Shown: positions 1-64,000 of the stretch, piece after piece
Layout of the letters: every line of letters starts with the position of its first letter
Position numbering within the stretch: position 1 is the first letter of the stretch
Source of the DNA: an uncultured Pseudomonadota bacterium
GTDB taxonomy: Bacteria > Babelota > Babeliae > Babelales > Vermiphilaceae
DNA length: 64,000 nucleotides
Assembly (NCBI GenBank): GCA_964433525.1
Contig: CAYSQT010000005.1
Span: 20,103-84,102, forward strand
Reading direction: 5' to 3'
Translations under genes and position numbers: made by a program
Notes under the pieces: generated by a model
Seen by the model: the letters and a program-made list of their open reading frames with translations, nothing else
Told to the model about the DNA's origin: nothing
The model's database searches: none

Positions 1-2
1 AT

Positions 3-227
3 TATACTGGATCAACAGGCCATCTTTATGGTAATCACCAATGCGCAAGCGATAGAATCACGGAATTTGTAGTAGAAAAAGGTGATGAAAGCGATGAATC
101 TAAAAAGAAAAAAATGGAAAAATTAGATGACAGAGATCGATTTTGTTTGGATGAGCAATGCAAAGATCTTTATATGCGATTAAAGCAATATGGTCTTTTT
201 AAACAACCGCCAAACGAATTTGTTTAG
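3..227 (+). CDS. 3' end of an unidentified protein-coding gene, truncated at its 5' end by the window edge
   Basis: The frame is open from the window edge to TAG at 225-227 (...KKKKMEKLDDRDRFCLDEQCKDLYMRLKQYGLFKQPPNEFV*). No recognisable domain. Confidence 0.3.
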   Translation, partial: YTGSTGHLYGNHQCASDRITEFVVEKGDESDESKKKKMEKLDDRDRFCLDEQCKDLYMRLKQYGLFKQPPNEFV

Positions 228-257
228 AGTTTATCCGAACATTGCTTGAAAATATCC

Positions 258-560
258 TCACTTCCATACGATTCCTTCTTTTAATATATGGTCTCCCATG
301 TCCTGTGCAATTCTATGCATATCAATAAGATCAATATTTTGTACTGTTGGCAAAGCGTCAAGTAAGTTACATAAAAATTGCCCCTCATGTAAATCCAGTC
401 GCTTACCAACATCAATGGCAATATCAATGTCCGATCCTTGTCGGGCTTTTCCTCTGGCGTACGAACCAAAAAGGTAGATTTTTGCATCAGGATAAAATGC
501 GGTGATAATTTTAATAATACTTGATTGATGTGGTACTTCTGTTGCCATAGTCTTACTCAA
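258..560 (-). CDS. Minimal nucleotidyltransferase (MNT/Pol-beta superfamily, HEPN-MNT antitoxin-like)
   Basis: 100 aa. Carries the hallmark GS-x9-12-D-x-D motif: LFGSYARGKARQGSDIDIAIDV. Confidence 0.75.
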   Translation of the reverse strand: MSKTMATEVPHQSSIIKIITAFYPDAKIYLFGSYARGKARQGSDIDIAIDVGKRLDLHEGQFLCNLLDALPTVQNIDLIDMHRIAQDMGDHILKEGIVWK

Positions 561-650
561 TTTTCAGTTTTAAGATACTATGAGCATAATATGTATAGTA
601 GAAATGATCAAATAGAGCTCACATAAAGGCTTGAAAATGAGGAAAAATGT

Positions 651-2042
651 ATGACTTTATTATCTATTGCACACTATATTGTTCGGCCATTATTTGGTGA
701 TTTTGAAACAGAAGAGTTTAAAAAGTTTTTGAGAATGGGAGTCATTTTTTCTTTTATTATTGGTTCATTTTGGACGATAGGCACCCTACGCAATGCACTC
801 TTTTTAACATATGTTGGCATAGCGCACTTGCCATATGCAAAAACGGTTTCTTTGCTATTGCTAATACCTGCAATTATTACGTACACTAAGCTTCTTGATT
901 GGTATGGTCGTGAAAAAGTATTTTATCTGTTTTCTTGCATGTCTGGGATACTTATTTTTGTTTTTGGGTTTTTGTTTAGTATTACACAAAACAGCATTTA
1001 TGCTGTCGATGACGTTGGTGTGTTGAGTTATGTGCCAATTGTTCTTGGCTATAGTTTTTATTTTTTTGTAGAAGCGTATGGTTTATTGATGACAACGCTG
1101 TTTTGGGCGATTGCATCTGATGTTACATTGCCACTGTCTGCAGCAAAAGGATTTCCGTTGATTGTGGCACTTGGGCAATTGGGAGGTATTTTTGGGCCCT
1201 ATTTTATTAATTCTTTGCCGCGACGCTTGGGTTTATCAACGAGTGCTTTGTCTTTGTATATTGCAGCATTTGTTGTAGTACAACTCTTTTTTTTAATGAA
1301 GCGTTTCTTTTTTTACACGCCATCGGAACTGCTTGTTTCATACCACGGTATCAATGAGCAAGAGGAAGAAAAACAACAAGAAGCAGGTTTTTTTGAAGGC
1401 TTGCGGTTACTTATCAATCACAGCTATTTACTTGGCATATCAGCAATTATTATATTCCCCGAAATTATTACAAGCATCTTTGATTTACATTTTCACTCTC
1501 TTGCGGCGCAACAGTATTCAGGAGCTGACTTGGTGGAATATTTTGGCGCGCATGGTAGTACGGTTAATATTATGACGTTGTTATTTTTGTTATGTGGAAT
1601 TAGTAATATAACGCGTGTATTAGGTTTAAGTGTCGCATTGTTTTTAATGCCGATCATATATGGAGCCGCAATTGCTGGTTTTATATCACTCAACAGTTTA
1701 TCATTTTTATTTTTTCTCATGGCAAGTTCAAAAGCTATTAATTATTCATTAAATGGTCCTGCAATTAAGCAACTTTATATTCCAACAACTCATGCAGTTC
1801 GTTTTAAAGCGCGTGCATGGATGGAAACATTTGGATCTCGTGGTGCGCGTGAAATCGGTTCTTTATTTAACATGCTATTGGCTCCATTGCAGCGCAATCT
1901 TGGCGAAATAGCAGGGCGAGCGCAGCATGCGATATATGCAAGTTATTTTGGAGCTATTCTTATTTGTGCATGGTTTTTCATTGCGTTATTTTTAGGAAAA
2001 ACGCATAAAAACGCAGTGAATCAGAAGAAAGTGGTGTGCTGA
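651..2042 (+). CDS. ATP/ADP translocase-like nucleotide transporter (TLC/AAA family)
   Basis: 463-aa polytopic membrane protein. The N-terminal FLRMGVIFSF..TLRNALFLT and the LFWAIASDVT..AKGFPLIVALGQLGG block resemble the TLC-family LFWxFANE..AKRFY..G.N.G signature. Confidence 0.65.
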   Translation: MTLLSIAHYIVRPLFGDFETEEFKKFLRMGVIFSFIIGSFWTIGTLRNALFLTYVGIAHLPYAKTVSLLLLIPAIITYTKLLDWYGREKVFYLFSCMSGILIFVFGFLFSITQNSIYAVDDVGVLSYVPIVLGYSFYFFVEAYGLLMTTLFWAIASDVTLPLSAAKGFPLIVALGQLGGIFGPYFINSLPRRLGLSTSALSLYIAAFVVVQLFFLMKRFFFYTPSELLVSYHGINEQEEEKQQEAGFFEGLRLLINHSYLLGISAIIIFPEIITSIFDLHFHSLAAQQYSGADLVEYFGAHGSTVNIMTLLFLLCGISNITRVLGLSVALFLMPIIYGAAIAGFISLNSLSFLFFLMASSKAINYSLNGPAIKQLYIPTTHAVRFKARAWMETFGSRGAREIGSLFNMLLAPLQRNLGEIAGRAQHAIYASYFGAILICAWFFIALFLGKTHKNAVNQKKVVC

Positions 2043-2127
2043 AATAATTGAACTAATTGAGTTGTGCATTATAGCCCTGTATAATGAATGAAAAATTTGT
2101 TCATTATAAAAAAACAGAAGGGCTACT

Positions 2128-3099
2128 ATGAAGAAAAGATATATTTCAGATTTGTTATGTGTATTTCTTATGAGCTGCATCATGACAGTTCAAGCATCAG
2201 AATCATTGGTAACGGCAGAACTTTGTCAGTACGTGTTGCAAGCAACTAAATTGCCAGAAGGTTTATTTCCACAAACAGTAGAACATACATTTGCTGTATT
2301 AGACGATTTTTTTCGTGATCAAAATGTGATTACTTATACAGATGCTGCACTGTTTGGAAGCAAAACGACAGTGTTTGACAATCCGGATGAATTTAATAAG
2401 AAAATGAGTATTTTCAGACAAAAGGGTGCAGATATTGTTCCAGAAGAGGGAAAAAAATATCAATGTTTGGTATTCAACACATCTGGCATTGATGTTTTTA
2501 TGGAACGGTTGGCTTTTTTGAGCAGATTAGTAAAAAAGCATAACATACAAACAGACCAATTATTTGCTTTAATGGGAGATCATCCGCATAGGCAAGATTT
2601 AAGAGATAGTAATTATTTGTTAGAACTGCCAACGTTGTTTAGCGCTGATTTTGATCTAACAGCTTTTAATAGGGATGAAGTCGAACAAAATACTAAAATA
2701 TTCAATGAGCAAGACAGTTGGACTCATTGCGATGGTATGGTTGCTGCATGGCAGCTTATTAAGTGTGATCCTGTCATGGCCGAATTAAAACATAAATTCA
2801 CTTATTTCTATTCTGAGGAACGTTTTACAGAGGGATTATTGAAAGTGTTTATATTCGAGCGATTGAGGGTCACACAAGACGCTCCTGTAGGTTTTATAGT
2901 TAATGCCCAGACCGCACCAAATATACAGGAAATGATTAAAAAACATTGTTCACATCTTGCTGGTGCAATAGATGTGTTAGTTGCGCAGCCAGTAGAAGAA
3001 GAAATAGAAGCAAAGCTTTTTAATGATACGCCTCAACAACGCGCTATGACAAAACTATTTCATTTTTATCGTTTGTTGGATGTGATGAGAAAAAAATAA
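2128..3099 (+). CDS. Secreted hypothetical protein
   Basis: 323 aa. N-terminal signal peptide MKKRYISDLLCVFLMSCIMTVQA/SE. No recognisable domain. Confidence 0.6.
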   Translation: MKKRYISDLLCVFLMSCIMTVQASESLVTAELCQYVLQATKLPEGLFPQTVEHTFAVLDDFFRDQNVITYTDAALFGSKTTVFDNPDEFNKKMSIFRQKGADIVPEEGKKYQCLVFNTSGIDVFMERLAFLSRLVKKHNIQTDQLFALMGDHPHRQDLRDSNYLLELPTLFSADFDLTAFNRDEVEQNTKIFNEQDSWTHCDGMVAAWQLIKCDPVMAELKHKFTYFYSEERFTEGLLKVFIFERLRVTQDAPVGFIVNAQTAPNIQEMIKKHCSHLAGAIDVLVAQPVEEEIEAKLFNDTPQQRAMTKLFHFYRLLDVMRKK

Positions 3100-3130
3100 A
3101 TTAATTTCCTGTTTGCCACAATAGAGTTCA

Positions 3131-3166
3131 AAGCCAAGTAGCCTTACAAAAGGACCTACTTGGCTT
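3131..3166 (+). terminator. Stem-loop downstream of 2128-3099 (11-bp perfect stem)
   Basis: AAGCCAAGTAG (3131-3141) pairs with CTACTTGGCTT (3156-3166) across a 14-nt loop. It is followed by the T-rich TAATTTATT. Confidence 0.45.
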
Positions 3167-3182
3167 AATTTATTAGTTGCAA

Positions 3183-3224
3183 TTTTAGCCAAGTACGTTA
3201 TAAAATAAAGCTAGTTGGCTAAAA
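3183..3224 (+). promoter_or_regulatory. Second stem-loop, sharing the AGCCAA core, immediately upstream of the RBS of 3238-4692
   Basis: TTTTAGCCAA (3183-3192) pairs with TTGGCTAAAA (3215-3224) across a 22-nt loop. The stem ends 3 nt before the AAGGGA RBS. Confidence 0.35.
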
Positions 3225-3237
3225 AAGGGAATTATGC

Positions 3238-4692
3238 ATGAAACCACTAAAAGTAAAAATAAAAACGAATTTTATCGGAAGAAATAGTGAATTAGAGCGA
3301 CTTTCTGTTATTGCACATGCTGGGCATGCAAGCATTATTATTATGTATGGACGGCGTCGCATCGGCAAAACTGAATTGCTTGAACAAGCTTTTAAAGATA
3401 GAAAATTACTCAAGTTTGAAGGAATTGAAGGCTTGTCTGAAAAGGCGCAGTTTGCTCATATTATGAATCAGCTTGCAGTGTATGCTGAAAGCCGTTTGCT
3501 TACAAAAACGGTGGTAACGAGTTGGAGAGAATTTTTTGAAATTTTGTATGATTACACAAAAAAAGGAACATGGACCATTTATTTGGAAGAGTTGCAATGG
3601 CTAGCTAATTATCACAGTACGTTGATCGCAGAACTAAAGTATGTGTGGGATAATTATTTTCGCCATAATCCAAAGTTAATCGTGATTTTATGTGGATCTG
3701 CGCCATCATTTATGCTTGATTATGTGGTGCACTCAAAAGCATTGTACAATCGTTCTCAATATGAATTTCATCTCAAAGAATTTACTGTTGTGGAAGCACG
3801 AGAGTTTTTGAAAAAGCGGAGTGTGCGCGAAACATTTGATGCATATCTGACCGTTGGAGGAGTTCCAGAGTATTTAAAATGGATTACCAAAGAATCTTCA
3901 GTATTTGTCAGTTTATGTAAGCATTCATTTACGTCGGGTAGTTTTTTTTCGCGTGAGTATGAGCGTATTTTCACGAGCAGTATGTCGAATAACAAATATT
4001 ATCGGGCTGTCATTGATATTCTAGGAACACGCAAATTTGCAACGCGTAAAGAATTAGCTGAAATGCTTGGAGTAATTTCAGGAGGTAGTTTGACCAACGT
4101 GCTTATTGATCTGGAAAAATCAGGCTTTATTGCGCATTACTCTCCCTTTAATACGGAAGAAAATACTATTTTAACGCGTTACACTATTGATGATAATTAT
4201 TTGCAGTTTTATTGTAAATTCATTAAGCCGCTACAAAAAAACATTGCAAGTGGAGCGTACGATACGCATCCACGCAATGCATTAAAAGTTGATAGTTATA
4301 TTAAATGGTTGGGATTTGCATTTGAGCGTTTTTGCCGTAAATATCATTATGTTATTGCAAAAATGCTTTATTTTTCTGGTGTTCATTATACGTCAGGTGT
4401 TTTTTTTAGCCGTGCAACAGATAAAGAAAATCCAGGATATCAGATAGATCTTGTTTTTGATCGTGCAGATAACGTGTACACCATATGCGAAATGAAGTAT
4501 TATCAGGGCAAAGTAGGAACAAGTGTCATTGCTGAATTTGAAAAAAAGTTGGCGTTATTTCCTAACAAAGGCAATAAGACAATTCACAAAGTTTTGATTT
4601 GTAGTGAAGGAGCAGAAGAAGCGCTCATTAAGCGTGCCTATTTTGATGATATTATTACGTGTGCACAACTATTGGATCAGCGGTATTGGTAA
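3238..4692 (+). CDS. AAA-type ATPase with wHTH and a C-terminal DUF234/PD-(D/E)xK-like domain (Arch_ATPase family architecture)
   Basis: 484 aa. Walker A is GRRRIGKTELL (aa 37-47) and Walker-B-like is TIYLEEL. The central RKELAEMLGVISGGSLTNVLIDLEKSGFI looks like a wHTH. The C-terminal IDLVFD...ICEMKY fits a D...ExK nuclease-like motif. Confidence 0.7.
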   Translation: MKPLKVKIKTNFIGRNSELERLSVIAHAGHASIIIMYGRRRIGKTELLEQAFKDRKLLKFEGIEGLSEKAQFAHIMNQLAVYAESRLLTKTVVTSWREFFEILYDYTKKGTWTIYLEELQWLANYHSTLIAELKYVWDNYFRHNPKLIVILCGSAPSFMLDYVVHSKALYNRSQYEFHLKEFTVVEAREFLKKRSVRETFDAYLTVGGVPEYLKWITKESSVFVSLCKHSFTSGSFFSREYERIFTSSMSNNKYYRAVIDILGTRKFATRKELAEMLGVISGGSLTNVLIDLEKSGFIAHYSPFNTEENTILTRYTIDDNYLQFYCKFIKPLQKNIASGAYDTHPRNALKVDSYIKWLGFAFERFCRKYHYVIAKMLYFSGVHYTSGVFFSRATDKENPGYQIDLVFDRADNVYTICEMKYYQGKVGTSVIAEFEKKLALFPNKGNKTIHKVLICSEGAEEALIKRAYFDDIITCAQLLDQRYW

Positions 4693-4838
4693 ATGATTTG
4701 GTAAGTATTTATTTCTTTAGGCCATATGATTAGCTTAGAAATCAGTATCAAATATGTTCTTGTATGTTGTCGAGGATATCGGCTACCAGAACCAGTTCGA
4801 TATGCAGATAAACTTTCGAAAAAACATAAACTAAAGGA

Positions 4839-5264
4839 ATGAGTATGTCTTTTTTAATATTGTTTTCTATGGCATTAATTGTTTTTTGTATAGGAGATTT
4901 TTTTTGGTTATATTTTGTGATGAATAAGTTGTTTATTTATCAGATTAAGCATTTGATGAAGATGACTTCTGGTGGTATTGAAATAAATTATTTTAGTGCT
5001 TTTGGAGCATATTTGATAATTTCGTTAGGGCTGACTCATTTTGTTATTCAGCCATATTTTTTAAGTGGTTATCAGCAGCTTTTTATGCAGGGGGCGTTTT
5101 TTGGTTTTTGTATGTATGCCGTGTATGAATTAACTAATCGTGCAACTCTTATTGAATGGCCATTATCATTTGTTTGCATTGATATTTTATGGGGAACTTT
5201 TTGGTGTGGTACGGTTAGTGCGATAGCTGTTTATTTGAATCTTTTATTGCATATCAAAAAATAG
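4839..5264 (+). CDS. Small integral membrane protein, DUF2177-like
   Basis: 141 aa with 4 predicted TM segments. [26 protein letters not shown] matches the YDLTN..L..WP....D..WG signature I recall for DUF2177. Confidence 0.55.
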
Positions 5265-5272
5265 GAATTTTC

Positions 5273-5692
5273 ATGGTATTGTACGTACTAGCAATGTTAG
5301 AGCAAGATGGTAAATTATTGTTGCTACTGCGTAAAAACAGTAGATTCTTTAGTGGGTATTATGGATTAGTTGGCGGTAAAATTGAAGAAAAAGAATCGAT
5401 TGCTGATGCACTGATACGTGAAATGTATGAGGAAGTTGGTATTACTGTTTCCAAACAAAATCTTAATTTTGCCCATTGCCTTTCATTTGTTGGAGATGAA
5501 GGAACAGAAGTGGTAGCACTTGTTTTTAAGGTTGCAGAATGGCAAGGATGTGCCATCAATTGTGAGCCAGATAAAGTTGCAGCTCTTACATGGTTTGAAA
5601 TGAATCAGTTGCCCCAAAATATAATCCCACGCCATCGACACATAATAGAGATGGTGCAAGGTGGTATACTTTATTCAGAAAAGGGATGGTAA
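5273..5692 (+). CDS. NUDIX hydrolase
   Basis: 139 aa. Nudix box GGKIEEKESIADALIREMYEEVGI (GX5EX7REUXEEXGU). Confidence 0.85.
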   Translation: MVLYVLAMLEQDGKLLLLLRKNSRFFSGYYGLVGGKIEEKESIADALIREMYEEVGITVSKQNLNFAHCLSFVGDEGTEVVALVFKVAEWQGCAINCEPDKVAALTWFEMNQLPQNIIPRHRHIIEMVQGGILYSEKGW

Positions 5693-5693
5693 T

Positions 5694-6119
5694 TTATTCA
5701 TGTGCATTATGATCAGCAGAGTTTTTGTTATCACCTTTGCCAGCAATCAATACCCCAATGCAAATTGACAAGCACAAAAATGCAAAGCCCCACACTGAAA
5801 ATGGATCACCTTTGTGTAAATGAAACTTAATAGCAACAATAAAAAGACCAATGAGTGGTATTGCAGCAAGCCTTGTTAAAAATTCGCCAATGAGTGCAAT
5901 ACCACCAAAAAATTCAGTAAATGCTGCTAAATAACCCCACCAGAGATATCCTGATGTTATGCCAAATAAATTCATGGTGCTGCCAATTTCAATAAGATGG
6001 TCGGTGTTTTGTGTTAATGCGTATGATAGTTTGTTGTAACCAGAAACAACAAGAACAATGCCAAGTGCGATGCGAATAATAGTGTAGCCAAGTTCAAGAG
6101 ATGATGGGATGTGTTTCAT
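5694..6119 (-). CDS. DoxX-family membrane protein
   Basis: 141 aa with 4 TM segments. RIALGIVLVVSGYNKL and FTEFFGGIALIG are typical of DoxX. Confidence 0.6.
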   Translation of the reverse strand: MKHIPSSLELGYTIIRIALGIVLVVSGYNKLSYALTQNTDHLIEIGSTMNLFGITSGYLWWGYLAAFTEFFGGIALIGEFLTRLAAIPLIGLFIVAIKFHLHKGDPFSVWGFAFLCLSICIGVLIAGKGDNKNSADHNAHE

Positions 6120-6177
6120 AAAGATTCCTTTTTTTGATGGATATTACAAAGAATGTGTTATGTAAGGCAATAAAAAA

Positions 6178-7440
6178 TCATAATATTTTTAATCTTTCTA
6201 TTGTTTCTTCTGATAGATGTAATGTTATGAGCTCTTCTCCTGAGGCTATATAGACAGTTGTGCCGTCAGCAGAGAAGGACATAATTTTTTTTGTTTTATC
6301 AGAGCCTACAATTTTATGTAGATCATAATCTTGGTGATAAGGAGCATTGTCATTTGACACGTTATAAAATGAGATACGTGTATTGTGTGTATTGTTTATC
6401 AATGATGCAAGAATATGATTTGCGTATGGATAAAATGCCATACCCTCAATAGGTTTGGGAGAGTAAGCCCATTGCGTTAGGCCGTTTTCTTGTTGGCTAT
6501 ATATAGCAAAAGAATGAGACATAAGAAGAGCTATAAAATTACCATCTGGGCTATATTTAATAAGGTTATAAGACCCTGATGATAAAATGCATCCATTAAT
6601 CTGTAGTGGTATATGCTTTGTTATCCATGGCGTGTCCAGTAAAAACATTATATTTTGATAAACTAATCCTCTTATTTCGGTGGGAAGTAAGTTGAATATG
6701 GTACGATGTGGAGTATTTATTTTTGACAGTAAATACCATAAGAGAGCATAATTTTGTGGCAATAAATTATGCAAAGTTAAGTGATCTTTATATATTTTGT
6801 ATGCAACTTGATGCCCTTGAGGATGGCATGCTAATAGAGGTATGCGATGTACATTATTTTCATGCCTATCAATTTTAATACAAGACGAGGTTCTTTTGGT
6901 TGAGTCGTTAAGTGAATGCAATTCAATAGAATAAACAATGGAGTCATAACAGGTCTCATCAATGCTGTGCAAAATTATTATATCGTTATTGTGAGGAAAT
7001 AATCCTACTTGATTGCGGCAATATTGATTAAATTTTAGGTTTGCATTCCAGTTTTTTTTTACTTCTTTTGAGCCGTTTGCGTCATAGAGCGTTAATCCCT
7101 CAGTTGTTTGTGTGACAATAAGATCATTGTTTGAAGCAATTGAATGATACGCGATACCGTTTGTTTCTTGTATTTTTGGAGGCAATAATACAAGTGGATT
7201 GTATAGGCAAAGTTTTTGTTGTGGACGAGCTATACCAAAAGGATTGTACGTATTAGATTCTTCTTGCAGGCAAATTATTGCAAGAGATGGATTGTTTGGC
7301 GCATGTGCAAGAGTGCATTGTTGAGATTTTTGTTGAGAATTTTCCATGGCATTTATTGGTGAAATAATGATGATAGCACATAAGAGCAAGATCGTTAATA
7401 ATGCGGTTTGTTTCATAAATAGCCTTTTTGATATAATCAT
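6178..7440 (-). CDS. Secreted beta-propeller-like repeat protein, paralogue 1 of 3
   Basis: 420 aa. Signal peptide MIISKRLFMKQTALLTILLLCAIIIISPINA. Shares the motifs MENS..QCTLAHAPNNP, ACHP, YSPDG and FSADG with 8965-10179 and 10326-11489. Confidence 0.7.
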   Translation of the reverse strand: MIISKRLFMKQTALLTILLLCAIIIISPINAMENSQQKSQQCTLAHAPNNPSLAIICLQEESNTYNPFGIARPQQKLCLYNPLVLLPPKIQETNGIAYHSIASNNDLIVTQTTEGLTLYDANGSKEVKKNWNANLKFNQYCRNQVGLFPHNNDIIILHSIDETCYDSIVYSIELHSLNDSTKRTSSCIKIDRHENNVHRIPLLACHPQGHQVAYKIYKDHLTLHNLLPQNYALLWYLLSKINTPHRTIFNLLPTEIRGLVYQNIMFLLDTPWITKHIPLQINGCILSSGSYNLIKYSPDGNFIALLMSHSFAIYSQQENGLTQWAYSPKPIEGMAFYPYANHILASLINNTHNTRISFYNVSNDNAPYHQDYDLHKIVGSDKTKKIMSFSADGTTVYIASGEELITLHLSEETIERLKIL

Positions 7441-7499
7441 GATTCATAGATATGATAGTAATGTGTGTGGTGTTAAATGTCTATGTACAAGGTTTTTTC

Positions 7500-8108
7500 A
7501 TGTATTTATTACTCAAAGGTATGGCGGTAGGTTTTTCAATAGCGGCGCCGGTTGGAGCAATTGGTTTTTTATGTATTGAACAAACATTAAAAGGTGGTAT
7601 TGCTTTAGGAATAACTTCTGGTCTTGGTGCAGCAACTGCAGACATGATGTATGGTATTATTGTTGCATTGGGGTTGAATGTAAGTCAGTCGTTTTTGCTT
7701 TTTTATACAAAACCACTTTCAATTATTGGTGGATTATTTTTATGTTATTTAGGCGTAAAAAAATTCTTTGCTGTTCCATCTCTTCATGATGGTAATCCTG
7801 TTTACCATGGATTGCTAACCTCTTATGTTGTTACCTTTTTTTTAACGCTCACCAATCCTGCAACAATACTTGATTTTGCTGCATTATTTACTGCATTACA
7901 TATTGACATGTCTGGATACAAAGAGGCGCTTATGTTTATTGTTGGTGTTTTTTGTGGTTCTGCTGCATGGTGGTTCATACTCTGTTTTACGGTGGGAATG
8001 TTCAGAAAAAAGATATCAGTTGCTATGTTGCGTTATATTAACTATGCAGCGGGTGTGGTAATAACGAGTTTTGGTATGTATGCACTGATTACTGCTTTCA
8101 AAAGATAA
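7500..8108 (+). CDS. LysE/RhtB-family amino-acid exporter
   Basis: MYLLLKGMAVGFSIAAPVGAIGFLCIEQ... is a typical LysE N-terminus. The ORF track starts at 7452, but 7441-7499 is duplicated flank of the paralogue family, so ATG 7500 is preferred. Confidence 0.7.
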   Translation: MYLLLKGMAVGFSIAAPVGAIGFLCIEQTLKGGIALGITSGLGAATADMMYGIIVALGLNVSQSFLLFYTKPLSIIGGLFLCYLGVKKFFAVPSLHDGNPVYHGLLTSYVVTFFLTLTNPATILDFAALFTALHIDMSGYKEALMFIVGVFCGSAAWWFILCFTVGMFRKKISVAMLRYINYAAGVVITSFGMYALITAFKR

Positions 8109-8188
8109 AATGTTGTAAATCATAAGATTAAACATATTCCTGCAGTTTGATGTTTAATAAGTAGATTGTCTCTGTGCGCAGATTTTTT

Positions 8189-8818
8189 TTACCCATATTT
8201 TTTGTTGTGGCATGAGTCGCACGCACTTTCTTCGTCGATTTCTTCTTCTTTTATTCTTTTCAGGAGTCCTTGAACTTTTTTTTCCATTCGCTTGTTATTA
8301 TAAATGGGAAGAATTTCGAATATTTTTTTGAAATCAAGAGAAGATGGATTATCGAGATAATAATCATTGTTAAGATATAGTAGATCTAAAAAAGCTCGCT
8401 CTTTTGTAGCGGCAAAATAATAACCTCTATTTTCAACACCAGTGGTATCAGTCAATAGGGTATCTTTTAGTTTGTGAAATGAGTATGCTTGACCGTCACA
8501 AATGATATCTTTGGTTTGGTATGTTGCAACAAATATGGTTGAATAAAATTGGAATATGATTCCCTGTTCAAATAAAATTGTTTCAAAGCTGATATATGCG
8601 GGTGTAAATATTTTTGTTGCAAGTTCGCGTCTATCATAATTTTTATCTTTTGCGTAAAGACCTCGCCTGATAGGATACAACTCTCCTTTTTTAACGTAAT
8701 AATGTATGCGTCTTCTTAAGAGAGATATTTTTGGCTTACTTGTAGCCATTAGTATCTCCTTAAAAGATATAACTGACGCTTTTGACCTAAAGATTCTTAG
8801 TAAGATTGATTTTTCCAC
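8189..8818 (-). CDS. AbiEi-family (type IV TA antitoxin-like) DNA-binding protein with no adjacent toxin
   Basis: 209 aa. YYVKKGELYPIRRGLYA followed by PAYISFETILFEQGII, and later KERAFLDLLYL. This matches the AbiEi pattern (..G.L.r..RG.Y.. / PsYiSlesAL..hGl / ..AllDlly). Confidence 0.5.
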   Translation of the reverse strand: MEKSILLRIFRSKASVISFKEILMATSKPKISLLRRRIHYYVKKGELYPIRRGLYAKDKNYDRRELATKIFTPAYISFETILFEQGIIFQFYSTIFVATYQTKDIICDGQAYSFHKLKDTLLTDTTGVENRGYYFAATKERAFLDLLYLNNDYYLDNPSSLDFKKIFEILPIYNNKRMEKKVQGLLKRIKEEEIDEESACDSCHNKKYG

Positions 8819-8964
8819 TTTTCCTCATATATGAGCCAAAGGTTACATGTAGCGTTATCTTTAACTCATATCACGCATTATTTTTGGTAGGGGTTCAAGA
8901 CATTTTTTGTTTTAGTGTGCTACAATCAATAAAATAGCAAAAAATATAGCTATTGGTTGTAAAT

Positions 8965-10179
8965 TTATAATGATAACTTTTTGAGCTCTGCTACTTTCTC
9001 ATCTGATATTGTGTATTTTATCAGTTCATTTCCTTTTGCTATGTAGAGTATTTTTCCATCTCCAGAAAAGGCCATAATTTTTTTAGTTACTCCTGATGGT
9101 ATGGATTCATTGCAGTTGAGTTCTATAGGCGGCATTCTGTGATTTGCTGCTGAACAATACATGATGCCAGAATTAAATAGTGTGATAGAAATAGGAGACA
9201 AAAAAGGATAAAATGCTGTACAGGCTTGAGGATCATTGTATGGATCTGATGATCTGAGATAGGAAGATTCACTACATTTTTCTGTGAGAGTCTGGTATGT
9301 TAAGTAGTGGTTATTATTGCAAAAAATTACAATTAATGAGCCGTCAGGGCTATATTCAATAAAATGCTGTTTTGAAGGTATAAAAAGATAAGATAATTCT
9401 TGAGCGAAATTTATTCTTTTTGTTATATATTTTATTCCAAGTGAAAGCACTAGGTTTTTACCGATAAGTTCTCTTATTTCCTTTGGAAACAGAGCAAACG
9501 ATGTTTCTTTTGGATCTTCATTGCCATGCAATAAATACGTCATTTCCGCATAGCTTTCAGGAAGAAGATTATGAAGAGCCAATGTACTGTCATCTAGTTT
9601 GAATGCAACTTGTTTTTTGTGTGGATGACATGCAATGAGTGGTTTGAGGTCAATATTGCCTGTCGCACCTGATTTATTAAATCGCTCACAAAAAGAAGTA
9701 ATTTTGTGCTGCAAATTAATAGAATGTATCTCAATAGAATGTGTAATAGTAGTTTCATTTTCATCCACGTTATGCACCACGAAAGTATCATTATCATCGG
9801 GGAATAATGCAATCTGACTGTGACATGTTGTGCCAAGATTTGGATGCCATGACTTTCTTATTTTTTGTTTGGGATTTTGAGAATGTAATTCCAATCCTTT
9901 TTTTCTTTGTATAGTAATCAGATCATTATTTGCAGCGATGGAAAGATAGGTATCATGATCTTTTTCTTTTGTGGTGCAAGAAGAAGTTGTGGGATTGTAA
10001 ATGTAGAGCGCTTTAGGTTCGCACAGAACAACAAGGTTGGGATTATTCGGTGCGTGTACAAGTGTGCACTGTGGTGAATTTTCCATACCATATGTTTGTG
10101 AGGTAATGATGATAACAAATGAGAGCGAGGTCGTTAATAATAGGGTTTGTTTCATAAATAGCCTTTTTGATATAATCAT
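8965..10179 (-). CDS. Secreted beta-propeller-like repeat protein, paralogue 2 of 3
   Basis: 404 aa. Its signal peptide closely matches that of paralogue 1. Its N-terminal ~150 aa and last ~45 aa are near-identical to paralogue 3. Confidence 0.7.
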   Translation of the reverse strand: MIISKRLFMKQTLLLTTSLSFVIIITSQTYGMENSPQCTLVHAPNNPNLVVLCEPKALYIYNPTTSSCTTKEKDHDTYLSIAANNDLITIQRKKGLELHSQNPKQKIRKSWHPNLGTTCHSQIALFPDDNDTFVVHNVDENETTITHSIEIHSINLQHKITSFCERFNKSGATGNIDLKPLIACHPHKKQVAFKLDDSTLALHNLLPESYAEMTYLLHGNEDPKETSFALFPKEIRELIGKNLVLSLGIKYITKRINFAQELSYLFIPSKQHFIEYSPDGSLIVIFCNNNHYLTYQTLTEKCSESSYLRSSDPYNDPQACTAFYPFLSPISITLFNSGIMYCSAANHRMPPIELNCNESIPSGVTKKIMAFSGDGKILYIAKGNELIKYTISDEKVAELKKLSL

Positions 10180-10325
10180 GATTCATAGATATGATATTAA
10201 CATGTGTGATGTTAGATGTCATAAGAAATTGCCCGTGAGATTCCCGGCTACTATCAGCTATAAAAGAATTAAGCGATCGGTTACAGGCGACAAAATAGCA
10301 AAAAATATAGCTATTGGTTGGAAGT

Positions 10326-11489
10326 TTATAATGATAACTGCTTGATCTTTTCTACCGTCTCTTCTGATATTGTATATTTTATCAATTCATTTTCTTTTGC
10401 TATGTACAGTATTTTTCCATCCCCAGAAAAGGCCATAATTTTTTTAGTTACTCCTGAAGGTATGGATTCATTGCAATTGAGTTTTATGGTCTCAGAAAAG
10501 TGCTCTTCATTATCACAGCAAATCGAGCCATCTTGAAACAACCGAGCAAGAGTTTGCTTTGTGTTAGGGTAGAATGCAAAAGAGGCTATAGGAGTGCTAA
10601 ATGGATGTGATTGAGTCTTGCGACTTTTTTCTATTGTATGGTATGTCCATAGATAATTATTATTAAACTCCCCTTGAAATAAAAGCATAATTGAAATGCC
10701 ATCAGGGCTGTATTCAATAAGGTCATAAGAGTGCGTTAACCTACTTCTTTTTATTTTTTGAGTTATCCGTTTGATTCCCAGCGAATGTGCTAGATTTGTA
10801 CTGATTAGATTTCGTATTTCTTCCGGCAACTCATTAAAAATGGTTTTTTCTGTGTTGTTATTGCAATGGAGCAGATGCATTATCAATAAATCTCTTAAGT
10901 CAGGGAGCACAATATTGTGCAAAGCCAATGTATAATTGTTTAATTTAAACGCAACTTGATTTTTGTACGGATGGCATGCAATGAGCGGTTTAAGATTAAT
11001 ACTATTTTTTGCCTTATCAAATGTTTGACAAAAAGAAATTTTTTTGTGCGATGAGTTGATAGAATGAATCTCAACAGAATGAGTAATAGTAGTTTCATTT
11101 TCATCTATATTATGGACCACTAAAGTATCATTATCATTGGGAAATAACGCAATTTGATTGCGGCATGTTGTACCAAGATTTGGATGCCATGTTTTTCTTA
11201 TTTTTTGTGCATGATCTTGATAGTGTAGTTCAAGGCCATTTTTTGTTTGTATGGCTATGATGTCATTATTTGCAGCGATGGAATGATAGGTATCACGCCC
11301 TTTTTTTTTTGTAGTGCAAGAAGAAGTTGTGGGATTGTAAAAGTAGAGCGCTTTAGGTTCGCACAGAACAATGAGATCGGGGTTATTTGGTGCGTGCGCA
11401 AGGGTGCATTGTGGTGAATTTTCCATTCCATATGCTTGTTCATTGATGACAAAAAAAAAGAAGAAAAACAGCATGACTATGTAATGCAT
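10326..11489 (-). CDS. Secreted beta-propeller-like repeat protein, paralogue 3 of 3
   Basis: 387 aa. It has a different hydrophobic N-terminus (MHYIVMLFFFFFFVINEQAYG). From MENSPQCTLAHAPNNP onward it is collinear with paralogue 2. Confidence 0.7.
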   Translation of the reverse strand: MHYIVMLFFFFFFVINEQAYGMENSPQCTLAHAPNNPDLIVLCEPKALYFYNPTTSSCTTKKKGRDTYHSIAANNDIIAIQTKNGLELHYQDHAQKIRKTWHPNLGTTCRNQIALFPNDNDTLVVHNIDENETTITHSVEIHSINSSHKKISFCQTFDKAKNSINLKPLIACHPYKNQVAFKLNNYTLALHNIVLPDLRDLLIMHLLHCNNNTEKTIFNELPEEIRNLISTNLAHSLGIKRITQKIKRSRLTHSYDLIEYSPDGISIMLLFQGEFNNNYLWTYHTIEKSRKTQSHPFSTPIASFAFYPNTKQTLARLFQDGSICCDNEEHFSETIKLNCNESIPSGVTKKIMAFSGDGKILYIAKENELIKYTISEETVEKIKQLSL

Positions 11490-11557
11490 ACAAAGTCTCC
11501 TTCACATTGCTTTACTGATTATGTTACATATGAAAACATAAAAAAGAGATATATGCA

Positions 11558-13096
11558 ATGGGAGGGGCTATGTCGAACTATAAAAAAGTAATTGGCGTAA
11601 TTATAGGCTTCGTGTTTTTGTGTGTTTTATATTATGCGTTCAGTTCTGTTTCAAACAAATCGTTTCCTTTTTCAGCGCCAACATTCGATACATATGTTGA
11701 ATCTATTATGAAAGATTGGCATGTTCCGGGTCTTGCGCTCGCAGTAATTAATGGTGAAAAGATTGCATACATAAAAGCATATGGTGTGTTGCAACATGGT
11801 AGCGCGGAACGCGTTAATAAAGATACTATTTTTGCAATTGGTTCATGCACAAAAATGTTTACCGCTGCATCTCTGGGAATTCTTGTTGATGATGATTTAT
11901 TGCAATGGGAAGATAAGGCTCGTACATATTTACCAGTGTTGAAATTACCAACTGAATGTATGACACAAGAATTAAACATCATAGATATGCTTTCGCATCG
12001 AAGCGGTTTAGAGGAAGTAGGTATGTTGTGGGATCATACGACATTGTCACGACAACAATTAATAGAACATATGCGCTTTTTAAAACCCATAGTTGGATTT
12101 AGAGAAGGATGGGTGTACAACAATTTAATGTATCTTGCTGCAGGTGAAATAGTTTCTGCCATTGCCGGTGTGAGCTGGGATGAATTTCTTGCGCAACGTA
12201 TTTTTTTACCATTAGGCATGGGTAGAACCAATACAACAATAACAACGTTAGCTGATGAATCAAATAGGGCTACGCCACATTATGTAATGGATGGTGAAGT
12301 TCACACTATTGCATCGCACAATATAGACAGTATTGCACCCGCCGGTGGTATTAATTCTACCATTGCAGATATGGCAAAGTGGTTGCAGTTGTTGGTGAAT
12401 AGTGGTGAGTACAATGACGCATCATTAATAAAAAAAGAAACAGTTGCGCAAATGAGCGAACCTGCTGCTATTGTGCATAAAAAGTATCCATATCAATTGT
12501 ACGGTTTAGGGCTTGGCATGTTTGCATATCAAGGGAATGAAGTTATATTCCACGAAGGCAATATTGATGGAATGTCAGCATCGCTCGCCATTATGCCGGA
12601 AAAAAAGATTGGTATTGTTATTTTGACTAATATGCACAGAGGTGGTGTCGGTAAAGTGTTACTCAACACTATTTTTGACAAATATCTTGGTGTTCAAGAT
12701 GTACCGGATTGGAATAAAAAAGATCTTGAACATGAGCGCAAGCGCATTGCAGAATTTACAGCAGAAGAAGAAAAAAAAGAACGCAGCAAGCTGGTAGATA
12801 CAATTGCACCGCGTCCTTTATCAGATTATGTTGGCGTGTATCAGAATGATTTATATGGAGACATGACAATTACAATGAAAGATGGCATTTTGATGTGTAC
12901 ATTTTTGATTTACAAGGGTGCATTAATACATTGGAATGGCAACATATTTACGTTTGATACTTCGCACATCAATCCTCTGCTATCAAGTCCATTTTATCTT
13001 GCGTTTGATTATCAAGGGGATGCTGTCAAGAAAGTTCACATCACCTATGCTGATATCTGGATGAATGACATGGATGCTGAGTTTATTAAAAAGTAG
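11558..13096 (+). CDS. Serine hydrolase, class C beta-lactamase/PBP family, with C-terminal extension
   Basis: 512 aa. SxxK motif in FAIGSCTKMF, YxN in WVYNNL, and an N-terminal TM/signal. The start could instead be ATG 11570, which lies after GGAGGGG. Confidence 0.8.
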   Translation: MGGAMSNYKKVIGVIIGFVFLCVLYYAFSSVSNKSFPFSAPTFDTYVESIMKDWHVPGLALAVINGEKIAYIKAYGVLQHGSAERVNKDTIFAIGSCTKMFTAASLGILVDDDLLQWEDKARTYLPVLKLPTECMTQELNIIDMLSHRSGLEEVGMLWDHTTLSRQQLIEHMRFLKPIVGFREGWVYNNLMYLAAGEIVSAIAGVSWDEFLAQRIFLPLGMGRTNTTITTLADESNRATPHYVMDGEVHTIASHNIDSIAPAGGINSTIADMAKWLQLLVNSGEYNDASLIKKETVAQMSEPAAIVHKKYPYQLYGLGLGMFAYQGNEVIFHEGNIDGMSASLAIMPEKKIGIVILTNMHRGGVGKVLLNTIFDKYLGVQDVPDWNKKDLEHERKRIAEFTAEEEKKERSKLVDTIAPRPLSDYVGVYQNDLYGDMTITMKDGILMCTFLIYKGALIHWNGNIFTFDTSHINPLLSSPFYLAFDYQGDAVKKVHITYADIWMNDMDAEFIKK

Positions 13097-13291
13097 AGTG
13101 TTTACATTGACAAGCATGAGTGAATGTGGTCTACTAAATATAGTTATATAAGGCTTGGGAGGTCTAATCATGTTAATTACCATTCTAGTTTTTTAAATTT
13201 CATGCTTATTGAAGTGTGATGTTTTTGTCATTTTTTCACGTTTGTAACAACTATTAAGAATCTATTTTTTTTGTAATCCAAAGAGGTTTTG

Positions 13292-14026
13292 ATGGATGCT
13301 GTTTTGCTTAAAATAAAAAATATTAAAAAAAGGTATGGAGTAAAAGAGGCATTAAGAGGGGTATCTCTGGACATTTATAAAGGGGAAATTTTTGGCCTTT
13401 TAGGTGTGAATGGTGCAGGTAAAACAACGCTTTCTTCTATTATTGCAACGTTGCATCCTGCAACAGAGGGCGATATAGAGTTTGAGGGTTGCTCGATTTA
13501 TAAAAATCTTTCACATTATCGTGTAAATCTTGGTTTTTGTCCGCAGCGTCCTAATTTGAACCCGCAGTTAACTCTTGAGCAAAATCTTCGTTTGTCTGGT
13601 GAATATTACCAACTGACAACGGCACAGATTAATGAGCGTTTTGATAAATTAGTGCAGCAGTTTGAGTTGAAGCCTTATTTATCACAAAAAGCATCGGTGT
13701 TATCTGGTGGTTATAAACAACGTTTTATGATTGCACGCGCATTAATGCATAATCCAAAGCTCGTTATTTTAGATGAGCCAACGGTTGGATTAGATCCGCA
13801 TATTCGTCGTCAGTTATGGAATAAAATTAAAGAACTTAAAGATGATGGCGTTACGGTCATTTTAACAACGCATTATTTGGATGAAGCTGAGCAGTTGGCA
13901 GACAGGGTGTGCGTGTTGGATCAAGGTTCTATCAAACTGATTGATACGCCAGATAAATTGAAGGCGGATTTTCAAATGCAAAATCTAGAAGATGTTTTTA
14001 TTGCTTTGATGAAGGATAATAAATGA
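13292..14026 (+). CDS. ABC transporter ATP-binding protein
   Basis: Walker A GVNGAGKTT, signature LSGGYKQR, Walker B LVILDEPT. AAGAGG RBS lies 5 nt upstream. The ORF track starts at TTG 13289. Confidence 0.9.
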   Translation: MDAVLLKIKNIKKRYGVKEALRGVSLDIYKGEIFGLLGVNGAGKTTLSSIIATLHPATEGDIEFEGCSIYKNLSHYRVNLGFCPQRPNLNPQLTLEQNLRLSGEYYQLTTAQINERFDKLVQQFELKPYLSQKASVLSGGYKQRFMIARALMHNPKLVILDEPTVGLDPHIRRQLWNKIKELKDDGVTVILTTHYLDEAEQLADRVCVLDQGSIKLIDTPDKLKADFQMQNLEDVFIALMKDNK

Positions 14027-14814
14027 GTACACACATAATAAGTTATTGGGTTTTGTTTAGAGCGTTAGTGACAACGCAATTATATACTGTGCGCCAGCAA
14101 TTGGCTGATATGGTTATTAATTTGTATATTTGGGCTTTCTGCTCGTTAGTAATTATGGGTTATATCATGCAGTCATTCGGTTTGGCTGCAGATTATGGTT
14201 GCTTTCAGTTGGCAAGTATTGTGGGTACTGTGGGGTTGTTTGAAATTTATGGTAACGTTACGCGTAACGTGATAGATTTTGAAGGTGATCGCACCATTTC
14301 TTATTATTTGACATTGCCAGGAACACCGGCAGTTGTTTTTGGAAGTACTGTCTGTTTTTATACATTAATAGGAGTATTTCTCAGCATTATTATTATTCCC
14401 TTTGGTGCATTACTGTTATACAATTCATTTGATTTGTCACAAGTTTTTTGGCTCAAGACCGTAATTATAATGATATTATCAAACGTGTTTTTTGGTGTTT
14501 TTGCACTGCTTATTACCGCGTATGTTGGTAACATGTCAAAAATGCGCAATGTATGGTCGCGCTTTATTTTTCCGTTGTGGATATTAGGTGGATTTCAGTT
14601 TTCGTGGGCTGTTGTGAATAAGATATCAGTACCACTTTCATATGTGATGCTTTGTAATCCGATTATTTATATTATGGAAGGTTTTAGAGCGGCAATGCTT
14701 GGGCAAGATGGTTTTTTATCATGGAGTCTCTGTTGTGGTGCGCTTTGTTTATTTACGCTGTTGAGTTGGTTTTTAATGATGAGAAAGATGAAGCGATTAC
14801 TTGATTTTGTATAA
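14023..14814 (+). CDS. ABC-2 type transporter permease
   Basis: 263 aa with about 6 TM segments. ATGA overlap with the upstream ATPase gene. Confidence 0.75.
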   Translation: MSTHIISYWVLFRALVTTQLYTVRQQLADMVINLYIWAFCSLVIMGYIMQSFGLAADYGCFQLASIVGTVGLFEIYGNVTRNVIDFEGDRTISYYLTLPGTPAVVFGSTVCFYTLIGVFLSIIIIPFGALLLYNSFDLSQVFWLKTVIIMILSNVFFGVFALLITAYVGNMSKMRNVWSRFIFPLWILGGFQFSWAVVNKISVPLSYVMLCNPIIYIMEGFRAAMLGQDGFLSWSLCCGALCLFTLLSWFLMMRKMKRLLDFV

Positions 14815-14828
14815 AAAAAAGTAAAAAA

Positions 14829-14857
14829 ACCCGTATAAAAACATACGGGTTTTTTTA
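14829..14857. terminator. Bidirectional rho-independent terminator
   Basis: ACCCGTAT (14829-14836) pairs with ATACGGGT (14843-14850). It has an A-run upstream and T7 downstream, and sits between convergent genes. Confidence 0.8.
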
Positions 14858-15439
14858 TTAATGCGCTATATTATTGTATCGATATCGTTGCACCCCACAT
14901 TCTTTTTCTTGTTGAGTTTGTTCAAGTTTAACAAAACCTAGGGCTTGGTGTAATTCTATGCTGTCATTATCATTTGTTAAAATGTGAGTAGAAATGGTGT
15001 TTACATTTTTTTTTTCTAGATTACTGATAGCATAAAGGATTAGCATTTTATTGTAATTAGAATTTTGTTTTGTGGAGCATAATCCTTCTATATATCCATT
15101 ATTATTATCTTGTAAGCAGAACTCAACGAGTCCTTCAACAGTTTCATCCCTTTTTAATATAAATCGAGCAAATGATCCTTCTAAACGTTGGACGGAACTC
15201 ATAGGGATATTATTATTGAAACAGAGTTTTGCGTTATTTAAGCACCGCTCTATTTTTTGTTCTTTATCAGTTTGATTTCCAGGAAGGTCGCACAATACAT
15301 GAATATTTTCTTGAACAAGTTGAAGAGTGGCTGGAATATCGTGTTTCTGCAATAATTCGATGGTTATCTTTTGCTCTGATCCATGCATTAGACCTGCAAA
15401 TACGAAACACGTTCCAAATATAATATATCGAAAATTCAT
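14858..15439 (-). CDS. Signal-peptide-bearing protein, possibly GNAT-fold acetyltransferase
   Basis: 193 aa. N-terminus MNFRYIIFGTCFVFAGLMHG. The C-terminal ...SIELHQALGFVKLEQ resembles the GNAT motif B region. The acetyl-CoA motif A is not clear. Confidence 0.3.
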   Translation of the reverse strand: MNFRYIIFGTCFVFAGLMHGSEQKITIELLQKHDIPATLQLVQENIHVLCDLPGNQTDKEQKIERCLNNAKLCFNNNIPMSSVQRLEGSFARFILKRDETVEGLVEFCLQDNNNGYIEGLCSTKQNSNYNKMLILYAISNLEKKNVNTISTHILTNDNDSIELHQALGFVKLEQTQQEKECGVQRYRYNNIAH

Positions 15440-15468
15440 TATGACTCCTTTTTTTGATATGTGATAAT

Positions 15469-16176
15469 TTAAATATTAAGATCTTCCAACAACCACAATC
15501 CCAAATGTTTACCTTGTTCCCACGCAAATGGTGTATCTTCTTGGATCAAAAGAAGAGGTTTGGGAAAATTAAACGGAGGGAGCTCAAAATTAAGCGGACG
15601 CCAGCCTCCTACCCCGGAGTCATTATTTACTTTTGTCGTAACTCCAGTGGTCATCAAAATGTATTTAGATCCGCTCTGTTTAAAGTTTCTAAGAACGGCA
15701 AAAATCTGTTCATAGGTAAGATGAGCGAGCATATCTCTGCATATGATAAGATCTACTTTTTCAATGACGTTTTCAATTAAGTTGAGATGCAGAAATTCTT
15801 TTGTTTGTCCAAATTTTTGTATATTACTTTCAATAAGTTCTTGCACAATATCAATACCAATGTATCTACATGCTCCAAGGTCCATATGCTTAATCCAGTT
15901 AACATCACCGCATGGAGCATCTGCAATCGATTGAATTCCAAGAAGTTTAATCAGTGAGCTGAGTCCATTGCGGACTTTTTGAGTAAATCGAAACTCCGAT
16001 CCTATGCCAGAAACCGTTTCTTTGGATAGCCAACCATTTGTTCGATATGTTTGAGTAAATAATTTTTCGACTGGGTTGGTGGTATCAGCAATGCAGTAAT
16101 ATACGTGTGACATGATAAACGCAGTTGATAGCATTATGTTTTTGATCTTCATATATACTCTCGTGTAAAAGAACAT
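15469..16176 (-). CDS. Class I SAM-dependent methyltransferase with N-terminal signal/anchor
   Basis: 235 aa. Motif I-like IADAPCGDVNWI and post-I YIGIDIV. Hydrophobic N-terminus MKIKNIMLSTAFIMSHVYYCIA; the likely start is an internal Met near 16152. Confidence 0.55.
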   Translation of the reverse strand: MFFYTRVYMKIKNIMLSTAFIMSHVYYCIADTTNPVEKLFTQTYRTNGWLSKETVSGIGSEFRFTQKVRNGLSSLIKLLGIQSIADAPCGDVNWIKHMDLGACRYIGIDIVQELIESNIQKFGQTKEFLHLNLIENVIEKVDLIICRDMLAHLTYEQIFAVLRNFKQSGSKYILMTTGVTTKVNNDSGVGGWRPLNFELPPFNFPKPLLLIQEDTPFAWEQGKHLGLWLLEDLNI

Positions 16177-16202
16177 TTCTTTTTTACAATTACTCTATAT
16201 GA

Positions 16203-17192
16203 ATGAGTATTAAAATCAATAATACGAAAATAGTTATGCGTAATATTTTTATGTTTGTTATCACAGTAATATTATTTTTTCATCACTATAAGTATCCAAT
16301 GAACGTTACGCATTATCACCTTGTCGATATGTCTCGAAAAGAATTATATCCGCACAAAAATGAGCATCAATTCAGAGAAATTACGATTCACATTTATCTT
16401 CCCATAGCGAATCAATATAAAGAGCAGCAATTACCAGTTATTATTTTTTCACATGGATTAGGAGGTATTTACAATGGCCTGAGTTATTATTGGTTATGTG
16501 AAAATCTTGTAGGTATTGGATATGCGGTGGTATGCATATCTCATACGTACGCTTGCAAGCCGCTATTATTGCCAAAAGCGACACAGGCAGAATATTTATT
16601 TCCTCTTTCTTCATTGCATTTTCAATCAAAAGATTATTTTAGTATAGAACGAGAAATTTGGGTGAGCGATACACAATATGTTATTAATTGGTGTGAACAG
16701 CAGAGTAATGATACAAATAGTACATTATATGATATGTTTGATTTATCAAAAATAGTTGTTATGGGGCACTCTTTTGGCGGTGAAGTGGCAATTCATATGT
16801 GTTGTTGTGATGATCAAATTATAGCTGCAGTAAACATGGATGGACCGTTGCATAGTCCATATTTTGCAAAACAGGATAAGCCCGTTCTATTTCTGATTGG
16901 ACAATTAAAAGATAGTTTTTCGTATTTTGAACCAGCGCCACTGTTTAATGCATTTTTATGGTCTTATCATATGAAAGCACAATTGGATTCCAATATAATG
17001 GATTTTTTTAATAATAATTCAAAAGATGTTAGTATTGTCATTATTCCACAAGTTGTGCATGAAATGTTTTCTGATCTGGCATATGAGTTGGACTGTTCAT
17101 TGCATAAATACGTTATGTTGCCGATGCAAGCGCATGCGCTCATGAATAGTTATATCAATACGTTTCTGCACGAGATTGTTGATAAAAAATAA
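16203..17192 (+). CDS. Alpha/beta hydrolase, PAF-acetylhydrolase-like lipase/esterase
   Basis: 329 aa. PVIIFSHGLGG...YAVVCISH and the nucleophile elbow GHSFGG. Has an N-terminal TM/signal. Confidence 0.65.
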   Translation: MSIKINNTKIVMRNIFMFVITVILFFHHYKYPMNVTHYHLVDMSRKELYPHKNEHQFREITIHIYLPIANQYKEQQLPVIIFSHGLGGIYNGLSYYWLCENLVGIGYAVVCISHTYACKPLLLPKATQAEYLFPLSSLHFQSKDYFSIEREIWVSDTQYVINWCEQQSNDTNSTLYDMFDLSKIVVMGHSFGGEVAIHMCCCDDQIIAAVNMDGPLHSPYFAKQDKPVLFLIGQLKDSFSYFEPAPLFNAFLWSYHMKAQLDSNIMDFFNNNSKDVSIVIIPQVVHEMFSDLAYELDCSLHKYVMLPMQAHALMNSYINTFLHEIVDKK

Positions 17193-17290
17193 GCAAAAGT
17201 ATGTTTTTTCTGGGAGATGCCTTTTTTGTTAACTATGGTAAAATTACATTATTGAAAGCGTAAATAATAACATTTATAAAGAAAAATTTT

Positions 17291-17767
17291 ATGGAAACAA
17301 TAAATATATTTATCGAAATTCCCAAGCACTCTCCAGTTAAATATGAAATAGACAAAGAAACAGGCCTTTTGGTAGTAGATCGTTTTATGTACACCGCGAT
17401 GAGTTATCCATTTAATTATGGGTATGTGCCAGGAACAAAAGCAAAAGATGGTGATGCTGTTGATGTGATGGTTATTTCATCATGTGCTGTGCAAGCCGGT
17501 TGTATGTTGCCGTCTCGCATTATTGGTATGTTAGAGATGGAAGATGAAGCAGGTTCTGATAACAAAGTTATTGCAGTTCCCACTAAAAAAATAGATCCTT
17601 TTTATGCACATGTTAATGATATTACTGATCTTGATGAAGCGACACAAAATTTAATTAAGCATTTTTTTGAGCATTACAAAAGCATTGAGCCGGGAAAATG
17701 GGTTAAAATTAAACATTTCTTAGGTAAAGATGCGGGCATTAAAGAAATTGAAGAAAGCAGAGAGTAG
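17291..17767 (+). CDS. ppa: Inorganic pyrophosphatase (family I)
   Basis: 158 aa. YPFNYGYVPGTKAKDGDAVDVMV matches the family I PPase signature. Confidence 0.9.
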   Translation: METINIFIEIPKHSPVKYEIDKETGLLVVDRFMYTAMSYPFNYGYVPGTKAKDGDAVDVMVISSCAVQAGCMLPSRIIGMLEMEDEAGSDNKVIAVPTKKIDPFYAHVNDITDLDEATQNLIKHFFEHYKSIEPGKWVKIKHFLGKDAGIKEIEESRE

Positions 17768-17769
17768 TA

Positions 17770-18525
17770 TTACTTAACACATTCATAAGCAATGGTATGA
17801 TCACGCGCAGAAGGTTCGCCATAAACATCATATGCTTTAAGCCTTTTAATTTGTGTAAACCCAACTTGCTGAAGCAACTCATCCATTTCATAGGGTTCAT
17901 ACAATTTAATCTGAAAGTATTCAACTTCAGTTTTTATGATAGTTGTTTGTTCAACAAGTTCATAGCGGCAGATGACCGTTGCGATGCTATTTTCAACAGG
18001 AAGTGGCAGCATGTTAAAAATAAGCAGCTGCCCATTTTCTTTTTTATATGCTTTTCCTTGCCATATGCCTACGTGTGCAGGTGTGGAGTAAATAGTTTCA
18101 AGATCAAAAACAAAAATGCCGCCAGGCTGAAGCAAAGCATAGATTTTTTGAAGATTTGTTATTATCTGTTGCTCAGTCAGAAACAGACAAAACGAGCAGT
18201 CTGGAATAAAAATAAAGTTGTATTGCTTGTTTGTACTTACATCTTCTAAAAATTGCTGCCAAATGTGTGGAGTAAGATTTTTTTGTGTGCATTTGCTTTG
18301 TAATGCGTGTAGCATAAATGGTGATGCATCAAAACCATCAATATGATATCCCGTTTCTAAAAGCGGAATATAGTAACGTCCTGTGCCACACATAGGTTCT
18401 AATATTGGGCCAGCTACTTGAGCAATATAATGCAGATAAAAAGCATATTCTTGTAAGCTTGCAGTTGGTTTGTCCAAATCAAAAAATTCTGCACAAAGAT
18501 TAAGATACAGCGATGGTTGTCGCAT
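17770..18525 (-). CDS. Class I SAM-dependent methyltransferase
   Basis: 251 aa. Motif I ILEPMCGTGRYYIPL and motif II HIDGFDAS. Confidence 0.75.
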   Translation of the reverse strand: MRQPSLYLNLCAEFFDLDKPTASLQEYAFYLHYIAQVAGPILEPMCGTGRYYIPLLETGYHIDGFDASPFMLHALQSKCTQKNLTPHIWQQFLEDVSTNKQYNFIFIPDCSFCLFLTEQQIITNLQKIYALLQPGGIFVFDLETIYSTPAHVGIWQGKAYKKENGQLLIFNMLPLPVENSIATVICRYELVEQTTIIKTEVEYFQIKLYEPYEMDELLQQVGFTQIKRLKAYDVYGEPSARDHTIAYECVK

Positions 18526-18529
18526 TGCA

Positions 18530-20779
18530 TTAAAGCCTTTGTAAAAACTGTGCTAACATCTTTTTTACACTCGTTTTAAATCGTACTGTGATGTATGTTG
18601 TCTCTGCGCTTCTATTTTCTACTTCTTGAACAGTGCCAATGCCATATTTTTCATGTTTTACTGGCTGGTTTTTACGCCAGGTAGTTGTTTGGGTTGTAAA
18701 ATAGAGCGGTTCATCAGAGGATGCTTTTTTTGTACCATAGTTTACGTTTTGTTTGGTAGGAATTATGACATCAGATAATTTCTTTGTGCTCGTACCAAGC
18801 CATTGGGCAAAAAAGTTATGTGCATGTGTTAAGTTATTGTACGATATGTCTTCTTGTGGAATAAGGCTGTGCACTTCACGCAAAAAGCGAGATGGTAGTT
18901 GATCAACCATTTGACCATAAGAATAACGCGTTTTTGCTCGTATAATAAGCAAATGCTCTTTTGCTCGTGTAATGCCAACATAAAAAAGTCTCCGTTCTTC
19001 TTCTAACGTATCATGTTGATTGAGAGAACGTGTTGTAGGAATAATGCCTTCTTCAAATCCAGGCAAAATAACTAACGAAAATTCTAATCCTTTTGCTGCA
19101 TGCAATGTCATCAAAGAAACAGCATGTGAATCTCTATTTTGTTTATTCATCAGCTCTTGCATAAGTGCTACTTCATCAAGAAATGCGGTGATGCTTTTGG
19201 TACCATTATTTTCAAAATAGGTAATGGCTTCCATAAGTTCTTTTATATTATCAAGGCGAGCTTGCGCGTCAGTTGGATCGTTATTGTTTTTTATATACGT
19301 GATATAATCGGTGCGTGTAATAATAGTGGCGAGCACAGAGCTTGTGTTATCTGTTGGTTGTATGTCTTGTACTATGGATAAAAATTTTTCCAGAGCTGCT
19401 GTTTTGACTTTACCAAGAGATTGTGAAGAGATGTATTGTTTTATGATATCTTGCCATGTTGCAAAGGGTTCATGTGTCCACGTTGCATAAAATTCTTGTT
19501 CAAACTTATCACCAAGGCCACGTGTTGGGGTATTAATAATTCTGAAAAAAGAGGTTTTATCGAATGGATTTGCAATGATTTTAAGATACGCAATAAGATC
19601 TTTAATTTCTTTACGTTCATAAAATTGAATGCCACCGATAATGCGGTAAGGAATTGATTCTTTTAATAATGCTTCTTCAAGTGCACGTGATTGAGTGTGT
19701 GTTCGGTATAAAATGCCCACATTGTTAAGTCCATATTTTTCTTTTGCAACAAGAAGAAGTTGTGCAATTGCTTTGGCTTCTTGGTATTCGGTTAAACAGA
19801 CAACATGATATATTCTATTTGTGCCAGTCTTTTCGGACCATAAATTTTTTGGTGTGCGCTGTGTATTGTTTTGAATTGCATGGTTTGCAAGATTGAGAAT
19901 TGGTTGCGCTGAGCGATAATTTTGGTCAATAGTAATCACCGTTGTGCCAGGAAAAACATGCTTAAACTCTGTCATGTTTGTGACCGTTGCGCCGCGCCAA
20001 GAATAAATTGACTGATCTGCGTCTCCAACCGCGCAGACAGAGTCCAGAGCAAGCTCTTTGTCAACAAGAGCAATTGTTTTGAGTAGTTCATGTTGTACAA
20101 CGTTAGTATCTTGATATTCATCAACTAATACATGGCGAATTTTTGCTTGAAACTGTTTTTTGACCATATCATTGTTTTTAAAGAGCCGTACCGTTTCCAA
20201 TAAAAGGTCATCAAAATCAAGGCATTTACTTGCTTTTTTTTCAGATTCGTATGCATTACAGATTTGATTCAATATGGGGTGCGGTGCATACGTAGAACTT
20301 TGTTGTGATGGGCTTAGTGATTGATTTTTCATTTGTGAAATATGGTGAGCAACCGATTTTGCAGTAAACTGTTTTTGTAAACCATGACGATGCAAAATGT
20401 CATGAATCATTTTTTGCTGGTCATCACTGTCCAAAATAGAAACAAATGGTGTTGGTAAAAAAGCATTATATTTTTTTAAAATTTGTACACAATATGAGTG
20501 AAAAGTACCAACAAACGGCAATTCTGCATGAGCATGCAAAAAAGATGCGATACGTTCTTTCATTTCTTGCGCAGCTTTGTTGGTGAAGGTGAGCGCAACA
20601 ATAGATGAGGCGCTCACTTGTTTATTGACAATCAAATGAGTAATGCGGGCAGTAATAACGCGTGTTTTGCCTGATCCAGCTCCTGCAACAACAAGAATTG
20701 ATCCTGATTCATGTTGAACGGCTTGCAATTGCGTTGGATTAAGGCCATTTTGTAAAAAATAATTAAATGATTCATGCAT
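18530..20779 (-). CDS. pcrA: ATP-dependent DNA helicase, UvrD/PcrA/Rep family
   Basis: 749 aa. Walker A AGAGSGKTRV, motif II VDEYQDTN, and C-terminal HEKYGIGTV. Confidence 0.9.
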   Translation of the reverse strand: MHESFNYFLQNGLNPTQLQAVQHESGSILVVAGAGSGKTRVITARITHLIVNKQVSASSIVALTFTNKAAQEMKERIASFLHAHAELPFVGTFHSYCVQILKKYNAFLPTPFVSILDSDDQQKMIHDILHRHGLQKQFTAKSVAHHISQMKNQSLSPSQQSSTYAPHPILNQICNAYESEKKASKCLDFDDLLLETVRLFKNNDMVKKQFQAKIRHVLVDEYQDTNVVQHELLKTIALVDKELALDSVCAVGDADQSIYSWRGATVTNMTEFKHVFPGTTVITIDQNYRSAQPILNLANHAIQNNTQRTPKNLWSEKTGTNRIYHVVCLTEYQEAKAIAQLLLVAKEKYGLNNVGILYRTHTQSRALEEALLKESIPYRIIGGIQFYERKEIKDLIAYLKIIANPFDKTSFFRIINTPTRGLGDKFEQEFYATWTHEPFATWQDIIKQYISSQSLGKVKTAALEKFLSIVQDIQPTDNTSSVLATIITRTDYITYIKNNNDPTDAQARLDNIKELMEAITYFENNGTKSITAFLDEVALMQELMNKQNRDSHAVSLMTLHAAKGLEFSLVILPGFEEGIIPTTRSLNQHDTLEEERRLFYVGITRAKEHLLIIRAKTRYSYGQMVDQLPSRFLREVHSLIPQEDISYNNLTHAHNFFAQWLGTSTKKLSDVIIPTKQNVNYGTKKASSDEPLYFTTQTTTWRKNQPVKHEKYGIGTVQEVENRSAETTYITVRFKTSVKKMLAQFLQRL

Positions 20780-20786
20780 TATTGAG

Positions 20787-20835
20787 TGCCCTGTTTATAC
20801 CTAATATATATTATATTAGTGTATAAAACAGGGCA
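20787..20835 (-). other. Long, nearly perfect hairpin between the upstream minus-strand gene and pcrA
   Basis: TGCCCTGTTTATAC pairs with GTATAAAACAGGGCA (one bulge), and the inner CTAATATA pairs with TATATTAG. No U-tract follows on the minus strand. Confidence 0.4.
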
Positions 20836-20847
20836 ATTAGTGCAAGT

Positions 20848-21303
20848 TTAGAGATAATCAAATGATTTTTCTTCAGAAATAGGTGATCCCAATAAAGCAT
20901 CAACTTTTTTCTTAATAACAAAGCGATGATCATTGATTGCATACACACTGCGTGCCAATGCAACAAACTCTTTGCCAAAATCTTGCGCGCGCTCTTTAAG
21001 TCTTACTAAGTCTTCAACGTTCCATAATGCTTCATTAGTGGACTTTAATTCTTTGAGTAATGCGGTAACATCTGCACGATTGCCAACGTGTTCTTCTAAT
21101 GTTTTGAGGAGCGATTCAAGTTCTTTAAAAATATTTTTTAATTTTTCAGGATCAGAAATTCTTTCAGATTTAATCATTAAAATACTAATTTTATCTACTA
21201 ATTCACCATATGATATTTCGGCTTGTACTTTTGTGTAAGAGATGCTTGGTATACAGCAGAAAAATGCAATAGATAATAAACAGACGTTGTATGCAGTTTT
21301 CAT
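20848..21303 (-). CDS. Secreted protein, DUF6165-like
   Basis: Start preferred at the internal ATG (MKTAYNVCLLSIAFF...) preceded by AAGGA. ISYGELVDKISILMIKSERI...LWNVEDLVR...ARSVYAINDHR...EEKSF resembles my recollection of DUF6165. Confidence 0.4.
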   Translation of the reverse strand: MKTAYNVCLLSIAFFCCIPSISYTKVQAEISYGELVDKISILMIKSERISDPEKLKNIFKELESLLKTLEEHVGNRADVTALLKELKSTNEALWNVEDLVRLKERAQDFGKEFVALARSVYAINDHRFVIKKKVDALLGSPISEEKSFDYL

Positions 21304-21458
21304 GAAAAAATTCCTTTTTTTTGCGAGACTCTTTTTTTTTTGCTTCACTGCTACTTCTACAAAAGATTAAAAAGAATGTAAAGATTATTGACGTTGATGC
21401 ATGCTTTTAGTACCATATCTGCAACATTAAATATTTTCATACATAAGGAGTAGCAACA

Positions 21459-21680
21459 ATGTTGAGTAAACATTCTACATTTGCGATCGTTGCGGTTTTA
21501 TTTTTTTCACATGCAGCAGTTATTTTTGGAAACGAACAAGAAGTAGCTATTGAACAAGCGGTAGCATGTGTTGTAGCCTTGAACAAAAAAATTGTTGATG
21601 GCGTTGAAGTTGATGCACAAGAAGATGCAACTGAAGATGAAGTAGCAGAAGAAAATGCGGAAGTCGTTGCAGTAGAGTAA
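21459..21680 (+). CDS. Small acidic secreted protein
   Basis: 73 aa. Signal-like STFAIVAVLFFSHAAVIFG followed by a D/E-rich tail. A terminator follows. Confidence 0.45.
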   Translation: MLSKHSTFAIVAVLFFSHAAVIFGNEQEVAIEQAVACVVALNKKIVDGVEVDAQEDATEDEVAEENAEVVAVE

Positions 21681-21707
21681 TATATCTTTGCAAAATGTAC
21701 ATTAAAA

Positions 21708-21741
21708 AAAGCCTCTCTGTGTAAAACAAGAGGCTTTTTTG
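21708..21741 (+). terminator. Rho-independent terminator
   Basis: AAAGCCTCT (21708-21716) pairs with AGAGGCTTT (21729-21737), followed by a T-run. Confidence 0.7.
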
Positions 21742-21819
21742 TTATTAATTTGATTTCTGCATGAATAAATGTATGATTGGTGTTCAGTATAATTACAATT
21801 TTTTTATAAAGGGTTTTTT

Positions 21820-22260
21820 ATGAACAAGTTTTGTGCAAAATTTTTTGCAGTAGCTGTTGCAGTTTTGGTTGTTGGAAATGTGAGTGCAACAGATGGTTTT
21901 TTTGCAGATGCTAAAGCAAGAGCGCAAAGTCAAGCTGGGCAAGCTTTTCTGATTACAGCTGGTGGTAAACTGGTAAGAGAAGCTGGTTACAAAAAGGTGG
22001 GTGAAGGAATGCAAGAAGCTGGTATTGCTAGTGGCGTAGGCAAAATACTCTTTGATATTAATCCAGCACTAACAGCAGGCGTAGATGTTGCATTCAATGG
22101 AATAACATACGTATGTCCGGAAAATGAAACAATAAAAACTATTGGTTCATACATTGGAGCTGATACAAAAGAAGGTAGAGCTTTGTTGCGCATGGCAGCC
22201 AGTGTTGCAGCGGGATGGATGATTAAATCTTATATGGATCCTGCAAACAAAACAAATTAA
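21820..22260 (+). CDS. Secreted hypothetical protein (Gly/Ala-rich)
   Basis: 146 aa. Signal peptide MNKFCAKFFAVAVAVLVVGNVSA/TD. Confidence 0.55.
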   Translation: MNKFCAKFFAVAVAVLVVGNVSATDGFFADAKARAQSQAGQAFLITAGGKLVREAGYKKVGEGMQEAGIASGVGKILFDINPALTAGVDVAFNGITYVCPENETIKTIGSYIGADTKEGRALLRMAASVAAGWMIKSYMDPANKTN

Positions 22261-22272
22261 GATTAAGTAAAA

Positions 22273-22320
22273 GAAAAGAGAAAAGGGCATTCAAAATAAT
22301 GAATGCCCTTTTCTCTTTTC
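22273..22320. terminator. Bidirectional terminator with a 20-bp perfect stem
   Basis: GAAAAGAGAAAAGGGCATTC (22273-22292) pairs with GAATGCCCTTTTCTCTTTTC (22301-22320) across an 8-nt loop. It sits between convergent genes. Confidence 0.85.
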
Positions 22321-22322
22321 TT

Positions 22323-23429
22323 TTATATTTCTATTTCCCACTCATCCAAATAATTAATCAGCGGAGCAATTCCTTTTTTTGAAAGAGCAGAAACAATAAT
22401 ATGTGGTTGATACTTTTCCAACGCACCAGCAAGTAACGTTGTATCAATCTTGTCAGCTTTGTTGAATATATAAAGCATTGGTGTATCAACACCTAAATCA
22501 TCTAAAATATCATGCACAACGCGAATGTGATTTTCCCATCCTGAATCTGAAATATCAACAACATGCAATAATAAATTTGCATAATGTAATTCTGAGAGTG
22601 TTGATTTAAATGCATCAATCAAACGTGTTGGCAATTGTTGAATAAAGCCGACAGTATCAGACAGTAAGCCTTTTTTTGCGCCATTAATAAACAGCTCGCG
22701 CGTTGTGGTGTCCAATGTTGCAAATAATTTGTCTTCCGCCAAAACAGAACTATTTGTCAAAGTATTGAGTAGTGTAGATTTACCTGCATTTGTGTAGCCA
22801 ATTAAACAAAAATTAAGAATGTTGCTTGCAAGTCTTTTTTTACGTTGCGTCTCACGTGCTTTGTGCATTTTTTTCAGATGTTTTTTAAGCTGCAAAATGC
22901 TTTGTTCAATGTGACGTGTCTCTTTTTCTTTTGCTGTTTCACCAAAGCCACCACGCACACCAATGGTACCAGACTGTTGCGCAAAATGAATTCCTTTGCC
23001 CGCAAGGCGAGATTTTTTATGCTGCAGTTGCGCAATGGAGACTTGCATCTTACCTTCTGCCGTGTGGGCTGATTTTTCAAAAATTTCTAAGATTAGTTCT
23101 GTGCGATCAAAGATGTCGCACTCAAGAAGTTCTGATAAATTGCTTGCTTGTCGTGCGGTTAATTGTTCTGAAATCACTATTTGTTCAATATGCTCAGCGT
23201 TGCATATTTTCTGTATTTCTTCTCGTTTGCCTTTGGTTAAAAAATAACCAGGATCAATTTCTCGCAGTTTAATGGTGACGCTTATTGCGTTCACTACACC
23301 ATTTGTTTTTGCGAGATTATGAAATTCCTCAATGTATGATTCTTTGTTGATTGTATAGTTAGCTGGCGTTTGAATGCTCAGCAGCAATGTTTTTGGGTAT
23401 GACGTTGTTGGTGTCGTTGTTTTTTTCAT
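22323..23429 (-). CDS. hflX: GTPase HflX
   Basis: 368 aa. G1 GYTNAGKSTLLN, G3 DTVGFI followed by LP..L..AF..TL, and G4 NKAD. Confidence 0.9.
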   Translation of the reverse strand: MKKTTTPTTSYPKTLLLSIQTPANYTINKESYIEEFHNLAKTNGVVNAISVTIKLREIDPGYFLTKGKREEIQKICNAEHIEQIVISEQLTARQASNLSELLECDIFDRTELILEIFEKSAHTAEGKMQVSIAQLQHKKSRLAGKGIHFAQQSGTIGVRGGFGETAKEKETRHIEQSILQLKKHLKKMHKARETQRKKRLASNILNFCLIGYTNAGKSTLLNTLTNSSVLAEDKLFATLDTTTRELFINGAKKGLLSDTVGFIQQLPTRLIDAFKSTLSELHYANLLLHVVDISDSGWENHIRVVHDILDDLGVDTPMLYIFNKADKIDTTLLAGALEKYQPHIIVSALSKKGIAPLINYLDEWEIEI

Positions 23430-23620
23430 ATGTGCACCAAAAAAAGGTGTGGCTGTTTTTATTTATCTCTTTGTAATTATAGCGAAAAGGTTGATTTTGT
23501 ACAGGTGGTCTATTTTGTAAAAAACGCTTATCTTTTAACTAATTTTGTACGTTTTAAGAAAGAATGATACATTGATACTATCCTCAATGATAGAAATCAG
23601 AAGTTAAAAGGATATTGGAT

Positions 23621-24922
23621 ATGTTTGATTTTCTTTCACAAAAATTTTCATCTCTTTTTTCAGGGCTGACAGAAGCGCAAACGCTTACACAAGAAAACAT
23701 TCAAGAAACTCTTGTGCGTGTTCATGATGCGTTACTGGAGGCTGATGTTCCTTATAATGTTGTTCAATCTTTTATTCAGGAATTAAAAGATGAGGTTGTT
23801 GGGCAAAAAATTGTTGCTTCATTGCAGCCTGCAGAGCACTTTTTAACATTAGTTCAACAGAAAATTATTACTTTTCTTGGAACAGATGCGGTAGTGTTTA
23901 AGCCATCAGAGCCATCGGTTGTTATGGTTATGGGGTTACAGGGTTCGGGTAAAACAACAACAATTGGCAAGCTTGCATACAAAATAAAAAAAGATGCTGC
24001 AAAAGAAGGAACCACAAAAAAAATAGTGATGGCTTCGGTAGATTTTTATCGTCCTGCAGCAATTGACCAATTAGAAATTCTTGCAAAACGAGTTGATGTT
24101 GATTTTTATCGAGCGCAAGAACGTGACGTTGTGCTGGCCGCAAAAGAAATTTATTCCTATTTTAGCAGCAACTCGTACGATCTGCTTTTTTTAGATACGG
24201 CAGGTCGTTTGCATATTGATAATACGTTATTGCAGGAACTGCAAAATATTGATGCTGCGTTGCAGCCAAAGCATAAATTATTGGTCCTTGATGCCATGAC
24301 GGGACAAGAGTCGCTTTCTGTGGCACAAGTATTTGAAGGAATGGTTGGTTTTCAGGGTGTAGTGCTCACTAAAATGGACAGCGATACCCGTGGTGGATCG
24401 GCATTTGCGTTCCGATATGTACTCAAAAAGCCTATTTTATTTGTGGGTGAAGGCGAACATTTAGCTGATTTAAATCTCTTTTTTCCTGACCGTGCAACTG
24501 AAAGAATGTTAGGAATGGGTGATTTACAATCATTGCTTGAGCGCGCAGATGAAAAAATTTCATTAGAAGAGCAGAAAAAAGCAGAACAGGCACTCAAGTC
24601 AGGCACTTTCTCACTGCAAGATTTTGCCGATCAGATAGCAATGATGAATCGGATTGGTTCTTTATCTCAGCTCATTAAATATATGCCAGGAGTAAATCTT
24701 AATATTTCTTCTGAAATGATTCATAAGGGAGAAACAGAACTTGCTAAATTTAAGGCTATTATTGCTTCTATGACTCAAAAAGAGCGATTGGATCCATCTC
24801 TTTTGAGTAATTCAAGAATTTATAGAATCGCCAAAGGGGCTGGGGTAGAGAGCGAAGATGTGACTATGCTTTTGAAGCGCTTTGAAGAAGCGAAACAATA
24901 TGTTAAACTAATGAACAAATAA
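23621..24922 (+). CDS. ffh: Signal recognition particle protein Ffh
   Basis: MFDFLSQKFSS..., GLQGSGKTTT, DTAGR, and a Met-rich M domain. The ORF track starts two codons earlier at TTG 23615. Confidence 0.93.
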   Translation: MFDFLSQKFSSLFSGLTEAQTLTQENIQETLVRVHDALLEADVPYNVVQSFIQELKDEVVGQKIVASLQPAEHFLTLVQQKIITFLGTDAVVFKPSEPSVVMVMGLQGSGKTTTIGKLAYKIKKDAAKEGTTKKIVMASVDFYRPAAIDQLEILAKRVDVDFYRAQERDVVLAAKEIYSYFSSNSYDLLFLDTAGRLHIDNTLLQELQNIDAALQPKHKLLVLDAMTGQESLSVAQVFEGMVGFQGVVLTKMDSDTRGGSAFAFRYVLKKPILFVGEGEHLADLNLFFPDRATERMLGMGDLQSLLERADEKISLEEQKKAEQALKSGTFSLQDFADQIAMMNRIGSLSQLIKYMPGVNLNISSEMIHKGETELAKFKAIIASMTQKERLDPSLLSNSRIYRIAKGAGVESEDVTMLLKRFEEAKQYVKLMNK

Positions 24923-24961
24923 GAAATATGTATCATTGTCATTTTTAGAGGGATTGTTTTT

Positions 24962-25264
24962 ATGGCAGTCAAAATTCGTTTGTCCCGTATTGGAACAACA
25001 AATCGTCCGTTTTACAGATTAGTTGCTGTTGATTCTCGTAAAAAGCGTGATGGAGCGCAACTTGCAAATATTGGAACATACGATCCAATGAATGGAACTG
25101 TCGTTCAGTTTCATGAAGATATTTATCAAGAATGGTTATCAAAAGGCGCATTGGCAACAGATTCTGCAAAAAAAATATATAAATTATACAAAAAAATGAA
25201 TCAATCTTCCCCTGTTCAGTCAAAAACTCAACCAATGACGGATGAAGTGGTTGAGGCAGCGTAA
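24962..25264 (+). CDS. rpsP: 30S ribosomal protein S16
   Basis: MAVKIRLSRIGTTNRPFYRLVAVDSRKKRDG. 100 aa with a short C-terminal extension. Confidence 0.95.
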   Translation: MAVKIRLSRIGTTNRPFYRLVAVDSRKKRDGAQLANIGTYDPMNGTVVQFHEDIYQEWLSKGALATDSAKKIYKLYKKMNQSSPVQSKTQPMTDEVVEAA

Positions 25265-25273
25265 GGCGAGAGC

Positions 25274-25504
25274 ATGATTATAGAATTGGTTACTTTTGTA
25301 GTCCAGCAATTGGTATCTCGGCCTCAGGAAGTGAGTGTTACGTTGACTCATCGAGACGATGCAGATGTTATTGAAATCAAGGTTGCGGCAGATGATAGAG
25401 GACGTGTGATTGGTAAAGAAGGTTACACTATTAAAGCATTGCGCGTTCTTATTGATAGCCTCGTCGCAAAAGATAAAAAAATTTTATTAGAGCTTTCACG
25501 GTAA
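25274..25504 (+). CDS. KH-domain RNA-binding protein (UPF0109/YlqC-like)
   Basis: 76 aa. RGRVIGKEGYTIKALRVL contains the GxxG KH motif. It holds the conserved position after rpsP. Confidence 0.85.
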   Translation: MIIELVTFVVQQLVSRPQEVSVTLTHRDDADVIEIKVAADDRGRVIGKEGYTIKALRVLIDSLVAKDKKILLELSR

Positions 25505-25521
25505 CAGGACTTTTAGGCATC

Positions 25522-26820
25522 ATGAATATATCAGTAGTCACCGTATTTAAGCAGTTATATGAACCATTCATTCATACAAGTCTTGTTGAAAGAGCTCAAG
25601 AAAGAGGGATTGTGCAAATAAACGTGCAATCTCTCTTTGATTATGTAAAACCAAAAGAGCGTATTGACGGCCCAACGTTTGGTCCTGGCGCGGGAATGTT
25701 AATCAAGCCAGAAGTGGTACAAAAAGCAGTAGAAGACAAAGAGGCTGCGCATGGCAAAGCGTTTAAGATCTTTTTTTCACCGCGAGGGCAAAAAATTGAT
25801 CAACATCTGTTTTCTGTTATTGCCAAAAAAATGCAAGAAACAAAGCATGTTATGCTTCTTCCCGCTCGCTACGAGGGCATGGATGTTCGCGTAGAAGATG
25901 AATATGCAGACATGATTGTGTCTGTTGGTGATTGTGTTCTTATGGGTGGCGATATTCCTGCGATGATGCTCATTGAAGGCGTGCTCCGTTTATTACCTAA
26001 TGTTGTGGGTAAAGAAGAATCTGTTCAGCGTGATTCTTTTAGTGGCCCATTTGTGGATTTTCCAGCATATACTGAGCCTGTCGTATGGAAAGAAAGAAAA
26101 GTGCCAGATGTGATTCGTTCTGGTAATCATGGTGCAATTGAAAAATGGCGTTATGAAAAAGCCGTGGAACAATCAGTCCGTGAACATTTTGCATGGGTGA
26201 GGTCTCATGCATTGACTGAAGCCGATAAGGTGGCGGTGAGCGCAGTTATTCCGTCTCATTATGTTGCGCTTATGCATGGTGAAGTTCTTGTTGGTGATGA
26301 GCGGAAAGAAGGGTGTACATCGGTCACTTCCATTGATATTCATGATATTGCACGTTCTTCAAAAACATATGGAATAAAAAATTATTTTATTGTAACACCA
26401 TTGTTAGATCAACAGAAAATTGTTCAAAAGATTCTTGATTTTTGGAAAAAAGGCATAGGCTTTGAATATAATAGGTCTCGGTATGATGCAATTTTTTCAG
26501 TAGAACTACATGATACGCTTGATGCGGTTATTGCATACATACAAGCAAAAGAAGGGGTGAGGCCTCTTATTGTTGCAACATCTGCTCGGCTGACAGATGC
26601 GCAGGAAATAATAACGTTTAATGATCAAAAAAAAGTATGGGCAGCACAAAGACCGGTGCTTATGTTATTTGGTACAGGCCAGGGATTAGCGCCATCGGTA
26701 ATTGCTCGATGTGACTTCTTATTATTACCAGTGCAAGGGTTTTCTACGTTTAACCATTTGTCAGTTCGCTCCGCTGCGGCAATTGTTCTTGATAGATGGC
26801 TTGGGTTGCAACCCCAATAA
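25522..26820 (+). CDS. trmD: tRNA (guanine37-N1)-methyltransferase TrmD fused to a C-terminal SPOUT-like domain (COG4752/Methyltrn_RNA_4-like)
   Basis: 432 aa. Residues 1-~235 carry the TrmD motifs (ARYEGMD, SVGDCVLMGGDIPAMMLIEG, SGNHGAIEKWR). Residues ~245-432 carry SIDIHDIARSSKTYGIKNYFIVTP...LMLFGTGQGL...FNHLSVRSAAAIVLDRWLG. Confidence 0.85.
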   Translation: MNISVVTVFKQLYEPFIHTSLVERAQERGIVQINVQSLFDYVKPKERIDGPTFGPGAGMLIKPEVVQKAVEDKEAAHGKAFKIFFSPRGQKIDQHLFSVIAKKMQETKHVMLLPARYEGMDVRVEDEYADMIVSVGDCVLMGGDIPAMMLIEGVLRLLPNVVGKEESVQRDSFSGPFVDFPAYTEPVVWKERKVPDVIRSGNHGAIEKWRYEKAVEQSVREHFAWVRSHALTEADKVAVSAVIPSHYVALMHGEVLVGDERKEGCTSVTSIDIHDIARSSKTYGIKNYFIVTPLLDQQKIVQKILDFWKKGIGFEYNRSRYDAIFSVELHDTLDAVIAYIQAKEGVRPLIVATSARLTDAQEIITFNDQKKVWAAQRPVLMLFGTGQGLAPSVIARCDFLLLPVQGFSTFNHLSVRSAAAIVLDRWLGLQPQ

Positions 26821-26902
26821 TGACGAGAAACATTGGCAGAAAACAGTTTTTAGGCTATAGTTAAAAATATCTTATATTGACGAAGTTCAAAGAGGGATCC
26901 TC

Positions 26903-27352
26903 ATGAAAGCAACAGTATTTACTAAAGAAACAATTAGAGAGATTGGCGTACAAAACCAACATTTTCCATTATTTGGTATTGGCGACACGGTCGTTGTTTC
27001 TCAATTAATTAAAGAAGAAGCTATTAAAGAAGCAGGAAAAAAAGCATCTAAAGAAGCACCAAAAGATCGTATTCAAACGTTTGAAGGCGATGTTATTGGT
27101 ATTCACAAAAATGGTGCATCCAGCACTTTTACGGTACGTAAAATCGGAGCCCATTCAGTTGCGGTAGAACGTATTTTTCCTTTTTCATCATCATTAATTA
27201 AAGATATTGCAGTTAAAGCAAAAGGTGATGTTCGCCGAGCTAAGCTCTATTATTTGCGTAATAAAAAAGGTAAAGCTGCTCAGGTTAAAAAAATTGTTGA
27301 AACTAAAGCCTCTGCTGCGAAAAAAGAATTGGCTAACGCACAAAAAGAATAG
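26903..27352 (+). CDS. rplS: 50S ribosomal protein L19
   Basis: 149 aa. FGIGDTVVV..., RIQTFEGDVIG, FTVRKI...VERIFP and RRAKLYYLR. It has a K/A-rich insert and tail. Confidence 0.92.
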   Translation: MKATVFTKETIREIGVQNQHFPLFGIGDTVVVSQLIKEEAIKEAGKKASKEAPKDRIQTFEGDVIGIHKNGASSTFTVRKIGAHSVAVERIFPFSSSLIKDIAVKAKGDVRRAKLYYLRNKKGKAAQVKKIVETKASAAKKELANAQKE

Positions 27353-27355
27353 ATT

Positions 27356-27817
27356 ATGTGGCACAAAGCAACGTATTGTTGTGTAGTGGCTTTATCTGTT
27401 TTATTATTACTACCCGCATGCAAAAAAGGCAAAATTGTTGCAGAGCGTGTTGTTGTTGATAAGCAAGAGCTTGATATTCAGCGTCAGGTGATACTTGACA
27501 ATATTGTGCAGCAAGAGGCTATGCTTGTTAACATTCCCATTCCTTTATATGATGAGCGAATTTTGCCACAAGCATTGGATTTTTTAGAATCAGAAACATC
27601 TGTTTTAGGTTATTCTAGTTCATTGATAGTGCAGCAGTTGATTGATTTTTTTATGAGTCAAATGGAGCTATATGGCTGGAAGCATCTTGTTTCATTTGAA
27701 AGTAACGAAACAATTCTTATTTTTGAAAATCCTTATTCATATGCGTGCATATCTCTCAAACATACTGCAGAACAAAAAACTTTGATTTTTATTTATACAA
27801 AGCGAGCGGACTTGTAA
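27356..27817 (+). CDS. Lipoprotein, unknown function
   Basis: 153 aa. Lipobox LLLLPAC at the end of the signal peptide. Confidence 0.6.
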   Translation: MWHKATYCCVVALSVLLLLPACKKGKIVAERVVVDKQELDIQRQVILDNIVQQEAMLVNIPIPLYDERILPQALDFLESETSVLGYSSSLIVQQLIDFFMSQMELYGWKHLVSFESNETILIFENPYSYACISLKHTAEQKTLIFIYTKRADL

Positions 27818-27828
27818 AAAGTCCGCTC
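27804..27828. terminator. Hairpin spanning the stop codon of 27356-27817, between convergent genes
   Basis: GAGCGGACTT (27804-27813) pairs with AAGTCCGCTC (27819-27828). The T-tract is weak. Confidence 0.45.
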
Positions 27829-27854
27829 ATTATAAGTGAGTTGGGATGAGTGAT

Positions 27855-28223
27855 TTATCGAGTTCTGCGTTGATTTAGTTGCCTCATTAACTCATAATTT
27901 TCTCTGCGAAGCTCATCATTTTCTTGAACCAGTTCATCTATTTGTTGCTGCAAATCTCTGCGGCTTGCATTTCTGCTGTTATATCGGTAATTTCTAGTAT
28001 CTCTATTGTCTCTGTAATAATAATCTCTATCTCTATTGCGTGCAGAAGAATTTATTCCGCCTATGACACCACCTACTGCCATACCACCTAATATAGCGCT
28101 GCCTTTTCCTCTTCCTGCTGCAGCGCCAATTAATGCTCCTGTTGCCATGCCGCTACCTGGGTCATCAAGAAATGATTGCGCATTTGAAGATATAATAAGA
28201 ATGCTTAAAGCTATTTTTTTCAT
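27855..28223 (-). CDS. Secreted glycine-zipper protein with an R/D/N/Y-rich tail and coiled coil
   Basis: 122 aa. Has a signal peptide, GMATGALIGAAAGRGKGSAILGGMAVGGVIGGI (glycine zipper), then RNRDRDYYYRDNRDTRNYRYNSRN. Confidence 0.65.
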   Translation of the reverse strand: MKKIALSILIISSNAQSFLDDPGSGMATGALIGAAAGRGKGSAILGGMAVGGVIGGINSSARNRDRDYYYRDNRDTRNYRYNSRNASRRDLQQQIDELVQENDELRRENYELMRQLNQRRTR

Positions 28224-28256
28224 GACTCAAGCCTCTTTTTTTTTTACTTTTTAACT

Positions 28257-28607
28257 TTAGTCTCGTCTATTTGTACGACGATCTTCTTTTGCTCTACGTC
28301 GTTCTTCGCGTCTTTCTTCACGTCGTTCTCTGCCAGCGCCAAAAATACCACCAACAAATCTTCCTGTTCCTTCAACAGCACCTCCGACAACATCTCCTGC
28401 TCCTTCAACAGTGCCTCCAACAACTTCGCCTGTTCCTCTTACGGTGCCGCCAACAACATCTCCTGTGCCTTCAACTGTTCTTCCAACAACGCCAGGTTCG
28501 TAGTATCTATCGTCATAATATCTGTCATCATAATACCGAGCAGTAGTTAATGTGACTATTGCGAGTGCTGCAAGAGCAATATATTTATTCTTCATAAGAT
28601 TCTTCAT
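28257..28607 (-). CDS. Secreted low-complexity repeat protein
   Basis: Start preferred at MKNLMKNKYIALAALAIV..., preceded by GGAG with a 7-nt spacer. Contains YYDDRYYDDRYY, four GT(V/G)xG(T/A)GxVVGG units and an RERREERREERRR tail. Confidence 0.55.
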   Translation of the reverse strand: MKNLMKNKYIALAALAIVTLTTARYYDDRYYDDRYYEPGVVGRTVEGTGDVVGGTVRGTGEVVGGTVEGAGDVVGGAVEGTGRFVGGIFGAGRERREERREERRRAKEDRRTNRRD

Positions 28608-28860
28608 TCGATTTCTCCTTTTTTTCTTTTTCGCTTTTTTCTTTTTTCTTTTTTTGTTGTTTTTTTCTTTCTTGTCTTTCTTCGCCAAACCCAAGACTGA
28701 GGGTGTTTTCGCGTTCATTGTTGTTGTTTTCATCATTTTTTTGACCAGTCGTCGATGATGATGAATCTGATTTGAGAGTTTGTAGAGCTGCAGCGCCTAT
28801 GAGCATTGAAAGGGAGAGGCAGATGGTTACCCAAAAAACAATTTTTTTATTATATACCAC
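28585..28860 (-). CDS. Small secreted K/E-rich low-complexity protein
   Basis: 91 aa. A signal/TM segment (IVFWVTICLSLSMLIGAAA) is followed by S/N-rich and KKEK-rich sequence. Its 3' end overlaps the next gene's start by 23 nt. Confidence 0.45.
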   Translation of the reverse strand: MVYNKKIVFWVTICLSLSMLIGAAALQTLKSDSSSSTTGQKNDENNNNERENTLSLGFGEERQERKKQQKKKKEKSEKEKKEKSNEESYEE

Positions 28861-28972
28861 GTCAATCCTTTTTTTCTCATTGTATTTTTATTGATGTAAA
28901 TCCTTACATATGTATGATGCATTAACTATATAACATTTTACAATGAGAAAATATTGATAAACAAGGGTTTAT

Positions 28973-30373
28973 TTAATTAATAAGCAGAGGAGCGAGTAGG
29001 TGCATTTTTCCTGCACCCAAAAGTAAAATAAGATCGTCCAGGGAGGCATATTGCTTAATACGCGCAATGAGATGAGCAAAATCATTATCAAGTTTTATAT
29101 AATCAACTGAAAGTTGATTATTGATTAATTGTAGCTCGTGGACGAGTTTTTCACTGGTAATACCATCGATGGGGGCCTCTCCCGCTGAATAAATATCGGT
29201 AATAATAAGTTTATCAATAGTTGAATTATTGAGAATAATTAAAAAATCGTTCCAAAGTTCTTTTGTTCTGGTATATCGATGAGGCTGAAATACCACAATC
29301 AGTTTGTTTTTTGTTCGTTTACGTGCAACTGAAATGACGCATTCAATTTCTTTGGGGTGATGGCCATAATCATCAAAAACGTCAGCACCATTGCATGTGC
29401 CATGAAACGAAAATCGTCTATCAACGCCACTAAATGACATGAGTGCGTTGGCAATGGCATCAAAAGGGACTTTTATTTCAAGCGAGGCTGTTATTGCTCC
29501 AAGCGCATTATATATATTATGAAGTCCCGGAATAGGCAATGTTATGATGCCAAGTGGAGATGTATGATTTTTTTGCCACACGCTGAATGTTGAATATTCT
29601 TTAAAAAGGTTTATATCTCGTGCATAAATGTCTGCCTCATGAGTGATGCCGTATGTTTGTGCATCAACAAGAAGATTATTAATGAGAGCGCGTGTATGTT
29701 CATCATCAATGCATACAATTGTTTTGCCATGCGCAGGGATGTTTTTGATGAATTGTGCAAATGTTTGTTTTATATCATCAAGATCTTTGTATGTTTCAAG
29801 ATGTTCTATGTCAATATTAGTGATAACATTCATTGTTGGATTAAGTTGCAAAAAAGAACGATCGCTTTCATCTGCTTCTATGACAAAAAAATCACTAAAA
29901 CCTAAGTGAGCATTTGAACTAATATTTTTTAATATACCGCCAATGACAATGGTGGGGTCATAATGAGCTTCAAGAAGAATATGGGCAATTAAGGCGCTTG
30001 TTGTAGTCTTGCCGTGTGAGCCTGCTACCGCAATGCCATATTTTGTTTTCATGAGTTCCGCAAGCATTTGTGCTCGCGTTATCGTGGTGATATTGCATTC
30101 TCTTGCTTGTTTTATTTCTGAAGAAATTGAGGTAATTGTATGCTCATACATGGGAATGTACACAAGCGTATCAATTGAGTTATCATTGCAATGTGCAGTA
30201 TTGTTTCCTTCATAAACAGCACAACCAATGGTGCGCAATGGTTGAATGGTGTTTTGCGAGAGGTCTGGATCACATCCGGAAACAGTGTAGCCAGTTTTTT
30301 TCAGAATAGTTGCAATGGCGCTCATACCAATGCCGCCGATGCCGACAAAATGAAAGTGTTTGTTTTTCTGCAT
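28973..30373 (-). CDS. murC: UDP-N-acetylmuramate--L-alanine ligase
   Basis: 466 aa. HFVGIGGIGMSAIA, GSHGKTTT, and the Mur ligase middle and C-terminal domains. Confidence 0.92.
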   Translation of the reverse strand: MQKNKHFHFVGIGGIGMSAIATILKKTGYTVSGCDPDLSQNTIQPLRTIGCAVYEGNNTAHCNDNSIDTLVYIPMYEHTITSISSEIKQARECNITTITRAQMLAELMKTKYGIAVAGSHGKTTTSALIAHILLEAHYDPTIVIGGILKNISSNAHLGFSDFFVIEADESDRSFLQLNPTMNVITNIDIEHLETYKDLDDIKQTFAQFIKNIPAHGKTIVCIDDEHTRALINNLLVDAQTYGITHEADIYARDINLFKEYSTFSVWQKNHTSPLGIITLPIPGLHNIYNALGAITASLEIKVPFDAIANALMSFSGVDRRFSFHGTCNGADVFDDYGHHPKEIECVISVARKRTKNKLIVVFQPHRYTRTKELWNDFLIILNNSTIDKLIITDIYSAGEAPIDGITSEKLVHELQLINNQLSVDYIKLDNDFAHLIARIKQYASLDDLILLLGAGKMHLLAPLLIN

Positions 30374-30465
30374 AAAAATATAACTTGTGTATGTAATGAT
30401 TATCCAAGATACCTTAATTTAAGATAACAAACAATAATGATTGTAACAAAAATCATCTTTTTCAT

Positions 30466-32025
30466 TTGTATAAAATGTGTTATCATTCAATAAATTTTAG
30501 ATATCAAAAGCATACAAATAGGATTGTTTATGTCTCAAAAAATGTTATGCGCGGTAATATGTTTTTTTTTGTTTCTGTTTGTTGCGCCATGGACCAAGCT
30601 ATTGCTCCATTGACCGGCGAACAAGATTATAAATGTTATTGGGTTGCGCGCTATGTGCACAAATGTTTCTCTAAATTAAATTATGACGAAATCAACAAAT
30701 TACATCAATTTTCTATACAGTGTTCTGAGTTATCACAAAAAGTAAAGGAATATCGCGACAATATGCACAATAGCGACAAGCAAGTAGAGCGATTTTTGAA
30801 CAGTTTTTTGGATCAAACTATTGATAAGGCCTATGACCGTTATTATAACTTATTGCTTGGTGCGCAATATCAAATAGCGTTTTGCCTAAAAAAAACCCCC
30901 GTGGGTCAATTGTTGAATGATGGAGTATGCATTATCAGCAAAGAAACTATGAACAATATGCTTGTTGATAGTTGTTTTGGAAAGGGAATAGAAGTAGAGG
31001 GACGTATAAAAGGAAGAGAGAATGTTCCATTTGATCCGGAACTTTTTATGTTAAAAGGAAGAAGATCTCAAAAGACGATGGACTCTTCTGAATCAAAAAA
31101 TAGCATTGTGGCTTTTAATCAACTATTGCACGCTTCGCCAATTGGTGCATTGTTGGACATCATGAATCAGAAGCGTTTTGAGTTAAAATTCAAAAAACCT
31201 CATTACTATGCAGACGATCAAAAAGTAACAATTACTCCTTCTGTTCATTTTATTGCCCAAATACGCGCAGATATTTTCCCTTTGTTGCAAAAGATATGTG
31301 AAGGATCTAAGCCGCTTGAAAATGACATTGCACCTGATTATAGATTGTCAGCGGTAGAAATTGAAAAGTTAAGAAATTTTCATGCTAACGTTAGTCATTT
31401 ACCAGAATGGCAGACATTACAAGAAGCTTTAATTGGTGTACAATTTGCAAAACCAACATTTTTGCAACGAGCTAAGGATCGAATGTTACTCGCTATCCCT
31501 CTTATATTGGCTGAAGCAGTTATTCCCGAATTGACCTACCGTTTTACATCAGGAAATATGATTCCACTATATATTATGGGTAAAACAACCGGTACATTAG
31601 GATTATTGTTATGCGGTCTCATAAATAGTTGTGCCGTGGGAAACAGGCTATTTCCTTTTCTTGATAAATACAATTCTGACGTAGATCAATTACAAAATAT
31701 TTTTGGTGAAATCGGAGTGAGAAAAGTTGTACAGCCAACTTTTTTCTTTTGGAATAGTATGTTTCATTATTGCGCTGCAGCAATGGGGATATATTGTTTG
31801 AGTGTTGGTGGATTATTGCCTGTTATTGGTATGACAATGTATGGTATGCGTTTACTTCTTTTACTACATGGTATTTTGAGCACAAAGCAACATAATCGAG
31901 ACTCCGGTTTTTTTGGTAGAATAGCAGTAGCGCATCCTGGATTACGCAGAAATAAGTATGACAGAAGATTTACTTTAAAAGATTTGGTTGATCCACATAT
32001 TTATAAAACATCCCGTGATAGATAA
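30466..32025 (+). CDS. Hypothetical membrane-associated protein (start uncertain)
   Basis: 519-aa ORF. No recognisable domain. It has 3-4 TM segments in its C-terminal third. The possible starts and a T9 tract at 30562-30570 are discussed in findings. Confidence 0.5.
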   Translation: MYKMCYHSINFRYQKHTNRIVYVSKNVMRGNMFFFVSVCCAMDQAIAPLTGEQDYKCYWVARYVHKCFSKLNYDEINKLHQFSIQCSELSQKVKEYRDNMHNSDKQVERFLNSFLDQTIDKAYDRYYNLLLGAQYQIAFCLKKTPVGQLLNDGVCIISKETMNNMLVDSCFGKGIEVEGRIKGRENVPFDPELFMLKGRRSQKTMDSSESKNSIVAFNQLLHASPIGALLDIMNQKRFELKFKKPHYYADDQKVTITPSVHFIAQIRADIFPLLQKICEGSKPLENDIAPDYRLSAVEIEKLRNFHANVSHLPEWQTLQEALIGVQFAKPTFLQRAKDRMLLAIPLILAEAVIPELTYRFTSGNMIPLYIMGKTTGTLGLLLCGLINSCAVGNRLFPFLDKYNSDVDQLQNIFGEIGVRKVVQPTFFFWNSMFHYCAAAMGIYCLSVGGLLPVIGMTMYGMRLLLLLHGILSTKQHNRDSGFFGRIAVAHPGLRRNKYDRRFTLKDLVDPHIYKTSRDR

Positions 32026-32033
32026 TAGATTTG

Positions 32034-32064
32034 ATGCGCTCGTTAGAACGAGCGCATTTTATTT
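32034..32064. terminator. Bidirectional rho-independent terminator
   Basis: ATGCGCTCG pairs with CGAGCGCAT, followed by TTTTATTT. It sits between convergent genes. Confidence 0.8.
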
Positions 32065-32458
32065 ACAGCATTTCGCGCAGTTTACGCAATTTATTTTTAA
32101 GATCAACAATTTGCTGTGATAGATGTTCAATTTTTTCAGTTTCAGCAGCTTTGGTTAATGTTTTTTCTGTGTGATCTTCAATGGTTGTTTTTTGTGATGC
32201 GATAATTGATTCGCTTTTGGTTGCATATTTTTCTTTGAGTCTTTTTTTGGCGCCAACAATAGTAAATCCTTCTTCATAAAGAAGTTTTTTGATGAGCTCA
32301 AATTTTTTAAGATCATTTTCATCATAAAAACGTTGACTGCCTTGAGAGCGTTTTGTTTTTATGCCAAATTCTTTTTCCCAAAAACGGACAACGAAACGTT
32401 CTAGTTCAAGTTTTTTTGCTAATTCTCCAATGCGGAATTTTCTTTTTTGCATTTTCAT
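32063..32458 (-). CDS. MerR-family transcriptional regulator
   Basis: 131 aa. FRIGELAKKLELERFVVRFWEKEFGI...RFYDENDL is the MerR HTH. It has a C-terminal coiled coil. Confidence 0.8.
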   Translation of the reverse strand: MKMQKRKFRIGELAKKLELERFVVRFWEKEFGIKTKRSQGSQRFYDENDLKKFELIKKLLYEEGFTIVGAKKRLKEKYATKSESIIASQKTTIEDHTEKTLTKAAETEKIEHLSQQIVDLKNKLRKLREML

Positions 32459-32621
32459 ACAATTCGCCTTTTTTTATTTTTTACAGCCTTTTATGGTCCT
32501 TAAAAAAGCCTCTAGGTGAAAAACCGTTTTTATGGTATCATCATATTACTTGATTCGTCAATTATCAGTCGTATCAATATCTTTATAATCTATTGTTTTT
32601 ACATGTCTTGCGAGGATATTC

Positions 32622-34163
32622 ATGAATATTAAAGAACTTGTTATGCCAGTCACTTTTGCGTTAGTAGCAACAATGACTATGCAATATTTCTTTTTTGGGA
32701 GTAAAGAAACTACCCCTATTGAGACAACATTCGTTGCGCCAAAAGAAAAACGTGAATACAGACCGCTCAACGTGGAAGTTGATTTTTTTGATCAAAAACG
32801 TTCTGGGCAACCTCGTGAAACTACCGTTGAAACATCGTGGGGTGTTTTACAATTTTCAACTGATGCAGCATCACTTGACAGTCTTGATATCAAACGAGAA
32901 ATTGACGGTTCTGCAAAAACAATACGTACCATTTTTCCTGTGACAGAAACAGAAAAAGAAAACCGTTGTTTCTTGGTGGGATTGAATGAGAAAACACCAT
33001 TCTATTATACTTTAGTTTCATCTGATGAAACAGAAGAAGGCTATCAATTGTTATACAAGGCTTCAAATGATGAATGCGTTCTGCAAAAACGTTTTACGGT
33101 GCACAAAAATGCGCCACAAATTGATCTACAACTTGAACTTATGCTACGCGCAGGTCAGGAAGTATCATTGACCCCACGTATTTTTTATCCAGCACCATTA
33201 ATGCCGGATATACGTGAAAATGATCTCATTTCTGGATTAGTTATTGATCAAGCAGATGTCTTTGCCAAAAAGAGAGTAGAGCAGATTAATGTTAATGCTG
33301 GCTGGTTTGAGCCTGCATTATTTGGTACCGATAGTCGTTATTTTATTCATGCAATGATAAATGATCCGAATCATTTTTGTGCGCGCACCTATTATAAATT
33401 AGAAGACAGAGATCGCCTCTTTTCCATTTTAGAAGGCCCTGAAACGCGGAGTGCGGCAACATGGAATGTATCGTTTTATATGGGACCAAAAGATTTAGCA
33501 TTGATGTCGCAATCAGATGATCGATTAGAAAAGACACTTGATTTTTCAGGATGGTTGTCTCATTTGGCTAAGATCATGCTGTATATTTTAAACTGGTTGT
33601 TTAAGTATGTTCACAATTATGGTCTTGCAATTATTTTGTTAACGCTGTTAATTCAGATATTATTGTTGCCATTTACCTTGCGTAATAATGAAGATAAATT
33701 TAAAAAACAGCAAAAAGTATATCAAGCAAAACTGGCATCTCTTGAATATCAGTACAAAGACAATCCAGAAAAACTAGCCATTGAGCGAGCCGAGTTGATA
33801 CGCAAAGAAGGGTTTCCTGGTTTTGGTTGCCTTATTCCATTTTTATTGCAAATTCCTATCTTTTTTGCGCTAAGCAGAGTGCTTTCAAGTTCATTCGAAT
33901 TATATCAGGCGCCAATGTTATGGATACCTGATTTGTCAGCAAAAGATCCGTATTATATTTTGCCTCTTATTGTGGTATTAACAATGCTTATACAAGAAGG
34001 CAAAGGAACTGATCCTCAACAGCGGATCGCAAAAATTGTCATGGCCTTTGTTTTTGGTGCTGTGACATCAAGTTTTTCTGCTGGTTTGACACTTTATTTT
34101 GCAAGTAGCCGAATTTTTACGCTTATTCAGTCAATGATTGTTAGATCATTAAGGTTGGTGTAA
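32622..34163 (+). CDS. yidC: Membrane protein insertase YidC
   Basis: 513 aa. N-terminal TM, a periplasmic domain, then the 60-kDa insertase core GLAIILLTLLIQILLLPFTLR. Confidence 0.9.
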   Translation: MNIKELVMPVTFALVATMTMQYFFFGSKETTPIETTFVAPKEKREYRPLNVEVDFFDQKRSGQPRETTVETSWGVLQFSTDAASLDSLDIKREIDGSAKTIRTIFPVTETEKENRCFLVGLNEKTPFYYTLVSSDETEEGYQLLYKASNDECVLQKRFTVHKNAPQIDLQLELMLRAGQEVSLTPRIFYPAPLMPDIRENDLISGLVIDQADVFAKKRVEQINVNAGWFEPALFGTDSRYFIHAMINDPNHFCARTYYKLEDRDRLFSILEGPETRSAATWNVSFYMGPKDLALMSQSDDRLEKTLDFSGWLSHLAKIMLYILNWLFKYVHNYGLAIILLTLLIQILLLPFTLRNNEDKFKKQQKVYQAKLASLEYQYKDNPEKLAIERAELIRKEGFPGFGCLIPFLLQIPIFFALSRVLSSSFELYQAPMLWIPDLSAKDPYYILPLIVVLTMLIQEGKGTDPQQRIAKIVMAFVFGAVTSSFSAGLTLYFASSRIFTLIQSMIVRSLRLV

Positions 34164-34768
34164 TGGCCATGGAAGGACTTCCTACACTCGCGCATCTTTT
34201 AAAAGTATTGCAGCAAGTACCTTATTTGGCATCAAAAAATGTATATCGAGTAGCAACGCATTTTTTGGATATGTCGCCACAACAAATGGAACAATTTTGT
34301 CATGTATTAGACGCAGCAAAAAAGAAGTTGATTAAATGCGCAACGTGCTTTTTTTGGCGTGAACAAGCAGGTTCATGCATATTCTGCGCATCACCAAAAC
34401 GAGAACGTGATATTGTTTGCGTTGTTGAAACATGGCAAGAAATTTTAGCGATAGAAAAAACCAGAGGTTATTCTGGTATGTATCATGTTCTTGGTGGAGC
34501 AATTTCACCGCTTGATGGTATCAACATACAAGATTTAACAATTGACGCATTAATTACGCGGGTGAATTCTCAGCAGATAAAAGAAGTTATTTTAGCAACA
34601 AACCAGACTCCAGAGGGAGAAGCAACAGCAACATATATTGCGCGCAAATTAAAAGATTCAGATGTTATTGTATCTTGTTTGGCGCGTGGATTGCCGGTTG
34701 GTTCTTTTTTGGAAGGAATGGACCGCTTAACAGTATTAAAAGCTTTATCTGAACGACGTCCATTTTAA
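34163..34768 (+). CDS. recR: Recombination protein RecR
   Basis: 201 aa. Cys4 zinc finger (C..C...C..C) and Toprim (VCVVETWQEILAIEKT..YSGMYHVLGG). TAATG overlap with yidC. Confidence 0.92.
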   Translation: MAMEGLPTLAHLLKVLQQVPYLASKNVYRVATHFLDMSPQQMEQFCHVLDAAKKKLIKCATCFFWREQAGSCIFCASPKRERDIVCVVETWQEILAIEKTRGYSGMYHVLGGAISPLDGINIQDLTIDALITRVNSQQIKEVILATNQTPEGEATATYIARKLKDSDVIVSCLARGLPVGSFLEGMDRLTVLKALSERRPF

Positions 34769-34781
34769 GCATAGGATAAAC

Positions 34782-36167
34782 ATGCGTACAGATTTTTTTG
34801 GTGGTTTAGGTTCATCACAACAAGATGAGCACTCATTATATAAAACGCGACGAAAAGAACTTGTTTCGGCAATAAAAGAACAACATTCTCACATAACCAA
34901 AGGAGCAGTTGTTTTATTTGCAGCATTTGAAACAGGATCGCAAAGATTTCGTCAAGATAAAACATTCTATTATTACACAGGTATTACTGAGCCAGGAACA
35001 GCCGTTGTTATAGAATTAGATGGAAAAACAACGTTATACCGACCCCATTGTTATGCAAAACGTACTCAATGGATGGAGATCCCACAAGCTCTTGTTGAAG
35101 GCAACGCAAAAACACTTGGTGTTGATGAATGTGCATTTTTGGGAAATGAATGTGATGGTTATGGGATTGATTCATATTTTTCATTCCATGAATATGAGCA
35201 CATGCTTGCGTATATTAAAGCGATTGTTGAACATAATGGTTCTCTTTTTACGACATTACCAGATAATGGACATGAATATTTAACAACGCGTTTAGTTATT
35301 AATCATCTACAAACATTTATTCCTAATGTACAAACGTGTATTGTAGACATTTCTTCAATAGTGGCGCGCAATAGACGACGCAAAGATGTTGGTGAAATTG
35401 AAAAAATATACCGTGCAATAGAAGTGACGGAGCTTGCGCATGAAGCTGCAACGCAAGCAATTAAAAATAATGTTACAGAAAGTGAAGTGCAGGCATCTAT
35501 AGAATATATTATGACTGCGGCACGTGCGCGCATAGCGTTCCCGAGCATTGTAGGGAGTGGTAAAAACAGCACCGTTCTGCATTATTCAGAAAATAAAGGT
35601 GCGATGCGCAATGGCGATCTTGTTGTTGTTGATATTGGTGCAGAGCTTGATAATTATTGTGCTGATTTAACGCGCACATATCCTGTGTCTGGTACTTTTA
35701 CCAAACGCCAAAAAGAGATTTACAACACTGTATTAGAAACACAAAATTATATTGCAGAGCTTGCAAAACCTGGCATGTGGCTTAAAAATGCAGAAAAATC
35801 TCAGCAATCACTTCATCATTTAGCGCAACAGTTTTTAAAAAAGCGTGGTTATGCTGATTATTTTCCACATGGTATTGGTCATTACTTGGGTCTTGATGTT
35901 CATGATGTTGGTGATTACAATACACCACTTCACGAAGGTGATGTGATTACCATAGAACCCGGTATTTATATTTCTCAAGAAGATTTGGGTGTTCGCATAG
36001 AAGACAATTACTGGATTACTAAAGATGGCGCAGTTTGTTTGAGTGAGAATTTGCCAAAAGAGGCGCATGACATAGAAGACATTATGCAGCAGGCTTTGAG
36101 TGACAATAAAGATGAAGATGATGAGGAGTCCTATTTTGAAGAAGAAGAAGAGGATGATTTTCATTAA
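34782..36167 (+). CDS. pepP: Xaa-Pro aminopeptidase (M24B)
   Basis: 461 aa. VVVDIGAELDNYCADLTRT, HGIGHYLGLDVHD and IEPGIY..VRIED. It has an acidic C-terminal tail. Confidence 0.85.
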   Translation: MRTDFFGGLGSSQQDEHSLYKTRRKELVSAIKEQHSHITKGAVVLFAAFETGSQRFRQDKTFYYYTGITEPGTAVVIELDGKTTLYRPHCYAKRTQWMEIPQALVEGNAKTLGVDECAFLGNECDGYGIDSYFSFHEYEHMLAYIKAIVEHNGSLFTTLPDNGHEYLTTRLVINHLQTFIPNVQTCIVDISSIVARNRRRKDVGEIEKIYRAIEVTELAHEAATQAIKNNVTESEVQASIEYIMTAARARIAFPSIVGSGKNSTVLHYSENKGAMRNGDLVVVDIGAELDNYCADLTRTYPVSGTFTKRQKEIYNTVLETQNYIAELAKPGMWLKNAEKSQQSLHHLAQQFLKKRGYADYFPHGIGHYLGLDVHDVGDYNTPLHEGDVITIEPGIYISQEDLGVRIEDNYWITKDGAVCLSENLPKEAHDIEDIMQQALSDNKDEDDEESYFEEEEEDDFH

Positions 36168-36263
36168 ATAGCGCTTTTTTGCACAATGTCTTTTTTTCAA
36201 ATACGCATTTGTATAAACTAAAACTACAAACACATTTCACAATTGTTTTTTTAAGGAAAAATT

Positions 36264-37460
36264 ATGAAGGTGAGAGTAGTTTTATTATTTATTTTTTGCA
36301 ATACCCTTCTTCATGGCCTTGCAATGACAGAAATACCCCAAGTCGCTCCAGCTGAACAAAAAAGTACATGGTATTATGATTTAATTGGCAAGGCTGTTGC
36401 TCCATTTAAATCAGGATATGGTTATTCTGATGAACAAAAAACAGCTGCGCGTAAGCAGATAGCGGAATTAGAAGCTAAAAAAGCGGAAGCTACTACTATC
36501 TATCAAGCTGCACTATCGGTAGCATTTGGCGAGACGCACAAAGAACTCATTACGCATGATTATAAAGAACAAATTGCAGATTTAGACAAGCAAATTCACG
36601 AACAAAAGATTATTACCGGCGAAGCGATGAGCTTTAAGCGCAAACTGATTTTGGCAGGAATTGGTGTTGCTGGAGTAACAGTTGGAGGTGCATTGGTGTA
36701 TCAATGGTTTGTGAAACAGCCGAATACAAAAAATACACTGCCAAAAAAATCGGAGCTGCCAATTGTAAAAAAGCCGAGTGAAAAAAAGAGTGTACCTGTT
36801 AAGCAAGTAGAACAACAAAAAATAGAGCAAAAACAAAAGACACCTAAGCAGCAAGAAATACCAAAACAACAAGAACGAATTGAAGAACCACCCAAATCAG
36901 AAATACCAGAACAATTAATTGACAAACAAGAAAAAGTTGCAGAACAAGCTAGTCACACAGAAGAACAAAGGGAAAAACAAATAGAAGAAGAAGCGAAAAA
37001 AGAATTAGAACAGCAGGGCGTTCAAGGTCAAAATATGCAACCGATAATTGAAGAAGAAGAAAAAGTTGAACAAAAAAAACAAAATGAACTAGAGCAACCA
37101 TCTGTGCAAAAATTTATCGAACAGAATAGAAATAATGAAGCTGGTTGGCAAAAAGCAAAGGCAGATTCGGTCTTAGAGTTAGAGTATGTTGAAAGAATAA
37201 GACCTACGGGGGAAAAGGAATGGGGTAAAAGTAGTGGAACAATTATTAAATATCCACCTTTTAAACTACCTCCAGAAATAGAATTGTCTGTCGACAAGAA
37301 AGATCCTGCAGGAAAAAAATTAATTCAAAGCCTTGAGGAGAGATTGCGGCTTATTGAAGCGCAAAGAAAAAGGCCAGGTTATAAAAACGACCATGCTGTT
37401 GCAGCGCAACAAAAGATAGAGCAAGCAAAAGCTTGGCTTGAAGAATTGAGGCATTGGTAA
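36264..37460 (+). CDS. Membrane-anchored E/K/Q-rich low-complexity protein
   Basis: 398 aa. Signal peptide, a central TM segment (LILAGIGVAGVTVGGALVYQWFV), then a long charged region rich in KQQE repeats. Confidence 0.5.
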   Translation: MKVRVVLLFIFCNTLLHGLAMTEIPQVAPAEQKSTWYYDLIGKAVAPFKSGYGYSDEQKTAARKQIAELEAKKAEATTIYQAALSVAFGETHKELITHDYKEQIADLDKQIHEQKIITGEAMSFKRKLILAGIGVAGVTVGGALVYQWFVKQPNTKNTLPKKSELPIVKKPSEKKSVPVKQVEQQKIEQKQKTPKQQEIPKQQERIEEPPKSEIPEQLIDKQEKVAEQASHTEEQREKQIEEEAKKELEQQGVQGQNMQPIIEEEEKVEQKKQNELEQPSVQKFIEQNRNNEAGWQKAKADSVLELEYVERIRPTGEKEWGKSSGTIIKYPPFKLPPEIELSVDKKDPAGKKLIQSLEERLRLIEAQRKRPGYKNDHAVAAQQKIEQAKAWLEELRHW

Positions 37461-37562
37461 ATATTGTTAAGATTGCATATTCTTCGAAAATAATGTTATT
37501 TTTAGGTATACTGAAAGCAAAGAATATTATTATTTTATTGTTTGACGAAAAAGTATATTTTC

Positions 37563-39128
37563 ATGATTTACAATTCATTTTCTCTACTACCACCACTTTT
37601 GGTGATTGTCGCTATTTTTATAACACATCGTCTTAACATTTCATTATTATTGGGCATATTTTCTGCGGCACTGATTGCTTCATCTGGTAAGATAATGGAT
37701 GCAGTTAATGCATGCATAAAGAAAGGCATAATACATTTCTCTGACGTAGACAATCTCTATTTATATGCATTGTTAATCATGATTAGTTCACTCATCGTAT
37801 TATTAACAAATACAGGTAGTGCGGCCGGCTGCGCGCAGATTATTGGTAAACGTATGCGTACCAAACGCAGTGTTGAAATGTCTTCAATGTTACTTGCGTT
37901 TTTGTTAAGTATTGATGATTATTTGAGCATTTTAACCGTTGGTTTTGTCATGCGTCCTATTGCAGACAGAGTTGCTGTTGCACGTACAAAATTGGCATAT
38001 ATTGTGCATGCGCTTGCAGGGCCGCTCGTGATTATTGTGCCCATTTCAACATGGGCAGCTGCAATTCTTGCGCAATATGACAATGCTGGTATTGGCACAA
38101 ATGTTACGAGTAAAATTATTGCAGATCCTTTTTATGTATACATGCAAACAATTCCTTTCATTTTTTATTCATGGATACTCATCTGTTCAGTTGTATTTGT
38201 GGTGTATAAAAGAGTCAGCTTTGGGCAAATAGGCAAAGATGAACAGATTGTTGTGCCTGTGCATGATCAAGACATTGATGATGCAACTAACAATCATTTA
38301 CTCGTTGAATTACTTCTGCCAATTGGCTTATTGGTGGCAGGTGTGTTTTTGGGAATATTGTATGCAGGTGATTGTTTCATTTTTGGAGGCAATAATTCTT
38401 TTGTTGATGCATTCAGAAGTAATAATCAGACATTTTTAGTATTTTGCATTTCAAGTACGCTGGCATTTGTGACAAGTATTGGTATTTCATTGTATAAAAA
38501 AATGATTAACCTTGCAGCGTTGCCCGCAATAATACATGAAGGTTATTTACTCATTAAGTCATCCATTGTGATGATTGTTTTAGCATCAATTTTGGGTAGT
38601 TTTTTGCGTCTTGATTTACATACCGGTGATTATGTTGCAGGAATGTTGTTGGGATCTGTGCCATTGTCTGTTGTTCCCGTGATGGTTTTTGTTGTTTCAT
38701 TATTAATTACTTTGGCAACTGGCTCTGCATGGGGGACATTTTCATTGCTGATTCCCATTACGGTACAAATGGTTATTGCATTGTTACAAGTAGATACCCC
38801 TGTAATTCTTGATCATATCCAATTACTATTTCCTACATTAGGTGCATTACTTTCTGGTGCTGCATGCGGCAATCATATTGCACCGTTTGCAGAAACCACT
38901 ATTATGACTGCAACAAGTACTGGTATTCAACCGCTTGAACATGCAAAAACTCAATTTGTTTACACAGTTCCGGTTATTATTGGGACGCTTGTTGCGTTTG
39001 TTACTATTGGATTGATCAATAATGTAACGTTGTGGATGAGTAGTGTATTGTCGCTTGGTATTGGTACTCTTGTCTGTTTTGGTCTGTTATACATTGGAAA
39101 TGTATTTTTTAAAGCATCTGCTCGATAA
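37563..39128 (+). CDS. NhaC-family Na+/H+ antiporter-like transporter
   Basis: About 521-aa polytopic membrane protein. SIDDYLSILTVG, SAWGTFSLLIPI and GAACGNHIAPFAETTIM resemble NhaC-family blocks. The ORF track starts at TTG 37542. Confidence 0.5.
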   Translation: MIYNSFSLLPPLLVIVAIFITHRLNISLLLGIFSAALIASSGKIMDAVNACIKKGIIHFSDVDNLYLYALLIMISSLIVLLTNTGSAAGCAQIIGKRMRTKRSVEMSSMLLAFLLSIDDYLSILTVGFVMRPIADRVAVARTKLAYIVHALAGPLVIIVPISTWAAAILAQYDNAGIGTNVTSKIIADPFYVYMQTIPFIFYSWILICSVVFVVYKRVSFGQIGKDEQIVVPVHDQDIDDATNNHLLVELLLPIGLLVAGVFLGILYAGDCFIFGGNNSFVDAFRSNNQTFLVFCISSTLAFVTSIGISLYKKMINLAALPAIIHEGYLLIKSSIVMIVLASILGSFLRLDLHTGDYVAGMLLGSVPLSVVPVMVFVVSLLITLATGSAWGTFSLLIPITVQMVIALLQVDTPVILDHIQLLFPTLGALLSGAACGNHIAPFAETTIMTATSTGIQPLEHAKTQFVYTVPVIIGTLVAFVTIGLINNVTLWMSSVLSLGIGTLVCFGLLYIGNVFFKASAR

Positions 39129-39215
39129 AGCTTTATATCTTTTTCTTTTTTACTATTTTTTTGTCTGTTTGATTTGTTAAGAGTAGGCAAATAATACATA
39201 GTTACAAAAAAAGGA

Positions 39216-42200
39216 GTGGACGTGAAGCGATTACTTATCTGTATGTTCTTGTTAACATATTTTTCAATAAAAGCAGATGATTTTCAAACAAAACAAGCGC
39301 CCTGTACTGATTTAGTCGTTGATTGTAATCTTTTAATGCATGATTCAACAAGTGCTGCGGTAGGAAATATTGTGAAACCCGATGATTTGCATCCTGGTAA
39401 TCCTCCAGTTTCTTTTATTCATAACTTTGGTTCAGAGAATACATTTGTAGGAAAAAATGCGGGTAGTTTTTTCAACCTCATAGGAAGTGATAATTCAGGA
39501 TTTGGTGTTTTTGCATTACAAAATATTACATCAGGAACAAACAATGTCGCTATTGGGGCTGTCACTTTAGCATCTAATGCCGAAGGTAGTGATAATGTTG
39601 CTATTGGTCGGGCTGCTCTTAATAAGAATATTCTTGATGATAATGTTGCTGTTGGTTTTAGAGCCTTAGAAAATAATAAGACAGGTAGCTCAAATACAGC
39701 GGTTGGTGCCCGTGCATTGCTCAATAATAATGATGGACAAAATAATACTGCAATGGGAGTTGGAGCTCTGAGAGATAATAGATCAGGCAGTGGAAATACT
39801 GCGGTTGGAAGAAGAGCATTACAAAATAATAAGACTGGTATTAATAGTACTGCGATTGGTGTTCGTGCGTTGCAGTTAAGTAGTAGTGGTGGTAATACTG
39901 CAGTTGGCTATCAAGCGTTGTCATCAAATACAGTTGGTACATCTAATACCGCCGTTGGTAATAATGCATTACAAAAAAATCAGAGTGGTTCATCAAATGT
40001 GGCTGTAGGTAGAGATGCATTACGTCAGAATCTTTCTGGAAGTCAGAATATTGCCATTGGCCATCAAGCGGGAAATAATTGTACTGGAGCAGAAAGCAAT
40101 AATATTTTGATAGGAAACCTCGGTATTATTGGAGACAACAATACTATTCGTATTGGTGACAGTGCTCATACAAAAACATTTATTGCAGGTATCAGTGGAA
40201 TACCCCTTGCGGGGCCTACGGTATTGCCAGTGTATGTATTGTCTTCCGGGCAATTAGGAACACTGGTGTCTTCGCGTAAATTTAAGCATTCTATTCGTGA
40301 AATGCATGACAATGATTCAATGTTTATTTATGATCTTAATCCCGTAACTTTTGTTTATAATGAAGATGAATCAGCAACATTACAATACGGTCTTATTGCA
40401 GAAGAAGTTGACAGGGTGTTTCCTGCATTGGTCATCAGGGATGAGCATAATGAGCCGATTGCTGTTTATTATGAAATTTTGCCAGTATTTCTTTTAAATG
40501 AGATGAAAAAATATAATTATGATATTACCAAATTAAAAGAAGCTATTGATAATATACGCGCTCTGGTGCTTAAGCGTACTAAGCAACCTCCATGCGATGT
40601 AACTGTTGATTGCAATCTTGTAATGCAAGACTCAACAGGTGCAACTGTCGGAGATGTTATGAAACAAGTCACGCTTAATGCGTCTCCTGTTCGATTCATT
40701 CATAATTATGGAGCACAGAATACATTTGTAGGAAAAAATGCAGGTAATTTTAAGACAACAGGCAATGGCGCTAATTCAGGATTTGGTGTATCCGCATTAA
40801 GAGCCCTTACAACAGGAACAGATAATACTGCCGTTGGTAGAGCTGCTTTAAGATTTAACACTGCAGGGATTCAAAATACGGCAGTTGGTCGATCTGCACT
40901 TAATCAAAATGTAATTGGTAATGATAATGTTGCAGTGGGTTACAATGCATTATCTGCAAATGTAACAGGTAGTTCAAATACAGCTGTGGGATCTCGGGCG
41001 TTATTGCTCAATACAACTGGTCAAGATAATACAGCAATGGGCACTCGTGCATTAAGAGCGAATAATGGTAATGCTAACACAGCTGTTGGAAGAAGCGCTT
41101 TAAGAAATGGGCTAACTGTCACTAATAGTACAGCAGTAGGTTATCGTGCCTTAGAAGCAAATAATAGCAACCGCAATACGGCGGTTGGTTATAAATCACT
41201 GTTAGTTAACTTAGCTGGCTCATTTAACACCGCAATTGGTAATAATTCCTTACAAAATAATGAAGCTGGTTCATCTAACGTAGCTATTGGTAAAGATGCG
41301 TTACTTAAGAATAAATTTGGAAGTCAAAATAGTGCAGTTGGCTATCAAGCTGGAAGCAATTTAGATGGTGCAGAAAGCACAAATATTATGATAGGAAATC
41401 TTGGTGTTACAGATGATAATAATACTATTCGCATCGGCAATAGCTCTCATGCCAAAACCTTTATAGCTGGTATTGTACCTCTTCTTTCTGCGAGAATGCA
41501 ATTGCGTGTAGATTCTGAGGGGAAATTAAGTAAAAAAATGGCAATGTCTTCACGCAGATTTAAATCGTCTATTAACAGTATGAATGACATTGATGTAGAA
41601 CAGATTTATCGTCTTAACCCTGTATCATTTGTATATAATAATGATGAATGGGGAACAAAACGATACGGCTTAATTGCAGAAGAAGTTGAAGAACATTTTT
41701 CTGATTTAGTTATGAGAAATGAACGCAATGAGTTGCTTGGTGTGCGTTATGACATTCTTCCTGTGTTGTTGTTGCATGAAATGAAAAAGCATAAATGTAC
41801 TATTGCTCAACTACAAGAAGTTGTCGCAGATATTTCTGCGCGAGCGTCCAAATACTCTCATGCAAATGTTGGAGATATAGTGGTAACAAGAGCAGCATGC
41901 GACACAAGTGTTGAATGTAATATTTTGATGCAAGATTCAACTGGTCTGAGAGTGGGCAACATTTTTAAAGATGGCCAAACCTTTATTCATAACTTTGGCA
42001 CGAATGCAAAAGGTGAATATACCAACACATTTGTAGGGATAAGTGCAGGTAATTTTAATACATCAGGCAATGGAGGTAATTCCGGATTTGGCTTTAATGC
42101 ATTAGCATTAAATACAACAGGAACAGACAATACAGCACTTGGTGACGGTACGTTATCTAACAATAGCGTAGGTAGTTTTAATACAGCAGTAGGTTCTTTA

Positions 42201-43166
42201 GCGCTCAAAGATAATAGTACCGGTAAAGATAATGTCGCAATTGGTTCTGGTGTATTAACATCTAATAGTGGTGGTAATGCAAATACAGCAATAGGAAGAG
42301 AAGCGCTTCACTTGCAGGATCAAGGTAATGATAATACAGCTTTAGGTGCACGCGCTTTACAGTTTGCTCTAGCAAATGCAAATACAGCAATCGGAGCAGA
42401 AGCATTAATGAGTAATGGATTTGGTATAAATAGCACTGCCGTTGGATATAAAGCATTAAGCTCTAATGTAACTGGTGACCGCAATACGGCAGTTGGCTAT
42501 CAATCATTAACATCAAATAATGGAAAATTTAATACAGCGATTGGAGCTAATTCTTTGCGGTCTAATACTGCAGGTTCCTTTAACGTTGCTATTGGCGATG
42601 GAGCATTATTAAATAGTCTTAATAATGATTCAAACATTGCTATAGGTTTAGGAGCAGGTTCAACTTATGCTTTTTCAGCAAGCAACAACATTGTTATAGG
42701 TAATGCAGGGGCATTGAGGGATAACAATACTATCCGCATTGGAAACAATTCTCATAAAGCAGTATTCATTGCCGGCATTCCTCAGTTACCATTAAATGCA
42801 CCGGAACAACCTCAAGTTTTTGTTAATTCTTCAGGGCAATTGGGAGTGCAGCCATCATCACGCAAATACAAACATGATATTAATAAAATAGCGGATGATT
42901 CAGAAGGTATTTACAATCTTAAGCCAGTAACATTTATGTATAATGATGATGAATCTGCAGAGAAACAGTATGGTTTAATTGCAGAAGAAGTTGATGAAGT
43001 ATTGTCAGCGTTAGTGGTGAGAGATGGCAATAATGAGCCATTGAGCGTTCGTTATGATATGCTTCCGGTATTACTATTGAATGAGCTCAAAAAACAACAT
43101 GAAGATGTTATGATGTTAGAAAAAATGGCTGTAGAATTGCAAAAAGAGCTTGTTTGCGAGAATTGA
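39216..43166 (+). CDS. Secreted triple-module fibre protein: three tandem tail-fibre-like repeat regions, each followed by a peptidase-S74-like intramolecular chaperone domain
   Basis: 1316 aa. Signal-like N-terminus (KRLLICMFLLTYFSIKA); GTG 39222 is the better spaced start after AAAGGAG. It has 16-17-aa NTA(V/I)GxxALxxNxxGxx repeats. SSR(K/R)(F/Y)K...YGLIAEEV...LPV(L/F)LL(N/H)E(M/L)KK occurs three times. Confidence 0.8.
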   Translation: MDVKRLLICMFLLTYFSIKADDFQTKQAPCTDLVVDCNLLMHDSTSAAVGNIVKPDDLHPGNPPVSFIHNFGSENTFVGKNAGSFFNLIGSDNSGFGVFALQNITSGTNNVAIGAVTLASNAEGSDNVAIGRAALNKNILDDNVAVGFRALENNKTGSSNTAVGARALLNNNDGQNNTAMGVGALRDNRSGSGNTAVGRRALQNNKTGINSTAIGVRALQLSSSGGNTAVGYQALSSNTVGTSNTAVGNNALQKNQSGSSNVAVGRDALRQNLSGSQNIAIGHQAGNNCTGAESNNILIGNLGIIGDNNTIRIGDSAHTKTFIAGISGIPLAGPTVLPVYVLSSGQLGTLVSSRKFKHSIREMHDNDSMFIYDLNPVTFVYNEDESATLQYGLIAEEVDRVFPALVIRDEHNEPIAVYYEILPVFLLNEMKKYNYDITKLKEAIDNIRALVLKRTKQPPCDVTVDCNLVMQDSTGATVGDVMKQVTLNASPVRFIHNYGAQNTFVGKNAGNFKTTGNGANSGFGVSALRALTTGTDNTAVGRAALRFNTAGIQNTAVGRSALNQNVIGNDNVAVGYNALSANVTGSSNTAVGSRALLLNTTGQDNTAMGTRALRANNGNANTAVGRSALRNGLTVTNSTAVGYRALEANNSNRNTAVGYKSLLVNLAGSFNTAIGNNSLQNNEAGSSNVAIGKDALLKNKFGSQNSAVGYQAGSNLDGAESTNIMIGNLGVTDDNNTIRIGNSSHAKTFIAGIVPLLSARMQLRVDSEGKLSKKMAMSSRRFKSSINSMNDIDVEQIYRLNPVSFVYNNDEWGTKRYGLIAEEVEEHFSDLVMRNERNELLGVRYDILPVLLLHEMKKHKCTIAQLQEVVADISARASKYSHANVGDIVVTRAACDTSVECNILMQDSTGLRVGNIFKDGQTFIHNFGTNAKGEYTNTFVGISAGNFNTSGNGGNSGFGFNALALNTTGTDNTALGDGTLSNNSVGSFNTAVGSLALKDNSTGKDNVAIGSGVLTSNSGGNANTAIGREALHLQDQGNDNTALGARALQFALANANTAIGAEALMSNGFGINSTAVGYKALSSNVTGDRNTAVGYQSLTSNNGKFNTAIGANSLRSNTAGSFNVAIGDGALLNSLNNDSNIAIGLGAGSTYAFSASNNIVIGNAGALRDNNTIRIGNNSHKAVFIAGIPQLPLNAPEQPQVFVNSSGQLGVQPSSRKYKHDINKIADDSEGIYNLKPVTFMYNDDESAEKQYGLIAEEVDEVLSALVVRDGNNEPLSVRYDMLPVLLLNELKKQHEDVMMLEKMAVELQKELVCEN
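39303..40592 (+). repeat. Fibre module 1 (coding tandem repeat unit)
   Basis: Runs from CTDLVVDCNLLMHDST to the end of S74-like domain 1. Putative nucleophile Ser codon at 40269-40271 (aa 352). Confidence 0.75.
40593..41897 (+). repeat. Fibre module 2 (coding tandem repeat unit)
   Basis: Runs from CDVTVDCNLVMQDST to the end of S74-like domain 2. Putative nucleophile Ser codon at 41547-41549 (aa 778). Confidence 0.75.
41898..43163 (+). repeat. Fibre module 3 (coding tandem repeat unit)
   Basis: Runs from CDTSVECNILMQDST to the C-terminus. Putative nucleophile Ser codon at 42855-42857 (aa 1214). Confidence 0.75.
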
Positions 43167-43183
43167 TTTAGATTGATAAAGTA

Positions 43184-43246
43184 AAAATATCTACCGGTAT
43201 TGTATATTGAAATCATCAGTATATAGTGTCGGTAGATATTTTTTTG
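43184..43246 (+). terminator. Rho-independent terminator after the fibre gene
   Basis: AAAATATCTACCG (43184-43196) pairs with CGGTAGATATTTT (43230-43242), followed by a T-run. The loop is long and partly self-pairing. Confidence 0.6.
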
Positions 43247-43377
43247 TTCATTTGCTACTTCAGGTTTTATGATCTATAGTAGTTTATATGAAAGCTTTTT
43301 GTATCATGTAGAATTGGTGTGGTAGGGTGTATGGCATTGTTATATATTGGGAAACAGTTTTTTTAAGCGTGGTGTGT

Positions 43378-44148
43378 ATGAAAATAGGTAAAAACCAGCA
43401 TTGGAGTTTTGTAGTAATTTCTTTTTTAATGGTTACCATATCATACGCAAGTCAACAACAGTTGGTTCAATATCAGTGGCCGAATGGTAAGCCAACTGGA
43501 CCTAATACAGGTCAAGGGCTTCCAGATTTAATCAAATCTACTATGTTTGCGAAGTTAGATGAGAATGGTAATGAAGTTGTTAAAGACGAACAATCACTTG
43601 TTCGTCAGATGAACAGTGATTTCCGTGGTTTTATGTGGGCTACCATAAAGGGTGATTGTAGAAGGATGGATACTGGCAAACAAGAATTATTTGATCATAT
43701 TATTGGTACCTTAGAGCTATTTTCTTATGGCAATATTCATTCTGTTGAAGGTGCTTTAGCTGAAATTAAGTATCTTGATGACAAAGTTATGCCTGCTGTG
43801 GCGTTGGTTACAGAAAAGTTAGGCATAACATATCGTGAATCGCGTGCGTCTGAGAATGGCAAATTTTTATACTTTGAGCAAAGTTGGGGCGACAATTATA
43901 AGAGGATAGTGAAAGGCTGTTATGACGCTCAATCGACACAACAGAATGATCCGGATCTAAACGCAGAAAAACAATTGGAACAATTGTGCCAACAGTCTAA
44001 GCAGCTGCAACAACAACTTAAAATAGCAGAAGATGCATTAAAAAAAAATAAAGATGCGCTTAAAATAATGACTTATATCTCTAGGATAAGTATGGCAATA
44101 GGCATTATTGGATGGTTATGGATCATTGGGACTTTTTTCAAAAAATAA
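43378..44148 (+). CDS. Hypothetical protein with a signal peptide, a Q-rich coiled coil and a C-terminal TM anchor
   Basis: ATG 43378 gives MKIGKNQHWSFVVISFLMVTISYA. The C-terminus is ISMAIGIIGWLWIIGTFFKK. The ORF track starts at GTG 43327. Confidence 0.5.
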   Translation: MKIGKNQHWSFVVISFLMVTISYASQQQLVQYQWPNGKPTGPNTGQGLPDLIKSTMFAKLDENGNEVVKDEQSLVRQMNSDFRGFMWATIKGDCRRMDTGKQELFDHIIGTLELFSYGNIHSVEGALAEIKYLDDKVMPAVALVTEKLGITYRESRASENGKFLYFEQSWGDNYKRIVKGCYDAQSTQQNDPDLNAEKQLEQLCQQSKQLQQQLKIAEDALKKNKDALKIMTYISRISMAIGIIGWLWIIGTFFKK

Positions 44149-44281
44149 TCGTTACAAGCTTGTTGTATAGCCATTTTTGTATTGACCGATCTAGGATTAT
44201 GGGCTACCTTAGAAGAAAGAGCCCCACTCTAAAAGAAATAAATTTACAAAATAGTTTTTTTGTTCACAAGGATTATATTTT

Positions 44282-44740
44282 ATGAGTATGAATAAAGCGT
44301 TTTATCCACGCAAAGAAGATGTTGTAGCAAATTGGTGTCACATTGATGCAGAAGGTAAAGTGCTTGGGCGTCTTGCTACTTTTGTAGCTGATAGATTGCG
44401 CGGTAAAGACAAACCTCATTATACCCCACACACTGATTGTGGCGATTATGTAGTTATTACAAATGCTGACAAGATTGTTCTTTCCGGTGACAAATGGGAA
44501 GACAAAGAGTACGTGAAGGTAACTGGCTGGATTGGCGGAAAACAAGAAATTGCAGCAAAAGACCTTCATGCTAAGCATCCAACACGTTTAATTGAGCTTG
44601 CAGTAAGACGTATGCTTCCTAAAAACAGATTAAGCCGCCAGATGATTAAAAAATTAAAAGTGTATGCTGGCGCAGAGCATCCTCACGTTGCACAGAACCC
44701 TACAGTTGTAGAGTTAGAGATACAAAAGCCACGCGGATAA
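44282..44740 (+). CDS. rplM: 50S ribosomal protein L13
   Basis: 152 aa. WCHIDAEGKVLGRLATFVADRLRGK and YTPHTDCGDYVVITNA. Confidence 0.93.
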   Translation: MSMNKAFYPRKEDVVANWCHIDAEGKVLGRLATFVADRLRGKDKPHYTPHTDCGDYVVITNADKIVLSGDKWEDKEYVKVTGWIGGKQEIAAKDLHAKHPTRLIELAVRRMLPKNRLSRQMIKKLKVYAGAEHPHVAQNPTVVELEIQKPRG

Positions 44741-44755
44741 GTTTTAAAAAAATAA

Positions 44756-44797
44756 AAAAAGGCCTTATGCATAATTAAATGTGTAAGGCCTTTTTTT
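44756..44797. terminator. Bidirectional rho-independent terminator
   Basis: AAAAAGGCCTTA (44756-44767) pairs with TAAGGCCTTTTT (44784-44795). It sits between the convergent rplM and rseP. Confidence 0.8.
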
Positions 44798-44830
44798 ATT
44801 GTTTTTTAGCTACAATAGAATCCCTCTATG

Positions 44831-45970
44831 TTATAATCCAAGCTTACTTAAAATTGGCGCAATATACGGTGCAACAAGGCGAAAAATATCTTTTGCGCTG
44901 AGATACAAGAAGAGAATAATAAACATAATCCATGTCGCAATATGAATATACTCTCGCACTTTAATAGGCAATGATCGCCCAATAAGTGCTTCTATTGAAT
45001 AAAAAAGAATTTGTCCGCCATCAAGGATAGGTAGTGGAATAAGGTTTAGTACAGCTAAGTTGATGCTGATGATAGCAAGCAAAAGAAGAAATATTTTGAT
45101 GCCAGTTGATGCAGCTTTGGTTGTCATTGCAACAATCATGACAGGACCAGCAATTTCACTACGCATCTTTTTAATTTGAGTGAATCCTAGCATAGTGTTT
45201 TTAATCCAGGTATTTGTCATAGCGATACCCTGCTTTATGGCGTCGACAAATGAGTGAGGAGGTGTTTCTGCTGCATAAAATTCAACACCAAGAACACCAA
45301 TAGATGTGCCATTAATTGTTCTTTCTCCCAAAACAATCTGTTTTTCTAACATATTACCATCTCGTTCAATGGTAAAAGTTGCTTCTTTGAGGGCAAGAGG
45401 CGCAAGGAGAGTTTGTAACTTTTGAATGCTTTCCTCTATTGGTTCATTTTGTATGGCAATGATTTTATCGCCGACAATCAGACCATACTTTTCAGCAGGC
45501 GATTCTTGTTGGATGGTTCCGACAACAGGCTTTTGTATGAGTGGTGTTTTGGGGATTCCGGTCATAAAGAGCGCAATGAAAGTGAAATAAGCGAATATAA
45601 GATTAAAGAGAATTCCGCCAAGCATAACGCATAATTTTTGATAAAAAGGCTTTGAGGCGAACGAGTGTTCATCTGTTGCAAGGGCATCTTTTTGTTCACC
45701 TTGTCCAACTTCAGCTGCTCCTGCAATTTCTACATAACCACCAAGAGGTATTGCAGAAAGACTAAATTCAGTGTCGCCTATTTTTTTGCTTATCAGTTTT
45801 GGGCCAAATCCAATGGAGAATGACGGAGTTCGTATGCTGAAAACCTTGGCGAATAAAAAATGTCCCAATTCATGAAAGCCGATAAGAAAACCCATGCCAA
45901 AGCATCCAATTAGAATAAAAAAAATATTTTGAAAAAGGGTTGCTGCGTGTGAAAATAGTACTGAGGACAT
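44831..45970 (-). CDS. rseP: RIP metalloprotease RseP (M50 site-2 protease)
   Basis: 379 aa. HELGHFLFAK (HExxH), a central PDZ-like region, and NLIPLPILDGG. Confidence 0.9.
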   Translation of the reverse strand: MSSVLFSHAATLFQNIFFILIGCFGMGFLIGFHELGHFLFAKVFSIRTPSFSIGFGPKLISKKIGDTEFSLSAIPLGGYVEIAGAAEVGQGEQKDALATDEHSFASKPFYQKLCVMLGGILFNLIFAYFTFIALFMTGIPKTPLIQKPVVGTIQQESPAEKYGLIVGDKIIAIQNEPIEESIQKLQTLLAPLALKEATFTIERDGNMLEKQIVLGERTINGTSIGVLGVEFYAAETPPHSFVDAIKQGIAMTNTWIKNTMLGFTQIKKMRSEIAGPVMIVAMTTKAASTGIKIFLLLLAIISINLAVLNLIPLPILDGGQILFYSIEALIGRSLPIKVREYIHIATWIMFIILFLYLSAKDIFRLVAPYIAPILSKLGL

Positions 45971-46168
45971 AGGGGCTCCTTGTTAAAAAAATGAGTAAAA
46001 AAAGTAATTTTTTTTGCTAAGATTGCAGAAATAAGGTATCATTATTACTATCATAAGTCTATGGCCTATGTAACCTTTATACGCTATTTTGCTGAATCAT
46101 AAACGACATTCTACCCCCGAGATAACCTTTAAATCAGTCTTTTTTGAGAATGGGCATTAATTATTTTC

Positions 46169-46196
46169 TTGAAAAAATTTACAAAGAAGGTAAAAT
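46169..46196 (+). promoter_or_regulatory. Candidate sigma70-type promoter for the str operon
   Basis: TTGAAA (46169-46174), a 16-nt spacer, then TAAAAT (46191-46196). This lies about 110 nt upstream of rpsL. AT-rich DNA makes chance matches likely. Confidence 0.3.
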
Positions 46197-46305
46197 AGCA
46201 ATTAGTCAACTTAACCAGCTGAAGTGCTGCGTCGGATTAAAGTTGCGATTATATAATAATAAAGATTTTTATAATTTATAACGTGTAACATGAGGATTTG
46301 TATAC

Positions 46306-46698
46306 ATGCCAACGATTAATCAATTGTGTCGATTTGGTAGAAGCAAAATTAAAGCAAGGCCTAAAAGCCCTGCGTTACGCAGAAGCCTTTTTCTTAAAGG
46401 GCCTTTTGCAAAGGGTACGTGTACCCGTGTTCTTACTACCACTCCAAAAAAACCTAACTCTGCACTTCGAAAAATTGCTCGTGTTAAATTGACAACGGGG
46501 TTTGAAGTAACTGCGTATATACCCGGTGAAGGCCATAACTTGCAGGAGCATAGTGTTGTGCTTGTGCGAGGTGGGCGTGTTAAAGATTTACCAGGCGTTA
46601 AGTACCATATCGTGAGAGGCGCACTTGATTGCGCAGGTGTTGACAAGAGAAGACAAGGAAGATCGCTTTATGGTGCAAAGCGTCCAAAGAAACAGTAA
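46306..46698 (+). CDS. rpsL: 30S ribosomal protein S12
   Basis: MPTINQL...KKPNSALRK... Confidence 0.97.
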
Positions 46699-46709
46699 GG
46701 AATTAAAAC

Positions 46710-47192
46710 ATGCCAAGGCGTAGAAAAGTAGAATATATAAGAGAGGTTGGAGTTGATCCAAAATTTGGGTCAGCGCTGGTTCAAAAATTGATTAATGTTG
46801 TCATGAAATGTGGCAAAAAAGATATTGCACGATCCATTGTGTATGAAGCAATGGAGCAGTTGGTGAAAAAAACAAATGGTGATGAGAAAAAAGCGCTTGA
46901 GCTTTTTAACAGAGCATTTGAGCAAGTGGCGCCATTTATTGAAGTGCGTTCCCGTCGTGTTGGGGGTAGTACTTATCAAATTCCTCGTGAAGTGAGCGAC
47001 AAAAGAAGAAGAGCGCTTGCGTTCCGTTGGTTAGTATCTGCAGCAAGGTTAAGATCCGACAAGACTATGGGGTTGCGTTTAGGGCGAGAGCTTTTGGATG
47101 CATATGAGCTAAAAGGTGGAGCTGTCAAAAAAAGAACTGATGTGCAACGTATGGCGGATGCTAATCGTGCGTTCTCTCATTATGCATGGTAA
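46710..47192 (+). CDS. rpsG: 30S ribosomal protein S7
   Basis: MPRRRKV...[14 protein letters not shown]...AFSHYAW. Confidence 0.97.
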
Positions 47193-47204
47193 GGTGGGAA
47201 CGTT

Positions 47205-49286
47205 ATGTCAACTAAACAATATCCTTTAGAAAAATATAGAAATATAGGGATTGCTGCCCATATTGATGCAGGAAAAACAACAGTTACTGAACGTATTTTG
47301 TTTTACACGGGCGTTTCTCATAAAATTGGAGAAGTGCACGAAGGTGAAGCAACTATGGATTGGATGGAGCAAGAGCAGGAGCGTGGTATTACCATAACGT
47401 CTGCAGCGACAACCAGTTTTTGGAAAGATCATCAGATTAATATTATTGACACCCCTGGGCATATTGATTTTACCATTGAGGTGGAAAGATCATTGCGTGT
47501 TCTTGATGGTGTTGTTGCTGTTTTTTCTGGCGTTGAAGGTGTTCAGCCTCAATCTGAAACAGTATGGAAACAGGCAAATCGTTACAAAGTCCCTCGCATT
47601 GTTTTTGTTAATAAATTAGATCGTATTGGTGCTGATTACTTACGCACTGTCCAAAATATTAAAGCAAAATTGGGTGCCAATGTTGTTGCAATGCAAATGC
47701 AAGTTGGCATGTCTGAAGATTTTGAATCTATTATTGATCTTTTGACTCGAAAAATGGCGACATTTAAGGGTGAAAATGGTGAAACAATAGATTGGGTTGA
47801 CGTTCCAAGTGAATACGTTAACCAAATGGAAGAGTTGCGTGCAAAAATTGTTGAATCAGCATGTGATTTTGATGAAAAATTAGCGGACAAATATTTGAAT
47901 GAAGAAGAAATTTCTGTTCAGGAAATTAAAGCGGCAATCCGTAAAGGGGTTGTTGAGTTAAAAGTTGTTCCGGTGTTCTGTGGTACTGCTTTTAAAAATA
48001 AGGGAGTTCAACTGCTGCTTGATGGTGTTATTGATTACTTGCCATCTCCGCTTGATATTCCTGCCATAGAAGGAACAAACACTGATACTGGCGCAAAATT
48101 TCCTATCTCAGCAGATCCTAATGGACCATTTTATGGTCTCGTTTTTAAAATTATGTCAGATCCTTTTGTGGGTGTTCTGAACTTTGTTCGTGTTTATTCT
48201 GGTGAATTGAAGTCTGGTTCTTATGTGTACAGTGTTCGCACTGGAGAAAAAGAACGCGTCAGTCGTTTGCTAAAAATGCATGCCAACAAGCGTGAAGAAA
48301 TCTCTTCTGTAAAAGCGGGAGATATTGTTGCTGTTGTTGGTATTAAAGACGCTCAAACCGGAGATACTCTTTGTATAGATAAAGCGCCAGTTGTGCTTGA
48401 GTCTATTACTATTCCAACTCCTGTTATTTCAACGTCTGTTGAGCCAAAAGCTAAAGCAGATTATGAAAAAATGACGTTAGCATTACGTAAAATGATGCAA
48501 GAAGACCCTTCTTTCAGATTTTCTTACAATGAAGAAACAGGGCAGACGGAAATCTCTGGCATGGGTGAATTGCATTTGGAAATTGTAGTTGACCGTTTGC
48601 GTAGAGAACATAAAGTAGAAGTTACTCAAGGTAAACTGCAAGTTGCATACAGAGAAACCATTCAAAAATTTGCAGAATCTGAAGGTAAATTTGTTCGACA
48701 ATCTGGTGGTCGTGGTCAATATGGTCACGTTTGGATGAAAGTTGAGCCTTTGGAGCGTGGCAAAGGTTTTGAATTTGTTAACGCTGTTGTGGGTGGAGCT
48801 ATTCCGCGTGAATTTATTCCAGCTGTTGAAAAAGGTGTCAAAGAAACGTTGTCTGCAGGTGCGCTTGGAGGATATCCTGTTGTTGACGTGAAGGCAACTT
48901 TATATGATGGATCATATCATGATGTTGACTCTTCTGAAATAGCATTTAAGGTTGCTGCGTCTATGGCATTTAAGGCCGCATCACTCAAAGGTTCGCCAGT
49001 GTTGCTGGAGCCGGTGATGTCCGTTAATGTTTATACTCCTGATGAAAATATTGGGGACGTTATTGGTGATATTAACTCAAGACGTGGTAGAATTTTGGAT
49101 TCCAAATCAGAGTTTAACCAGCAAATTATCAGTGCAGAAGTGCCGCTTGGTGAAATGTTTGGTTATTCAACGCAACTTCGAGCTATGACTAAGGGGCGAG
49201 CTAGTTATGACATGGAATTTTTATGTTATAGAGAAGTTCCTAAGAGCGTACAAGAAGCAATTGTAACAAAAAATAAAAAAGAATAA
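47205..49286 (+). CDS. fusA: Elongation factor G
   Basis: 693 aa. [17 protein letters not shown] and NKLDR. Confidence 0.97.
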
Positions 49287-49313
49287 TTTTTGTCAATCAT
49301 AGGAGTATAAACA

Positions 49314-50504
49314 ATGGCAAAAGATGTATTTCAGCGCGGTAAACCGCATATAAATGTTGGTACCATTGGTCACGTTGATCATGGTAAAACAACGTTAACT
49401 GCGGCAATTACAACCGTTTTGTCAAAAAAAGGTTATGCGCAAGCGCGTGCGTTTGATGAAATTGATAATGCACCAGAAGAAAGAGAACGTGGTATTACTA
49501 TTTCAACATCGCATGTTGAGTATGAATCAGATAAGCGTCACTATGCACACATTGACTGTCCTGGGCATGCTGATTATGTAAAAAACATGATTACCGGTGC
49601 TGCTCAGATGGATGGTGCTATTCTTGTAGTATCCGCTGCTGACGGTGCAATGCCTCAAACACGTGAACACATTGTATTGGCAAAAAACGTTAACGTACCA
49701 GCGCTTGTTGTGTTTCTTAACAAGGTTGATATGGTTGATGACCCTGAGATGGTTGATATGGTTGAAGAAGAAATTCGCGATCTTCTCAAAAAATATGATT
49801 TTCCTGGTGATGATATTCCTGTCATTAGAGGTTCTGCTCTTAAGGCTCTTGAAGGTGAAGATAGCGAGTTAGGTGTTCAGTCTATTATGCGCCTTGTTGA
49901 TGCATTAGATAACTATATACCAGAACCTGCTCGTGAAATCGAAAAACCATTCTTAATGCCAGTTGAAGGTGTTTTCTCTATTGCTGGTCGTGGTACTGTT
50001 GCAACAGGACGTATTGAAACAGGAAAAGTTAAAGTTGGTGAAGAAGTTGAAATAGTTGGGTTTAACGACACAGTAAAAACAACGGTCACTGGCGTAGAAA
50101 TGTTTAGAAAAATATTGAATGAAGGTTTAGCTGGCGATAACGTTGGTCTTCTTCTTCGTGGTGTTAAAAAAGAAGATATCGAACGTGGAATGGTTATTTC
50201 AAAACCAGGTAGCATTAAACCGCATAAAAAATTCCGTTGCAAAGTATATATTCTGTCAAAAGAAGAAGGCGGAAGACATAGTGCATTCTTGACTGGTTAT
50301 CGTCCGCAATTCTATTTCAGAACAACAGACGTTACCGGTATCGTATCATTGCCAGAAGGACGTGATATGGTTATGCCTGGTGATACCGTTGAGCTTACCG
50401 TTGAATTGATTTCAAAAATCGCAATGGATAAAGATCTTCGTTTTGCTATTCGTGAAGGTGGAAGAACAGTTGGTTCCGGTGTTATAACAGAAATTCTTGA
50501 TTAA
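49314..50504 (+). CDS. tuf: Elongation factor Tu
   Basis: 396 aa. [17 protein letters not shown] and NKVD. Confidence 0.98.
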
Positions 50505-50518
50505 ATATTGGATGATCG

Positions 50519-50833
50519 ATGAAAAAGCAAAGTATTAGACTGAAGTTACGATCATACGATCATCGTTTATTGGATAAGGCAGTCAAACAAATAGTGTTGA
50601 CTGCTATGAGAACAGGAGCTCCTCTTATGGGGCCTGTTCCTCTTCCGAACAAAAGACGATGTTTTACAGTGTTACGATCACCTCATATCGATAAAAAATC
50701 TCGTGAACAGTTTGAGTTGACTACACATAAGCGTGTTTTAGATATTATTTCTCCATCTGACAAAACAATGGATGCGCTTATGAAGTTGAATATTTCCTCT
50801 GGTGTAGACGTTGAGATTGTAAGCAAGAATTAA
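50519..50833 (+). CDS. rpsJ: 30S ribosomal protein S10
   Basis: [14 protein letters not shown]...[13 protein letters not shown]. Confidence 0.96.
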
Positions 50834-50853
50834 ACAAGAGGAAGGACGTTTGC

Positions 50854-51492
50854 ATGAGTCAAAAAATAACAGGTATATGGGGTCGTAAGATTGGTATGAC
50901 GCAACTGTTTGTCAATGATAAAGTAGTTCCCGTAACTGCTATAGATATTGCAGATTGGCGTGTGACTAATATTAAGACTCAAGAACGAGATGGATACAAT
51001 GCTCTTCAAGTGGGCTTAGTGAAAGATCGTTACAAAAATGTAGCATATAATAAAGATTGGATTAAAAAGCCACTTGTTTATTATAGTTTTATTCGAGAAA
51101 TTCCTTTCAATTCAACAATAACAGTACAAATTGGTGAACAAATTAATTTTTCAACAATTATGCAACTTGGTGAGTTGGTAGATGTGTCTGGAACAACGAT
51201 AGGTAAATCATTTGCAGGTGTTGTTAAGCGCTGGCGATTTGCAGGTCCACCTGCAAGTCATGGTTCAACTATGGGTAATCGTCCAGGGTCAATTGGTTCT
51301 TTGGTTAAGAGCGGTTATGTTGCCAAGGGGAAAAAACTTCCTGGTCACATGGGTTGTGATAGCCGAATGATGAGGAATCTTGAAGTTGTAATGGTTAAGG
51401 AAGATACAAGAACCTTATTAGTAAAAGGCTCAATTCCTGGTAAAACAGGTAATTTAGTTTTTGTACGCAGAGCGCAGGTAGACAATGAATAA
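50854..51492 (+). CDS. rplC: 50S ribosomal protein L3
   Basis: 212 aa. GIWGRKIGMTQLF and operon position. Confidence 0.95.
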   Translation: MSQKITGIWGRKIGMTQLFVNDKVVPVTAIDIADWRVTNIKTQERDGYNALQVGLVKDRYKNVAYNKDWIKKPLVYYSFIREIPFNSTITVQIGEQINFSTIMQLGELVDVSGTTIGKSFAGVVKRWRFAGPPASHGSTMGNRPGSIGSLVKSGYVAKGKKLPGHMGCDSRMMRNLEVVMVKEDTRTLLVKGSIPGKTGNLVFVRRAQVDNE

Positions 51493-52138
51493 AAAAACAA
51501 CTACCAATAATTCTACTGTACCTATGGTGCAGCCTGTTTTAGCGCACGATATACAGTTTGATGTTGATTCTTTTGAAAAAGCATCAAAATCATTATTTTC
51601 AACATCGGTTCGTGTGCTTGCAAAAAATTGGCAGCAAGGAACTGTTGCATGTCAGGGGCGTTCTGATGTGTCCAAAACAAATAAAAAGCCGTGGAAGCAA
51701 AAAGGAACAGGCCGAGCGCGTGCTGGCTCTGCGCGTTCTCCATTGTGGAAAGGTGGCGGTGTCATTTTTGGACCTCAGGAACGGGTACGTACGTTGAAAA
51801 TGCCTAAAAAAGCTCGTCAAAAAGTTATGGCAACGCTTTTGGTAGATTATCTTGCTGCAAAAAATGTTATTTGCGCAGATTGGTCAACTACGAGTGAACA
51901 ACCAAAAACATCAGATGCAAAAAAATTCTTAAATGCGGCTGGGCTAGAGCATAGAAAAGTGCTTCTTTTTGTTGCTCCGTATGATTTCCATCTTGCTTTG
52001 TCATTTGCAAATATTTCAAATGTGCATCCAGTATCATTTGATCAAGCTAATGCATATGATTTGGCAAATAGTGATTGCTGGTTGTTCTTGAAAAAAGATA
52101 TGGATCACTTTAAAGGAATGGTTGAGCAATGGCTTTAA
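51485..52138 (+). CDS. rplD: 50S ribosomal protein L4
   Basis: 217 aa. KPWKQKGTGRARAGS..SPLWKGGG. Confidence 0.95.
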   Translation: MNKKTTTNNSTVPMVQPVLAHDIQFDVDSFEKASKSLFSTSVRVLAKNWQQGTVACQGRSDVSKTNKKPWKQKGTGRARAGSARSPLWKGGGVIFGPQERVRTLKMPKKARQKVMATLLVDYLAAKNVICADWSTTSEQPKTSDAKKFLNAAGLEHRKVLLFVAPYDFHLALSFANISNVHPVSFDQANAYDLANSDCWLFLKKDMDHFKGMVEQWL

Positions 52139-52446
52139 ATTTAACTATTTTTGATGTTATTAGAGGGGCGGTCGTAACCGAAAAGGCGAATCATTTAAAC
52201 CAAAAATTAAAAAAATTGGTTTTAAATGTTCATCCTCAAGCAAATAAAACACAAATCAAAGAAGCGATGCAGCGTATATTTAGTGTTAAAGTCGACAAAG
52301 TTAATACATTGCGACGTAAGGGTAAAACGCGCCGAGTTCGTCGTACCTTTATAGAAGGAACAACAACAAAGCGTGTCATTGTAACTCTTAAAGAGGGTTA
52401 CTCTCTTGATTTATTTGGACAACAAAATACGTCTGTTCCATCTTAA
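52129..52446 (+). CDS. rplW: 50S ribosomal protein L23
   Basis: 105 aa. Operon position and VHPQANKTQIKEA...FSVKVDKVNT. Confidence 0.93.
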   Translation: MALNLTIFDVIRGAVVTEKANHLNQKLKKLVLNVHPQANKTQIKEAMQRIFSVKVDKVNTLRRKGKTRRVRRTFIEGTTTKRVIVTLKEGYSLDLFGQQNTSVPS

Positions 52447-52497
52447 TGATATGCGTGTTGATTTTAGTTTTTTAATGAGAAAGAAATAGAGGCTCCA

Positions 52498-53325
52498 ATG
52501 GCCATAATAAAAAGAAAACCGCGCAGCGCAGCATTACGATTTCAGTCGTTTGTTGATTCTAGTGATATAACAACAAAAAAACCACATCCTTCTTTGGTTG
52601 TAGGGGCTATTAAAAAGTCCGGTGGACGTAATTCTTATGGTAGAATTACTATGCGACATAGAGGCGGTGGCGCAGATAAGAGATATCGTATCATTGATTT
52701 TAAAAATGTAGAACGCAATGTTGCAGGTAAAATTGTTACCGTTGAGTATGATCCAAACAGAAACGTTCGCATTATGCTTGTTTCTTATGCAAACGGTGCA
52801 AAACATTATCGTTTGAAGCCTGAAGGCGTTAAGGTAGGAGATATTATATTTGCCGGTGAATCAGCTGATGCAAAAACTGGTAGCTCGATGCCGTTAAAAA
52901 ATGTTCCCGATGGTTATGTGGTTCATAATATAGAAATTCGTCCTGGATCAGGCGGAACATTTGCACGTAGCGCAGGATCATCTGCTCAAATAGTTGGAAA
53001 AACTGATGGTCTTGTAACGTTAAAAATGCCTTCTGGTGAAGTAAGAATGGTTCTTGATTCGTGTTGGGCGACAGTTGGACAACTTGGTAATGCGGATTAT
53101 AAGAATATTTCTTGGGGAAAAGCAGGACGTACTCGACACCGAGGTTTTAGGCCTTCTGTTCGTGGTATGGCGATGAATCCCGTTGATCACCCTCACGGTG
53201 GTGGTGAAGGTCGATCAAAATCAGGTTCTCATCCAGTGACTCCGTGGGGTAAGGGGTGTAAAGGAACTCGTACCAGAAAAGTAAGAAGAGTTAATCCTCT
53301 GATTATCAAGAGAAGAAAAGTATAA
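52498..53325 (+). CDS. rplB: 50S ribosomal protein L2
   Basis: 275 aa. RGMAMNPVDHPHGGGEG. Confidence 0.97.
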   Translation: MAIIKRKPRSAALRFQSFVDSSDITTKKPHPSLVVGAIKKSGGRNSYGRITMRHRGGGADKRYRIIDFKNVERNVAGKIVTVEYDPNRNVRIMLVSYANGAKHYRLKPEGVKVGDIIFAGESADAKTGSSMPLKNVPDGYVVHNIEIRPGSGGTFARSAGSSAQIVGKTDGLVTLKMPSGEVRMVLDSCWATVGQLGNADYKNISWGKAGRTRHRGFRPSVRGMAMNPVDHPHGGGEGRSKSGSHPVTPWGKGCKGTRTRKVRRVNPLIIKRRKV

Positions 53326-53352
53326 AAGAGTACGATTTTAACGAGGTAAAAT

Positions 53353-53634
53353 ATGGCACGTTCTGCAAAGAAAGGCCCGTACGTACAAGATTCGCTAGCA
53401 CAAAAAGTTGAGAAGATGAAAGCTGGTGGTAAGCGTGAGGCTATTAAGACATGGTCTCGTAGAAGTCTTATTACACCAGATTTTGTTGGATTGACTTTTT
53501 CTGTTCATAACGGTAAAAAATTTGTCTCAGTTTTTGTAACTGAAAATATGGTGGGGCACCGCTTGGGAGAATTTTCGCCAACAAGAACGTTTAAGTTGCA
53601 TAGTGGTCAACGTAAGGCCGGAATGACTTCTTAA
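53353..53634 (+). CDS. rpsS: 30S ribosomal protein S19
   Basis: [11 protein letters not shown]...[20 protein letters not shown]. Confidence 0.97.
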
Positions 53635-53732
53635 TAAATGCAAAGTTGTCATGCGGTTATCTTTACGATAGAATAAGAATAAGATTCAATAATATAAGTA
53701 AAGAATCTTAAAGTAATTATTGAGGTTTAGCG

Positions 53733-54080
53733 ATGCGATTTAGCGCAAAAGTTTTATTTTTACCTATTTCTCCATTTAAGTTACGCCCCCTTATTGATGT
53801 GGTGCGTGGCAAAAATGTTGAGCAGGCAATCAAATGGCTTTCTACGGTAACAGTAAAAAAGTCAATTCCTATAAAAAAAATGATTGAATCGGCAGCAGCC
53901 AATGCGAAATATCTTAAGAATATTGATGGTAATGCATTGAAAATTAGTGATATACGCATTGATCATGGCCCTATGTATAAATATTTTAAGCCTGGAGCAA
54001 TGGGGCGTTCAAATATTTACAGGAAAAGATTTAGTCATGCGAGTGTTGTATTGGAACCTTTTGCAAAGAAAAAGGATTAA
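53733..54080 (+). CDS. rplV: 50S ribosomal protein L22
   Basis: 115 aa. ISPFKLRPLIDVVRGKNVEQA and operon position. Confidence 0.93.
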   Translation: MRFSAKVLFLPISPFKLRPLIDVVRGKNVEQAIKWLSTVTVKKSIPIKKMIESAAANAKYLKNIDGNALKISDIRIDHGPMYKYFKPGAMGRSNIYRKRFSHASVVLEPFAKKKD

Positions 54081-54083
54081 AAC

Positions 54084-54722
54084 GTGGGACAAAAAGTACA
54101 CCCTATAGGTTTTAGACTAGGAATTTATAGAAGTTGGAATGCTCGTTGGTTTGCTCCGCGTAATGAGTATGGTAAGCTTCTTATCGAAGATATTGTTATT
54201 AGACGTTTTTTGAAAAGCGCTCTTGAGAAAGCAGAAATATCTCGTATTGAAATAGAAAAGGCTGCGGATAGCATTCGCATCATTATTCATTCAGGTCGTC
54301 CTGGTCAAATTATTGGTCGTAAGGGTCAGGAGATTGATACCCTTCGTACGCAGCTTTCTGGTTTGTTAAAAAAACAAAACATTGAAATTTCTGTACAAGA
54401 AGTAGCAAAGCCTGAACTTGATGCTGCGCTTATAGCACAGAGTATTGCTACGCAGTTGGAACAACGAGTCAGTTATAAACGCGCCATGAAAAAGGCCGCT
54501 CAGTCAGCAATGAGAGCTGGAGCTAAAGGAATAAAAATTTGTTGTTCTGGCCGTTTGCAAGGCGCTGAAATAGCTCGCAGAGAATGGACGCGTGTTGGGT
54601 CTGTGCCTCTTCATACGTTGCGATCTGACATTGATTTTGGTATTGCAGAAGCAAAAACTACCTATGGCATGATTGGTGTTCAGGTGTGGGTGTGTAAGGG
54701 CGAGTATCAACATATTCGATAA
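54084..54722 (+). CDS. rpsC: 30S ribosomal protein S3
   Basis: GTG start. [13 protein letters not shown] and the KH domain GRKGQEI. Confidence 0.96.
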
Positions 54723-54746
54723 TATTTAAAATATGAGTTTTTAATC

Positions 54747-55196
54747 ATGTTGATGCCAAAAAAAATTAAATTTAGAAAAGTTCAAAAAGGAACTTTAAAA
54801 GGTTTGTCCAAAGGGGCCAGAACAGTTTGGTTTGGTGAGTATGGATTAGAGGCAGTTGAGCCTTGTAGATTGTCTGCTCAGCAAATTGAATCTATGCGTA
54901 TTACGCTGTCTCGTCACTTAAGAAAGAAAAAAGGTCAATCCTTTTTGAGAGTGTTTCCCGATAAGCCAGTTACAAAAAAACCGGCAGAAACTCGAATGGG
55001 TAAAGGGAAAGGAAATCCAGAAGTATGGGTTGCCGTTGTGAAGCGTGGGCGTATTGTATGTGAAGTATCTGGTGTTGATGAAGAATATGCTCGTAAGGTG
55101 TTGAAAATGGCATCATATAAATTGCCGATGAAAACGCGTGTTGTTAAAAAAGAGCACATGAGTGTTTCAGATCAATCCTCAGAGTTAACTATATAG
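54747..55196 (+). CDS. rplP: 50S ribosomal protein L16
   Basis: [11 protein letters not shown]...[11 protein letters not shown]. Confidence 0.96.
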
Positions 55197-55206
55197 AGTT
55201 GATGTT

Positions 55207-55428
55207 ATGGAAAATATATCATTGTTTCAAAAGCTTACGCAGTCATCAATGGATGATTTGCGTGTTAAGCTAGAAGCTACTCGTCGTGATCTTTGTGGGT
55301 TGCGTATTAATGCGACAACTTCGCAAGTAAAAGATTGTTCTCAATACAAAAAATTGCGCAAACATATTGCGCGTATTTTGACTGCTATTAGGGCAAGAGA
55401 GATGTCTGTAGCTGAAAATCGTAAATAG
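55207..55428 (+). CDS. rpmC: 50S ribosomal protein L29
   Basis: 73 aa. Operon position and a helical hairpin-type sequence. Confidence 0.88.
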   Translation: MENISLFQKLTQSSMDDLRVKLEATRRDLCGLRINATTSQVKDCSQYKKLRKHIARILTAIRAREMSVAENRK

Positions 55429-55436
55429 GATGATGA

Positions 55437-55703
55437 ATGAATATAAGTGTTGAAAAGCAAAAGCGTCTTTTTGAAGGCAAGGTTGTATCCGATAAAATGG
55501 ATAAAACTATTGTTGTTGAAGTAGTACAGACGTACGTGCATCCAAAGTTCCGTAAAGTTTTGAGAAAAACAAAATCTTACAAAGTGCATGATGAAGCTAA
55601 TCAAGCAAAAGAGGGCGATGTTGTTCGATTTTTTCAAGGACGCCCGTTGGCAAAAACAAAATATATGTATCTTGCTGAAGTTGTAACAGGTAGTAAATCA
55701 TAA
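55437..55703 (+). CDS. rpsQ: 30S ribosomal protein S17
   Basis: GKVVSDKMDKTIVVEV....HPKF.K......YKVHDE. Confidence 0.95.
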   Translation: MNISVEKQKRLFEGKVVSDKMDKTIVVEVVQTYVHPKFRKVLRKTKSYKVHDEANQAKEGDVVRFFQGRPLAKTKYMYLAEVVTGSKS

Positions 55704-55721
55704 AGTACGAGGGATTGTGAT

Positions 55722-56087
55722 ATGGTTCAAAAAGAATCGTATCTTGAAGTAGCGGATAATTCTGGTGCGAAGGCATTGCAATGTATTCACATTATTGGTA
55801 GTACACGCAAGCGCTATGCATTTATAGGTGACACTATAAAGTGTGCCGTGAAAAAAGCTATTCCAGGTGGCATGGTAAAGAAGGGCGATGTTGTTGAGGC
55901 TGTTATTGTGCGAACAAAGAAAGAATTTCGCAGAGCAGATGGAAGCTACATTCGATTTGGAGAAAATGCAGCTGTCATTATAAAGCAAGGCGAAATAATT
56001 GGAACGCGAATTTTTGGTCCCATTGCACGAGAAGTTAGAGCGCGTGGATATGCTAAAATTTCATCATTAGCTCCAGAAGTTTTGTAA
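55722..56087 (+). CDS. rplN: 50S ribosomal protein L14
   Basis: [17 protein letters not shown]... Confidence 0.97.
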
Positions 56088-56101
56088 AGAAGGTATAATT
56101 C

Positions 56102-56416
56102 ATGATAGCACGCGTTAAAAAGAACGATACAGTACAGATTATGTCAGGAAAAGATAGCGGTAAGCAGGGTTCTGTAATGGCTGTTTTACCAAAAAAGAAG
56201 AAGGTTATGGTTAAAGGCATTGCTATAGCAACGCATCATTATAAACCGCGTCGTACTGGTGAGTCTGGTGGTATTCGTAAAGAAGAAAGTTTTATTGATA
56301 TGTCATGTGTTATGCCGGTTTGCTCTGCATGTAAAAAACCTGCTCGTGTTAATTCCAAAACATTAGAGACAGGCAAAAGCGTGCGAGTGTGTAATCGGTG
56401 TAAAGAAATTTTTTAG
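56102..56416 (+). CDS. rplX: 50S ribosomal protein L24
   Basis: 104 aa. KKNDTVQIMSGKDSGKQG (KOW motif) and a Cys4-containing C-terminus. Confidence 0.93.
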   Translation: MIARVKKNDTVQIMSGKDSGKQGSVMAVLPKKKKVMVKGIAIATHHYKPRRTGESGGIRKEESFIDMSCVMPVCSACKKPARVNSKTLETGKSVRVCNRCKEIF

Positions 56417-56437
56417 AAAAGCAATGGAACATTCGTT

Positions 56438-56983
56438 ATGAAAAGATCTCGATTGGTGAAACAATATAATGATGACATTCGTCCTTCACTGCAAAAACAG
56501 TTGGGATTGAATAACATTATGATGGTGCCTAAATTAGTAAAAATAGTTTTGAATGTTGGTGTAAAAGAAGCTGTCTCTGATTCAAAAGTGCTTCAAGAAG
56601 CAATGAACGTTTTGGAAAAAATTTCAGGGCAACATTCAGTTAAAAGATTGGCGCGCAAATCAATAGCAGGATTTAAGTTAAGAGAAGGTATGCCTATCGG
56701 TGCCATGGTAACATTACGCGGTGATGTTATGTATGAGTTTTTGGATAAGTTTATCTCTTTTGCTTTGCCAAAAGTGCGTGATTTTCAGGGACTTCCGACC
56801 AAGCTAGATGGTCGAGGTGGTTATAATATTGGTATAAAAGATTGGACCATTTTTCCTGAAGTAGAATTTGATATTAGCAAAAAAATGCATGGTCTTAACA
56901 TCACGATTCAAACATCTTCATCAGAAGATAAGAATGCTTATGCGTTGTTGCAAGCATTTAATATACCATTCAGAAAATCATAA
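56438..56983 (+). CDS. rplE: 50S ribosomal protein L5
   Basis: 181 aa. [13 protein letters not shown] and [11 protein letters not shown]. Confidence 0.96.
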
Positions 56984-57000
56984 AGGTTATTAGGATTGCA

Positions 57001-57186
57001 ATGGCAAGAAAAGCATTGATTGAAAAACAAGGTAAGGAACCAAAATTTAGCACGCGTGCGTATAATAGGTGTGAATTATGTGGTCGCGCAAGAGCATATT
57101 TTCGGTTATTTAGAATGTGTCGTATGTGTTTTAGAAAAAATGCCCTAGAAGGATTGCTTCCAGGCGTTAAAAAAACAAGCTGGTAA
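57001..57186 (+). CDS. rpsZ: 30S ribosomal protein S14, type Z (zinc-binding)
   Basis: 61 aa. [22 protein letters not shown]. Confidence 0.95.
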
Positions 57187-57195
57187 GGAGACTCA

Positions 57196-57594
57196 ATGTC
57201 AGTTGATTCAATTGCAGATTTTATTACAATTATTCGGAATGGCATAATGGTTTCTAAGCCAGTGGTTTCTGCGCCATATTCAAAAATGCGCCATTCTATT
57301 GCTCATATTTTGAAAGATGAAGGTTTCATCCATGATGTTGCGATTATTAACGCTGATTCTGATATAACTAAGTCTTTAAAAATAGTTTTAAAGTATGTTG
57401 ATGGCGAATCTGCTATTCACGAAATTAAGCGCGTGAGCACCCCGGGTTGTCGGGTTTATGTAGGAACAAAGAACATTAAACCAGTTATTGGAAAACTTGG
57501 CATATCAATATTAACAACGAATCGCGGTCTTGTGGTGAACAAACAAGCGAAAAAGTTTAATGTTGGTGGCGAAGTAATCTGTACCGTTTGGTAA
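57196..57594 (+). CDS. rpsH: 30S ribosomal protein S8
   Basis: 132 aa. DSIADFITIIRNG...GGEVICTVW. Confidence 0.96.
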   Translation: MSVDSIADFITIIRNGIMVSKPVVSAPYSKMRHSIAHILKDEGFIHDVAIINADSDITKSLKIVLKYVDGESAIHEIKRVSTPGCRVYVGTKNIKPVIGKLGISILTTNRGLVVNKQAKKFNVGGEVICTVW

Positions 57595-57605
57595 GGAGTG
57601 TTCAT

Positions 57606-58166
57606 ATGTCAAAAATTGGTAGAAAGCCTATTAATATTGATGGACTTACTGTTGATATCAAAGGTCAAGCGGTACATTATAAAGGAGCGCATGCTTCTGG
57701 AATTCATTATGTACCAACAGAGCTTGATGTAGTTGCAAGAGACAAAAAATTATATCTATCTGTTAAGTCTGAAGTGGGATCGTCATCAAAGCATATTTCT
57801 TCTATCAATCGGCTTTGGGGATTACACAGAGCTTTACTCGCTAACGAATTAGGTGGGGCTGCTCAAGAATTTGAAAAAATGATTGAAATTAATGGGTTAG
57901 GTTATAAAGCAGCGCTTGCCGGAAAAAAAATGACTCTTGCGTTGGGATATAGCCATAAAATTGAAGTTGATATTCCAGCGGGGATTTCTGTTGAGATTGA
58001 TAAGTCTGGACAAAAAATAAAAGTTAAATCGAGCAACAGGTGTGATGCAGGGCAATTTTGTAGTGAAATACGCGCGTTACGAGTACCGGAACCTTATAAA
58101 GGTAAAGGTATAAAATTACAGACAGAAGTAATTAGACGTAAAGCAGCAGGTAAGGCCAAAAAGTAG
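57606..58166 (+). CDS. rplF: 50S ribosomal protein L6
   Basis: MSKIGRKPI... AAGGAG RBS lies 8 nt upstream. The ORF track starts at TTG 57588. Also PEPYKGKGI. Confidence 0.95.
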   Translation: MSKIGRKPINIDGLTVDIKGQAVHYKGAHASGIHYVPTELDVVARDKKLYLSVKSEVGSSSKHISSINRLWGLHRALLANELGGAAQEFEKMIEINGLGYKAALAGKKMTLALGYSHKIEVDIPAGISVEIDKSGQKIKVKSSNRCDAGQFCSEIRALRVPEPYKGKGIKLQTEVIRRKAAGKAKK

Positions 58167-58192
58167 GTTATAAGGTTTAATAGGGATTATGA

Positions 58193-58549
58193 ATGGCTAC
58201 GCATAAAAAAGATCGAATTAGAGCACAGCGTAGAACAATGCGAGTTCGTGCAAAGGTAAAACGTTATGGCATGCCGCCACGTGTCTCAGTGTTCAGAAGT
58301 TTAAGTCATATATATGCACAGATTATTGATGATATGACACATAATACACTAGTGGCGTGTTCATCTCTTGAAATATCAGGAATTAAAGGCGATAAAAAAG
58401 AAGTTGCACATGCTGTTGGTGTTGAGCTTGCAAAGCGTGCAAAAGCAAAGAATATTGATGTGGTAGTGTTCGACAGGGGCCGCTTTAAGTTCCATGGTAG
58501 AGTTAAATCTCTCGCTGACGGTTTGCGTGAAGGTACGTTAAATTTTTGA
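58193..58549 (+). CDS. rplR: 50S ribosomal protein L18
   Basis: 118 aa. RVSVFRSLSHIYAQIIDD and FDRG...HGRVK.LADG.RE.GL.F. Confidence 0.95.
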   Translation: MATHKKDRIRAQRRTMRVRAKVKRYGMPPRVSVFRSLSHIYAQIIDDMTHNTLVACSSLEISGIKGDKKEVAHAVGVELAKRAKAKNIDVVVFDRGRFKFHGRVKSLADGLREGTLNF

Positions 58550-58575
58550 AGATATAGGTAGCAAGGAATTAAAGA

Positions 58576-59106
58576 ATGGCAACAAACAGAGAAGTTATGA
58601 GAGAAGACAACAAAGAAAAAAAAGATTCTTTTGTTGATCACGTAGTAAGTTTACGACGTGTTACAAAAGTTACCAAGGGCGGTAAACGTTTTTCTTTTGT
58701 TGCTTTTGTCATTTCAGGAGATAAGCAAGGTTCTGTAGGTCTTGCTCTTGGTAAAAGTCGTGAAGTTTCTATGGCGATTGCAAAAGCAACCAATAGAGCA
58801 CGGAAAAAAATGATTTCAGTTGCTCGTCGTGGTTCAACAGTTCCCTACGAAGCGATGGGTAGGCACGGAGCAACAAGTGTGATGGTCCGTCCTGCATCTA
58901 AAGGAACAGGAAATATTGCTGGTGGTGCTGTGCGTGCAATTATGGATGCTGCTGGAGTGGAAGACGTTTTAACAAAATCGCGTGGTTCAAGCAATAGCAT
59001 TAATGTTGCTAAAGCAACCATGAATGCTTTGGCGAAATTGCGTACCGTTGAACGTATAAGCTTATTGCGTGGAAAATCTGTTCAAGAAATGATTAAAGGA
59101 TTGTAA
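58576..59106 (+). CDS. rpsE: 30S ribosomal protein S5
   Basis: 176 aa. [22 protein letters not shown]. Confidence 0.96.
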
Positions 59107-59573
59107 TGTTTCGCTTAGAAAATTTAGAACCTGCGGGAAAAGAAAGAAAAAGAGTTGGTCGTGGTGGTAGTCGTGGTGGCACGTCTGGCCGTGGTCATAA
59201 AGGCCAAAATGCTCGTTCTGGAGGACCAAAAGGTCGTGGATTTGAAGGTGGGCAGACACCTTTACAGCGACGTCTTCCTAAACGTGGATTCACTAATGCT
59301 CGGTTTTCCAAAGAAGTTGCATTAGTAAATCTTAAAAGTTTAGAGCGTGTTTTTTCTGAAGGAGAAGAAATTGATACGCTTATTTTAGCTCAAAAAGGTT
59401 TAATTAAGCCTAAAAAAAGTGAGCAACAAGACATAAAAAAAGGGACGTTTGTTAAAATCTTAGGTGATGGTGTATTGCAGAAAAAATTAACAATTTCTGC
59501 TCACGCATTCAGCGCCTCAGCAATACAAGCGATAGAAAAAGTTGGTGGTAAGGCACTTATAATTAAGGAGTAA
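59106..59573 (+). CDS. rplO: 50S ribosomal protein L15
   Basis: 155 aa. [20 protein letters not shown]. It starts on the last base of the rpsE stop codon. Confidence 0.95.
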
Positions 59574-59579
59574 TAAGCA

Positions 59580-60905
59580 GTGGTGCTCCTCAAAAATTTT
59601 CTTAATATATTTCGGATTCCAGAGTTAAGAAAAAAAGTTTTTTTTACTTTGGGAATATTGATCATTTATCGATTGGGCAATCATATACCAATGATTGGTG
59701 TTGATATTGACAAACTTCAGCAAATGATGAATCAGGGGGTTGGTCTTAGTGGGATATTTTCTTATCTAGATCTTTTTTCTGGGGGAAGTTTGCGACAATG
59801 CACATTGTTTGCTTTGGGTATTAGTCCGTATATTATGTCATCGATTATGATGCAAATGCTCAGTCTTTCCATTCCATCTCTTGAAATGCTTGCAAAAGAA
59901 GGTGAATATGGTCGTAAAATGATTAATCAATATACGCGCTATTTGACGCTTTTTGTAAGTCTGTTTCAAAGTACAGGATTTGTTTTTTTATTAGAGAAAT
60001 ATGGTCTTGTTATTGATCCAACAATAGGGTCAAGAATATTATTTGTTCTTGCTTTGACTGTTGGAACAATGTTTGTTATGTGGCTGGGAGAGCAAATATC
60101 ATTATTTGGATTGGGTAATGGTTCCTCCATGATTATTTTTGGTGGTATTGTTGCACGATTTCCCGATGATATTGTCAAAACTATTGGCGCAATGCAAGAG
60201 GGATATCTTGATCCTCTTGTTGGTGGATTGCTTTTTGTGATAGCAATCGCTATCGCAGCTGCAATTGTTTTTCTTGAGAAAGCAGATCGCAAAATTCCTG
60301 TACAGTATTCAAGAAGAATGGTTGGTAATAAAGTGTATGGCGGGCAAAGCACCTATATTCCATTTAAAATTAACACTGCAGGAGTAGCGCCAGTTATATT
60401 CTCTAATGCTATGCTCAATATCCCTATGTTTGCATCAACCGTACTTGCAACTCGTTTTATTTTTTTTAAATCTGTTGCAGAGAGCTTGGTTCCGGGTGGG
60501 GCTATTTACAATGTATTAGATTTTTTCCTTATCATAGGGTTTTCATTTTTATATACAGCATTGATTTTTAACCCTGAAGAGCTTGCAGATAATATTAAAA
60601 AAGGTGGTGGTTTTATTCCTGGCGTTCGCCCGGGGAAAAAAACTGCAGAAGTTTTTAGTTATGTATTAACACGACTAGGACTGGTTGGAGCTTTATATCT
60701 TGCTGCATTGGCTCTTTTACCACATATTATTCAAGCATTTTTACATATTCCATTTGTATTGACAGGAATTTTAAGTGGAACAGCATTATTGATTGTTGTT
60801 GGCGTTGCTAATGAAACAGCTGCTCAGATTGAATCATATCTCATTGAGCATAGATATGAAGGGTTTTTGACATCAGGAAGATTAAGAGGCAGGGGAGCGC
60901 GTTGA
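59580..60905 (+). CDS. secY: Preprotein translocase subunit SecY
   Basis: 441 aa with 10 TM segments. GISPYIMSSIMMQ. GTG start. Confidence 0.96.
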   Translation: MVLLKNFLNIFRIPELRKKVFFTLGILIIYRLGNHIPMIGVDIDKLQQMMNQGVGLSGIFSYLDLFSGGSLRQCTLFALGISPYIMSSIMMQMLSLSIPSLEMLAKEGEYGRKMINQYTRYLTLFVSLFQSTGFVFLLEKYGLVIDPTIGSRILFVLALTVGTMFVMWLGEQISLFGLGNGSSMIIFGGIVARFPDDIVKTIGAMQEGYLDPLVGGLLFVIAIAIAAAIVFLEKADRKIPVQYSRRMVGNKVYGGQSTYIPFKINTAGVAPVIFSNAMLNIPMFASTVLATRFIFFKSVAESLVPGGAIYNVLDFFLIIGFSFLYTALIFNPEELADNIKKGGGFIPGVRPGKKTAEVFSYVLTRLGLVGALYLAALALLPHIIQAFLHIPFVLTGILSGTALLIVVGVANETAAQIESYLIEHRYEGFLTSGRLRGRGAR

Positions 60906-61591
60906 ACAATCGTCACATAGAAAAAATATTTATTTTTATTGGTCCTCCTGGCGCTGGTAAAGGTTCTTTGGCTAATCTTTGTACAAAACGATTTGGTTGG
61001 ATGCAAGTTTCTACCGGAAATTTATGTAGAAAACATATTGTTGAAGAAACAAAAATAGGCAAAGAAATAGATTTAATTATTAAATCTGGTAAACTGATCA
61101 GTGATGATATCATTACGGATATGGTAAAAGATTGGCTTCATGAGAATGCGCAAAGAATGTCGGGGGTTATTTTTGATGGATATCCAAGGACTCTTGCGCA
61201 AGCTCAATCTTTTGAAAACATTCTCAAAGAAGAATTCCCAGAATCACAAGAACAGGTTATTCTTTTTTTGATTCCAGATGATGTGGTAGTTGATAGACTT
61301 TGTCGTCGTTTTGTATGTCAAAATATAGATTGCCAAGCTGTATATTCAATTGCTCCAGGTAACATATCTGACAGCACGTTAATATGTGATAAGTGCGGAG
61401 TTGCTCTTGGCAGAAGAAGTGATGACGAAGAAGAGGCGGTAAGGAAGCGCCTTGCTGTTTATTATACGCACACCAAGGCATTGGTTGATTTTTATAGAAA
61501 TAATGGCACTAAAGTAATTGAGCTTGATGCATCAAAGCCATTACAAGAAGTATTCAAATGTTTTTTGCAAACGCAACAATTAGATGAATGA
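60902..61591 (+). CDS. adk: Adenylate kinase (Cys-containing LID)
   Basis: TTG start overlapping secY. GPPGAGKGS, and a LID with C..C...C..C-type cysteines. Confidence 0.93.
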   Translation: MNNRHIEKIFIFIGPPGAGKGSLANLCTKRFGWMQVSTGNLCRKHIVEETKIGKEIDLIIKSGKLISDDIITDMVKDWLHENAQRMSGVIFDGYPRTLAQAQSFENILKEEFPESQEQVILFLIPDDVVVDRLCRRFVCQNIDCQAVYSIAPGNISDSTLICDKCGVALGRRSDDEEEAVRKRLAVYYTHTKALVDFYRNNGTKVIELDASKPLQEVFKCFLQTQQLDE

Positions 61592-62385
61592 TAAGTGAAT
61601 ATATGATTCATATAAAGAATAAAGATTCAATTCAGATTATGGCTCACGCTGGAATGTTGTTGTCTGAAATATTAGACACGGTACATCATCAGATTGTTCC
61701 CGGAATAACAACAGCAGATATTGATGCATGGATTGGATATCAGTTGCAAGAAAAAGAATTGGTATCGTGTACTAAGGGGTATAAGGGATATCGACACGTG
61801 AGTTGTATTGCTGTGAACGATGAAGTTGTTCATGGCGTACCTCGATTGACATCTATTTTAAAAAATGGAGATTTAGTAAAAATTGATGTTTGTGCGTCAT
61901 GGAATGGTTATTGTGCCGATATGGCACGTAGTTTTTTTGTTGGAGAACATTCTACACAAGCAAAAAAATTAGTTGATGTTGCAAAAACTGCATTGGACAG
62001 AGGTATTGAAAAAGCTTGCGTGGGAAATAGACTGTCTGATATTTCTGCGGCGATTCAGGAAGAAGTTGAAGCTCATGGGTTCAGTGTTGTTCGTGATTTT
62101 GCAGGTCATGGCATTGGCAAAAATATGCATGAAGAACCGGAAATTCTCAATTATGGAAAACCTGGTCGTGGTCCATTGCTTAAGGAAGGAATGACTTTTG
62201 CTATTGAACCAATGATTACGTTGGGTAAGGCTGATGTATACATAGATCGTGATGGTTGGACAGTAAAGACCCTAGATGGCAGTCTTGCTGCACATGTTGA
62301 GGATACGATAGCTATTACTCATGATGGACCAGTAGTTTTGACGCGTAAAAATATAGAACAACAAAATAGTAAGAGCGCTGCATGA
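61588..62385 (+). CDS. map: Methionine aminopeptidase type I
   Basis: 265 aa. [29 protein letters not shown] and IEPM. Confidence 0.95.
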
Positions 62386-62606
62386 AGCAAAAAGAAGATG
62401 TCATACGAGTTGACGGAATTGTAAAAGAAACGTTACCAAATGCAACGTTTCGCGTAGAAATAGAAGGTGGGCATGTGGTGTTAGCTCACGTATCGGGTAA
62501 AATGAGAATGCATTATATTCGTATTTTACCAGGAGATAAGGTGGCGTTAGAGTTATCATCATATGATTTAACACGCGGAAGAATTGTACTGCGATATAAG
62601 GATTAG
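62382..62606 (+). CDS. infA: Translation initiation factor IF-1
   Basis: 74 aa. LPNATFRVE...[37 protein letters not shown]. Confidence 0.97.
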
Positions 62607-62618
62607 GCAGGAGTTATC

Positions 62619-62735
62619 ATGAAAGTTAGAACATCAGTAAAAGCTATTTGTAATGATTGTCGTATTATTAAGCGTAAAGGCGTTGTGCGCGTTATTTGTA
62701 ACAAAAGCCCTAAGCATAAACAACGACAAGGATAG
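62619..62735 (+). CDS. rpmJ: 50S ribosomal protein L36
   Basis: Not in the ORF track because it is shorter than 60 aa. Manual translation gives [43 protein letters not shown] lies upstream. Confidence 0.93.
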
Positions 62736-62753
62736 TAAGAGGAATATAAAATT

Positions 62754-63137
62754 ATGGCTAGAATAGAAGGTGTTGTTTTACCTGCTAGTAAGCGAATTGA
62801 GTATGGACTACCCTATATTTTTGGAATTGGTCTTGTAAGATCACAAGATATTTTGCGTAAAGTAGGTATCGATTTTAATAAACGAGTAAAAGATTTAACC
62901 GATGCTGAAGTTGCTGCGATTCAAAAAGAAATTACCGATAATTATCTTGTTGAAGGTGAATTGCGCAGGGACATTACGTTAAATATTAAGCGATTACAAG
63001 AAATTGGTTCTTATAGAGGATTGCGGCATAAAAAAGGTTTGCCGGTAAGAGGGCAAAGAACCAAAACAAATGCTCGTACTCGAAAAGGACCAGCAAAGAG
63101 TCCTGTAGCGCTTAAGCGTAAAGCAACAAAAAAATAA
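62754..63137 (+). CDS. rpsM: 30S ribosomal protein S13
   Basis: MARIEGV.LP..KR....L..I.GIG and [22 protein letters not shown]. Confidence 0.97.
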
Positions 63138-63163
63138 TATAACGTAATAAAGGTTATTGTTAG

Positions 63164-63547
63164 ATGGCTTATAAGAAAAAATCAAAAAAACTAAAACAAA
63201 GAATATCATCTGCTATTGCACATGTTAAATCAACATTTAACAACACTATAGTATCTATTACCACAATAGAAGGTGATGTTTTATTTAGTTCAAGTTCAGG
63301 GCGCTTAGGATTTAAGGGTTCACGTAAAAGCACACCTTTTGCGGCATCTCAGATTGCATCTAATCTCGCCAAAGAAATGCAGCTTGTTGGCATAAAAAAT
63401 TTAGAAATTAACATGCAGGGACCTGGTTCTGGCAGAGATTCTGTTGTGCGAGCGTTTCAATCTGCAGGTATAGCTATTTCTGTATTGCGAGACGTTACTC
63501 CATTGCCTCATAATGGTTGTCGACCGCCAAGCAAGCGATGTGTATAA
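63164..63547 (+). CDS. rpsK: 30S ribosomal protein S11
   Basis: 127 aa. AHVKSTFNNTIVSIT and GPGSGRDS..RA......I....D.TP.PHNGCRP.K.R. Confidence 0.97.
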   Translation: MAYKKKSKKLKQRISSAIAHVKSTFNNTIVSITTIEGDVLFSSSSGRLGFKGSRKSTPFAASQIASNLAKEMQLVGIKNLEINMQGPGSGRDSVVRAFQSAGIAISVLRDVTPLPHNGCRPPSKRCV

Positions 63548-63579
63548 AAAATAATAAATTTTTAGTGGGATAAGGTTTC

Positions 63580-64000
63580 ATGGCAATTTCAAGAGAAGAA
63601 AATACGGAAAAACAACAATCCAAAGCTCCTCGCAAAAAGCTTTCTGAATATGGCCGACAGCTTCAAGAAAAGCAAAAGGTCAAAGAAATGTATGGTTTGA
63701 GAGAGCGTCAATTTAAGCGTTTTTTTGTTGTTGCAAGCAAGCAACAAGAGGGTGGTCCAGGTGAAAATTTATTGAAGTTGCTTGAACGACGTCTTGACAA
63801 TGTTGTATATCGTTTAAAAATGGCAACAACACGCAGGCAAGCTCGTCAAATCATTGCACATGGTCATATTTTAGTTAACGGTAAAAAGATTTATTCTCCT
63901 TCGTTTTTGACCTCTGTAAGTGATATTGTTACTTTAAGTCAGCGTGTTTCTACTCTTACAACGTTTATGGCAGATGTTATTGAAAAACGGATGAAAGTAG
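63580..64000 (+). CDS. rpsD: 30S ribosomal protein S4, truncated at its 3' end by the window edge
   Basis: ATG 63580. ...[12 protein letters not shown]....YG..ERQF..F...[19 protein letters not shown]...HGHI.VNGK. The frame stays open to the window end. Confidence 0.92.

Follow-up and report, generated by a model that had tools for sequence, protein, structure and literature searches.

Probable gene-conversion tracts at the ends of three paralogues predicted to encode exported WD40-type beta-propellers

The window, the whole 64,000-nucleotide stretch of DNA that was analysed, carries three minus-strand paralogues, P1 (6178–7440), P2 (8965–10179) and P3 (10326–11489). The preliminary description had listed them as collinear paralogues at exactly these coordinates, and the amino-acid identities bear this out (41% for P1–P2, 39% for P1–P3, about 59–60% for P2–P3). 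It had also called them tandem. This holds for P2 and P3, which are adjacent, but P1 is separated from them by two genes that do not belong to the family. One is a LysE-family gene (7452–8108, plus strand; Pfam LysE, 1.2e-21, domain from residue 29), oriented divergently from P1 and probably starting at M17 (position 7500). The other encodes an AbiEi_4 domain (8189–8818, minus strand; 8.8e-6, 26.2 bits versus a cutoff of 25) and was not found in the syntenic relative L001, where a family gene and the LysE orthologue (75% identity, pS 0.62) lie only 12 nt apart. P1 comprises 420 aa from its first ATG; its likely start is MKQT at 7416 (412 aa), where the gene caller's product P0003 begins and which has AAAAGG 7 nt upstream. 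P2 comprises 404 aa (396 aa from its likely start at 10155) and P3 387 aa, with GAAGGAG 7 nt upstream of its ATG (about 11497–11503). P1, P2 and P3 are intact and probably expressed paralogues; the family to which they belong, with proteins of about 400 aa, is unnamed and restricted to its lineage. That they might be pseudogenes, a possibility raised beforehand, is argued against by purifying selection in the N-terminal block (pN/pS 0.27).

All three proteins are predicted to be exported by Sec via signal peptides. Each has a hydrophobic N-terminus in which positions −1 and −3 carry small residues. Shine-Dalgarno sites precede the upstream ATGs and none precedes the methionine of MENS, which backs the signal-peptide-containing starts. 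No lipobox was found, and five cysteines are shared without exception by the four close members of the family.

The predicted fold is in line with the secreted beta-propeller proposed before. The AF2 model (nine sequences) has a pLDDT of 74.8 and a pTM of 0.76. Its best Foldseek matches are the seven-bladed WD40 proteins WDR61, AND-1, Cdc20 and RACK1 (probability 1.0, target TM 0.65–0.72), and the periplasmic propeller YncE stands at rank 50. In the profile comparison with PDB sequences the best match was the bacterial WD40 protein 2ymu (2.5e-16), and the C-terminal blades are matched by more than 240 WD40 proteins. None of the Pfam WD40 and propeller models reached its gathering score (the best, Beta-prop_EML_2, scored 23.7 bits versus 90), PD40 gave no match, and by sequence the recognisable blades are 5–7 only. 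A single blade motif, hydrophobic-x-hydrophobic-[S/H/A]-P-[D/N]-[G/N], is legible directly in the sequence and recurs seven times; the shared motifs listed in the preliminary description are present, but as instances of this one repeated element. Its label "WD40/TolB-like" is apt as to WD40, and less so as to TolB, given the seven blades, the unmatched PD40 and the bacterial WD40 protein as best PDB match. P1, P2 and P3 are each predicted to form a seven-bladed WD40-type propeller in which a helical insert, about 40 residues long, interrupts blade 4. In P1 the insert spans aa 229–268 (6637–6756, minus strand), carries the motif LLPTEIRGLV and is assigned helices at 229–239, 248–251 and 254–268 by DSSP on the AF2 model. 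Its equivalents lie at 9439–9558 in P2 and 10779–10904 in P3 (both minus strand); the distant members P0007 and P0008 lack it. F-box tests on the insert remained below threshold.

Divergence along the three genes is not uniform, and falls into blocks with heterogeneous pS. The near-identical ends formerly attributed to all three are a property of P2 and P3; P1 lacks these blocks and is about 50% identical to them throughout. The first of the blocks, tract B, runs on the minus strand from the mature N-terminus through blade 3 (P2 9719–10099, aa 28–154; P3 11059–11439). It is real, but its 381 nt average 85% rather than near identity. The 60-nt windows peak at 91–97% around P2 10036–9992, and pS is 0.08 in a younger core (about 9937–10020), compared to 0.44 over the 166-codon N block, which extends from the mature start to the LHN motif and is longer than tract B. 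The second block, tract C (P2 8933–9121; P3 10294–10482, minus strand), is likewise real and covers blade 7, the C-terminal helix and 3' flank, ending 32 nt past the stop codon, with 91% identity over 189 nt and a pS of 0.26; the repeat search gave 8921–9126 and 10282–10487 at 89%. The hairpin in its flank is weak (z = −1.6).

A further block, tract A, is shared by P1 (7367–7480) and P2 (10106–10219), both on the minus strand. The preliminary description does not mention it. It measures 114 nt at 89% in the change-point analysis and 151 nt at 86% in the repeat search, and comprises a promoter-like site, the 5'UTR, the ribosome-binding site and the signal-peptide codons; in the P1 copy a −35/−10-like pair of hexamers lies at 7483 to 7455. 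Across its 31 codons the P1–P2 pS is 0.09, versus about 0.7 elsewhere. In P2 its end is separated by 7 nt from tract B, where the signal peptide gives way to the mature protein (MENS). Tract A is not present in P3, which shares another type of signal peptide with the syntenic orthologue P0004. As the tract also spans the intergenic promoter region between P1 and LysE, the direction of transfer was most likely from P1 as donor to P2 as recipient. P2 would thereby have received a copy of the cassette that comprises promoter, 5'UTR and signal peptide in P1. By its sequence P2 is a chimera, composed of a P1-like 5' cassette, a P3-like N-terminal body, a divergent centre and a P3-like 3' end.

Non-reciprocal recombination (gene conversion) has shaped this locus in three or more separate tracts. 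Synonymous divergence is 0.08–0.44 in the tracts versus about 0.65 outside, and a Sawyer-type permutation of variable sites gave P = 0.0002 for P2–P3 and for P1–P2. In every other pair these blocks reach saturation (pS 0.50–0.9), so the synonymous sites in them are not generally constrained. The contrast in pS and the permutation result together argue that the mosaic arose by recombination, as had been proposed, rather than by uneven constraint. Purely selective blocks, with conserved ends and a free centre, would agree with the lower pN/pS of the N block compared to that of the centre (about 0.65–0.7). However, the blocks of P2–P3 and of P1–P2 vary four- to eight-fold in their synonymous divergence too, and the similarity runs into the non-coding flanks (upstream 41 nt by the repeat search and about 40 nt by the change-point analysis, downstream 32–44 nt). 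The pattern of pS and the flank homology effectively refute an origin without recombination.

An assembly chimera, from collapsed strain variants or mis-joined repeats, could also produce a mosaic of P2 and P3. Neither gene is on record in any independent assembly, and the short-read assembly breaks at the P1/P2 repeat. Yet each of the three ORFs is unbroken and in frame and has a coherent blade structure, and the tracts show 85–91% identity with graded ages, whereas perfect identity and abrupt junctions would be expected of mis-joins. An independent Logan contig encodes a protein identical to P1, and P1 with 7.4 kb of flank matches an independent contig base for base where checked. We regard an artefact as very improbable.

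Between tracts B and C lie the divergent centres of P2 (9122–9718) and P3 (10483–11058), both on the minus strand. P2 9718–9410, encompassing the end of blade 3, blade 4 and the helical insert, is 65% identical to P3, and P2 9409–9122, with the last strand of blade 4 and blades 5–6, is 48% identical; the change-point segments give 65% over 315 nt and 48% over 300 nt, in agreement with the strong divergence first described. The central region is well folded in the model, with a pLDDT of 76–91 for blades 5–6. The P2–P3 centre has a pS of 0.60–0.66 and a pN of 0.34–0.45, and the centre is the fastest-evolving part in every pair (pN 0.38–0.52). The family as a whole has about twice the nonsynonymous rate of the neighbouring LysE gene (0.30–0.38 versus 0.17). 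Diversifying selection on the central surface does not follow from these values: pN/pS in the centre is about 0.7 with pS saturated and the alignment uncertain, and relaxed constraint explains the speed of the centre equally well as diversifying selection. The analogy to antigen families fares no better, as no silent donor cassettes occur in the window and the detected tracts homogenise the ends and do not shuffle the centre.

The same mosaic could reflect a recent tandem duplication giving P2 and P3, followed by replacement of one centre from a divergent allele of another strain or from an unseen paralogue. In L001 the P2/P3 position is occupied by just one family gene, with a non-family gene as upstream neighbour, which fits a duplication after the lineages split, and the N-block pS of 0.44 is below the orthologue yardstick of 0.62. 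In contrast, the two centres are equally far from known sequences (amino-acid identity 0.37–0.43 for P2–P3, P2–P4 and P3–P4, neither P2 nor P3 being nearer to any), and neither the window nor public data yielded a donor. Tract A was clearly transferred from P1 within the genome, and the ages of the tracts differ (pS 0.08, 0.26 and 0.44), so several events are needed under any model. We judge replacement of a centre to be unlikely. In the gene-conversion account, P2 and P3 would have been homogenised at least twice over tract B and also over tract C, with its 32 nt of 3' flank, while the helical insert and blades 5–6 would have escaped. There P2 and P3 are as divergent as any two family members.

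The SecY of the host is 62–67% identical to those of Dependentiae/Babeliales metagenome-assembled genomes, and a TLC ATP/ADP translocase is present. Both identify the host as an uncultured bacterium of the Dependentiae (TM6)/Babeliales, living in obligate intracellular association with protists. We know of no established route from periplasm to host cytosol in Dependentiae. The family is nearly orphan, with four close members among 5.8 billion proteins, and its tandem arrays recur, as in L086. All three L086 paralogues have polybasic and CaaX ends, found on no other L086 ORF, and P0010 ends CPLL; C-x-x-x ends occur on only 1 of 61 ORFs in the window. The polybasic CaaX boxes of this distant array suggest action inside the host cell. 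These relatives are only about 15–20% identical to the window proteins, and P1, P2 and P3 lack the box (ends KIL, LSL and LSL).

We favour, at a probability of roughly 0.6, an explanation in which these genes encode exported WD40 propellers with conversion-patched ends and a specificity-determining centre that serve in host interaction. The propeller would act as a protein-binding module whose insert and blades 5–6 set ligand specificity, and each paralogue would therefore bind a partner of its own; a common scaffold, export and regulation would be kept up by the blades and ends that are conserved. More tentatively, the partners may be molecules of the protist host, and the proteins secreted host-interaction proteins or effectors.

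The proteins could instead be components of the cell envelope, undelivered to the host: periplasmic or outer-membrane-associated propeller scaffolds with a role like that of BamB, TolB or YncE, or surface proteins, in which the variable blades would reflect surface exposure or relaxed constraint. The Sec signal peptides and conserved cysteines suit the periplasm or surface, and the lack of a CaaX box and the YncE match point the same way. In L085, possibly the same genome (same sequencing run and GC content as the window), the distant paralogue P0161 begins 4 nt downstream of a BamA-like gene, and P0007 is preceded by an OMP-like gene of 477 aa; these paralogues, however, are only about 22–28% identical to the window proteins. 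The absence of a lipobox counts against such a role, and so does the fact that the proteins resemble neither eight-bladed BamB nor six-bladed TolB with its PD40 specifically, their best matches being seven-bladed WD40 proteins. Housekeeping envelope factors are usually conserved and single-copy, whereas this family is near-orphan, fast-evolving and arrayed, and CaaX boxes in its other branches make sense only in a eukaryotic cytosol. Confinement to the envelope is a real though lesser possibility, and we retain host interaction as the preferred reading.

Among known systems, the WD40 superfamily (bacterial 2ymu of Nostoc and PkwA, 5yzv; eukaryotic WDR61, Cdc20 and RACK1) is matched in the predicted seven-bladed, four-stranded propeller, the profile similarity to 2ymu and the FSPDG-type strand-turn motif in each blade. 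The window proteins differ by their N-terminal Sec signal peptide, by the lack of the canonical GH and WD dipeptides and by the insert in blade 4, itself missing from some relatives. FBXW receptors (FBXW7, beta-TrCP) likewise combine a WD40 propeller with the short helix L-P-x-E-I-x-x-x-I, the signature of F-box helix 1. Relatives gave weak, sub-threshold matches, all to F-box-type models (PF00646, E = 0.005; PRANC, 0.018; DUF7730, 0.19); P1–P3 did not match the F-box model itself, and the PDB profile search found no F-box protein. The motif lies within blade 4 here, and P0026 and P0120 have it at their C-terminus, versus N-terminal to the propeller in FBXW proteins; the match is limited to one helix, which is followed by a segment too short for helices 2–3.

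Dependentiae are reported to encode repeat proteins of the WD40 and F-box kinds, along with many ORFans that have signal peptides and are taken to be effectors (PMC4776705, PMC6561590). With the ankyrin, F-box and WD40 proteins reported in Dependentiae and with the AnkB/CaaX effectors of Legionella, the window family has in common an intracellular bacterium of protists as host, a eukaryote-type protein-interaction domain and lineage-specific expansion. Host-prenylated Legionella effectors such as the farnesylated AnkB parallel the polybasic and CaaX ends (PMC2916131), but only those of distant family members. Legionella effectors are injected by Dot/Icm without a Sec signal peptide; the window proteins have neither CaaX box nor an F-box that passes threshold.

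A divergent middle with conversion-patched ends resembles other bacterial host-interaction gene families. In the babA, babB and babC adhesin paralogues of the Helicobacter pylori outer membrane, the N- and C-terminal regions are near-identical, whereas the middle, to which binding specificity is attributed, is divergent (PMC4552749). They differ from the window genes in fold (Hop-family outer-membrane protein versus WD40 propeller), organism and lifestyle, and they are dispersed, with CT-repeat phase variation in babB; the window tracts are older (85–91% identity), with no strain-to-strain switching observed. Gene conversion between bab loci yields chimeras with a swapped 5' region and its regulatory properties (PMC4552749), and P2 is a chimera of this kind, its 5' cassette being of P1 type and its body of P3 type.

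The three paralogous minus-strand genes, P1 (6178-7440, 420 aa), P2 (8965-10179, 404 aa) and P3 (10326-11489, 387 aa), lie at the coordinates first reported for them and align collinearly, with amino-acid identities of 41% for P1-P2, 39% for P1-P3 and about 59-60% for P2-P3. The pattern seen in the preliminary description, of conserved ends around a divergent middle, was borne out with corrections: P1 is not part of the tandem, the N-terminal block of P2 and P3 is 85% identical, for which "almost identical" is too strong, and an additional tract is shared by P1 and P2. P2 and P3 are in tandem. Between P1 and P2 lie a LysE gene (7452-8108, plus strand), whose start is probably M17 (7500) rather than 7452, and an AbiEi_4-domain gene (8189-8818, minus strand). 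The latter, of the antitoxin or regulator type, is without an adjoining AbiEii toxin partner and is missing at the same place in L001, a syntenic 1.7-kb contig; it was either inserted in the window or lost in L001. By tblastn, the 64-kb window contains no further copies or fragments of the family, and it has no Rfam matches.

The boundaries of the shared blocks were placed by sliding-window DNA comparison, repeat search and likelihood change-point analysis, all of which concur. Between P2 and P3, on the minus strand, the N-terminal block (tract B; P2 10099-9719, P3 11439-11059; 381 nt, 85%) is followed by an intermediate segment (P2 9718-9410, P3 11058-10750; 315 nt, 65%), by the divergent centre (P2 9409-9122, P3 10750-10483; 300 nt, 48%) and by the 3′ block (tract C; P2 9121-8933, P3 10482-10294; 189 nt, 91%), which continues for 32 nt past the stop codon. 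Both end blocks are real. Tract A, absent from the preliminary description, connects P1 and P2 (P2 10219-10106, P1 7480-7367, minus strand; 114 nt, 89%) and extends from about 40 nt upstream of the ATG through the signal peptide. It stops 7 nt short of tract B, at the junction of signal peptide and mature protein, and P2 is thus a three-part chimera.

Synonymous and nonsynonymous divergence (pS and pN, Nei-Gojobori) were calculated from a codon alignment of P1, P2, P3 and their close relative P0004, encoded on L001. For P2-P3, pS was 0.73 in the signal peptide, 0.44 over the 166 codons of the N block, 0.08 in a 27-codon core inside that block, 0.60 in the helical insert, 0.66 in the central blades and 0.26 in the last 56 codons. 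For P1-P2 the first 31 codons gave 0.09 and the rest of the gene about 0.7. All other pairs gave values of 0.50-0.9 in the same blocks, at or near saturation, which argues against a general constraint on synonymous sites there. Permutation of the variable sites in the manner of Sawyer and GENECONV yielded P = 0.0002 both for P2-P3 and for P1-P2, with no signal in the remaining pairs, and the likeness of these two pairs runs on into the non-coding flanks. Within the same pairs, the tracts stand at pS 0.08-0.44 versus 0.60-0.73 elsewhere; they take in flanking DNA and are non-random. On the strength of this contrast, the permutation and the flanks, recombination or gene conversion is well supported, in at least three tracts of differing age. 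The gene conversion originally proposed is thereby refined to three tracts, one of them a swap of a promoter and signal-peptide cassette that makes P2 chimeric. The orthologous LysE pair of the window and L001 (pS 0.62, pN 0.17) serves as a yardstick, by which the P2-P3 centre is as old as the split of the two lineages. P0004 and P3 have one type of signal peptide and P1 and P2 the other, from which we take P1 to be the donor of tract A and P2 its recipient.

The promoter-like hexamer pair of tract A is kept in both copies, and it is only suggestive of a promoter; such hexamers are not enriched against shuffles in this AT-rich region (25 vs 31.7 expected). On the plus strand, the tract also carries a good promoter-like site, TTGATA-17-TATGAT, with 10/12 matches (7428-7456 and 10167-10195). 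The P1 copy of this site is directed into LysE and the copy ahead of P2, in antisense, into the 3′ end of P3. The hairpin in the shared 3′ flank is too weak to be taken as a terminator (z about -1.5; 18-21 of 200 shuffles fold equally well). Of the eight A/T homopolymers of at least 9 nt in the window, three fall inside P1 and P3: an A9 run in P1 (7052-7060), an A10 run in P3 that encodes KKK (11301-11310) and a T9 run in the signal-peptide codons of P3 (11451-11459). The three genes make up about 6% of the window, and the enrichment, noticed post hoc, corresponds roughly to P = 0.01. These runs are possible slippage (phase-variation) sites.

The N-termini have hydrophobic cores (12-residue Kyte-Doolittle means of 2.4-3.4) and, in the four close members, signal-peptidase-type ends (INA, TYG, AYG and IHA), each directly before the residues MENS that open the mature protein. 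There is no lipobox, and five cysteines are invariant across the four. Sec export by a signal peptide of the signal peptidase I type is the best reading of these sequences. The MENS methionine (7347-7349, 10086-10088 and 11426-11428) was considered as the true start, which would leave the proteins without a signal peptide. It was rejected, as the upstream ATGs have Shine-Dalgarno sites and the MENS ATG has none: GAAGGAG lies 7 nt ahead of the upstream ATG of P3 and AAAAGG lies 7 nt ahead of the MKQT ATG of P1 and P2, the same MKQT starts that the gene caller chose. A predicted cleavage site followed at once by Met-Glu/Asp occurs in many signal-peptide proteins (MENS, MENN, MEND, MESN, MDNS, MELG, MEEK) on other contigs with family genes, namely from L085:8020, in several genes of L086 and at L088:2514-3761. 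Within the window, methionine after the cleavage site is found only in the three family genes and in one exported protein (36264, ...GLA followed by MTEI). This methionine looks as if it were an original start codon kept behind an added signal peptide; the Met-Glu/Asp junction could be left over from such a 5′ extension, mark a dual start or act as a sorting signal.

The propeller fold that had been surmised was found on structure prediction, and it is of the seven-bladed WD40 type. The AlphaFold2 (AF2) model from a nine-sequence alignment (pLDDT 74.8, pTM 0.76) is all-beta, its 28 strands forming seven four-stranded blades, with a C-terminal helix and, inside blade 4, a helical insert (P1 residues 229-268); a first run with four sequences was unusable (pLDDT 47). 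A Foldseek search of the PDB returned 882 matches at E ≤ 0.001, the best being seven-bladed WD40 domains (WDR61, AND-1, Cdc20, RACK1 and bacterial PkwA) with target TM-scores of 0.65-0.72 and a probability of 1.0. The family profile matched, among PDB sequences, the bacterial WD40 protein 2ymu (2.5e-16), designed WRAP-T proteins (5.5e-11) and WDR5 (1e-4). An exhaustive HMMER search of 1.84 billion representatives gave 253 proteins at E ≤ 0.001; all but a few, which are short members of the family, are long multi-repeat proteins, and those scanned have strong Pfam WD40 matches. In the long WD40 proteins, which number hundreds, the matched region is the C-terminal ~120 residues of the family; the whole architecture is common to a handful of proteins of 360-440 aa. 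P1-P3 do not reach the Pfam gathering thresholds (best match Beta-prop_EML_2, 23.7 bits vs a cutoff of 90; P2 has no match) and their alignment shows no periodicity of WD dipeptides, which makes them a divergent WD40 subfamily. Propellers of the TolB/PD40 kind have six blades of PD40 repeats (PF07676), usually with a TolB N-terminal domain. This identity was rejected: P1-P3 have no PD40 match, the model is seven-bladed and the best structural matches are WD40 proteins. The motifs listed in the preliminary description are present; they are not separate motifs but one blade signature that occurs seven times (LAHAPNNP, SIASNND, GLFPHNND, LACHPQGH, KYSPDGN, AFYPYAN and SFSADGT). On the model, tract B corresponds to the mature N-terminus up to blade 3, the 65% segment to blade 4 and its insert, the 48% segment to blades 5-6, whose fold is predicted with confidence (pLDDT 76-91), and tract C to blade 7 with the terminal helix.

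In every pair pN peaks in the centre (0.38-0.52, vs 0.12-0.35 in the N block). The pN/pS of the centre is about 0.7 over four sequences, with pS saturated, and so diversifying selection and relaxed constraint fit equally and cannot be told apart from these alignments.

Dependentiae are a widespread and almost uncultured phylum of obligate intracellular associates or parasites of protists. The source of the window is an uncultured member of Dependentiae/Babeliales, since its SecY is 62-67% identical to those of Dependentiae/Babeliales MAGs and at most 55% identical to anything else, its GC content is about 36%, and it encodes a TLC-type ATP/ADP translocase (651-2042, plus strand), a hallmark of energy parasitism. 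Among 5.8 billion proteins, the close family consists of P1-P3 and P0004, a JGI metagenome protein, with no others. P0004 is syntenic with P2 and convergent with a LysE gene 75% identical to that of the window; its contig has no second family gene upstream. A genome scan of GTDB species representatives gave no relatives, a scan of metagenome contigs none beyond L001, and a search with a 15-sequence alignment no named or cultured members. P1-P3 belong to an unnamed family, restricted to Dependentiae, of exported WD40 propellers with seven blades. An identical P1 protein is encoded on the short-read Logan contig L083 (run SRR8931233), positions 1-41 of which equal window 7457-7417; the contig ends in a stretch of ~50 nt identical between P1 and P2. 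That end independently shows that the repeat is real and that k-mer assemblies break at it, which may account for the absence of P2 and P3 from the SRR8931233 assembly; P2 and P3 themselves have no record in any independent assembly. Immediately past the window's left edge (L083:10106-11280), L083 encodes a protein longer than 500 aa that has an Ntox21 toxin domain.

Host interaction is, with moderate confidence, the most likely function of the family. In Dependentiae genomes, WD40, F-box, LRR, TPR and ankyrin proteins have been read as host-interaction factors (PMC4776705), and in Chromulinavorax destructans signal peptides occur on 44% of CDSs, a set enriched in ORFans and presumed effectors (PMC6561590). 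The main rival is a role in the cell envelope, to which the surroundings of two distant signal-peptide paralogues point (P0007 and P0161, 32% identical to each other; L085:110-2785 and 5367-7981). These flank cell-division genes (ftsL/ftsI-like); one begins 4 nt after a BamA-like gene, the other follows a gene for a 477-aa OMP-like protein, and adjoining them is a signal-peptide WD40 protein longer than 900 aa. Their contig (Logan SRR8931233 contig 363769) is from the same run as L083 and has the GC content of the window, and so may belong to the same genome.

For action inside host cells, the best evidence comes from C-termini in other distant relatives. L086 (ENA ERZ28656490 scaffold_282; 36% GC, presumed Dependentiae) carries three tandem same-strand members, G1-G3 (7954-12069), each ending in a polybasic stretch and a CaaX box (CAVQ, CAVQ and CVLQ; RKPKSQDNCAVQ twice and SRKSKKENKCVLQ). 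No other ORF of L086 ends in this way, and only one of 61 ORFs in the window has a C-x-x-x ending. P0010, on L084, ends in CPLL. Eukaryotic prenyltransferases act on CaaX boxes, and Legionella effectors, AnkB among them, make use of such boxes (PMC2916131). The resemblance to AnkB-type effectors is confined to these distant relatives (G1-G3 and P0010): P1, P2, P3 and P0004 end in KIL, LSL, LSL and ESL, with no cysteine and no CaaX box. The polybasic and CaaX ends suggest host prenylation of secreted WD40 proteins in presumed Dependentiae, and would place at least part of the family inside host cells. In P0023, a 513-aa distant member from outside the window with a central LPTEIKNII helix, the C-terminal hydrophobic tail ICLLKLIFLCVCIPIIYAI would be another way of membrane anchoring beside CaaX. 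The middle gene of the L086 array differs in length from that of L087 (466 vs 414 aa), which at first suggested a frameshift or variation between strains; as the two DNAs differ by a single upstream SNP and nothing else, the difference is one of gene calling only. The gene downstream of P0010 is not a paralogue, and the neighbours of P0005 on L088 are not family members. The L086 array does not repeat the mosaic of P1-P3, as pS is saturated throughout save for a slight dip in G1-G2, at the 3′ end. The mosaic is thus peculiar to the window locus, though tandem arrays recur.

Many very distant members have a helix of the form LPxEI(R/K)xxI, central in P0005, P0010 and P0023 and C-terminal in P0026 and P0120. 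It resembles helix 1 of the F-box, the only part matched of a three-helix domain of about 45 residues (PF00646, PF12937 or PRANC) that binds Skp1. The inserts of P1-P3 gave no F-box match at E ≤ 10, their sole match being DUF7730 (0.19, for P1), and a six-sequence insert profile found no F-box protein in the PDB. Below threshold, a P0026 segment matched PF00646 (E = 0.005; 17.1 bits vs 20.5) and P0010 matched PRANC (0.018). An F-box identity of the helical insert is a lead, not a finding. It is unlikely, a long shot on these sequences, that the family mimics eukaryotic F-box/WD40 substrate receptors, its conserved helix, set in blade 4 or C-terminal in some relatives, docking onto Skp1 or a cullin ligase of the host and its cassettes being exchanged at the signal-peptide/Met-Glu-Asn junction. 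Under such a scheme the fast-evolving blades 5-6 could pick host proteins for ubiquitination, and CaaX prenylation could in addition tether some branches to host membranes. In a related idea, such genes may exchange promoter and signal-peptide cassettes at this conserved junction; most secreted WD40 proteins of the related contigs show it, with its initiator-like Met-Glu-Asn. If true, junction swapping would offer a modular route for making exported effectors out of cytosolic eukaryote-like proteins and for rewiring their expression.

The effector repertoires of Dependentiae are essentially uncharacterised, and the locus defines an unnamed exported WD40 family with a usable structural model. 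It offers a clear and dated case of patchy gene conversion in a reduced intracellular genome, with a promoter and signal-peptide cassette among the segments transferred. The CaaX-bearing relatives provide a testable tie to host prenylation, and possibly to host ubiquitin ligases. If blades 5-6 set the specificity for host targets, the family would be a compact model of how symbionts diversify binding modules on a common chassis.

Protein fold and evolutionary mechanism alike are of kinds already known. Cassette-type antigenic variation (msp2, vlsE, pilE/pilS) employs one expression site and silent or truncated donors, with conversion altering the variable region. P1-P3 differ from it in that each is a full-length gene that has a start and a ribosome-binding site of its own, and in that the detected tracts lie over the conserved ends rather than the variable centre; tblastn found no silent donor cassettes within the 64-kb window. 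The closest evolutionary analogue is babA/B/C of H. pylori, paralogues with near-identical ends and a divergent, specificity-determining middle, among which inter-locus conversion yields chimeras with swapped 5′ regulatory regions (PMC4552749).

Follow-up and report, generated by a model that had tools for sequence, protein, structure and literature searches.

The window analysed here, a 64,000-nucleotide stretch from a 1.25 Mb, 97% complete genome of the Babeliales (Dependentiae), raises the question of how the essential tRNA methyltransferase TrmD came to share one reading frame with a second methyltransferase-like domain, and whether that frame is a real gene. The frame (25522..26820, + strand) is complete, beginning with ATG and running through a single series of 432 codons plus a stop, with no internal stop. 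We consider it very probable that this is a genuine and intact TrmD-Tm1570 fusion which supplies a small Babeliales genome with its only TrmD, that it was made by loss of a stop codon, an event that has recurred in bacteria, and that the fused state has become fixed in the sampled Dependentiae.

For identification of the two halves, the protein was searched with domain profiles. A preliminary description of this DNA had proposed that TrmD is followed in the same frame by a second SPOUT domain belonging to PF09936/COG4752, and both profiles matched in that order, well above their cut-offs. The TrmD domain (PF01746, aa 23-219, 25588..26178, + strand) scored 136.2 bits against a cut-off of 27.3 (E 1.5e-39), while the TM1570-type SPOUT domain (PF09936, Methyltrn_RNA_4, aa 247-427, 26260..26802, + strand) scored 203 bits against 22.6 (E 4.6e-60) and covered model positions 3-181 of 182. 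The entire TrmD half, with its C-terminal helices counted in, extends over about aa 1-243. Two NCBIfam models of TrmD fell on either side of their thresholds: the equivalog TIGR00088 exceeded its cut-off (200.6 vs 195), and NF000648 stayed below it (205 vs 220). The TrmJ and RlmH models of the same collection gave trace signals only, from the C-terminal half. Since the genome holds a single match to PF01746 and a single match to PF09936, both inside 25522..26820, this frame is the sole TrmD of the source genome.

The residues of the TrmD half were then compared with known structures and with related sequences. The motifs cited in the preliminary description (ARYEGMD, SVGDCVLMGGD, SGNH, and FGPGAGM replacing YGGGPGM) were all found. 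Alignment to 8b1n and 3ky7 showed that the knot loops are kept, with the S86-P87-R88-G89 cover, the R116-Y117-E118-G119 wall and the bottom loop S134-x-G136-D137...G143-D144, and conservation extends to R156, to two acidic positions (D171 and D179) and to the SGNH motif (S200-G201-N202-H203). The tested SAM-loop and catalytic positions were invariant in the clade except D171, a position at which most relatives have E. The FGPGAGM loop (aa 53-59, 25678..25698, + strand) is the clade form of the TrmD YGGGPGM motif; among 120 Babeliales homologues G54, G56, G58 and M59 are invariant, and position 55 is P in 101 and H in 19. Judged by this conservation, the loop is a lineage signature and no lesion. 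By their residues both halves look catalytically competent, and the conserved catalytic residues, together with the characterised homologue, suggest that the TrmD half would make m1G37 on tRNAs with G36-G37.

The best solved relative in a PDB sequence search was 8b1n_A (436 aa), the TrmD-Tm1570 protein of Calditerrivibrio nitroreducens, to which query residues 4-425 aligned with an E value of 1.4e-81, and the TrmD half by itself matched stand-alone TrmD structures at about 1e-43. An AlphaFold2 monomer model built on 38 homologues (pLDDT 80.2) likewise led to 8b1n_A as the top hit in Foldseek (E 3.6e-38), and TrmD crystal structures fitted the model with TM values of 0.78-0.84, normalised to the target. 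The low-confidence stretches of the model were the FGPGAGM loop, with low pLDDT, and the TrmD inter-domain linker (aa 163-185). The Calditerrivibrio protein has the same Pfam domains in the same order at nearly the same length (433-436 vs 432 aa), and the knot loops, the SGNH motif, the acidic Mg2+/catalytic residues and the TM1570 SAM loops are common to both. It differs in coming from another phylum, with about 34% identity over the Foldseek structural alignment, in having a YGGGHGL loop where the present protein has FGPGAGM, and in having E as the catalytic acid instead of D171. The C-terminal half resembles Thermotoga maritima TM1570 (3DCM) both in sequence (E 5.7e-42, 42% identity) and in the modelled fold (target-normalised TM 0.90, rmsd 1.9 A over 187 columns). 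The two differ in that the TM1570 gene is separate in T. maritima, where it overlaps trmD by 7 nt (PMC11187310), whereas here it is covalently joined to TrmD.

By homology with the Calditerrivibrio enzyme, a homodimer is expected in which the TrmD halves would lie antiparallel and the TM1570 halves perpendicular, and each half of the fusion would carry its own trefoil-knotted SAM pocket. Full-length similarity to 8B1N thus points to a double trefoil knot (3_1#3_1) homodimer. The same PDB search also returned polyubiquitin chains, with whole-sequence E values down to 6e-13, and these were rejected as spurious since no single stretch passes alone. The resemblance is confined to aa 325-372 (26494-26637), a short beta-alpha-beta segment in which an AYIQAKEGVRP-like stretch faces the KIQDKEGIPP region of ubiquitin, and the score is high because this short resemblance is summed over tandem ubiquitin repeats.

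Whether the joined frame could be an artefact of assembly or sequencing deserves consideration, given that other bacteria often have separate abutting trmD and tm1570 genes, sometimes with one in-frame stop between them, so that a single base error that removes a stop or shifts the frame could merge neighbours into an apparent fusion. The preliminary description had itself pointed to a possible lost stop or frameshift near 26230-26260. We examined this by comparison of genomes, and a fused stop-free frame was present in 151 of 151 sampled, independently assembled Dependentiae genomes from 18 families and 96 genera, in each as the only TrmD. In these genomes about 80 nt separate the PF01746 match from the PF09936 match, both on one strand and within one uninterrupted frame of 429-517 aa; the exception in length is a frame of 362 aa that is ended by a contig edge. 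Furthermore, the fused form is found in all of more than 120 homologous protein clusters (60-80% identity), with lengths of 398-470 aa throughout, and the junction linker is conserved, with P244, H246 and Y247 invariant. Conservation across genomes counters an artefact far more strongly than the reads of one sample could, and we regard such an error as extremely improbable.

The fixation of the fusion as sole TrmD in a phylum of genome-reduced intracellular bacteria argues for strong selection on the TM1570 activity. In eight Dependentiae genomes, belonging to some of the families, the fused frames are longer (470-517 aa) and the TrmD match is partial or split in two, which suggests that extra sequence is inserted towards the N-terminus of the TrmD half.

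The fusion gene lies in a conserved cluster in the order ffh - rpsP - khpA - trmD-tm1570 - rplS; hflX lies upstream of it, on the opposite strand. The first gene of the cluster, ffh (SRP54; 23615..24922, + strand), has the Pfam domains SRP54, SRP_SPB and SRP54_N, and is followed on the same strand by rpsP for ribosomal protein S16 (24962..25264, PF00886) and by a khpA-type KH-domain gene (25274..25504, PF13083); rplS for ribosomal protein L19 (26903..27352, + strand, PF01245) lies downstream of the fusion. The usual position of rimM is between rpsP and trmD. Here the stop of the khpA-type gene is 17 nt ahead of the trmD start and no rimM lies between. A search for RimM (PF01782) was negative for the source genome and for 101 of 101 sampled Dependentiae genomes with a completeness of 90% or more, and positive for 10 of 10 bacterial control genomes, so the loss of RimM looks phylum-wide, although a very divergent RimM is possible. 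A coupling between fusion and rimM loss was also considered and is ruled out: the fused genomes of Candidatus Formimonas warabiya and of a Dadabacteria MAG both keep RimM, and rimM loss is therefore a Dependentiae trait and no consequence of the fusion.

Three small frames follow rplS. The first, of 153 aa and directly behind it (27356-27817, + strand), matched no Pfam family at E <= 0.1, and in the protein Atlas it fell among clusters named only 'hypothetical protein' (score 0.93), a minority of which carry PF27226 (AF_1845). As a candidate for a displaced divergent RimM it was rejected, being without Pfam support and having in the Atlas a weak lead to an unrelated family. The other two, of 122 aa (27855-28223, - strand) and 159 aa (28257-28736, - strand), have no significant family; the 122-aa frame gave weak coiled-coil-type matches to YabA, DivIC and ZapB (E 0.01-0.07).

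To place the fusion among other bacteria, the C-terminal half was used as the query of a HMMER scan of 1.84 billion representatives, which returned 969 clusters at E <= 1e-3. The best 150 of these 969 clusters comprised 112 proteins that stand alone (about 190 aa), 26 full fusions and 12 fusion fragments, and within the same 150 any N-terminal extension of PF09936 was TrmD or a fragment of it, with no other N-terminal partner found. In a scan of species-representative genomes, the TM1570 family occurred in at least 598 species. We retrieved 80 loci from Bacillota, Fusobacteriota, Desulfobacterota, Nitrospirota and others, and the expectation that this family is encoded separately and next to trmD in many bacteria was borne out: trmD abuts or overlaps tm1570 in 56 of the 80. 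A gap of 0.5-1 kb separates the two genes at 10 loci, mostly of Fusobacteriota, trmD lies downstream of tm1570 at one, and it is absent from the flank at 11, two of which have almost no upstream sequence. The remaining two loci are fused, namely those of Candidatus Formimonas warabiya and the Dadabacteria MAG. Fused clusters with names also pointed to Dadabacteria/Thermodesulfobacteriota and Ca. Mcinerneyibacteriales, most cluster names carrying no taxon.

At 8 of the 56 abutting or overlapping loci the two genes are in the same frame with one stop codon between them. With a single in-frame stop at 8 of 80 loci, fusion is easy and recurrent. These eight junctions are also candidates for occasional stop read-through giving a fused protein, and each is one mutation away from a permanent fusion.

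The history of the fused state was followed on an unrooted maximum-likelihood tree of the TM1570 domain, which was limited to confident full-length rows (28 fused and 96 alone). Explaining the fused state takes 26 changes on this tree, no fewer than with shuffled labels (mean 25.4), and at least 7 of the 26 are forced by well-supported branches. When the fused rows were held together as one clade, the tree was 515 log-likelihood units worse and was rejected by the AU test (p 4e-40). Fused forms are thus scattered over the TM1570 tree and do not make up one clade; with no root on the tree, some of the changes may just as well have been fissions. The simplest reading is that trmD and tm1570 form a stable pair of genes of great age, that loss of the stop between them would have joined this common pair repeatedly in bacteria, and that one such product became fixed in the sampled Dependentiae.

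Guilt by association gives good evidence of a functional link here, from the tightness of the trmD-tm1570 pair and from its repeated, independent fusion. The preliminary description had gone further, taking the fusion as a sign of a shared substrate or pathway and as a new handle on the family; the first part is reasonable, but it is already the published hypothesis (PMC11187310), and the handle is not new.

The architecture itself is already known from Pfam, the PDB and papers of 2007-2026. The first report of TrmD-COG4752 fusions, from Desulfovibrio, Lawsonia and strain MLMS-1, is that of Tkaczuk et al. 2007, whose prediction for COG4752 was an active site of the 2'-O-ribose methyltransferase type (PMC1829167). 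By the published description, the Desulfobacterota proteins DVU0836 (Desulfovibrio vulgaris), LI0220 (Lawsonia) and MldDRAFT_4740 have the same COG0336-COG4752 fusion as the present protein. Perlinska et al. 2024 found 66 proteins with the PF01746-PF09936 architecture in Pfam and arranged the trmD/tm1570 genes in a series of separate, adjacent, overlapping and fused forms (PMC11187310). The Calditerrivibrio fusion is a homodimer whose G37-dependent activity is borne by the TrmD half (PMC11187310), and in its crystal structure 8B1N (available from the PDB from 2022 on) SAM occupies each of the two knotted pockets and Mg2+ the TrmD site (bioRxiv 10.1101/2023.03.13.532328, da Silva et al. 2023). 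A 2026 preprint on the same fusion adds nothing on function, and the literature treats TrmD-Tm1570 mainly as a model 'double-knotted' protein. Our literature search found no paper naming Dependentiae together with TrmD, and the phylum-wide fixation therefore seems to have gone unremarked, though the proteins are in public databases. The discovery value is accordingly small, and the residual value is comparative.

As to what the TM1570 half does, all 14 residues that are invariant in a 43-member cross-phylum alignment of the family are present in it, namely D272, R278, W308, R320, T353, A355, G384, T385, G388, H412, L413, V415, R416 and A418. Among them is R278, the predicted catalytic residue, and the knot motif NHLSVRSA at the C-terminal end is present as well. 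By analogy with its relatives the half is a SpoU-like, SAM-binding domain, and its Arg/Ser active-site pattern resembles that of 2'-O-ribose methyltransferases, so that 2'-O-ribose methylation of RNA would be its most likely reaction.

An alternative is that the TM1570 half is no enzyme and is instead a module for dimerisation or RNA binding, which stabilises TrmD or aids tRNA binding. On tRNA-Leu(CAG) the isolated Calditerrivibrio TM1570 barely exceeds the negative control (PMC11187310), and its activity of about 18%, on par with the no-SAM control, is what such a module would give. This reading does not explain why R278, T353-x-A355, G384-T385-x-x-G388 and H412-L413-S414-V415-R416 are invariant across phyla and in Babeliales, nor why SAM is present in the TM1570 domain of both 8B1N and 3DCM; moreover, the domain stands alone in most of the at least 598 species, indicating that the family has a function of its own. 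A non-catalytic role is thus improbable in our view.

If the domain is an enzyme, its target has to be considered. Given the tight link with trmD, a tRNA would be the favoured target, because linkage to, and recurrent fusion with, a tRNA enzyme persists. In its fullest form, this proposal has the TM1570 half as an active 2'-O-methyltransferase that shares its tRNA substrates with TrmD and modifies them close by in the anticodon arm, within one dimeric machine, a coupled activity that would have kept the two halves fused in every reduced Dependentiae genome. So specific a combination is possible, and we advance it only tentatively; if it is true, the Babeliales fusion would be a good system in which to assign the target of the family. 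Another possibility, which we likewise hold to be on the unlikely side though worth keeping in view, is that the TM1570 half methylates rRNA or some other non-tRNA RNA, and that its linkage to trmD reflects the ribosome-biogenesis operon (rpsP-khpA/rimM-trmD-rplS) and not a common substrate. The gene is indeed located in an operon of ribosomal-protein and ribosome-maturation genes, SpoU-type relatives include rRNA 2'-O-methyltransferases such as RlmB, and the unconvincing in vitro result with Calditerrivibrio TM1570 on tRNA-Leu is consistent with a target other than tRNA.

Within the tRNA proposal, the simplest guess would be that TM1570 makes Nm32, as a non-orthologous replacement of TrmJ (COG0565), the tRNA Cm32/Um32 2'-O-methyltransferase of the anticodon loop. 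The fusion protein is no member of that family (TIGR00050, 16.3 bits vs 167). TrmJ above the cut-off was found neither in the source genome nor in 61 Dependentiae genomes or four TM1570-carrying Bacillota. Against a replacement, a genuine TrmJ occurs alongside TM1570 in 3 of 5 Desulfobacterota/Thermodesulfobacteria-type genomes (177-198 bits vs 167), and Bacillota that have no TM1570 (B. subtilis, Lactococcus) have no TrmJ either, so the pattern is not complementary. The co-occurrence rules out TM1570 as a simple TrmJ substitute and argues against Nm32 as its product; a replacement of TrmJ in any broader sense is quite unlikely.

A profile search of the source genome with curated cut-offs found neither TrmJ nor TrmL, and the TrmL model TIGR00185 has a cut-off too high for all but 2 of 14 control genomes. 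Three further SpoU-family genes are present in the source genome, at C1:159627-160046, C2:116320-116736 and C1:210254-210655; one of the three is TrmH-like, one is RlmB and one is of unclear type.

Follow-up and report, generated by a model that had tools for sequence, protein, structure and literature searches.

Three fiber modules, each followed by its own S74/ICA domain, in a single open reading frame of a Babeliales chromosome

One open reading frame (ORF) in the window, by which we mean the whole 64,000-nucleotide stretch of DNA that was analyzed, encodes three complete fiber modules in tandem, each followed by an S74/ICA domain of its own (Table 1); S74/ICA stands for Peptidase_S74 or intramolecular chaperone auto-processing domain, also abbreviated CIMCD. 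We consider its product to be probably a Sec-exported polyprotein precursor of trimeric surface or secreted Babeliales fibers, which would trimerize and cut itself. The evidence for the array itself, for the identity of its S74 domains, and for the way in which they may act is given below.

Three tandem units in one open reading frame

The sequence-only reading had described the protein as a threefold array of units of about 430 aa, with the starts listed in Table 1, and this was confirmed. The units could be aligned from end to end with identities of 52 to 57% for protein and 61 to 67% for DNA, and a unit HMM run on the six-frame translation of the window recovered exactly three units, all of them in this ORF. 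An S74 HMM also returned exactly three copies, with no further S74 or fiber match in the 64 kb; our own HMM placed S74-1 at 40266-40553 and S74-3 at 42852-43127. Chance is excluded as the origin of the three-unit S74 array. The five blocks that had been read from the letters occurred in the same order in every unit, namely, the Cys pair, FIHN[FY]G, the repeats, the NNTIRIG...FIAGI neck, and SSR[KR][FY]K at aa 352, 778, and 1214. Twelve repeats per unit were counted, consisting of 11 regular-expression matches at 16- to 17-aa spacing and one variant, NSTA[IV]G, which lies in a gap of 33 to 34 aa between matches; the periodicity (48/51 nt) was also visible at the DNA level. At the junctions, the S74 helix leads to the next Cys-pair cap within about 10 to 25 residues, without a stop codon or a second signal peptide. 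In an AF2 model of unit 1, the repeat region reached pLDDT values of 73 to 92 and formed one strand per ~17 aa, and the model of the whole unit was moderate (pLDDT 69), with neck and cap below 50.

Purifying selection was found on each module copy, none of which is decaying. The dN/dS ratio was ~0.3 in every region of all three copies, including S74, a value that is qualitative only because dS exceeds 1.

Table 1. Features of the fiber gene and their positions in the window
Feature	Position	Strand	Remarks
Whole ORF	39216..43166	+	1316 aa (1314 from second GTG): signal peptide + 3 x [fiber module + S74]
AGGAG ribosome-binding site and two candidate GTG starts (39216, 39222)	39212..39224	+	Sequence reading
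Apparent Sec signal peptide, aa 1-20	39216..39275	+	MDVKRLLICMFLLTYFSIKA, predicted cut before DD; read from sequence
Unit 1, aa 30-459	39303..40592	+	C30/C37 cap, FIHNFG, 12 repeats (aa 93-294), NNTIRIG neck, S74-1
S74/ICA domain 1	40269..40580	+	Ser352 (40269-40271), Lys357; predicted scissile bond V351-S352
Unit 2, aa 460-894	40593..41897	+	C460/C466, FIHNYG, 12 repeats (aa 520-721), neck, S74-2
S74/ICA domain 2, internal	41547..41855	+	Ser778 (41547-41549), Lys783; predicted scissile bond M777-S778
Unit 3, aa 895-1316	41898..43163	+	C895/C901, FIHNFG, 12 repeats (aa 955-1156), neck, S74-3
S74/ICA domain 3, terminal	42855..43163	+	Ser1214 (42855-42857), Lys1219; predicted scissile bond P1213-S1214
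Terminator-like hairpin (inverted repeat I1)	43183..43246	+	20-bp stem + T-run, 17 nt past stop codon

Because the AGGAG overlaps the first GTG, lying 5 nt upstream of the second, and because the database copy of the protein (P0001) has 1314 aa, GTG 39222 is probably the true start. Residue numbers are nevertheless counted from GTG 39216 throughout, as in the sequence-only reading; with the later start they would drop by 2. The apparent signal peptide has a basic n-region, an 11-residue hydrophobic core, and I-K-A ahead of the predicted cut; a lipobox is absent from it. Its distance to module 1 is only ~9 residues. No recognizable anchor domain was found in the protein, and a Pfam scan of its whole length (E of ≤1) returned PF13884 only, plus a chance SAM_EPH match. 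The hairpin downstream of the stop codon suggests that the gene has its own terminator.

S74/ICA domains and their catalytic dyads

In each of the three units, the last block, which had been taken for an S74 chaperone, proved to be a genuine S74/ICA domain. PF13884 matched the whole protein three times (E = 4.2e-34). Submitted alone, the segments yielded 49.3 bits (E = 6e-13) for S74-1, 40.6 bits (3.2e-10) for S74-2, and 44.9 bits (1.4e-11) for S74-3, each copy separately exceeding the Pfam cut-off of 22 bits. Every match begins at profile position 1, which corresponds to S352, S778, or S1214. As the sequence-only reading had noted, a Lys follows five residues downstream in all three copies: the dyads S352/K357, S778/K783, and S1214/K1219 occupy profile positions 1 and 6 and are aligned with S93/K98 of 6F45, and both residues were invariant in 12 and in 38 aligned S74 copies (alignments A1 and A3, respectively). 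The catalytic dyad of endoNF is S911/K916.

The supposed relationship to the endosialidase and T5 chaperone structures, and thereby homology to domains whose self-cleavage is proven, was borne out by two approaches. A profile search of PDB sequences retrieved S16 gp37 (6F45; E = 3.8e-8), the T5 L-shaped fiber (8HQZ; 4.6e-5), and MyRF (7DC3; 5.8e-4). When the AF2 model of S74-2 (pLDDT 85.4, with a helix at 116-147 of the model) was compared with solved structures using Foldseek, 7DC3 was the best match (E = 3.7e-4, probability 1.0, TM 0.53-0.57), 3GUD and 3GW6 came after it, and the top 10 matches were all ICA domains. Judged by this model, S74-2 adopts the ICA fold, the C-terminal end of which is a long helix.

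In all three copies the catalytic Ser is followed by a second Ser, where the common SDxxxK motif has Asp. Since the T5 sequence has Gly at this position in the alignment to solved S74 chains, the replacement is probably tolerated. The usual S74 architecture is a single copy at the extreme C-terminus; here, there are three copies, two of which are internal. The single terminal position can be regarded as an architectural habit rather than a defining feature of S74, because the copy in MYRF is internal too.

Known fibers and other multi-S74 proteins

The nearest characterized analogues are the surface fibers of the MAT (mosaic adhesive trimer) S74 subgroup of Bdellovibrio bacteriovorus, described as chromosomal trimeric fibers ending in S74, a description that the present protein fits if it is trimeric, as we presume. 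Both are encoded on the chromosomes of bacteria living on other cells and have in common a signal peptide, a long beta-structured fiber related to phage fibers, and an S74 domain with a Ser-x4-Lys dyad. Self-removal of the domain, predicted here, was demonstrated for the chromosomal signal-peptide fiber Bd3182, which cleaves itself at S782, the cleavage being blocked by S782A (Caulton et al. 2024, PMC10769870). However, MAT fibers have one terminal S74 instead of three with two internal, and their description includes a conserved, beta-rich N-terminal domain of ~130 aa, which sets apart our protein with its ~9 residues. The 17-aa NTAVG repeat is also unlike MAT.

Phage fibers with ICA domains (endoNF of K1F, 3GW6; T5 pb1, 4UW8/8HQZ; S16 gp37, 6F45; GA-1 gp12, 3GUD) possess a homologous S74 whose dyad is the same. 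Over its full extent, from repeats through neck to S74, the module aligned with annotated fibers of Pelagibacter, Roseobacter, and Methylophilales phages, and identity of the module to tail fibers of these and of Staphylococcus phages was 26-45%. Unit 1 was matched by 122 phage records, which covered up to 92% of it at 26-32% identity; PHROG tail spike/tail fiber families matched down to an E of 2.7e-87, and the homologue P0007 bears a T7 tail-fiber N-terminal domain. Phage fibers, in contrast to the cellular protein studied here, belong to the virion, attach to the particle through an N-terminal domain, and have a single terminal chaperone, whereas this chain comprises three module-chaperone units, and at its N-terminus a virion-attachment domain is absent, a signal-peptide-like sequence being followed by module 1. 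The designation tail-fiber module stands as far as homology is concerned, but the gene resides in a Babeliales chromosome, not in a phage or prophage.

In MYRF and Dictyostelium MrfA, the S74/ICA domain is likewise internal, the cut is made N-terminal to the Ser after trimerization, and the domain stays on the downstream part. The S587/K592 dyad of MyRF cuts between P586 and S587, and it does so in the trimer only; trimerization is driven by the C-terminal coiled coil of the protein, and the sequence continues downstream of the ICA domain (PMC8326128). Unlike our protein, MYRF, a eukaryotic transcription factor bound to membranes, has one ICA domain, and what follows that domain is a membrane anchor instead of a fiber with its own ICA. 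Trimeric autotransporter adhesins with YadA-like heads resemble the present protein in their short N-[ST]-[AV]-[IV]-G repeats and elongated trimeric adhesin logic, and several of its homologues are labelled "trimeric autotransporter adhesin" by JGI. In contrast to these adhesins, it has neither a YadA-type beta-barrel anchor at the C-terminus nor a Hep_Hag or HIM match, and S74 would supply trimerization instead.

That S74 proteins carry a single terminal chaperone, as the sequence-only reading stated, applies to the searchable literature, in which all described S74 proteins are single-copy and no description of a three-module/three-S74 arrangement was found. It does not apply to MYRF, with its internal copy, or to databases, which hold about 20 or more other multi-S74 proteins, as seen at the top of 126,460 S74-bearing cluster representatives. 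The architecture is rare but not unique. Among these uncharacterized proteins, P0022, P0004, and P0124 (7103 aa) have three S74 copies, as do both P0125 and its neighbor in GCA_036494545.1; P0003, P0021, and P0126-P0129 have two. All consist of tandem fiber-plus-S74 units in one ORF but differ in their own internal duplications, in modules of ~320 to ~2350 aa, and in their fiber bodies. An S74 copy has its nearest relatives among the other copies of its own protein, and the loci L003, L005, L006, and L008 have a cellular context; S74 paralogues often stand in tandem as separate genes (L005, L006, and L008). Multi-S74 proteins arose repeatedly by internal duplication, in a cellular context wherever checked, and for the same architecture at least seven independent origins in other proteins were counted.

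The dyad is retained in nearly all copies of these proteins. Since the first, internal copy of P0004 has lost its Ser-x4-Lys, an uncleaved internal node exists at least elsewhere. The survey for differing module numbers, which had been suggested, revealed two- and three-S74 proteins and also multi-module homologues with one S74. P0034, P0057, and P0104, like many single-S74 homologues, join the same modules directly, with no S74 between them, so that a continuous multi-module fiber is the usual design of the family. P0001 forms a single-member cluster, and variant assemblies were not seen.

Genomic context and proposed maturation

The fiber gene lies between nhaC (upstream) and rplM. It is part of a block of core genes on the chromosome of this parasite-like Babeliales (Dependentiae) bacterium, and the block continues downstream with rseP, rpsL, rpsG, fusA, and tuf. 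The EF-G encoded in the window shares 89% identity with an EF-G from Candidatus Babeliales. The flanks are syntenic with close relatives (EF-G 91-94% identical), where the corresponding locus lacks the fiber gene; one such relative has an S74 pseudogene fragment nearby. No phage genes were found among the flanks, no tRNA in 30000-50000, and no invertase or recombinase near the gene. By its N-terminus and its neighbors, the product is classed as a Sec-type secreted protein encoded among housekeeping genes.

We propose that the gene originated when a complete phage-tail-fiber-type module was duplicated twice, long ago, in tandem and in frame. Maturation can be modelled on endoNF, T5 pb1, Bd3182, and MYRF. 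After export, three chains would be set in register by the coiled-coil helices at the C-termini of the S74/ICA domains, each S74 would assist folding of the repeat fiber N-terminal to it, and, once in the trimer, each would cut just ahead of its catalytic Ser via the Ser-Lys dyad. Predicted products are fiber 1 (aa 21-351, 33.5 kDa), S74-1 with fiber 2 (aa 352-777, 45.3 kDa), S74-2 with fiber 3 (aa 778-1213, 45.6 kDa), and free S74-3 (aa 1214-1316, 11.9 kDa). Cuts at the three sites would mean that one ORF yields three different trimeric fibers at 1:1:1, with fibers 2 and 3 each still seated on the chaperone trimer that precedes it, which would form the N-terminal base. If the products separate and are located at the surface, a likely role would be adhesion to or recognition of a protist host, by analogy with MAT of the predator Bdellovibrio. 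More tentatively, S74 domains may serve as self-excising, trimerizing separators of polyproteins, both here and, through independent origins, in no fewer than seven other lineages of bacteria; a single exported chain would then fold one module after another and cut itself into several different trimeric fibers at fixed stoichiometry. Such separator logic, if true, would be a maturation not described for S74 proteins or bacterial adhesins and could be borrowed for engineered multi-trimer assemblies.

It should be noted that several observations count against a self-cutting polyprotein: Ser in place of Asp after the catalytic Ser, the lack of a recognizable anchor domain, the short spacing ahead of module 1, the continuous fiber with one terminal S74 as the usual family design, the P0004 copy without a dyad, and the moderate quality of the whole-unit model. 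The protein might instead form one concatenated, beaded fiber, in which internal S74 domains are trimerization or registration nodes, either uncut or with the pieces staying together, and only the terminal S74 is lost. Most homologues chain two to three of the same modules with one terminal S74, P0004 retains a dyad-less internal S74, and the C-terminal S74 helix runs straight into the next module. We nevertheless regard this as unlikely, as all three dyads and other invariant S74 residues are under purifying selection and, in every studied case including MYRF, a trimerized S74 whose dyad is intact makes its cut and frees the upstream part.

A tolerated accident without special function, in which paralogous fiber genes were fused or duplicated in frame, with modules 2 and 3 as passengers or the gene decaying, would agree with the quick turnover of the family, the empty locus and the pseudogene fragment in relatives, and the frequency of tandem paralogous S74 genes. 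It is quite improbable, however, for a 3951-nt frame that has remained open with all motifs intact and a dN/dS of ~0.3 everywhere since an old duplication (dS > 1), and for an architecture that arose on its own in seven or more further proteins. Very improbable is a variation cassette, compatible with either maturation model, in which the three diverged modules recombine and alter the specificity of the exposed fiber: the DNA identity of the tandem units, their conserved boundary motifs, and the lineage-specific presence of the gene are in its favor, but the best inter-unit match is 33 nt at 94%, with no long identical stretches, and neither a recombinase gene nearby nor variant assemblies were seen. 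Scarcely credible, in spite of the tail-fiber and PHROG matches and of P0007, is a phage, prophage, or contractile injection system fiber gene lying in the contig by chance, given that only three S74/fiber matches occur in 64 kb, in a protein that begins with a signal peptide and is encoded within syntenic housekeeping flanks free of phage genes and, over 30000-50000, of tRNA.

Three S74-terminated units in one reading frame

The 1,316-amino-acid (aa) open reading frame (ORF) claimed at 39216..43166 on the forward strand is present in the window. Its true start is probably the GTG at 39222, because an AGGAG box, which shares bases with the first GTG, lies 5 nt ahead of this second one, and because the database copy (P0001) is 1,314 aa long. 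The tandem array of three units proposed by the sequence-only reading was borne out by end-to-end alignment of all three, with 52 to 57% protein identity between units, and all five proposed parts were found in each. Twelve repeats per unit, spaced at 16 to 17 aa, take the form N-[TVS]-A-[VIM]-G-x2-A-L-x2-N-x2-G-x2, and this spacing is also visible in the DNA as a 48/51-nt periodicity. A unit HMM and an S74 HMM, run on the six-frame translation of the 64-kb window, recovered exactly these three copies and no further unit or S74 copy. An assembly artefact or collapsed repeat was rejected, as DNA identity between the aligned units is just 61 to 67%; three separate genes misread as one were rejected as well, since there are neither stop codons nor internal signal peptides.

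Features of the fibre gene and its surroundings, and of multi-S74 proteins and S74 loci elsewhere
Feature	Location	Strand	Description
Unit 1	aa 30-459	+	full-length unit alignment; Cys pair C30/C37
Unit 2	aa 460-894	+	full-length unit alignment; Cys pair C460/C466
Unit 3	aa 895-1316	+	full-length unit alignment; Cys pair C895/C901
FIHN[FY]G..NTFVG..AGNF block	each unit		
Neck block NNTIRIG..H.K.FIAGI	each unit		
SSR[KR][FY]K, then ...YGLIAEEV....	each unit		
Upstream genes			yidC, recR, M24 aminopeptidase, hypothetical ORF, NhaC-type antiporter
Hypothetical ORF	36264-37460	+	398 aa
Downstream genes			ORFan, rplM, rseP, rpsL/rpsG, fusA, tuf, S10 operon
Downstream ORFan	43327-44148	+	273 aa; 256 aa counted from internal Met
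Direct repeat, copy 1	39154-39171		TATTTTTTTGTCTGTTTG
Direct repeat, copy 2	43237-43254		TATTTTTTTGTTCATTTG
S74 remnant of closer relative	L004:4078-4305		66 aa, between pepP and nhaC
P0022			3 S74 copies
P0004			3 S74 copies
P0124	residues ~2289, ~4645, ~7003		7103 aa; 3 S74 copies ~2350 aa apart
P0125	GCA_036494545.1		3 S74 copies; neighbouring gene also 3
P0003, P0021, P0126-P0129			2 S74 copies each
Adjacent gene pair	L008:2948-9045 (GCA_036494545.1, DASXOB010000016.1); same stretch in L009		1017 and 1014 aa; three S74 each, ~320 aa apart
Gene array	L005:1-13163		2 x S74 gene with large single-S74 paralogues of 1385, 1763 and 1720 aa
Gene array	L006:8001-14643		2 x S74 gene with single-S74 paralogues of 1449 and 744 aa

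The last block of each unit had been likened to the S74 intramolecular chaperone auto-processing (ICA) domain, and PF13884, PDB-profile and Foldseek matches all support this identity. PF13884 matched the whole protein three times (E = 4.2e-34) and each segment alone significantly (E = 6e-13, 3.2e-10, and 1.4e-11), well above its 22-bit cut-off, with profile position 1 falling on S352, S778, and S1214. A phmmer search of PDB sequences with the whole protein returned nothing at E<=0.01, and solved relatives were reached only via an S74 profile built from 12 S74 copies of multi-S74 proteins: the phage S16 long-tail-fibre tip (6F45, E = 3.8e-8), the T5 L-shaped fibre (8HQZ, E = 4.6e-5), and the MyRF ICA domain (7DC3, E = 5.8e-4). 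In these alignments, S352/K357 fall onto the Ser and Lys of SDxxxK. For internal copy 2, an AF2 model that includes the neck (aa 733-880, built on a 38-sequence alignment) reached a pLDDT of 85.4; a helix of 32 residues forms its end. Its best 10 Foldseek PDB matches were all ICA domains, including 3GUD, 3GW6, and 7DC3 (E = 3.7e-4, probability 1.0, TM 0.53-0.57 for the last). As noted from the sequence, all three copies carry a Ser with a Lys five residues downstream, and this dyad is invariant in both S74 alignments. The residue next to the catalytic Ser is Ser here, not Asp; because T5 carries Gly there, the position is variable.

The whole-unit AF2 model was of moderate confidence (pLDDT 69). 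In this model the repeats build a regular solenoid in which each ~17 aa contribute one strand; no specific solenoid class was assigned, since no Foldseek match of the whole unit reached significance (best E, 0.05). The dN/dS between units was ~0.3 in cap, repeats, neck, and S74 alike, a qualitative value only, as dS exceeds 1 and is near saturation. All family-wide invariant residues are present in all three copies, and nothing suggests decay of the internal S74 domains.

Genomic context and turnover among relatives

The tail-fibre label, taken to mean a phage gene, did not hold up: the protein is of a Sec-type secreted kind and its gene has housekeeping neighbours. The N-terminus, read by eye, is signal-peptide-like (MDVKRLLICMFLLTYFSIKA, then DD), and past the stop codon lies a hairpin with a 20-bp stem and a T-run. 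Window GC is about 36%. EF-G shares 89% identity with that of a 'Candidatus Babeliales bacterium' and about 75% with those of other Dependentiae, which places the window in a Babeliales (TM6) genome. No tRNA was found in 30000-50000 of the window. We conclude that this is a cellular protein rather than a phage tail fibre: a secreted precursor of fibres, encoded by a Babeliales bacterium. No recognisable anchor domain was found in the precursor, and NCBIfam holds no family for it or for either hypothetical ORF beside it. An imperfect 18-nt AT-rich direct repeat (83% identical, copies 4083 nt apart) brackets the gene and its terminator; it may be an insertion trace, or it may reflect AT-rich terminator tails or chance.

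The downstream ORFan begins like a signal peptide, contains a Gln-rich stretch that resembles a coiled coil, and has a hydrophobic anchor at its C-terminus. It had no homologue except itself among 5.8 billion proteins and no Pfam, NCBIfam, or PHROG match, which leaves a role as anchor or partner of the fibre unsupported. It is missing at the relatives' syntenic locus.

Two close relatives, with EF-G 94% and 91% identical to that of the window, both keep the order yidC-recR-pepP-x-nhaC-[ ]-rplM-rseP-rpsL-rpsG-fusA, but one has a PP2C gene in the nhaC-rplM slot, and in the other this slot is empty. As neither has the fibre gene in this conserved block, the gene is a lineage-specific gain. In the closer relative, an S74 ORF reads VQYGLIAEEVDEVFP...LLLNEMKKQKQ... 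('VQYGLIAEEV...'). It spans profile positions 30-94, the C-terminal two thirds of the domain, and shares 74 to 89% DNA identity with stretches of S74-2 and S74-3 in the window. This ORF is a pseudogene remnant and shows that such fibre genes are gained and lost rapidly in this clade. The hypothetical ORF at 36264-37460 starts like a signal peptide, has a single hydrophobic segment in its centre and a long region rich in Lys, Glu, and Gln, and matches no Pfam or NCBIfam family. Its position is a second variable slot in the block, as the relatives have an unrelated-looking ORF (66 or 362 aa) there.

Homologues and other multi-S74 proteins

The fibre protein has more than 5,500 homologues, and the top-ranked ones are mostly long bacterial proteins with a single terminal S74. 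A scan of genome contigs gave a distant Chitinophagales locus (L001) as its sole match. Unit 1 matches 122 phage records as well as PHROG tail spike and tail fibre families, and is 32% identical to the Pelagibacter phage HTVC112P tail fibre across 86% of the unit; these matches make the module a homologue of genuine phage fibres. Many single-S74 homologues (P0034, P0057, P0104, P0015) repeat the cap and FIHNFG module start two to three times per chain, with modules joined right after '...QLGT' and without an intervening S74. The family is therefore bead-like, and the fibre protein stands out in that each of its beads retains a chaperone of its own. Two single-module relatives, P0145 and P0210, lie on contigs of 3.1 and 2.5 kb, too short to show the gene context or to establish a one-module architecture. 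The conserved Cys pair right after each coiled coil also occurs in P0034, P0210, and P0170; that it forms a disulfide cap is speculation. Among characterised cellular fibres, the nearest analogues are the mosaic adhesive trimer (MAT) surface fibres of Bdellovibrio, which are chromosomal and trimeric and carry a signal peptide. Of these, 13/21 end in one S74, and S782A abolishes cleavage of the MAT fibre Bd3182 (PMC10769870).

The premise that known S74 proteins carry a single terminal chaperone was only partly upheld: the papers searched describe single copies, usually terminal, but MYRF is a known case of an internal copy (PMC8326128), and multi-S74 proteins are present in the databases. The searchable literature yielded no account of multi-S74 proteins, and S74 proteins of Dependentiae did not come up in it at all. 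An S74 profile identified 126,460 S74 proteins among 1.84 billion cluster representatives. Two to four matched stretches occur in about 20 of the best 150 of these, a lower bound; multi-copy proteins rank high because the scores of their domains are added together. The count shows that the architecture is rare, and all multi-S74 loci that could be read are cellular. In nearly every such protein, each copy is related most closely to another copy of the same chain, so the architecture arose repeatedly via internal duplication. The dyad is retained in almost all copies. The exception is P0004 copy 1 (residues ~318-415), which has 'STFSAGAMEG' where other copies have SSARxK; Ser-x4-Lys is lost and the remainder of the domain kept, so that it looks like a natural uncleavable internal S74 node.

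Predicted maturation and related layouts

Studied S74 domains trimerise via a C-terminal coiled coil, chaperone the beta-structured stalk on their N-terminal side, and cut the bond before the Ser only as a trimer (PMC10769870, PMC8326128). By analogy, the exported chain would be cut between V351 and S352, M777 and S778, and P1213 and S1214, releasing fibre 1 (33.5 kDa), S74-1 plus fibre 2 (45.3 kDa), S74-2 plus fibre 3 (45.6 kDa), and free S74-3 (11.9 kDa). These sites and sizes make the polyprotein reading directly testable by expression. Its main rival, a single concatenated fibre whose internal nodes stay uncut or do not dissociate, strikes us as improbable. Neutral fusion is unlikely, with both selection and recurrence against it, and a recombination cassette found no support. 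A phage origin of the gene is rejected on its genomic context.

S74/ICA is a well-understood folding and quality-control device. Should all three copies be active, it would also work as an internal, repeated cut-and-assemble element, extending the MYRF precedent to true polyproteins. Dependentiae are parasites of protists, uncultured or hard to culture, and to our knowledge their attachment machinery is essentially unknown. This parasitic lifestyle and the MAT analogy lead us to infer that the protein serves in host attachment. Secreted, phage-fibre-like, lineage-specific, and subject to fast turnover, it is a plausible host-range determinant, in parallel to the MAT fibres. The triple-S74 precursor is rare, recurrent, and undescribed in the searchable literature.

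Other multi-S74 loci differ in scale and setting. P0124 has a polyprotein layout at five times the scale, with a ~2350-aa body before each S74. Between them, the adjacent L008 genes line up six module-chaperone units; their neighbours encode a Ser/Thr kinase and a TPR protein. The 1763-aa gene of the L005 array has no Pfam-table domain, yet carries an S74 by our own HMM at L005:6832-7119. In P0126, a transmembrane-like hydrophobic segment and an Arg-rich stretch follow the first S74 at residues ~385-410 (…WTLGAMLVLGIALTARRYRGGRRR…), which recalls how ICA and TM are arranged in MYRF.
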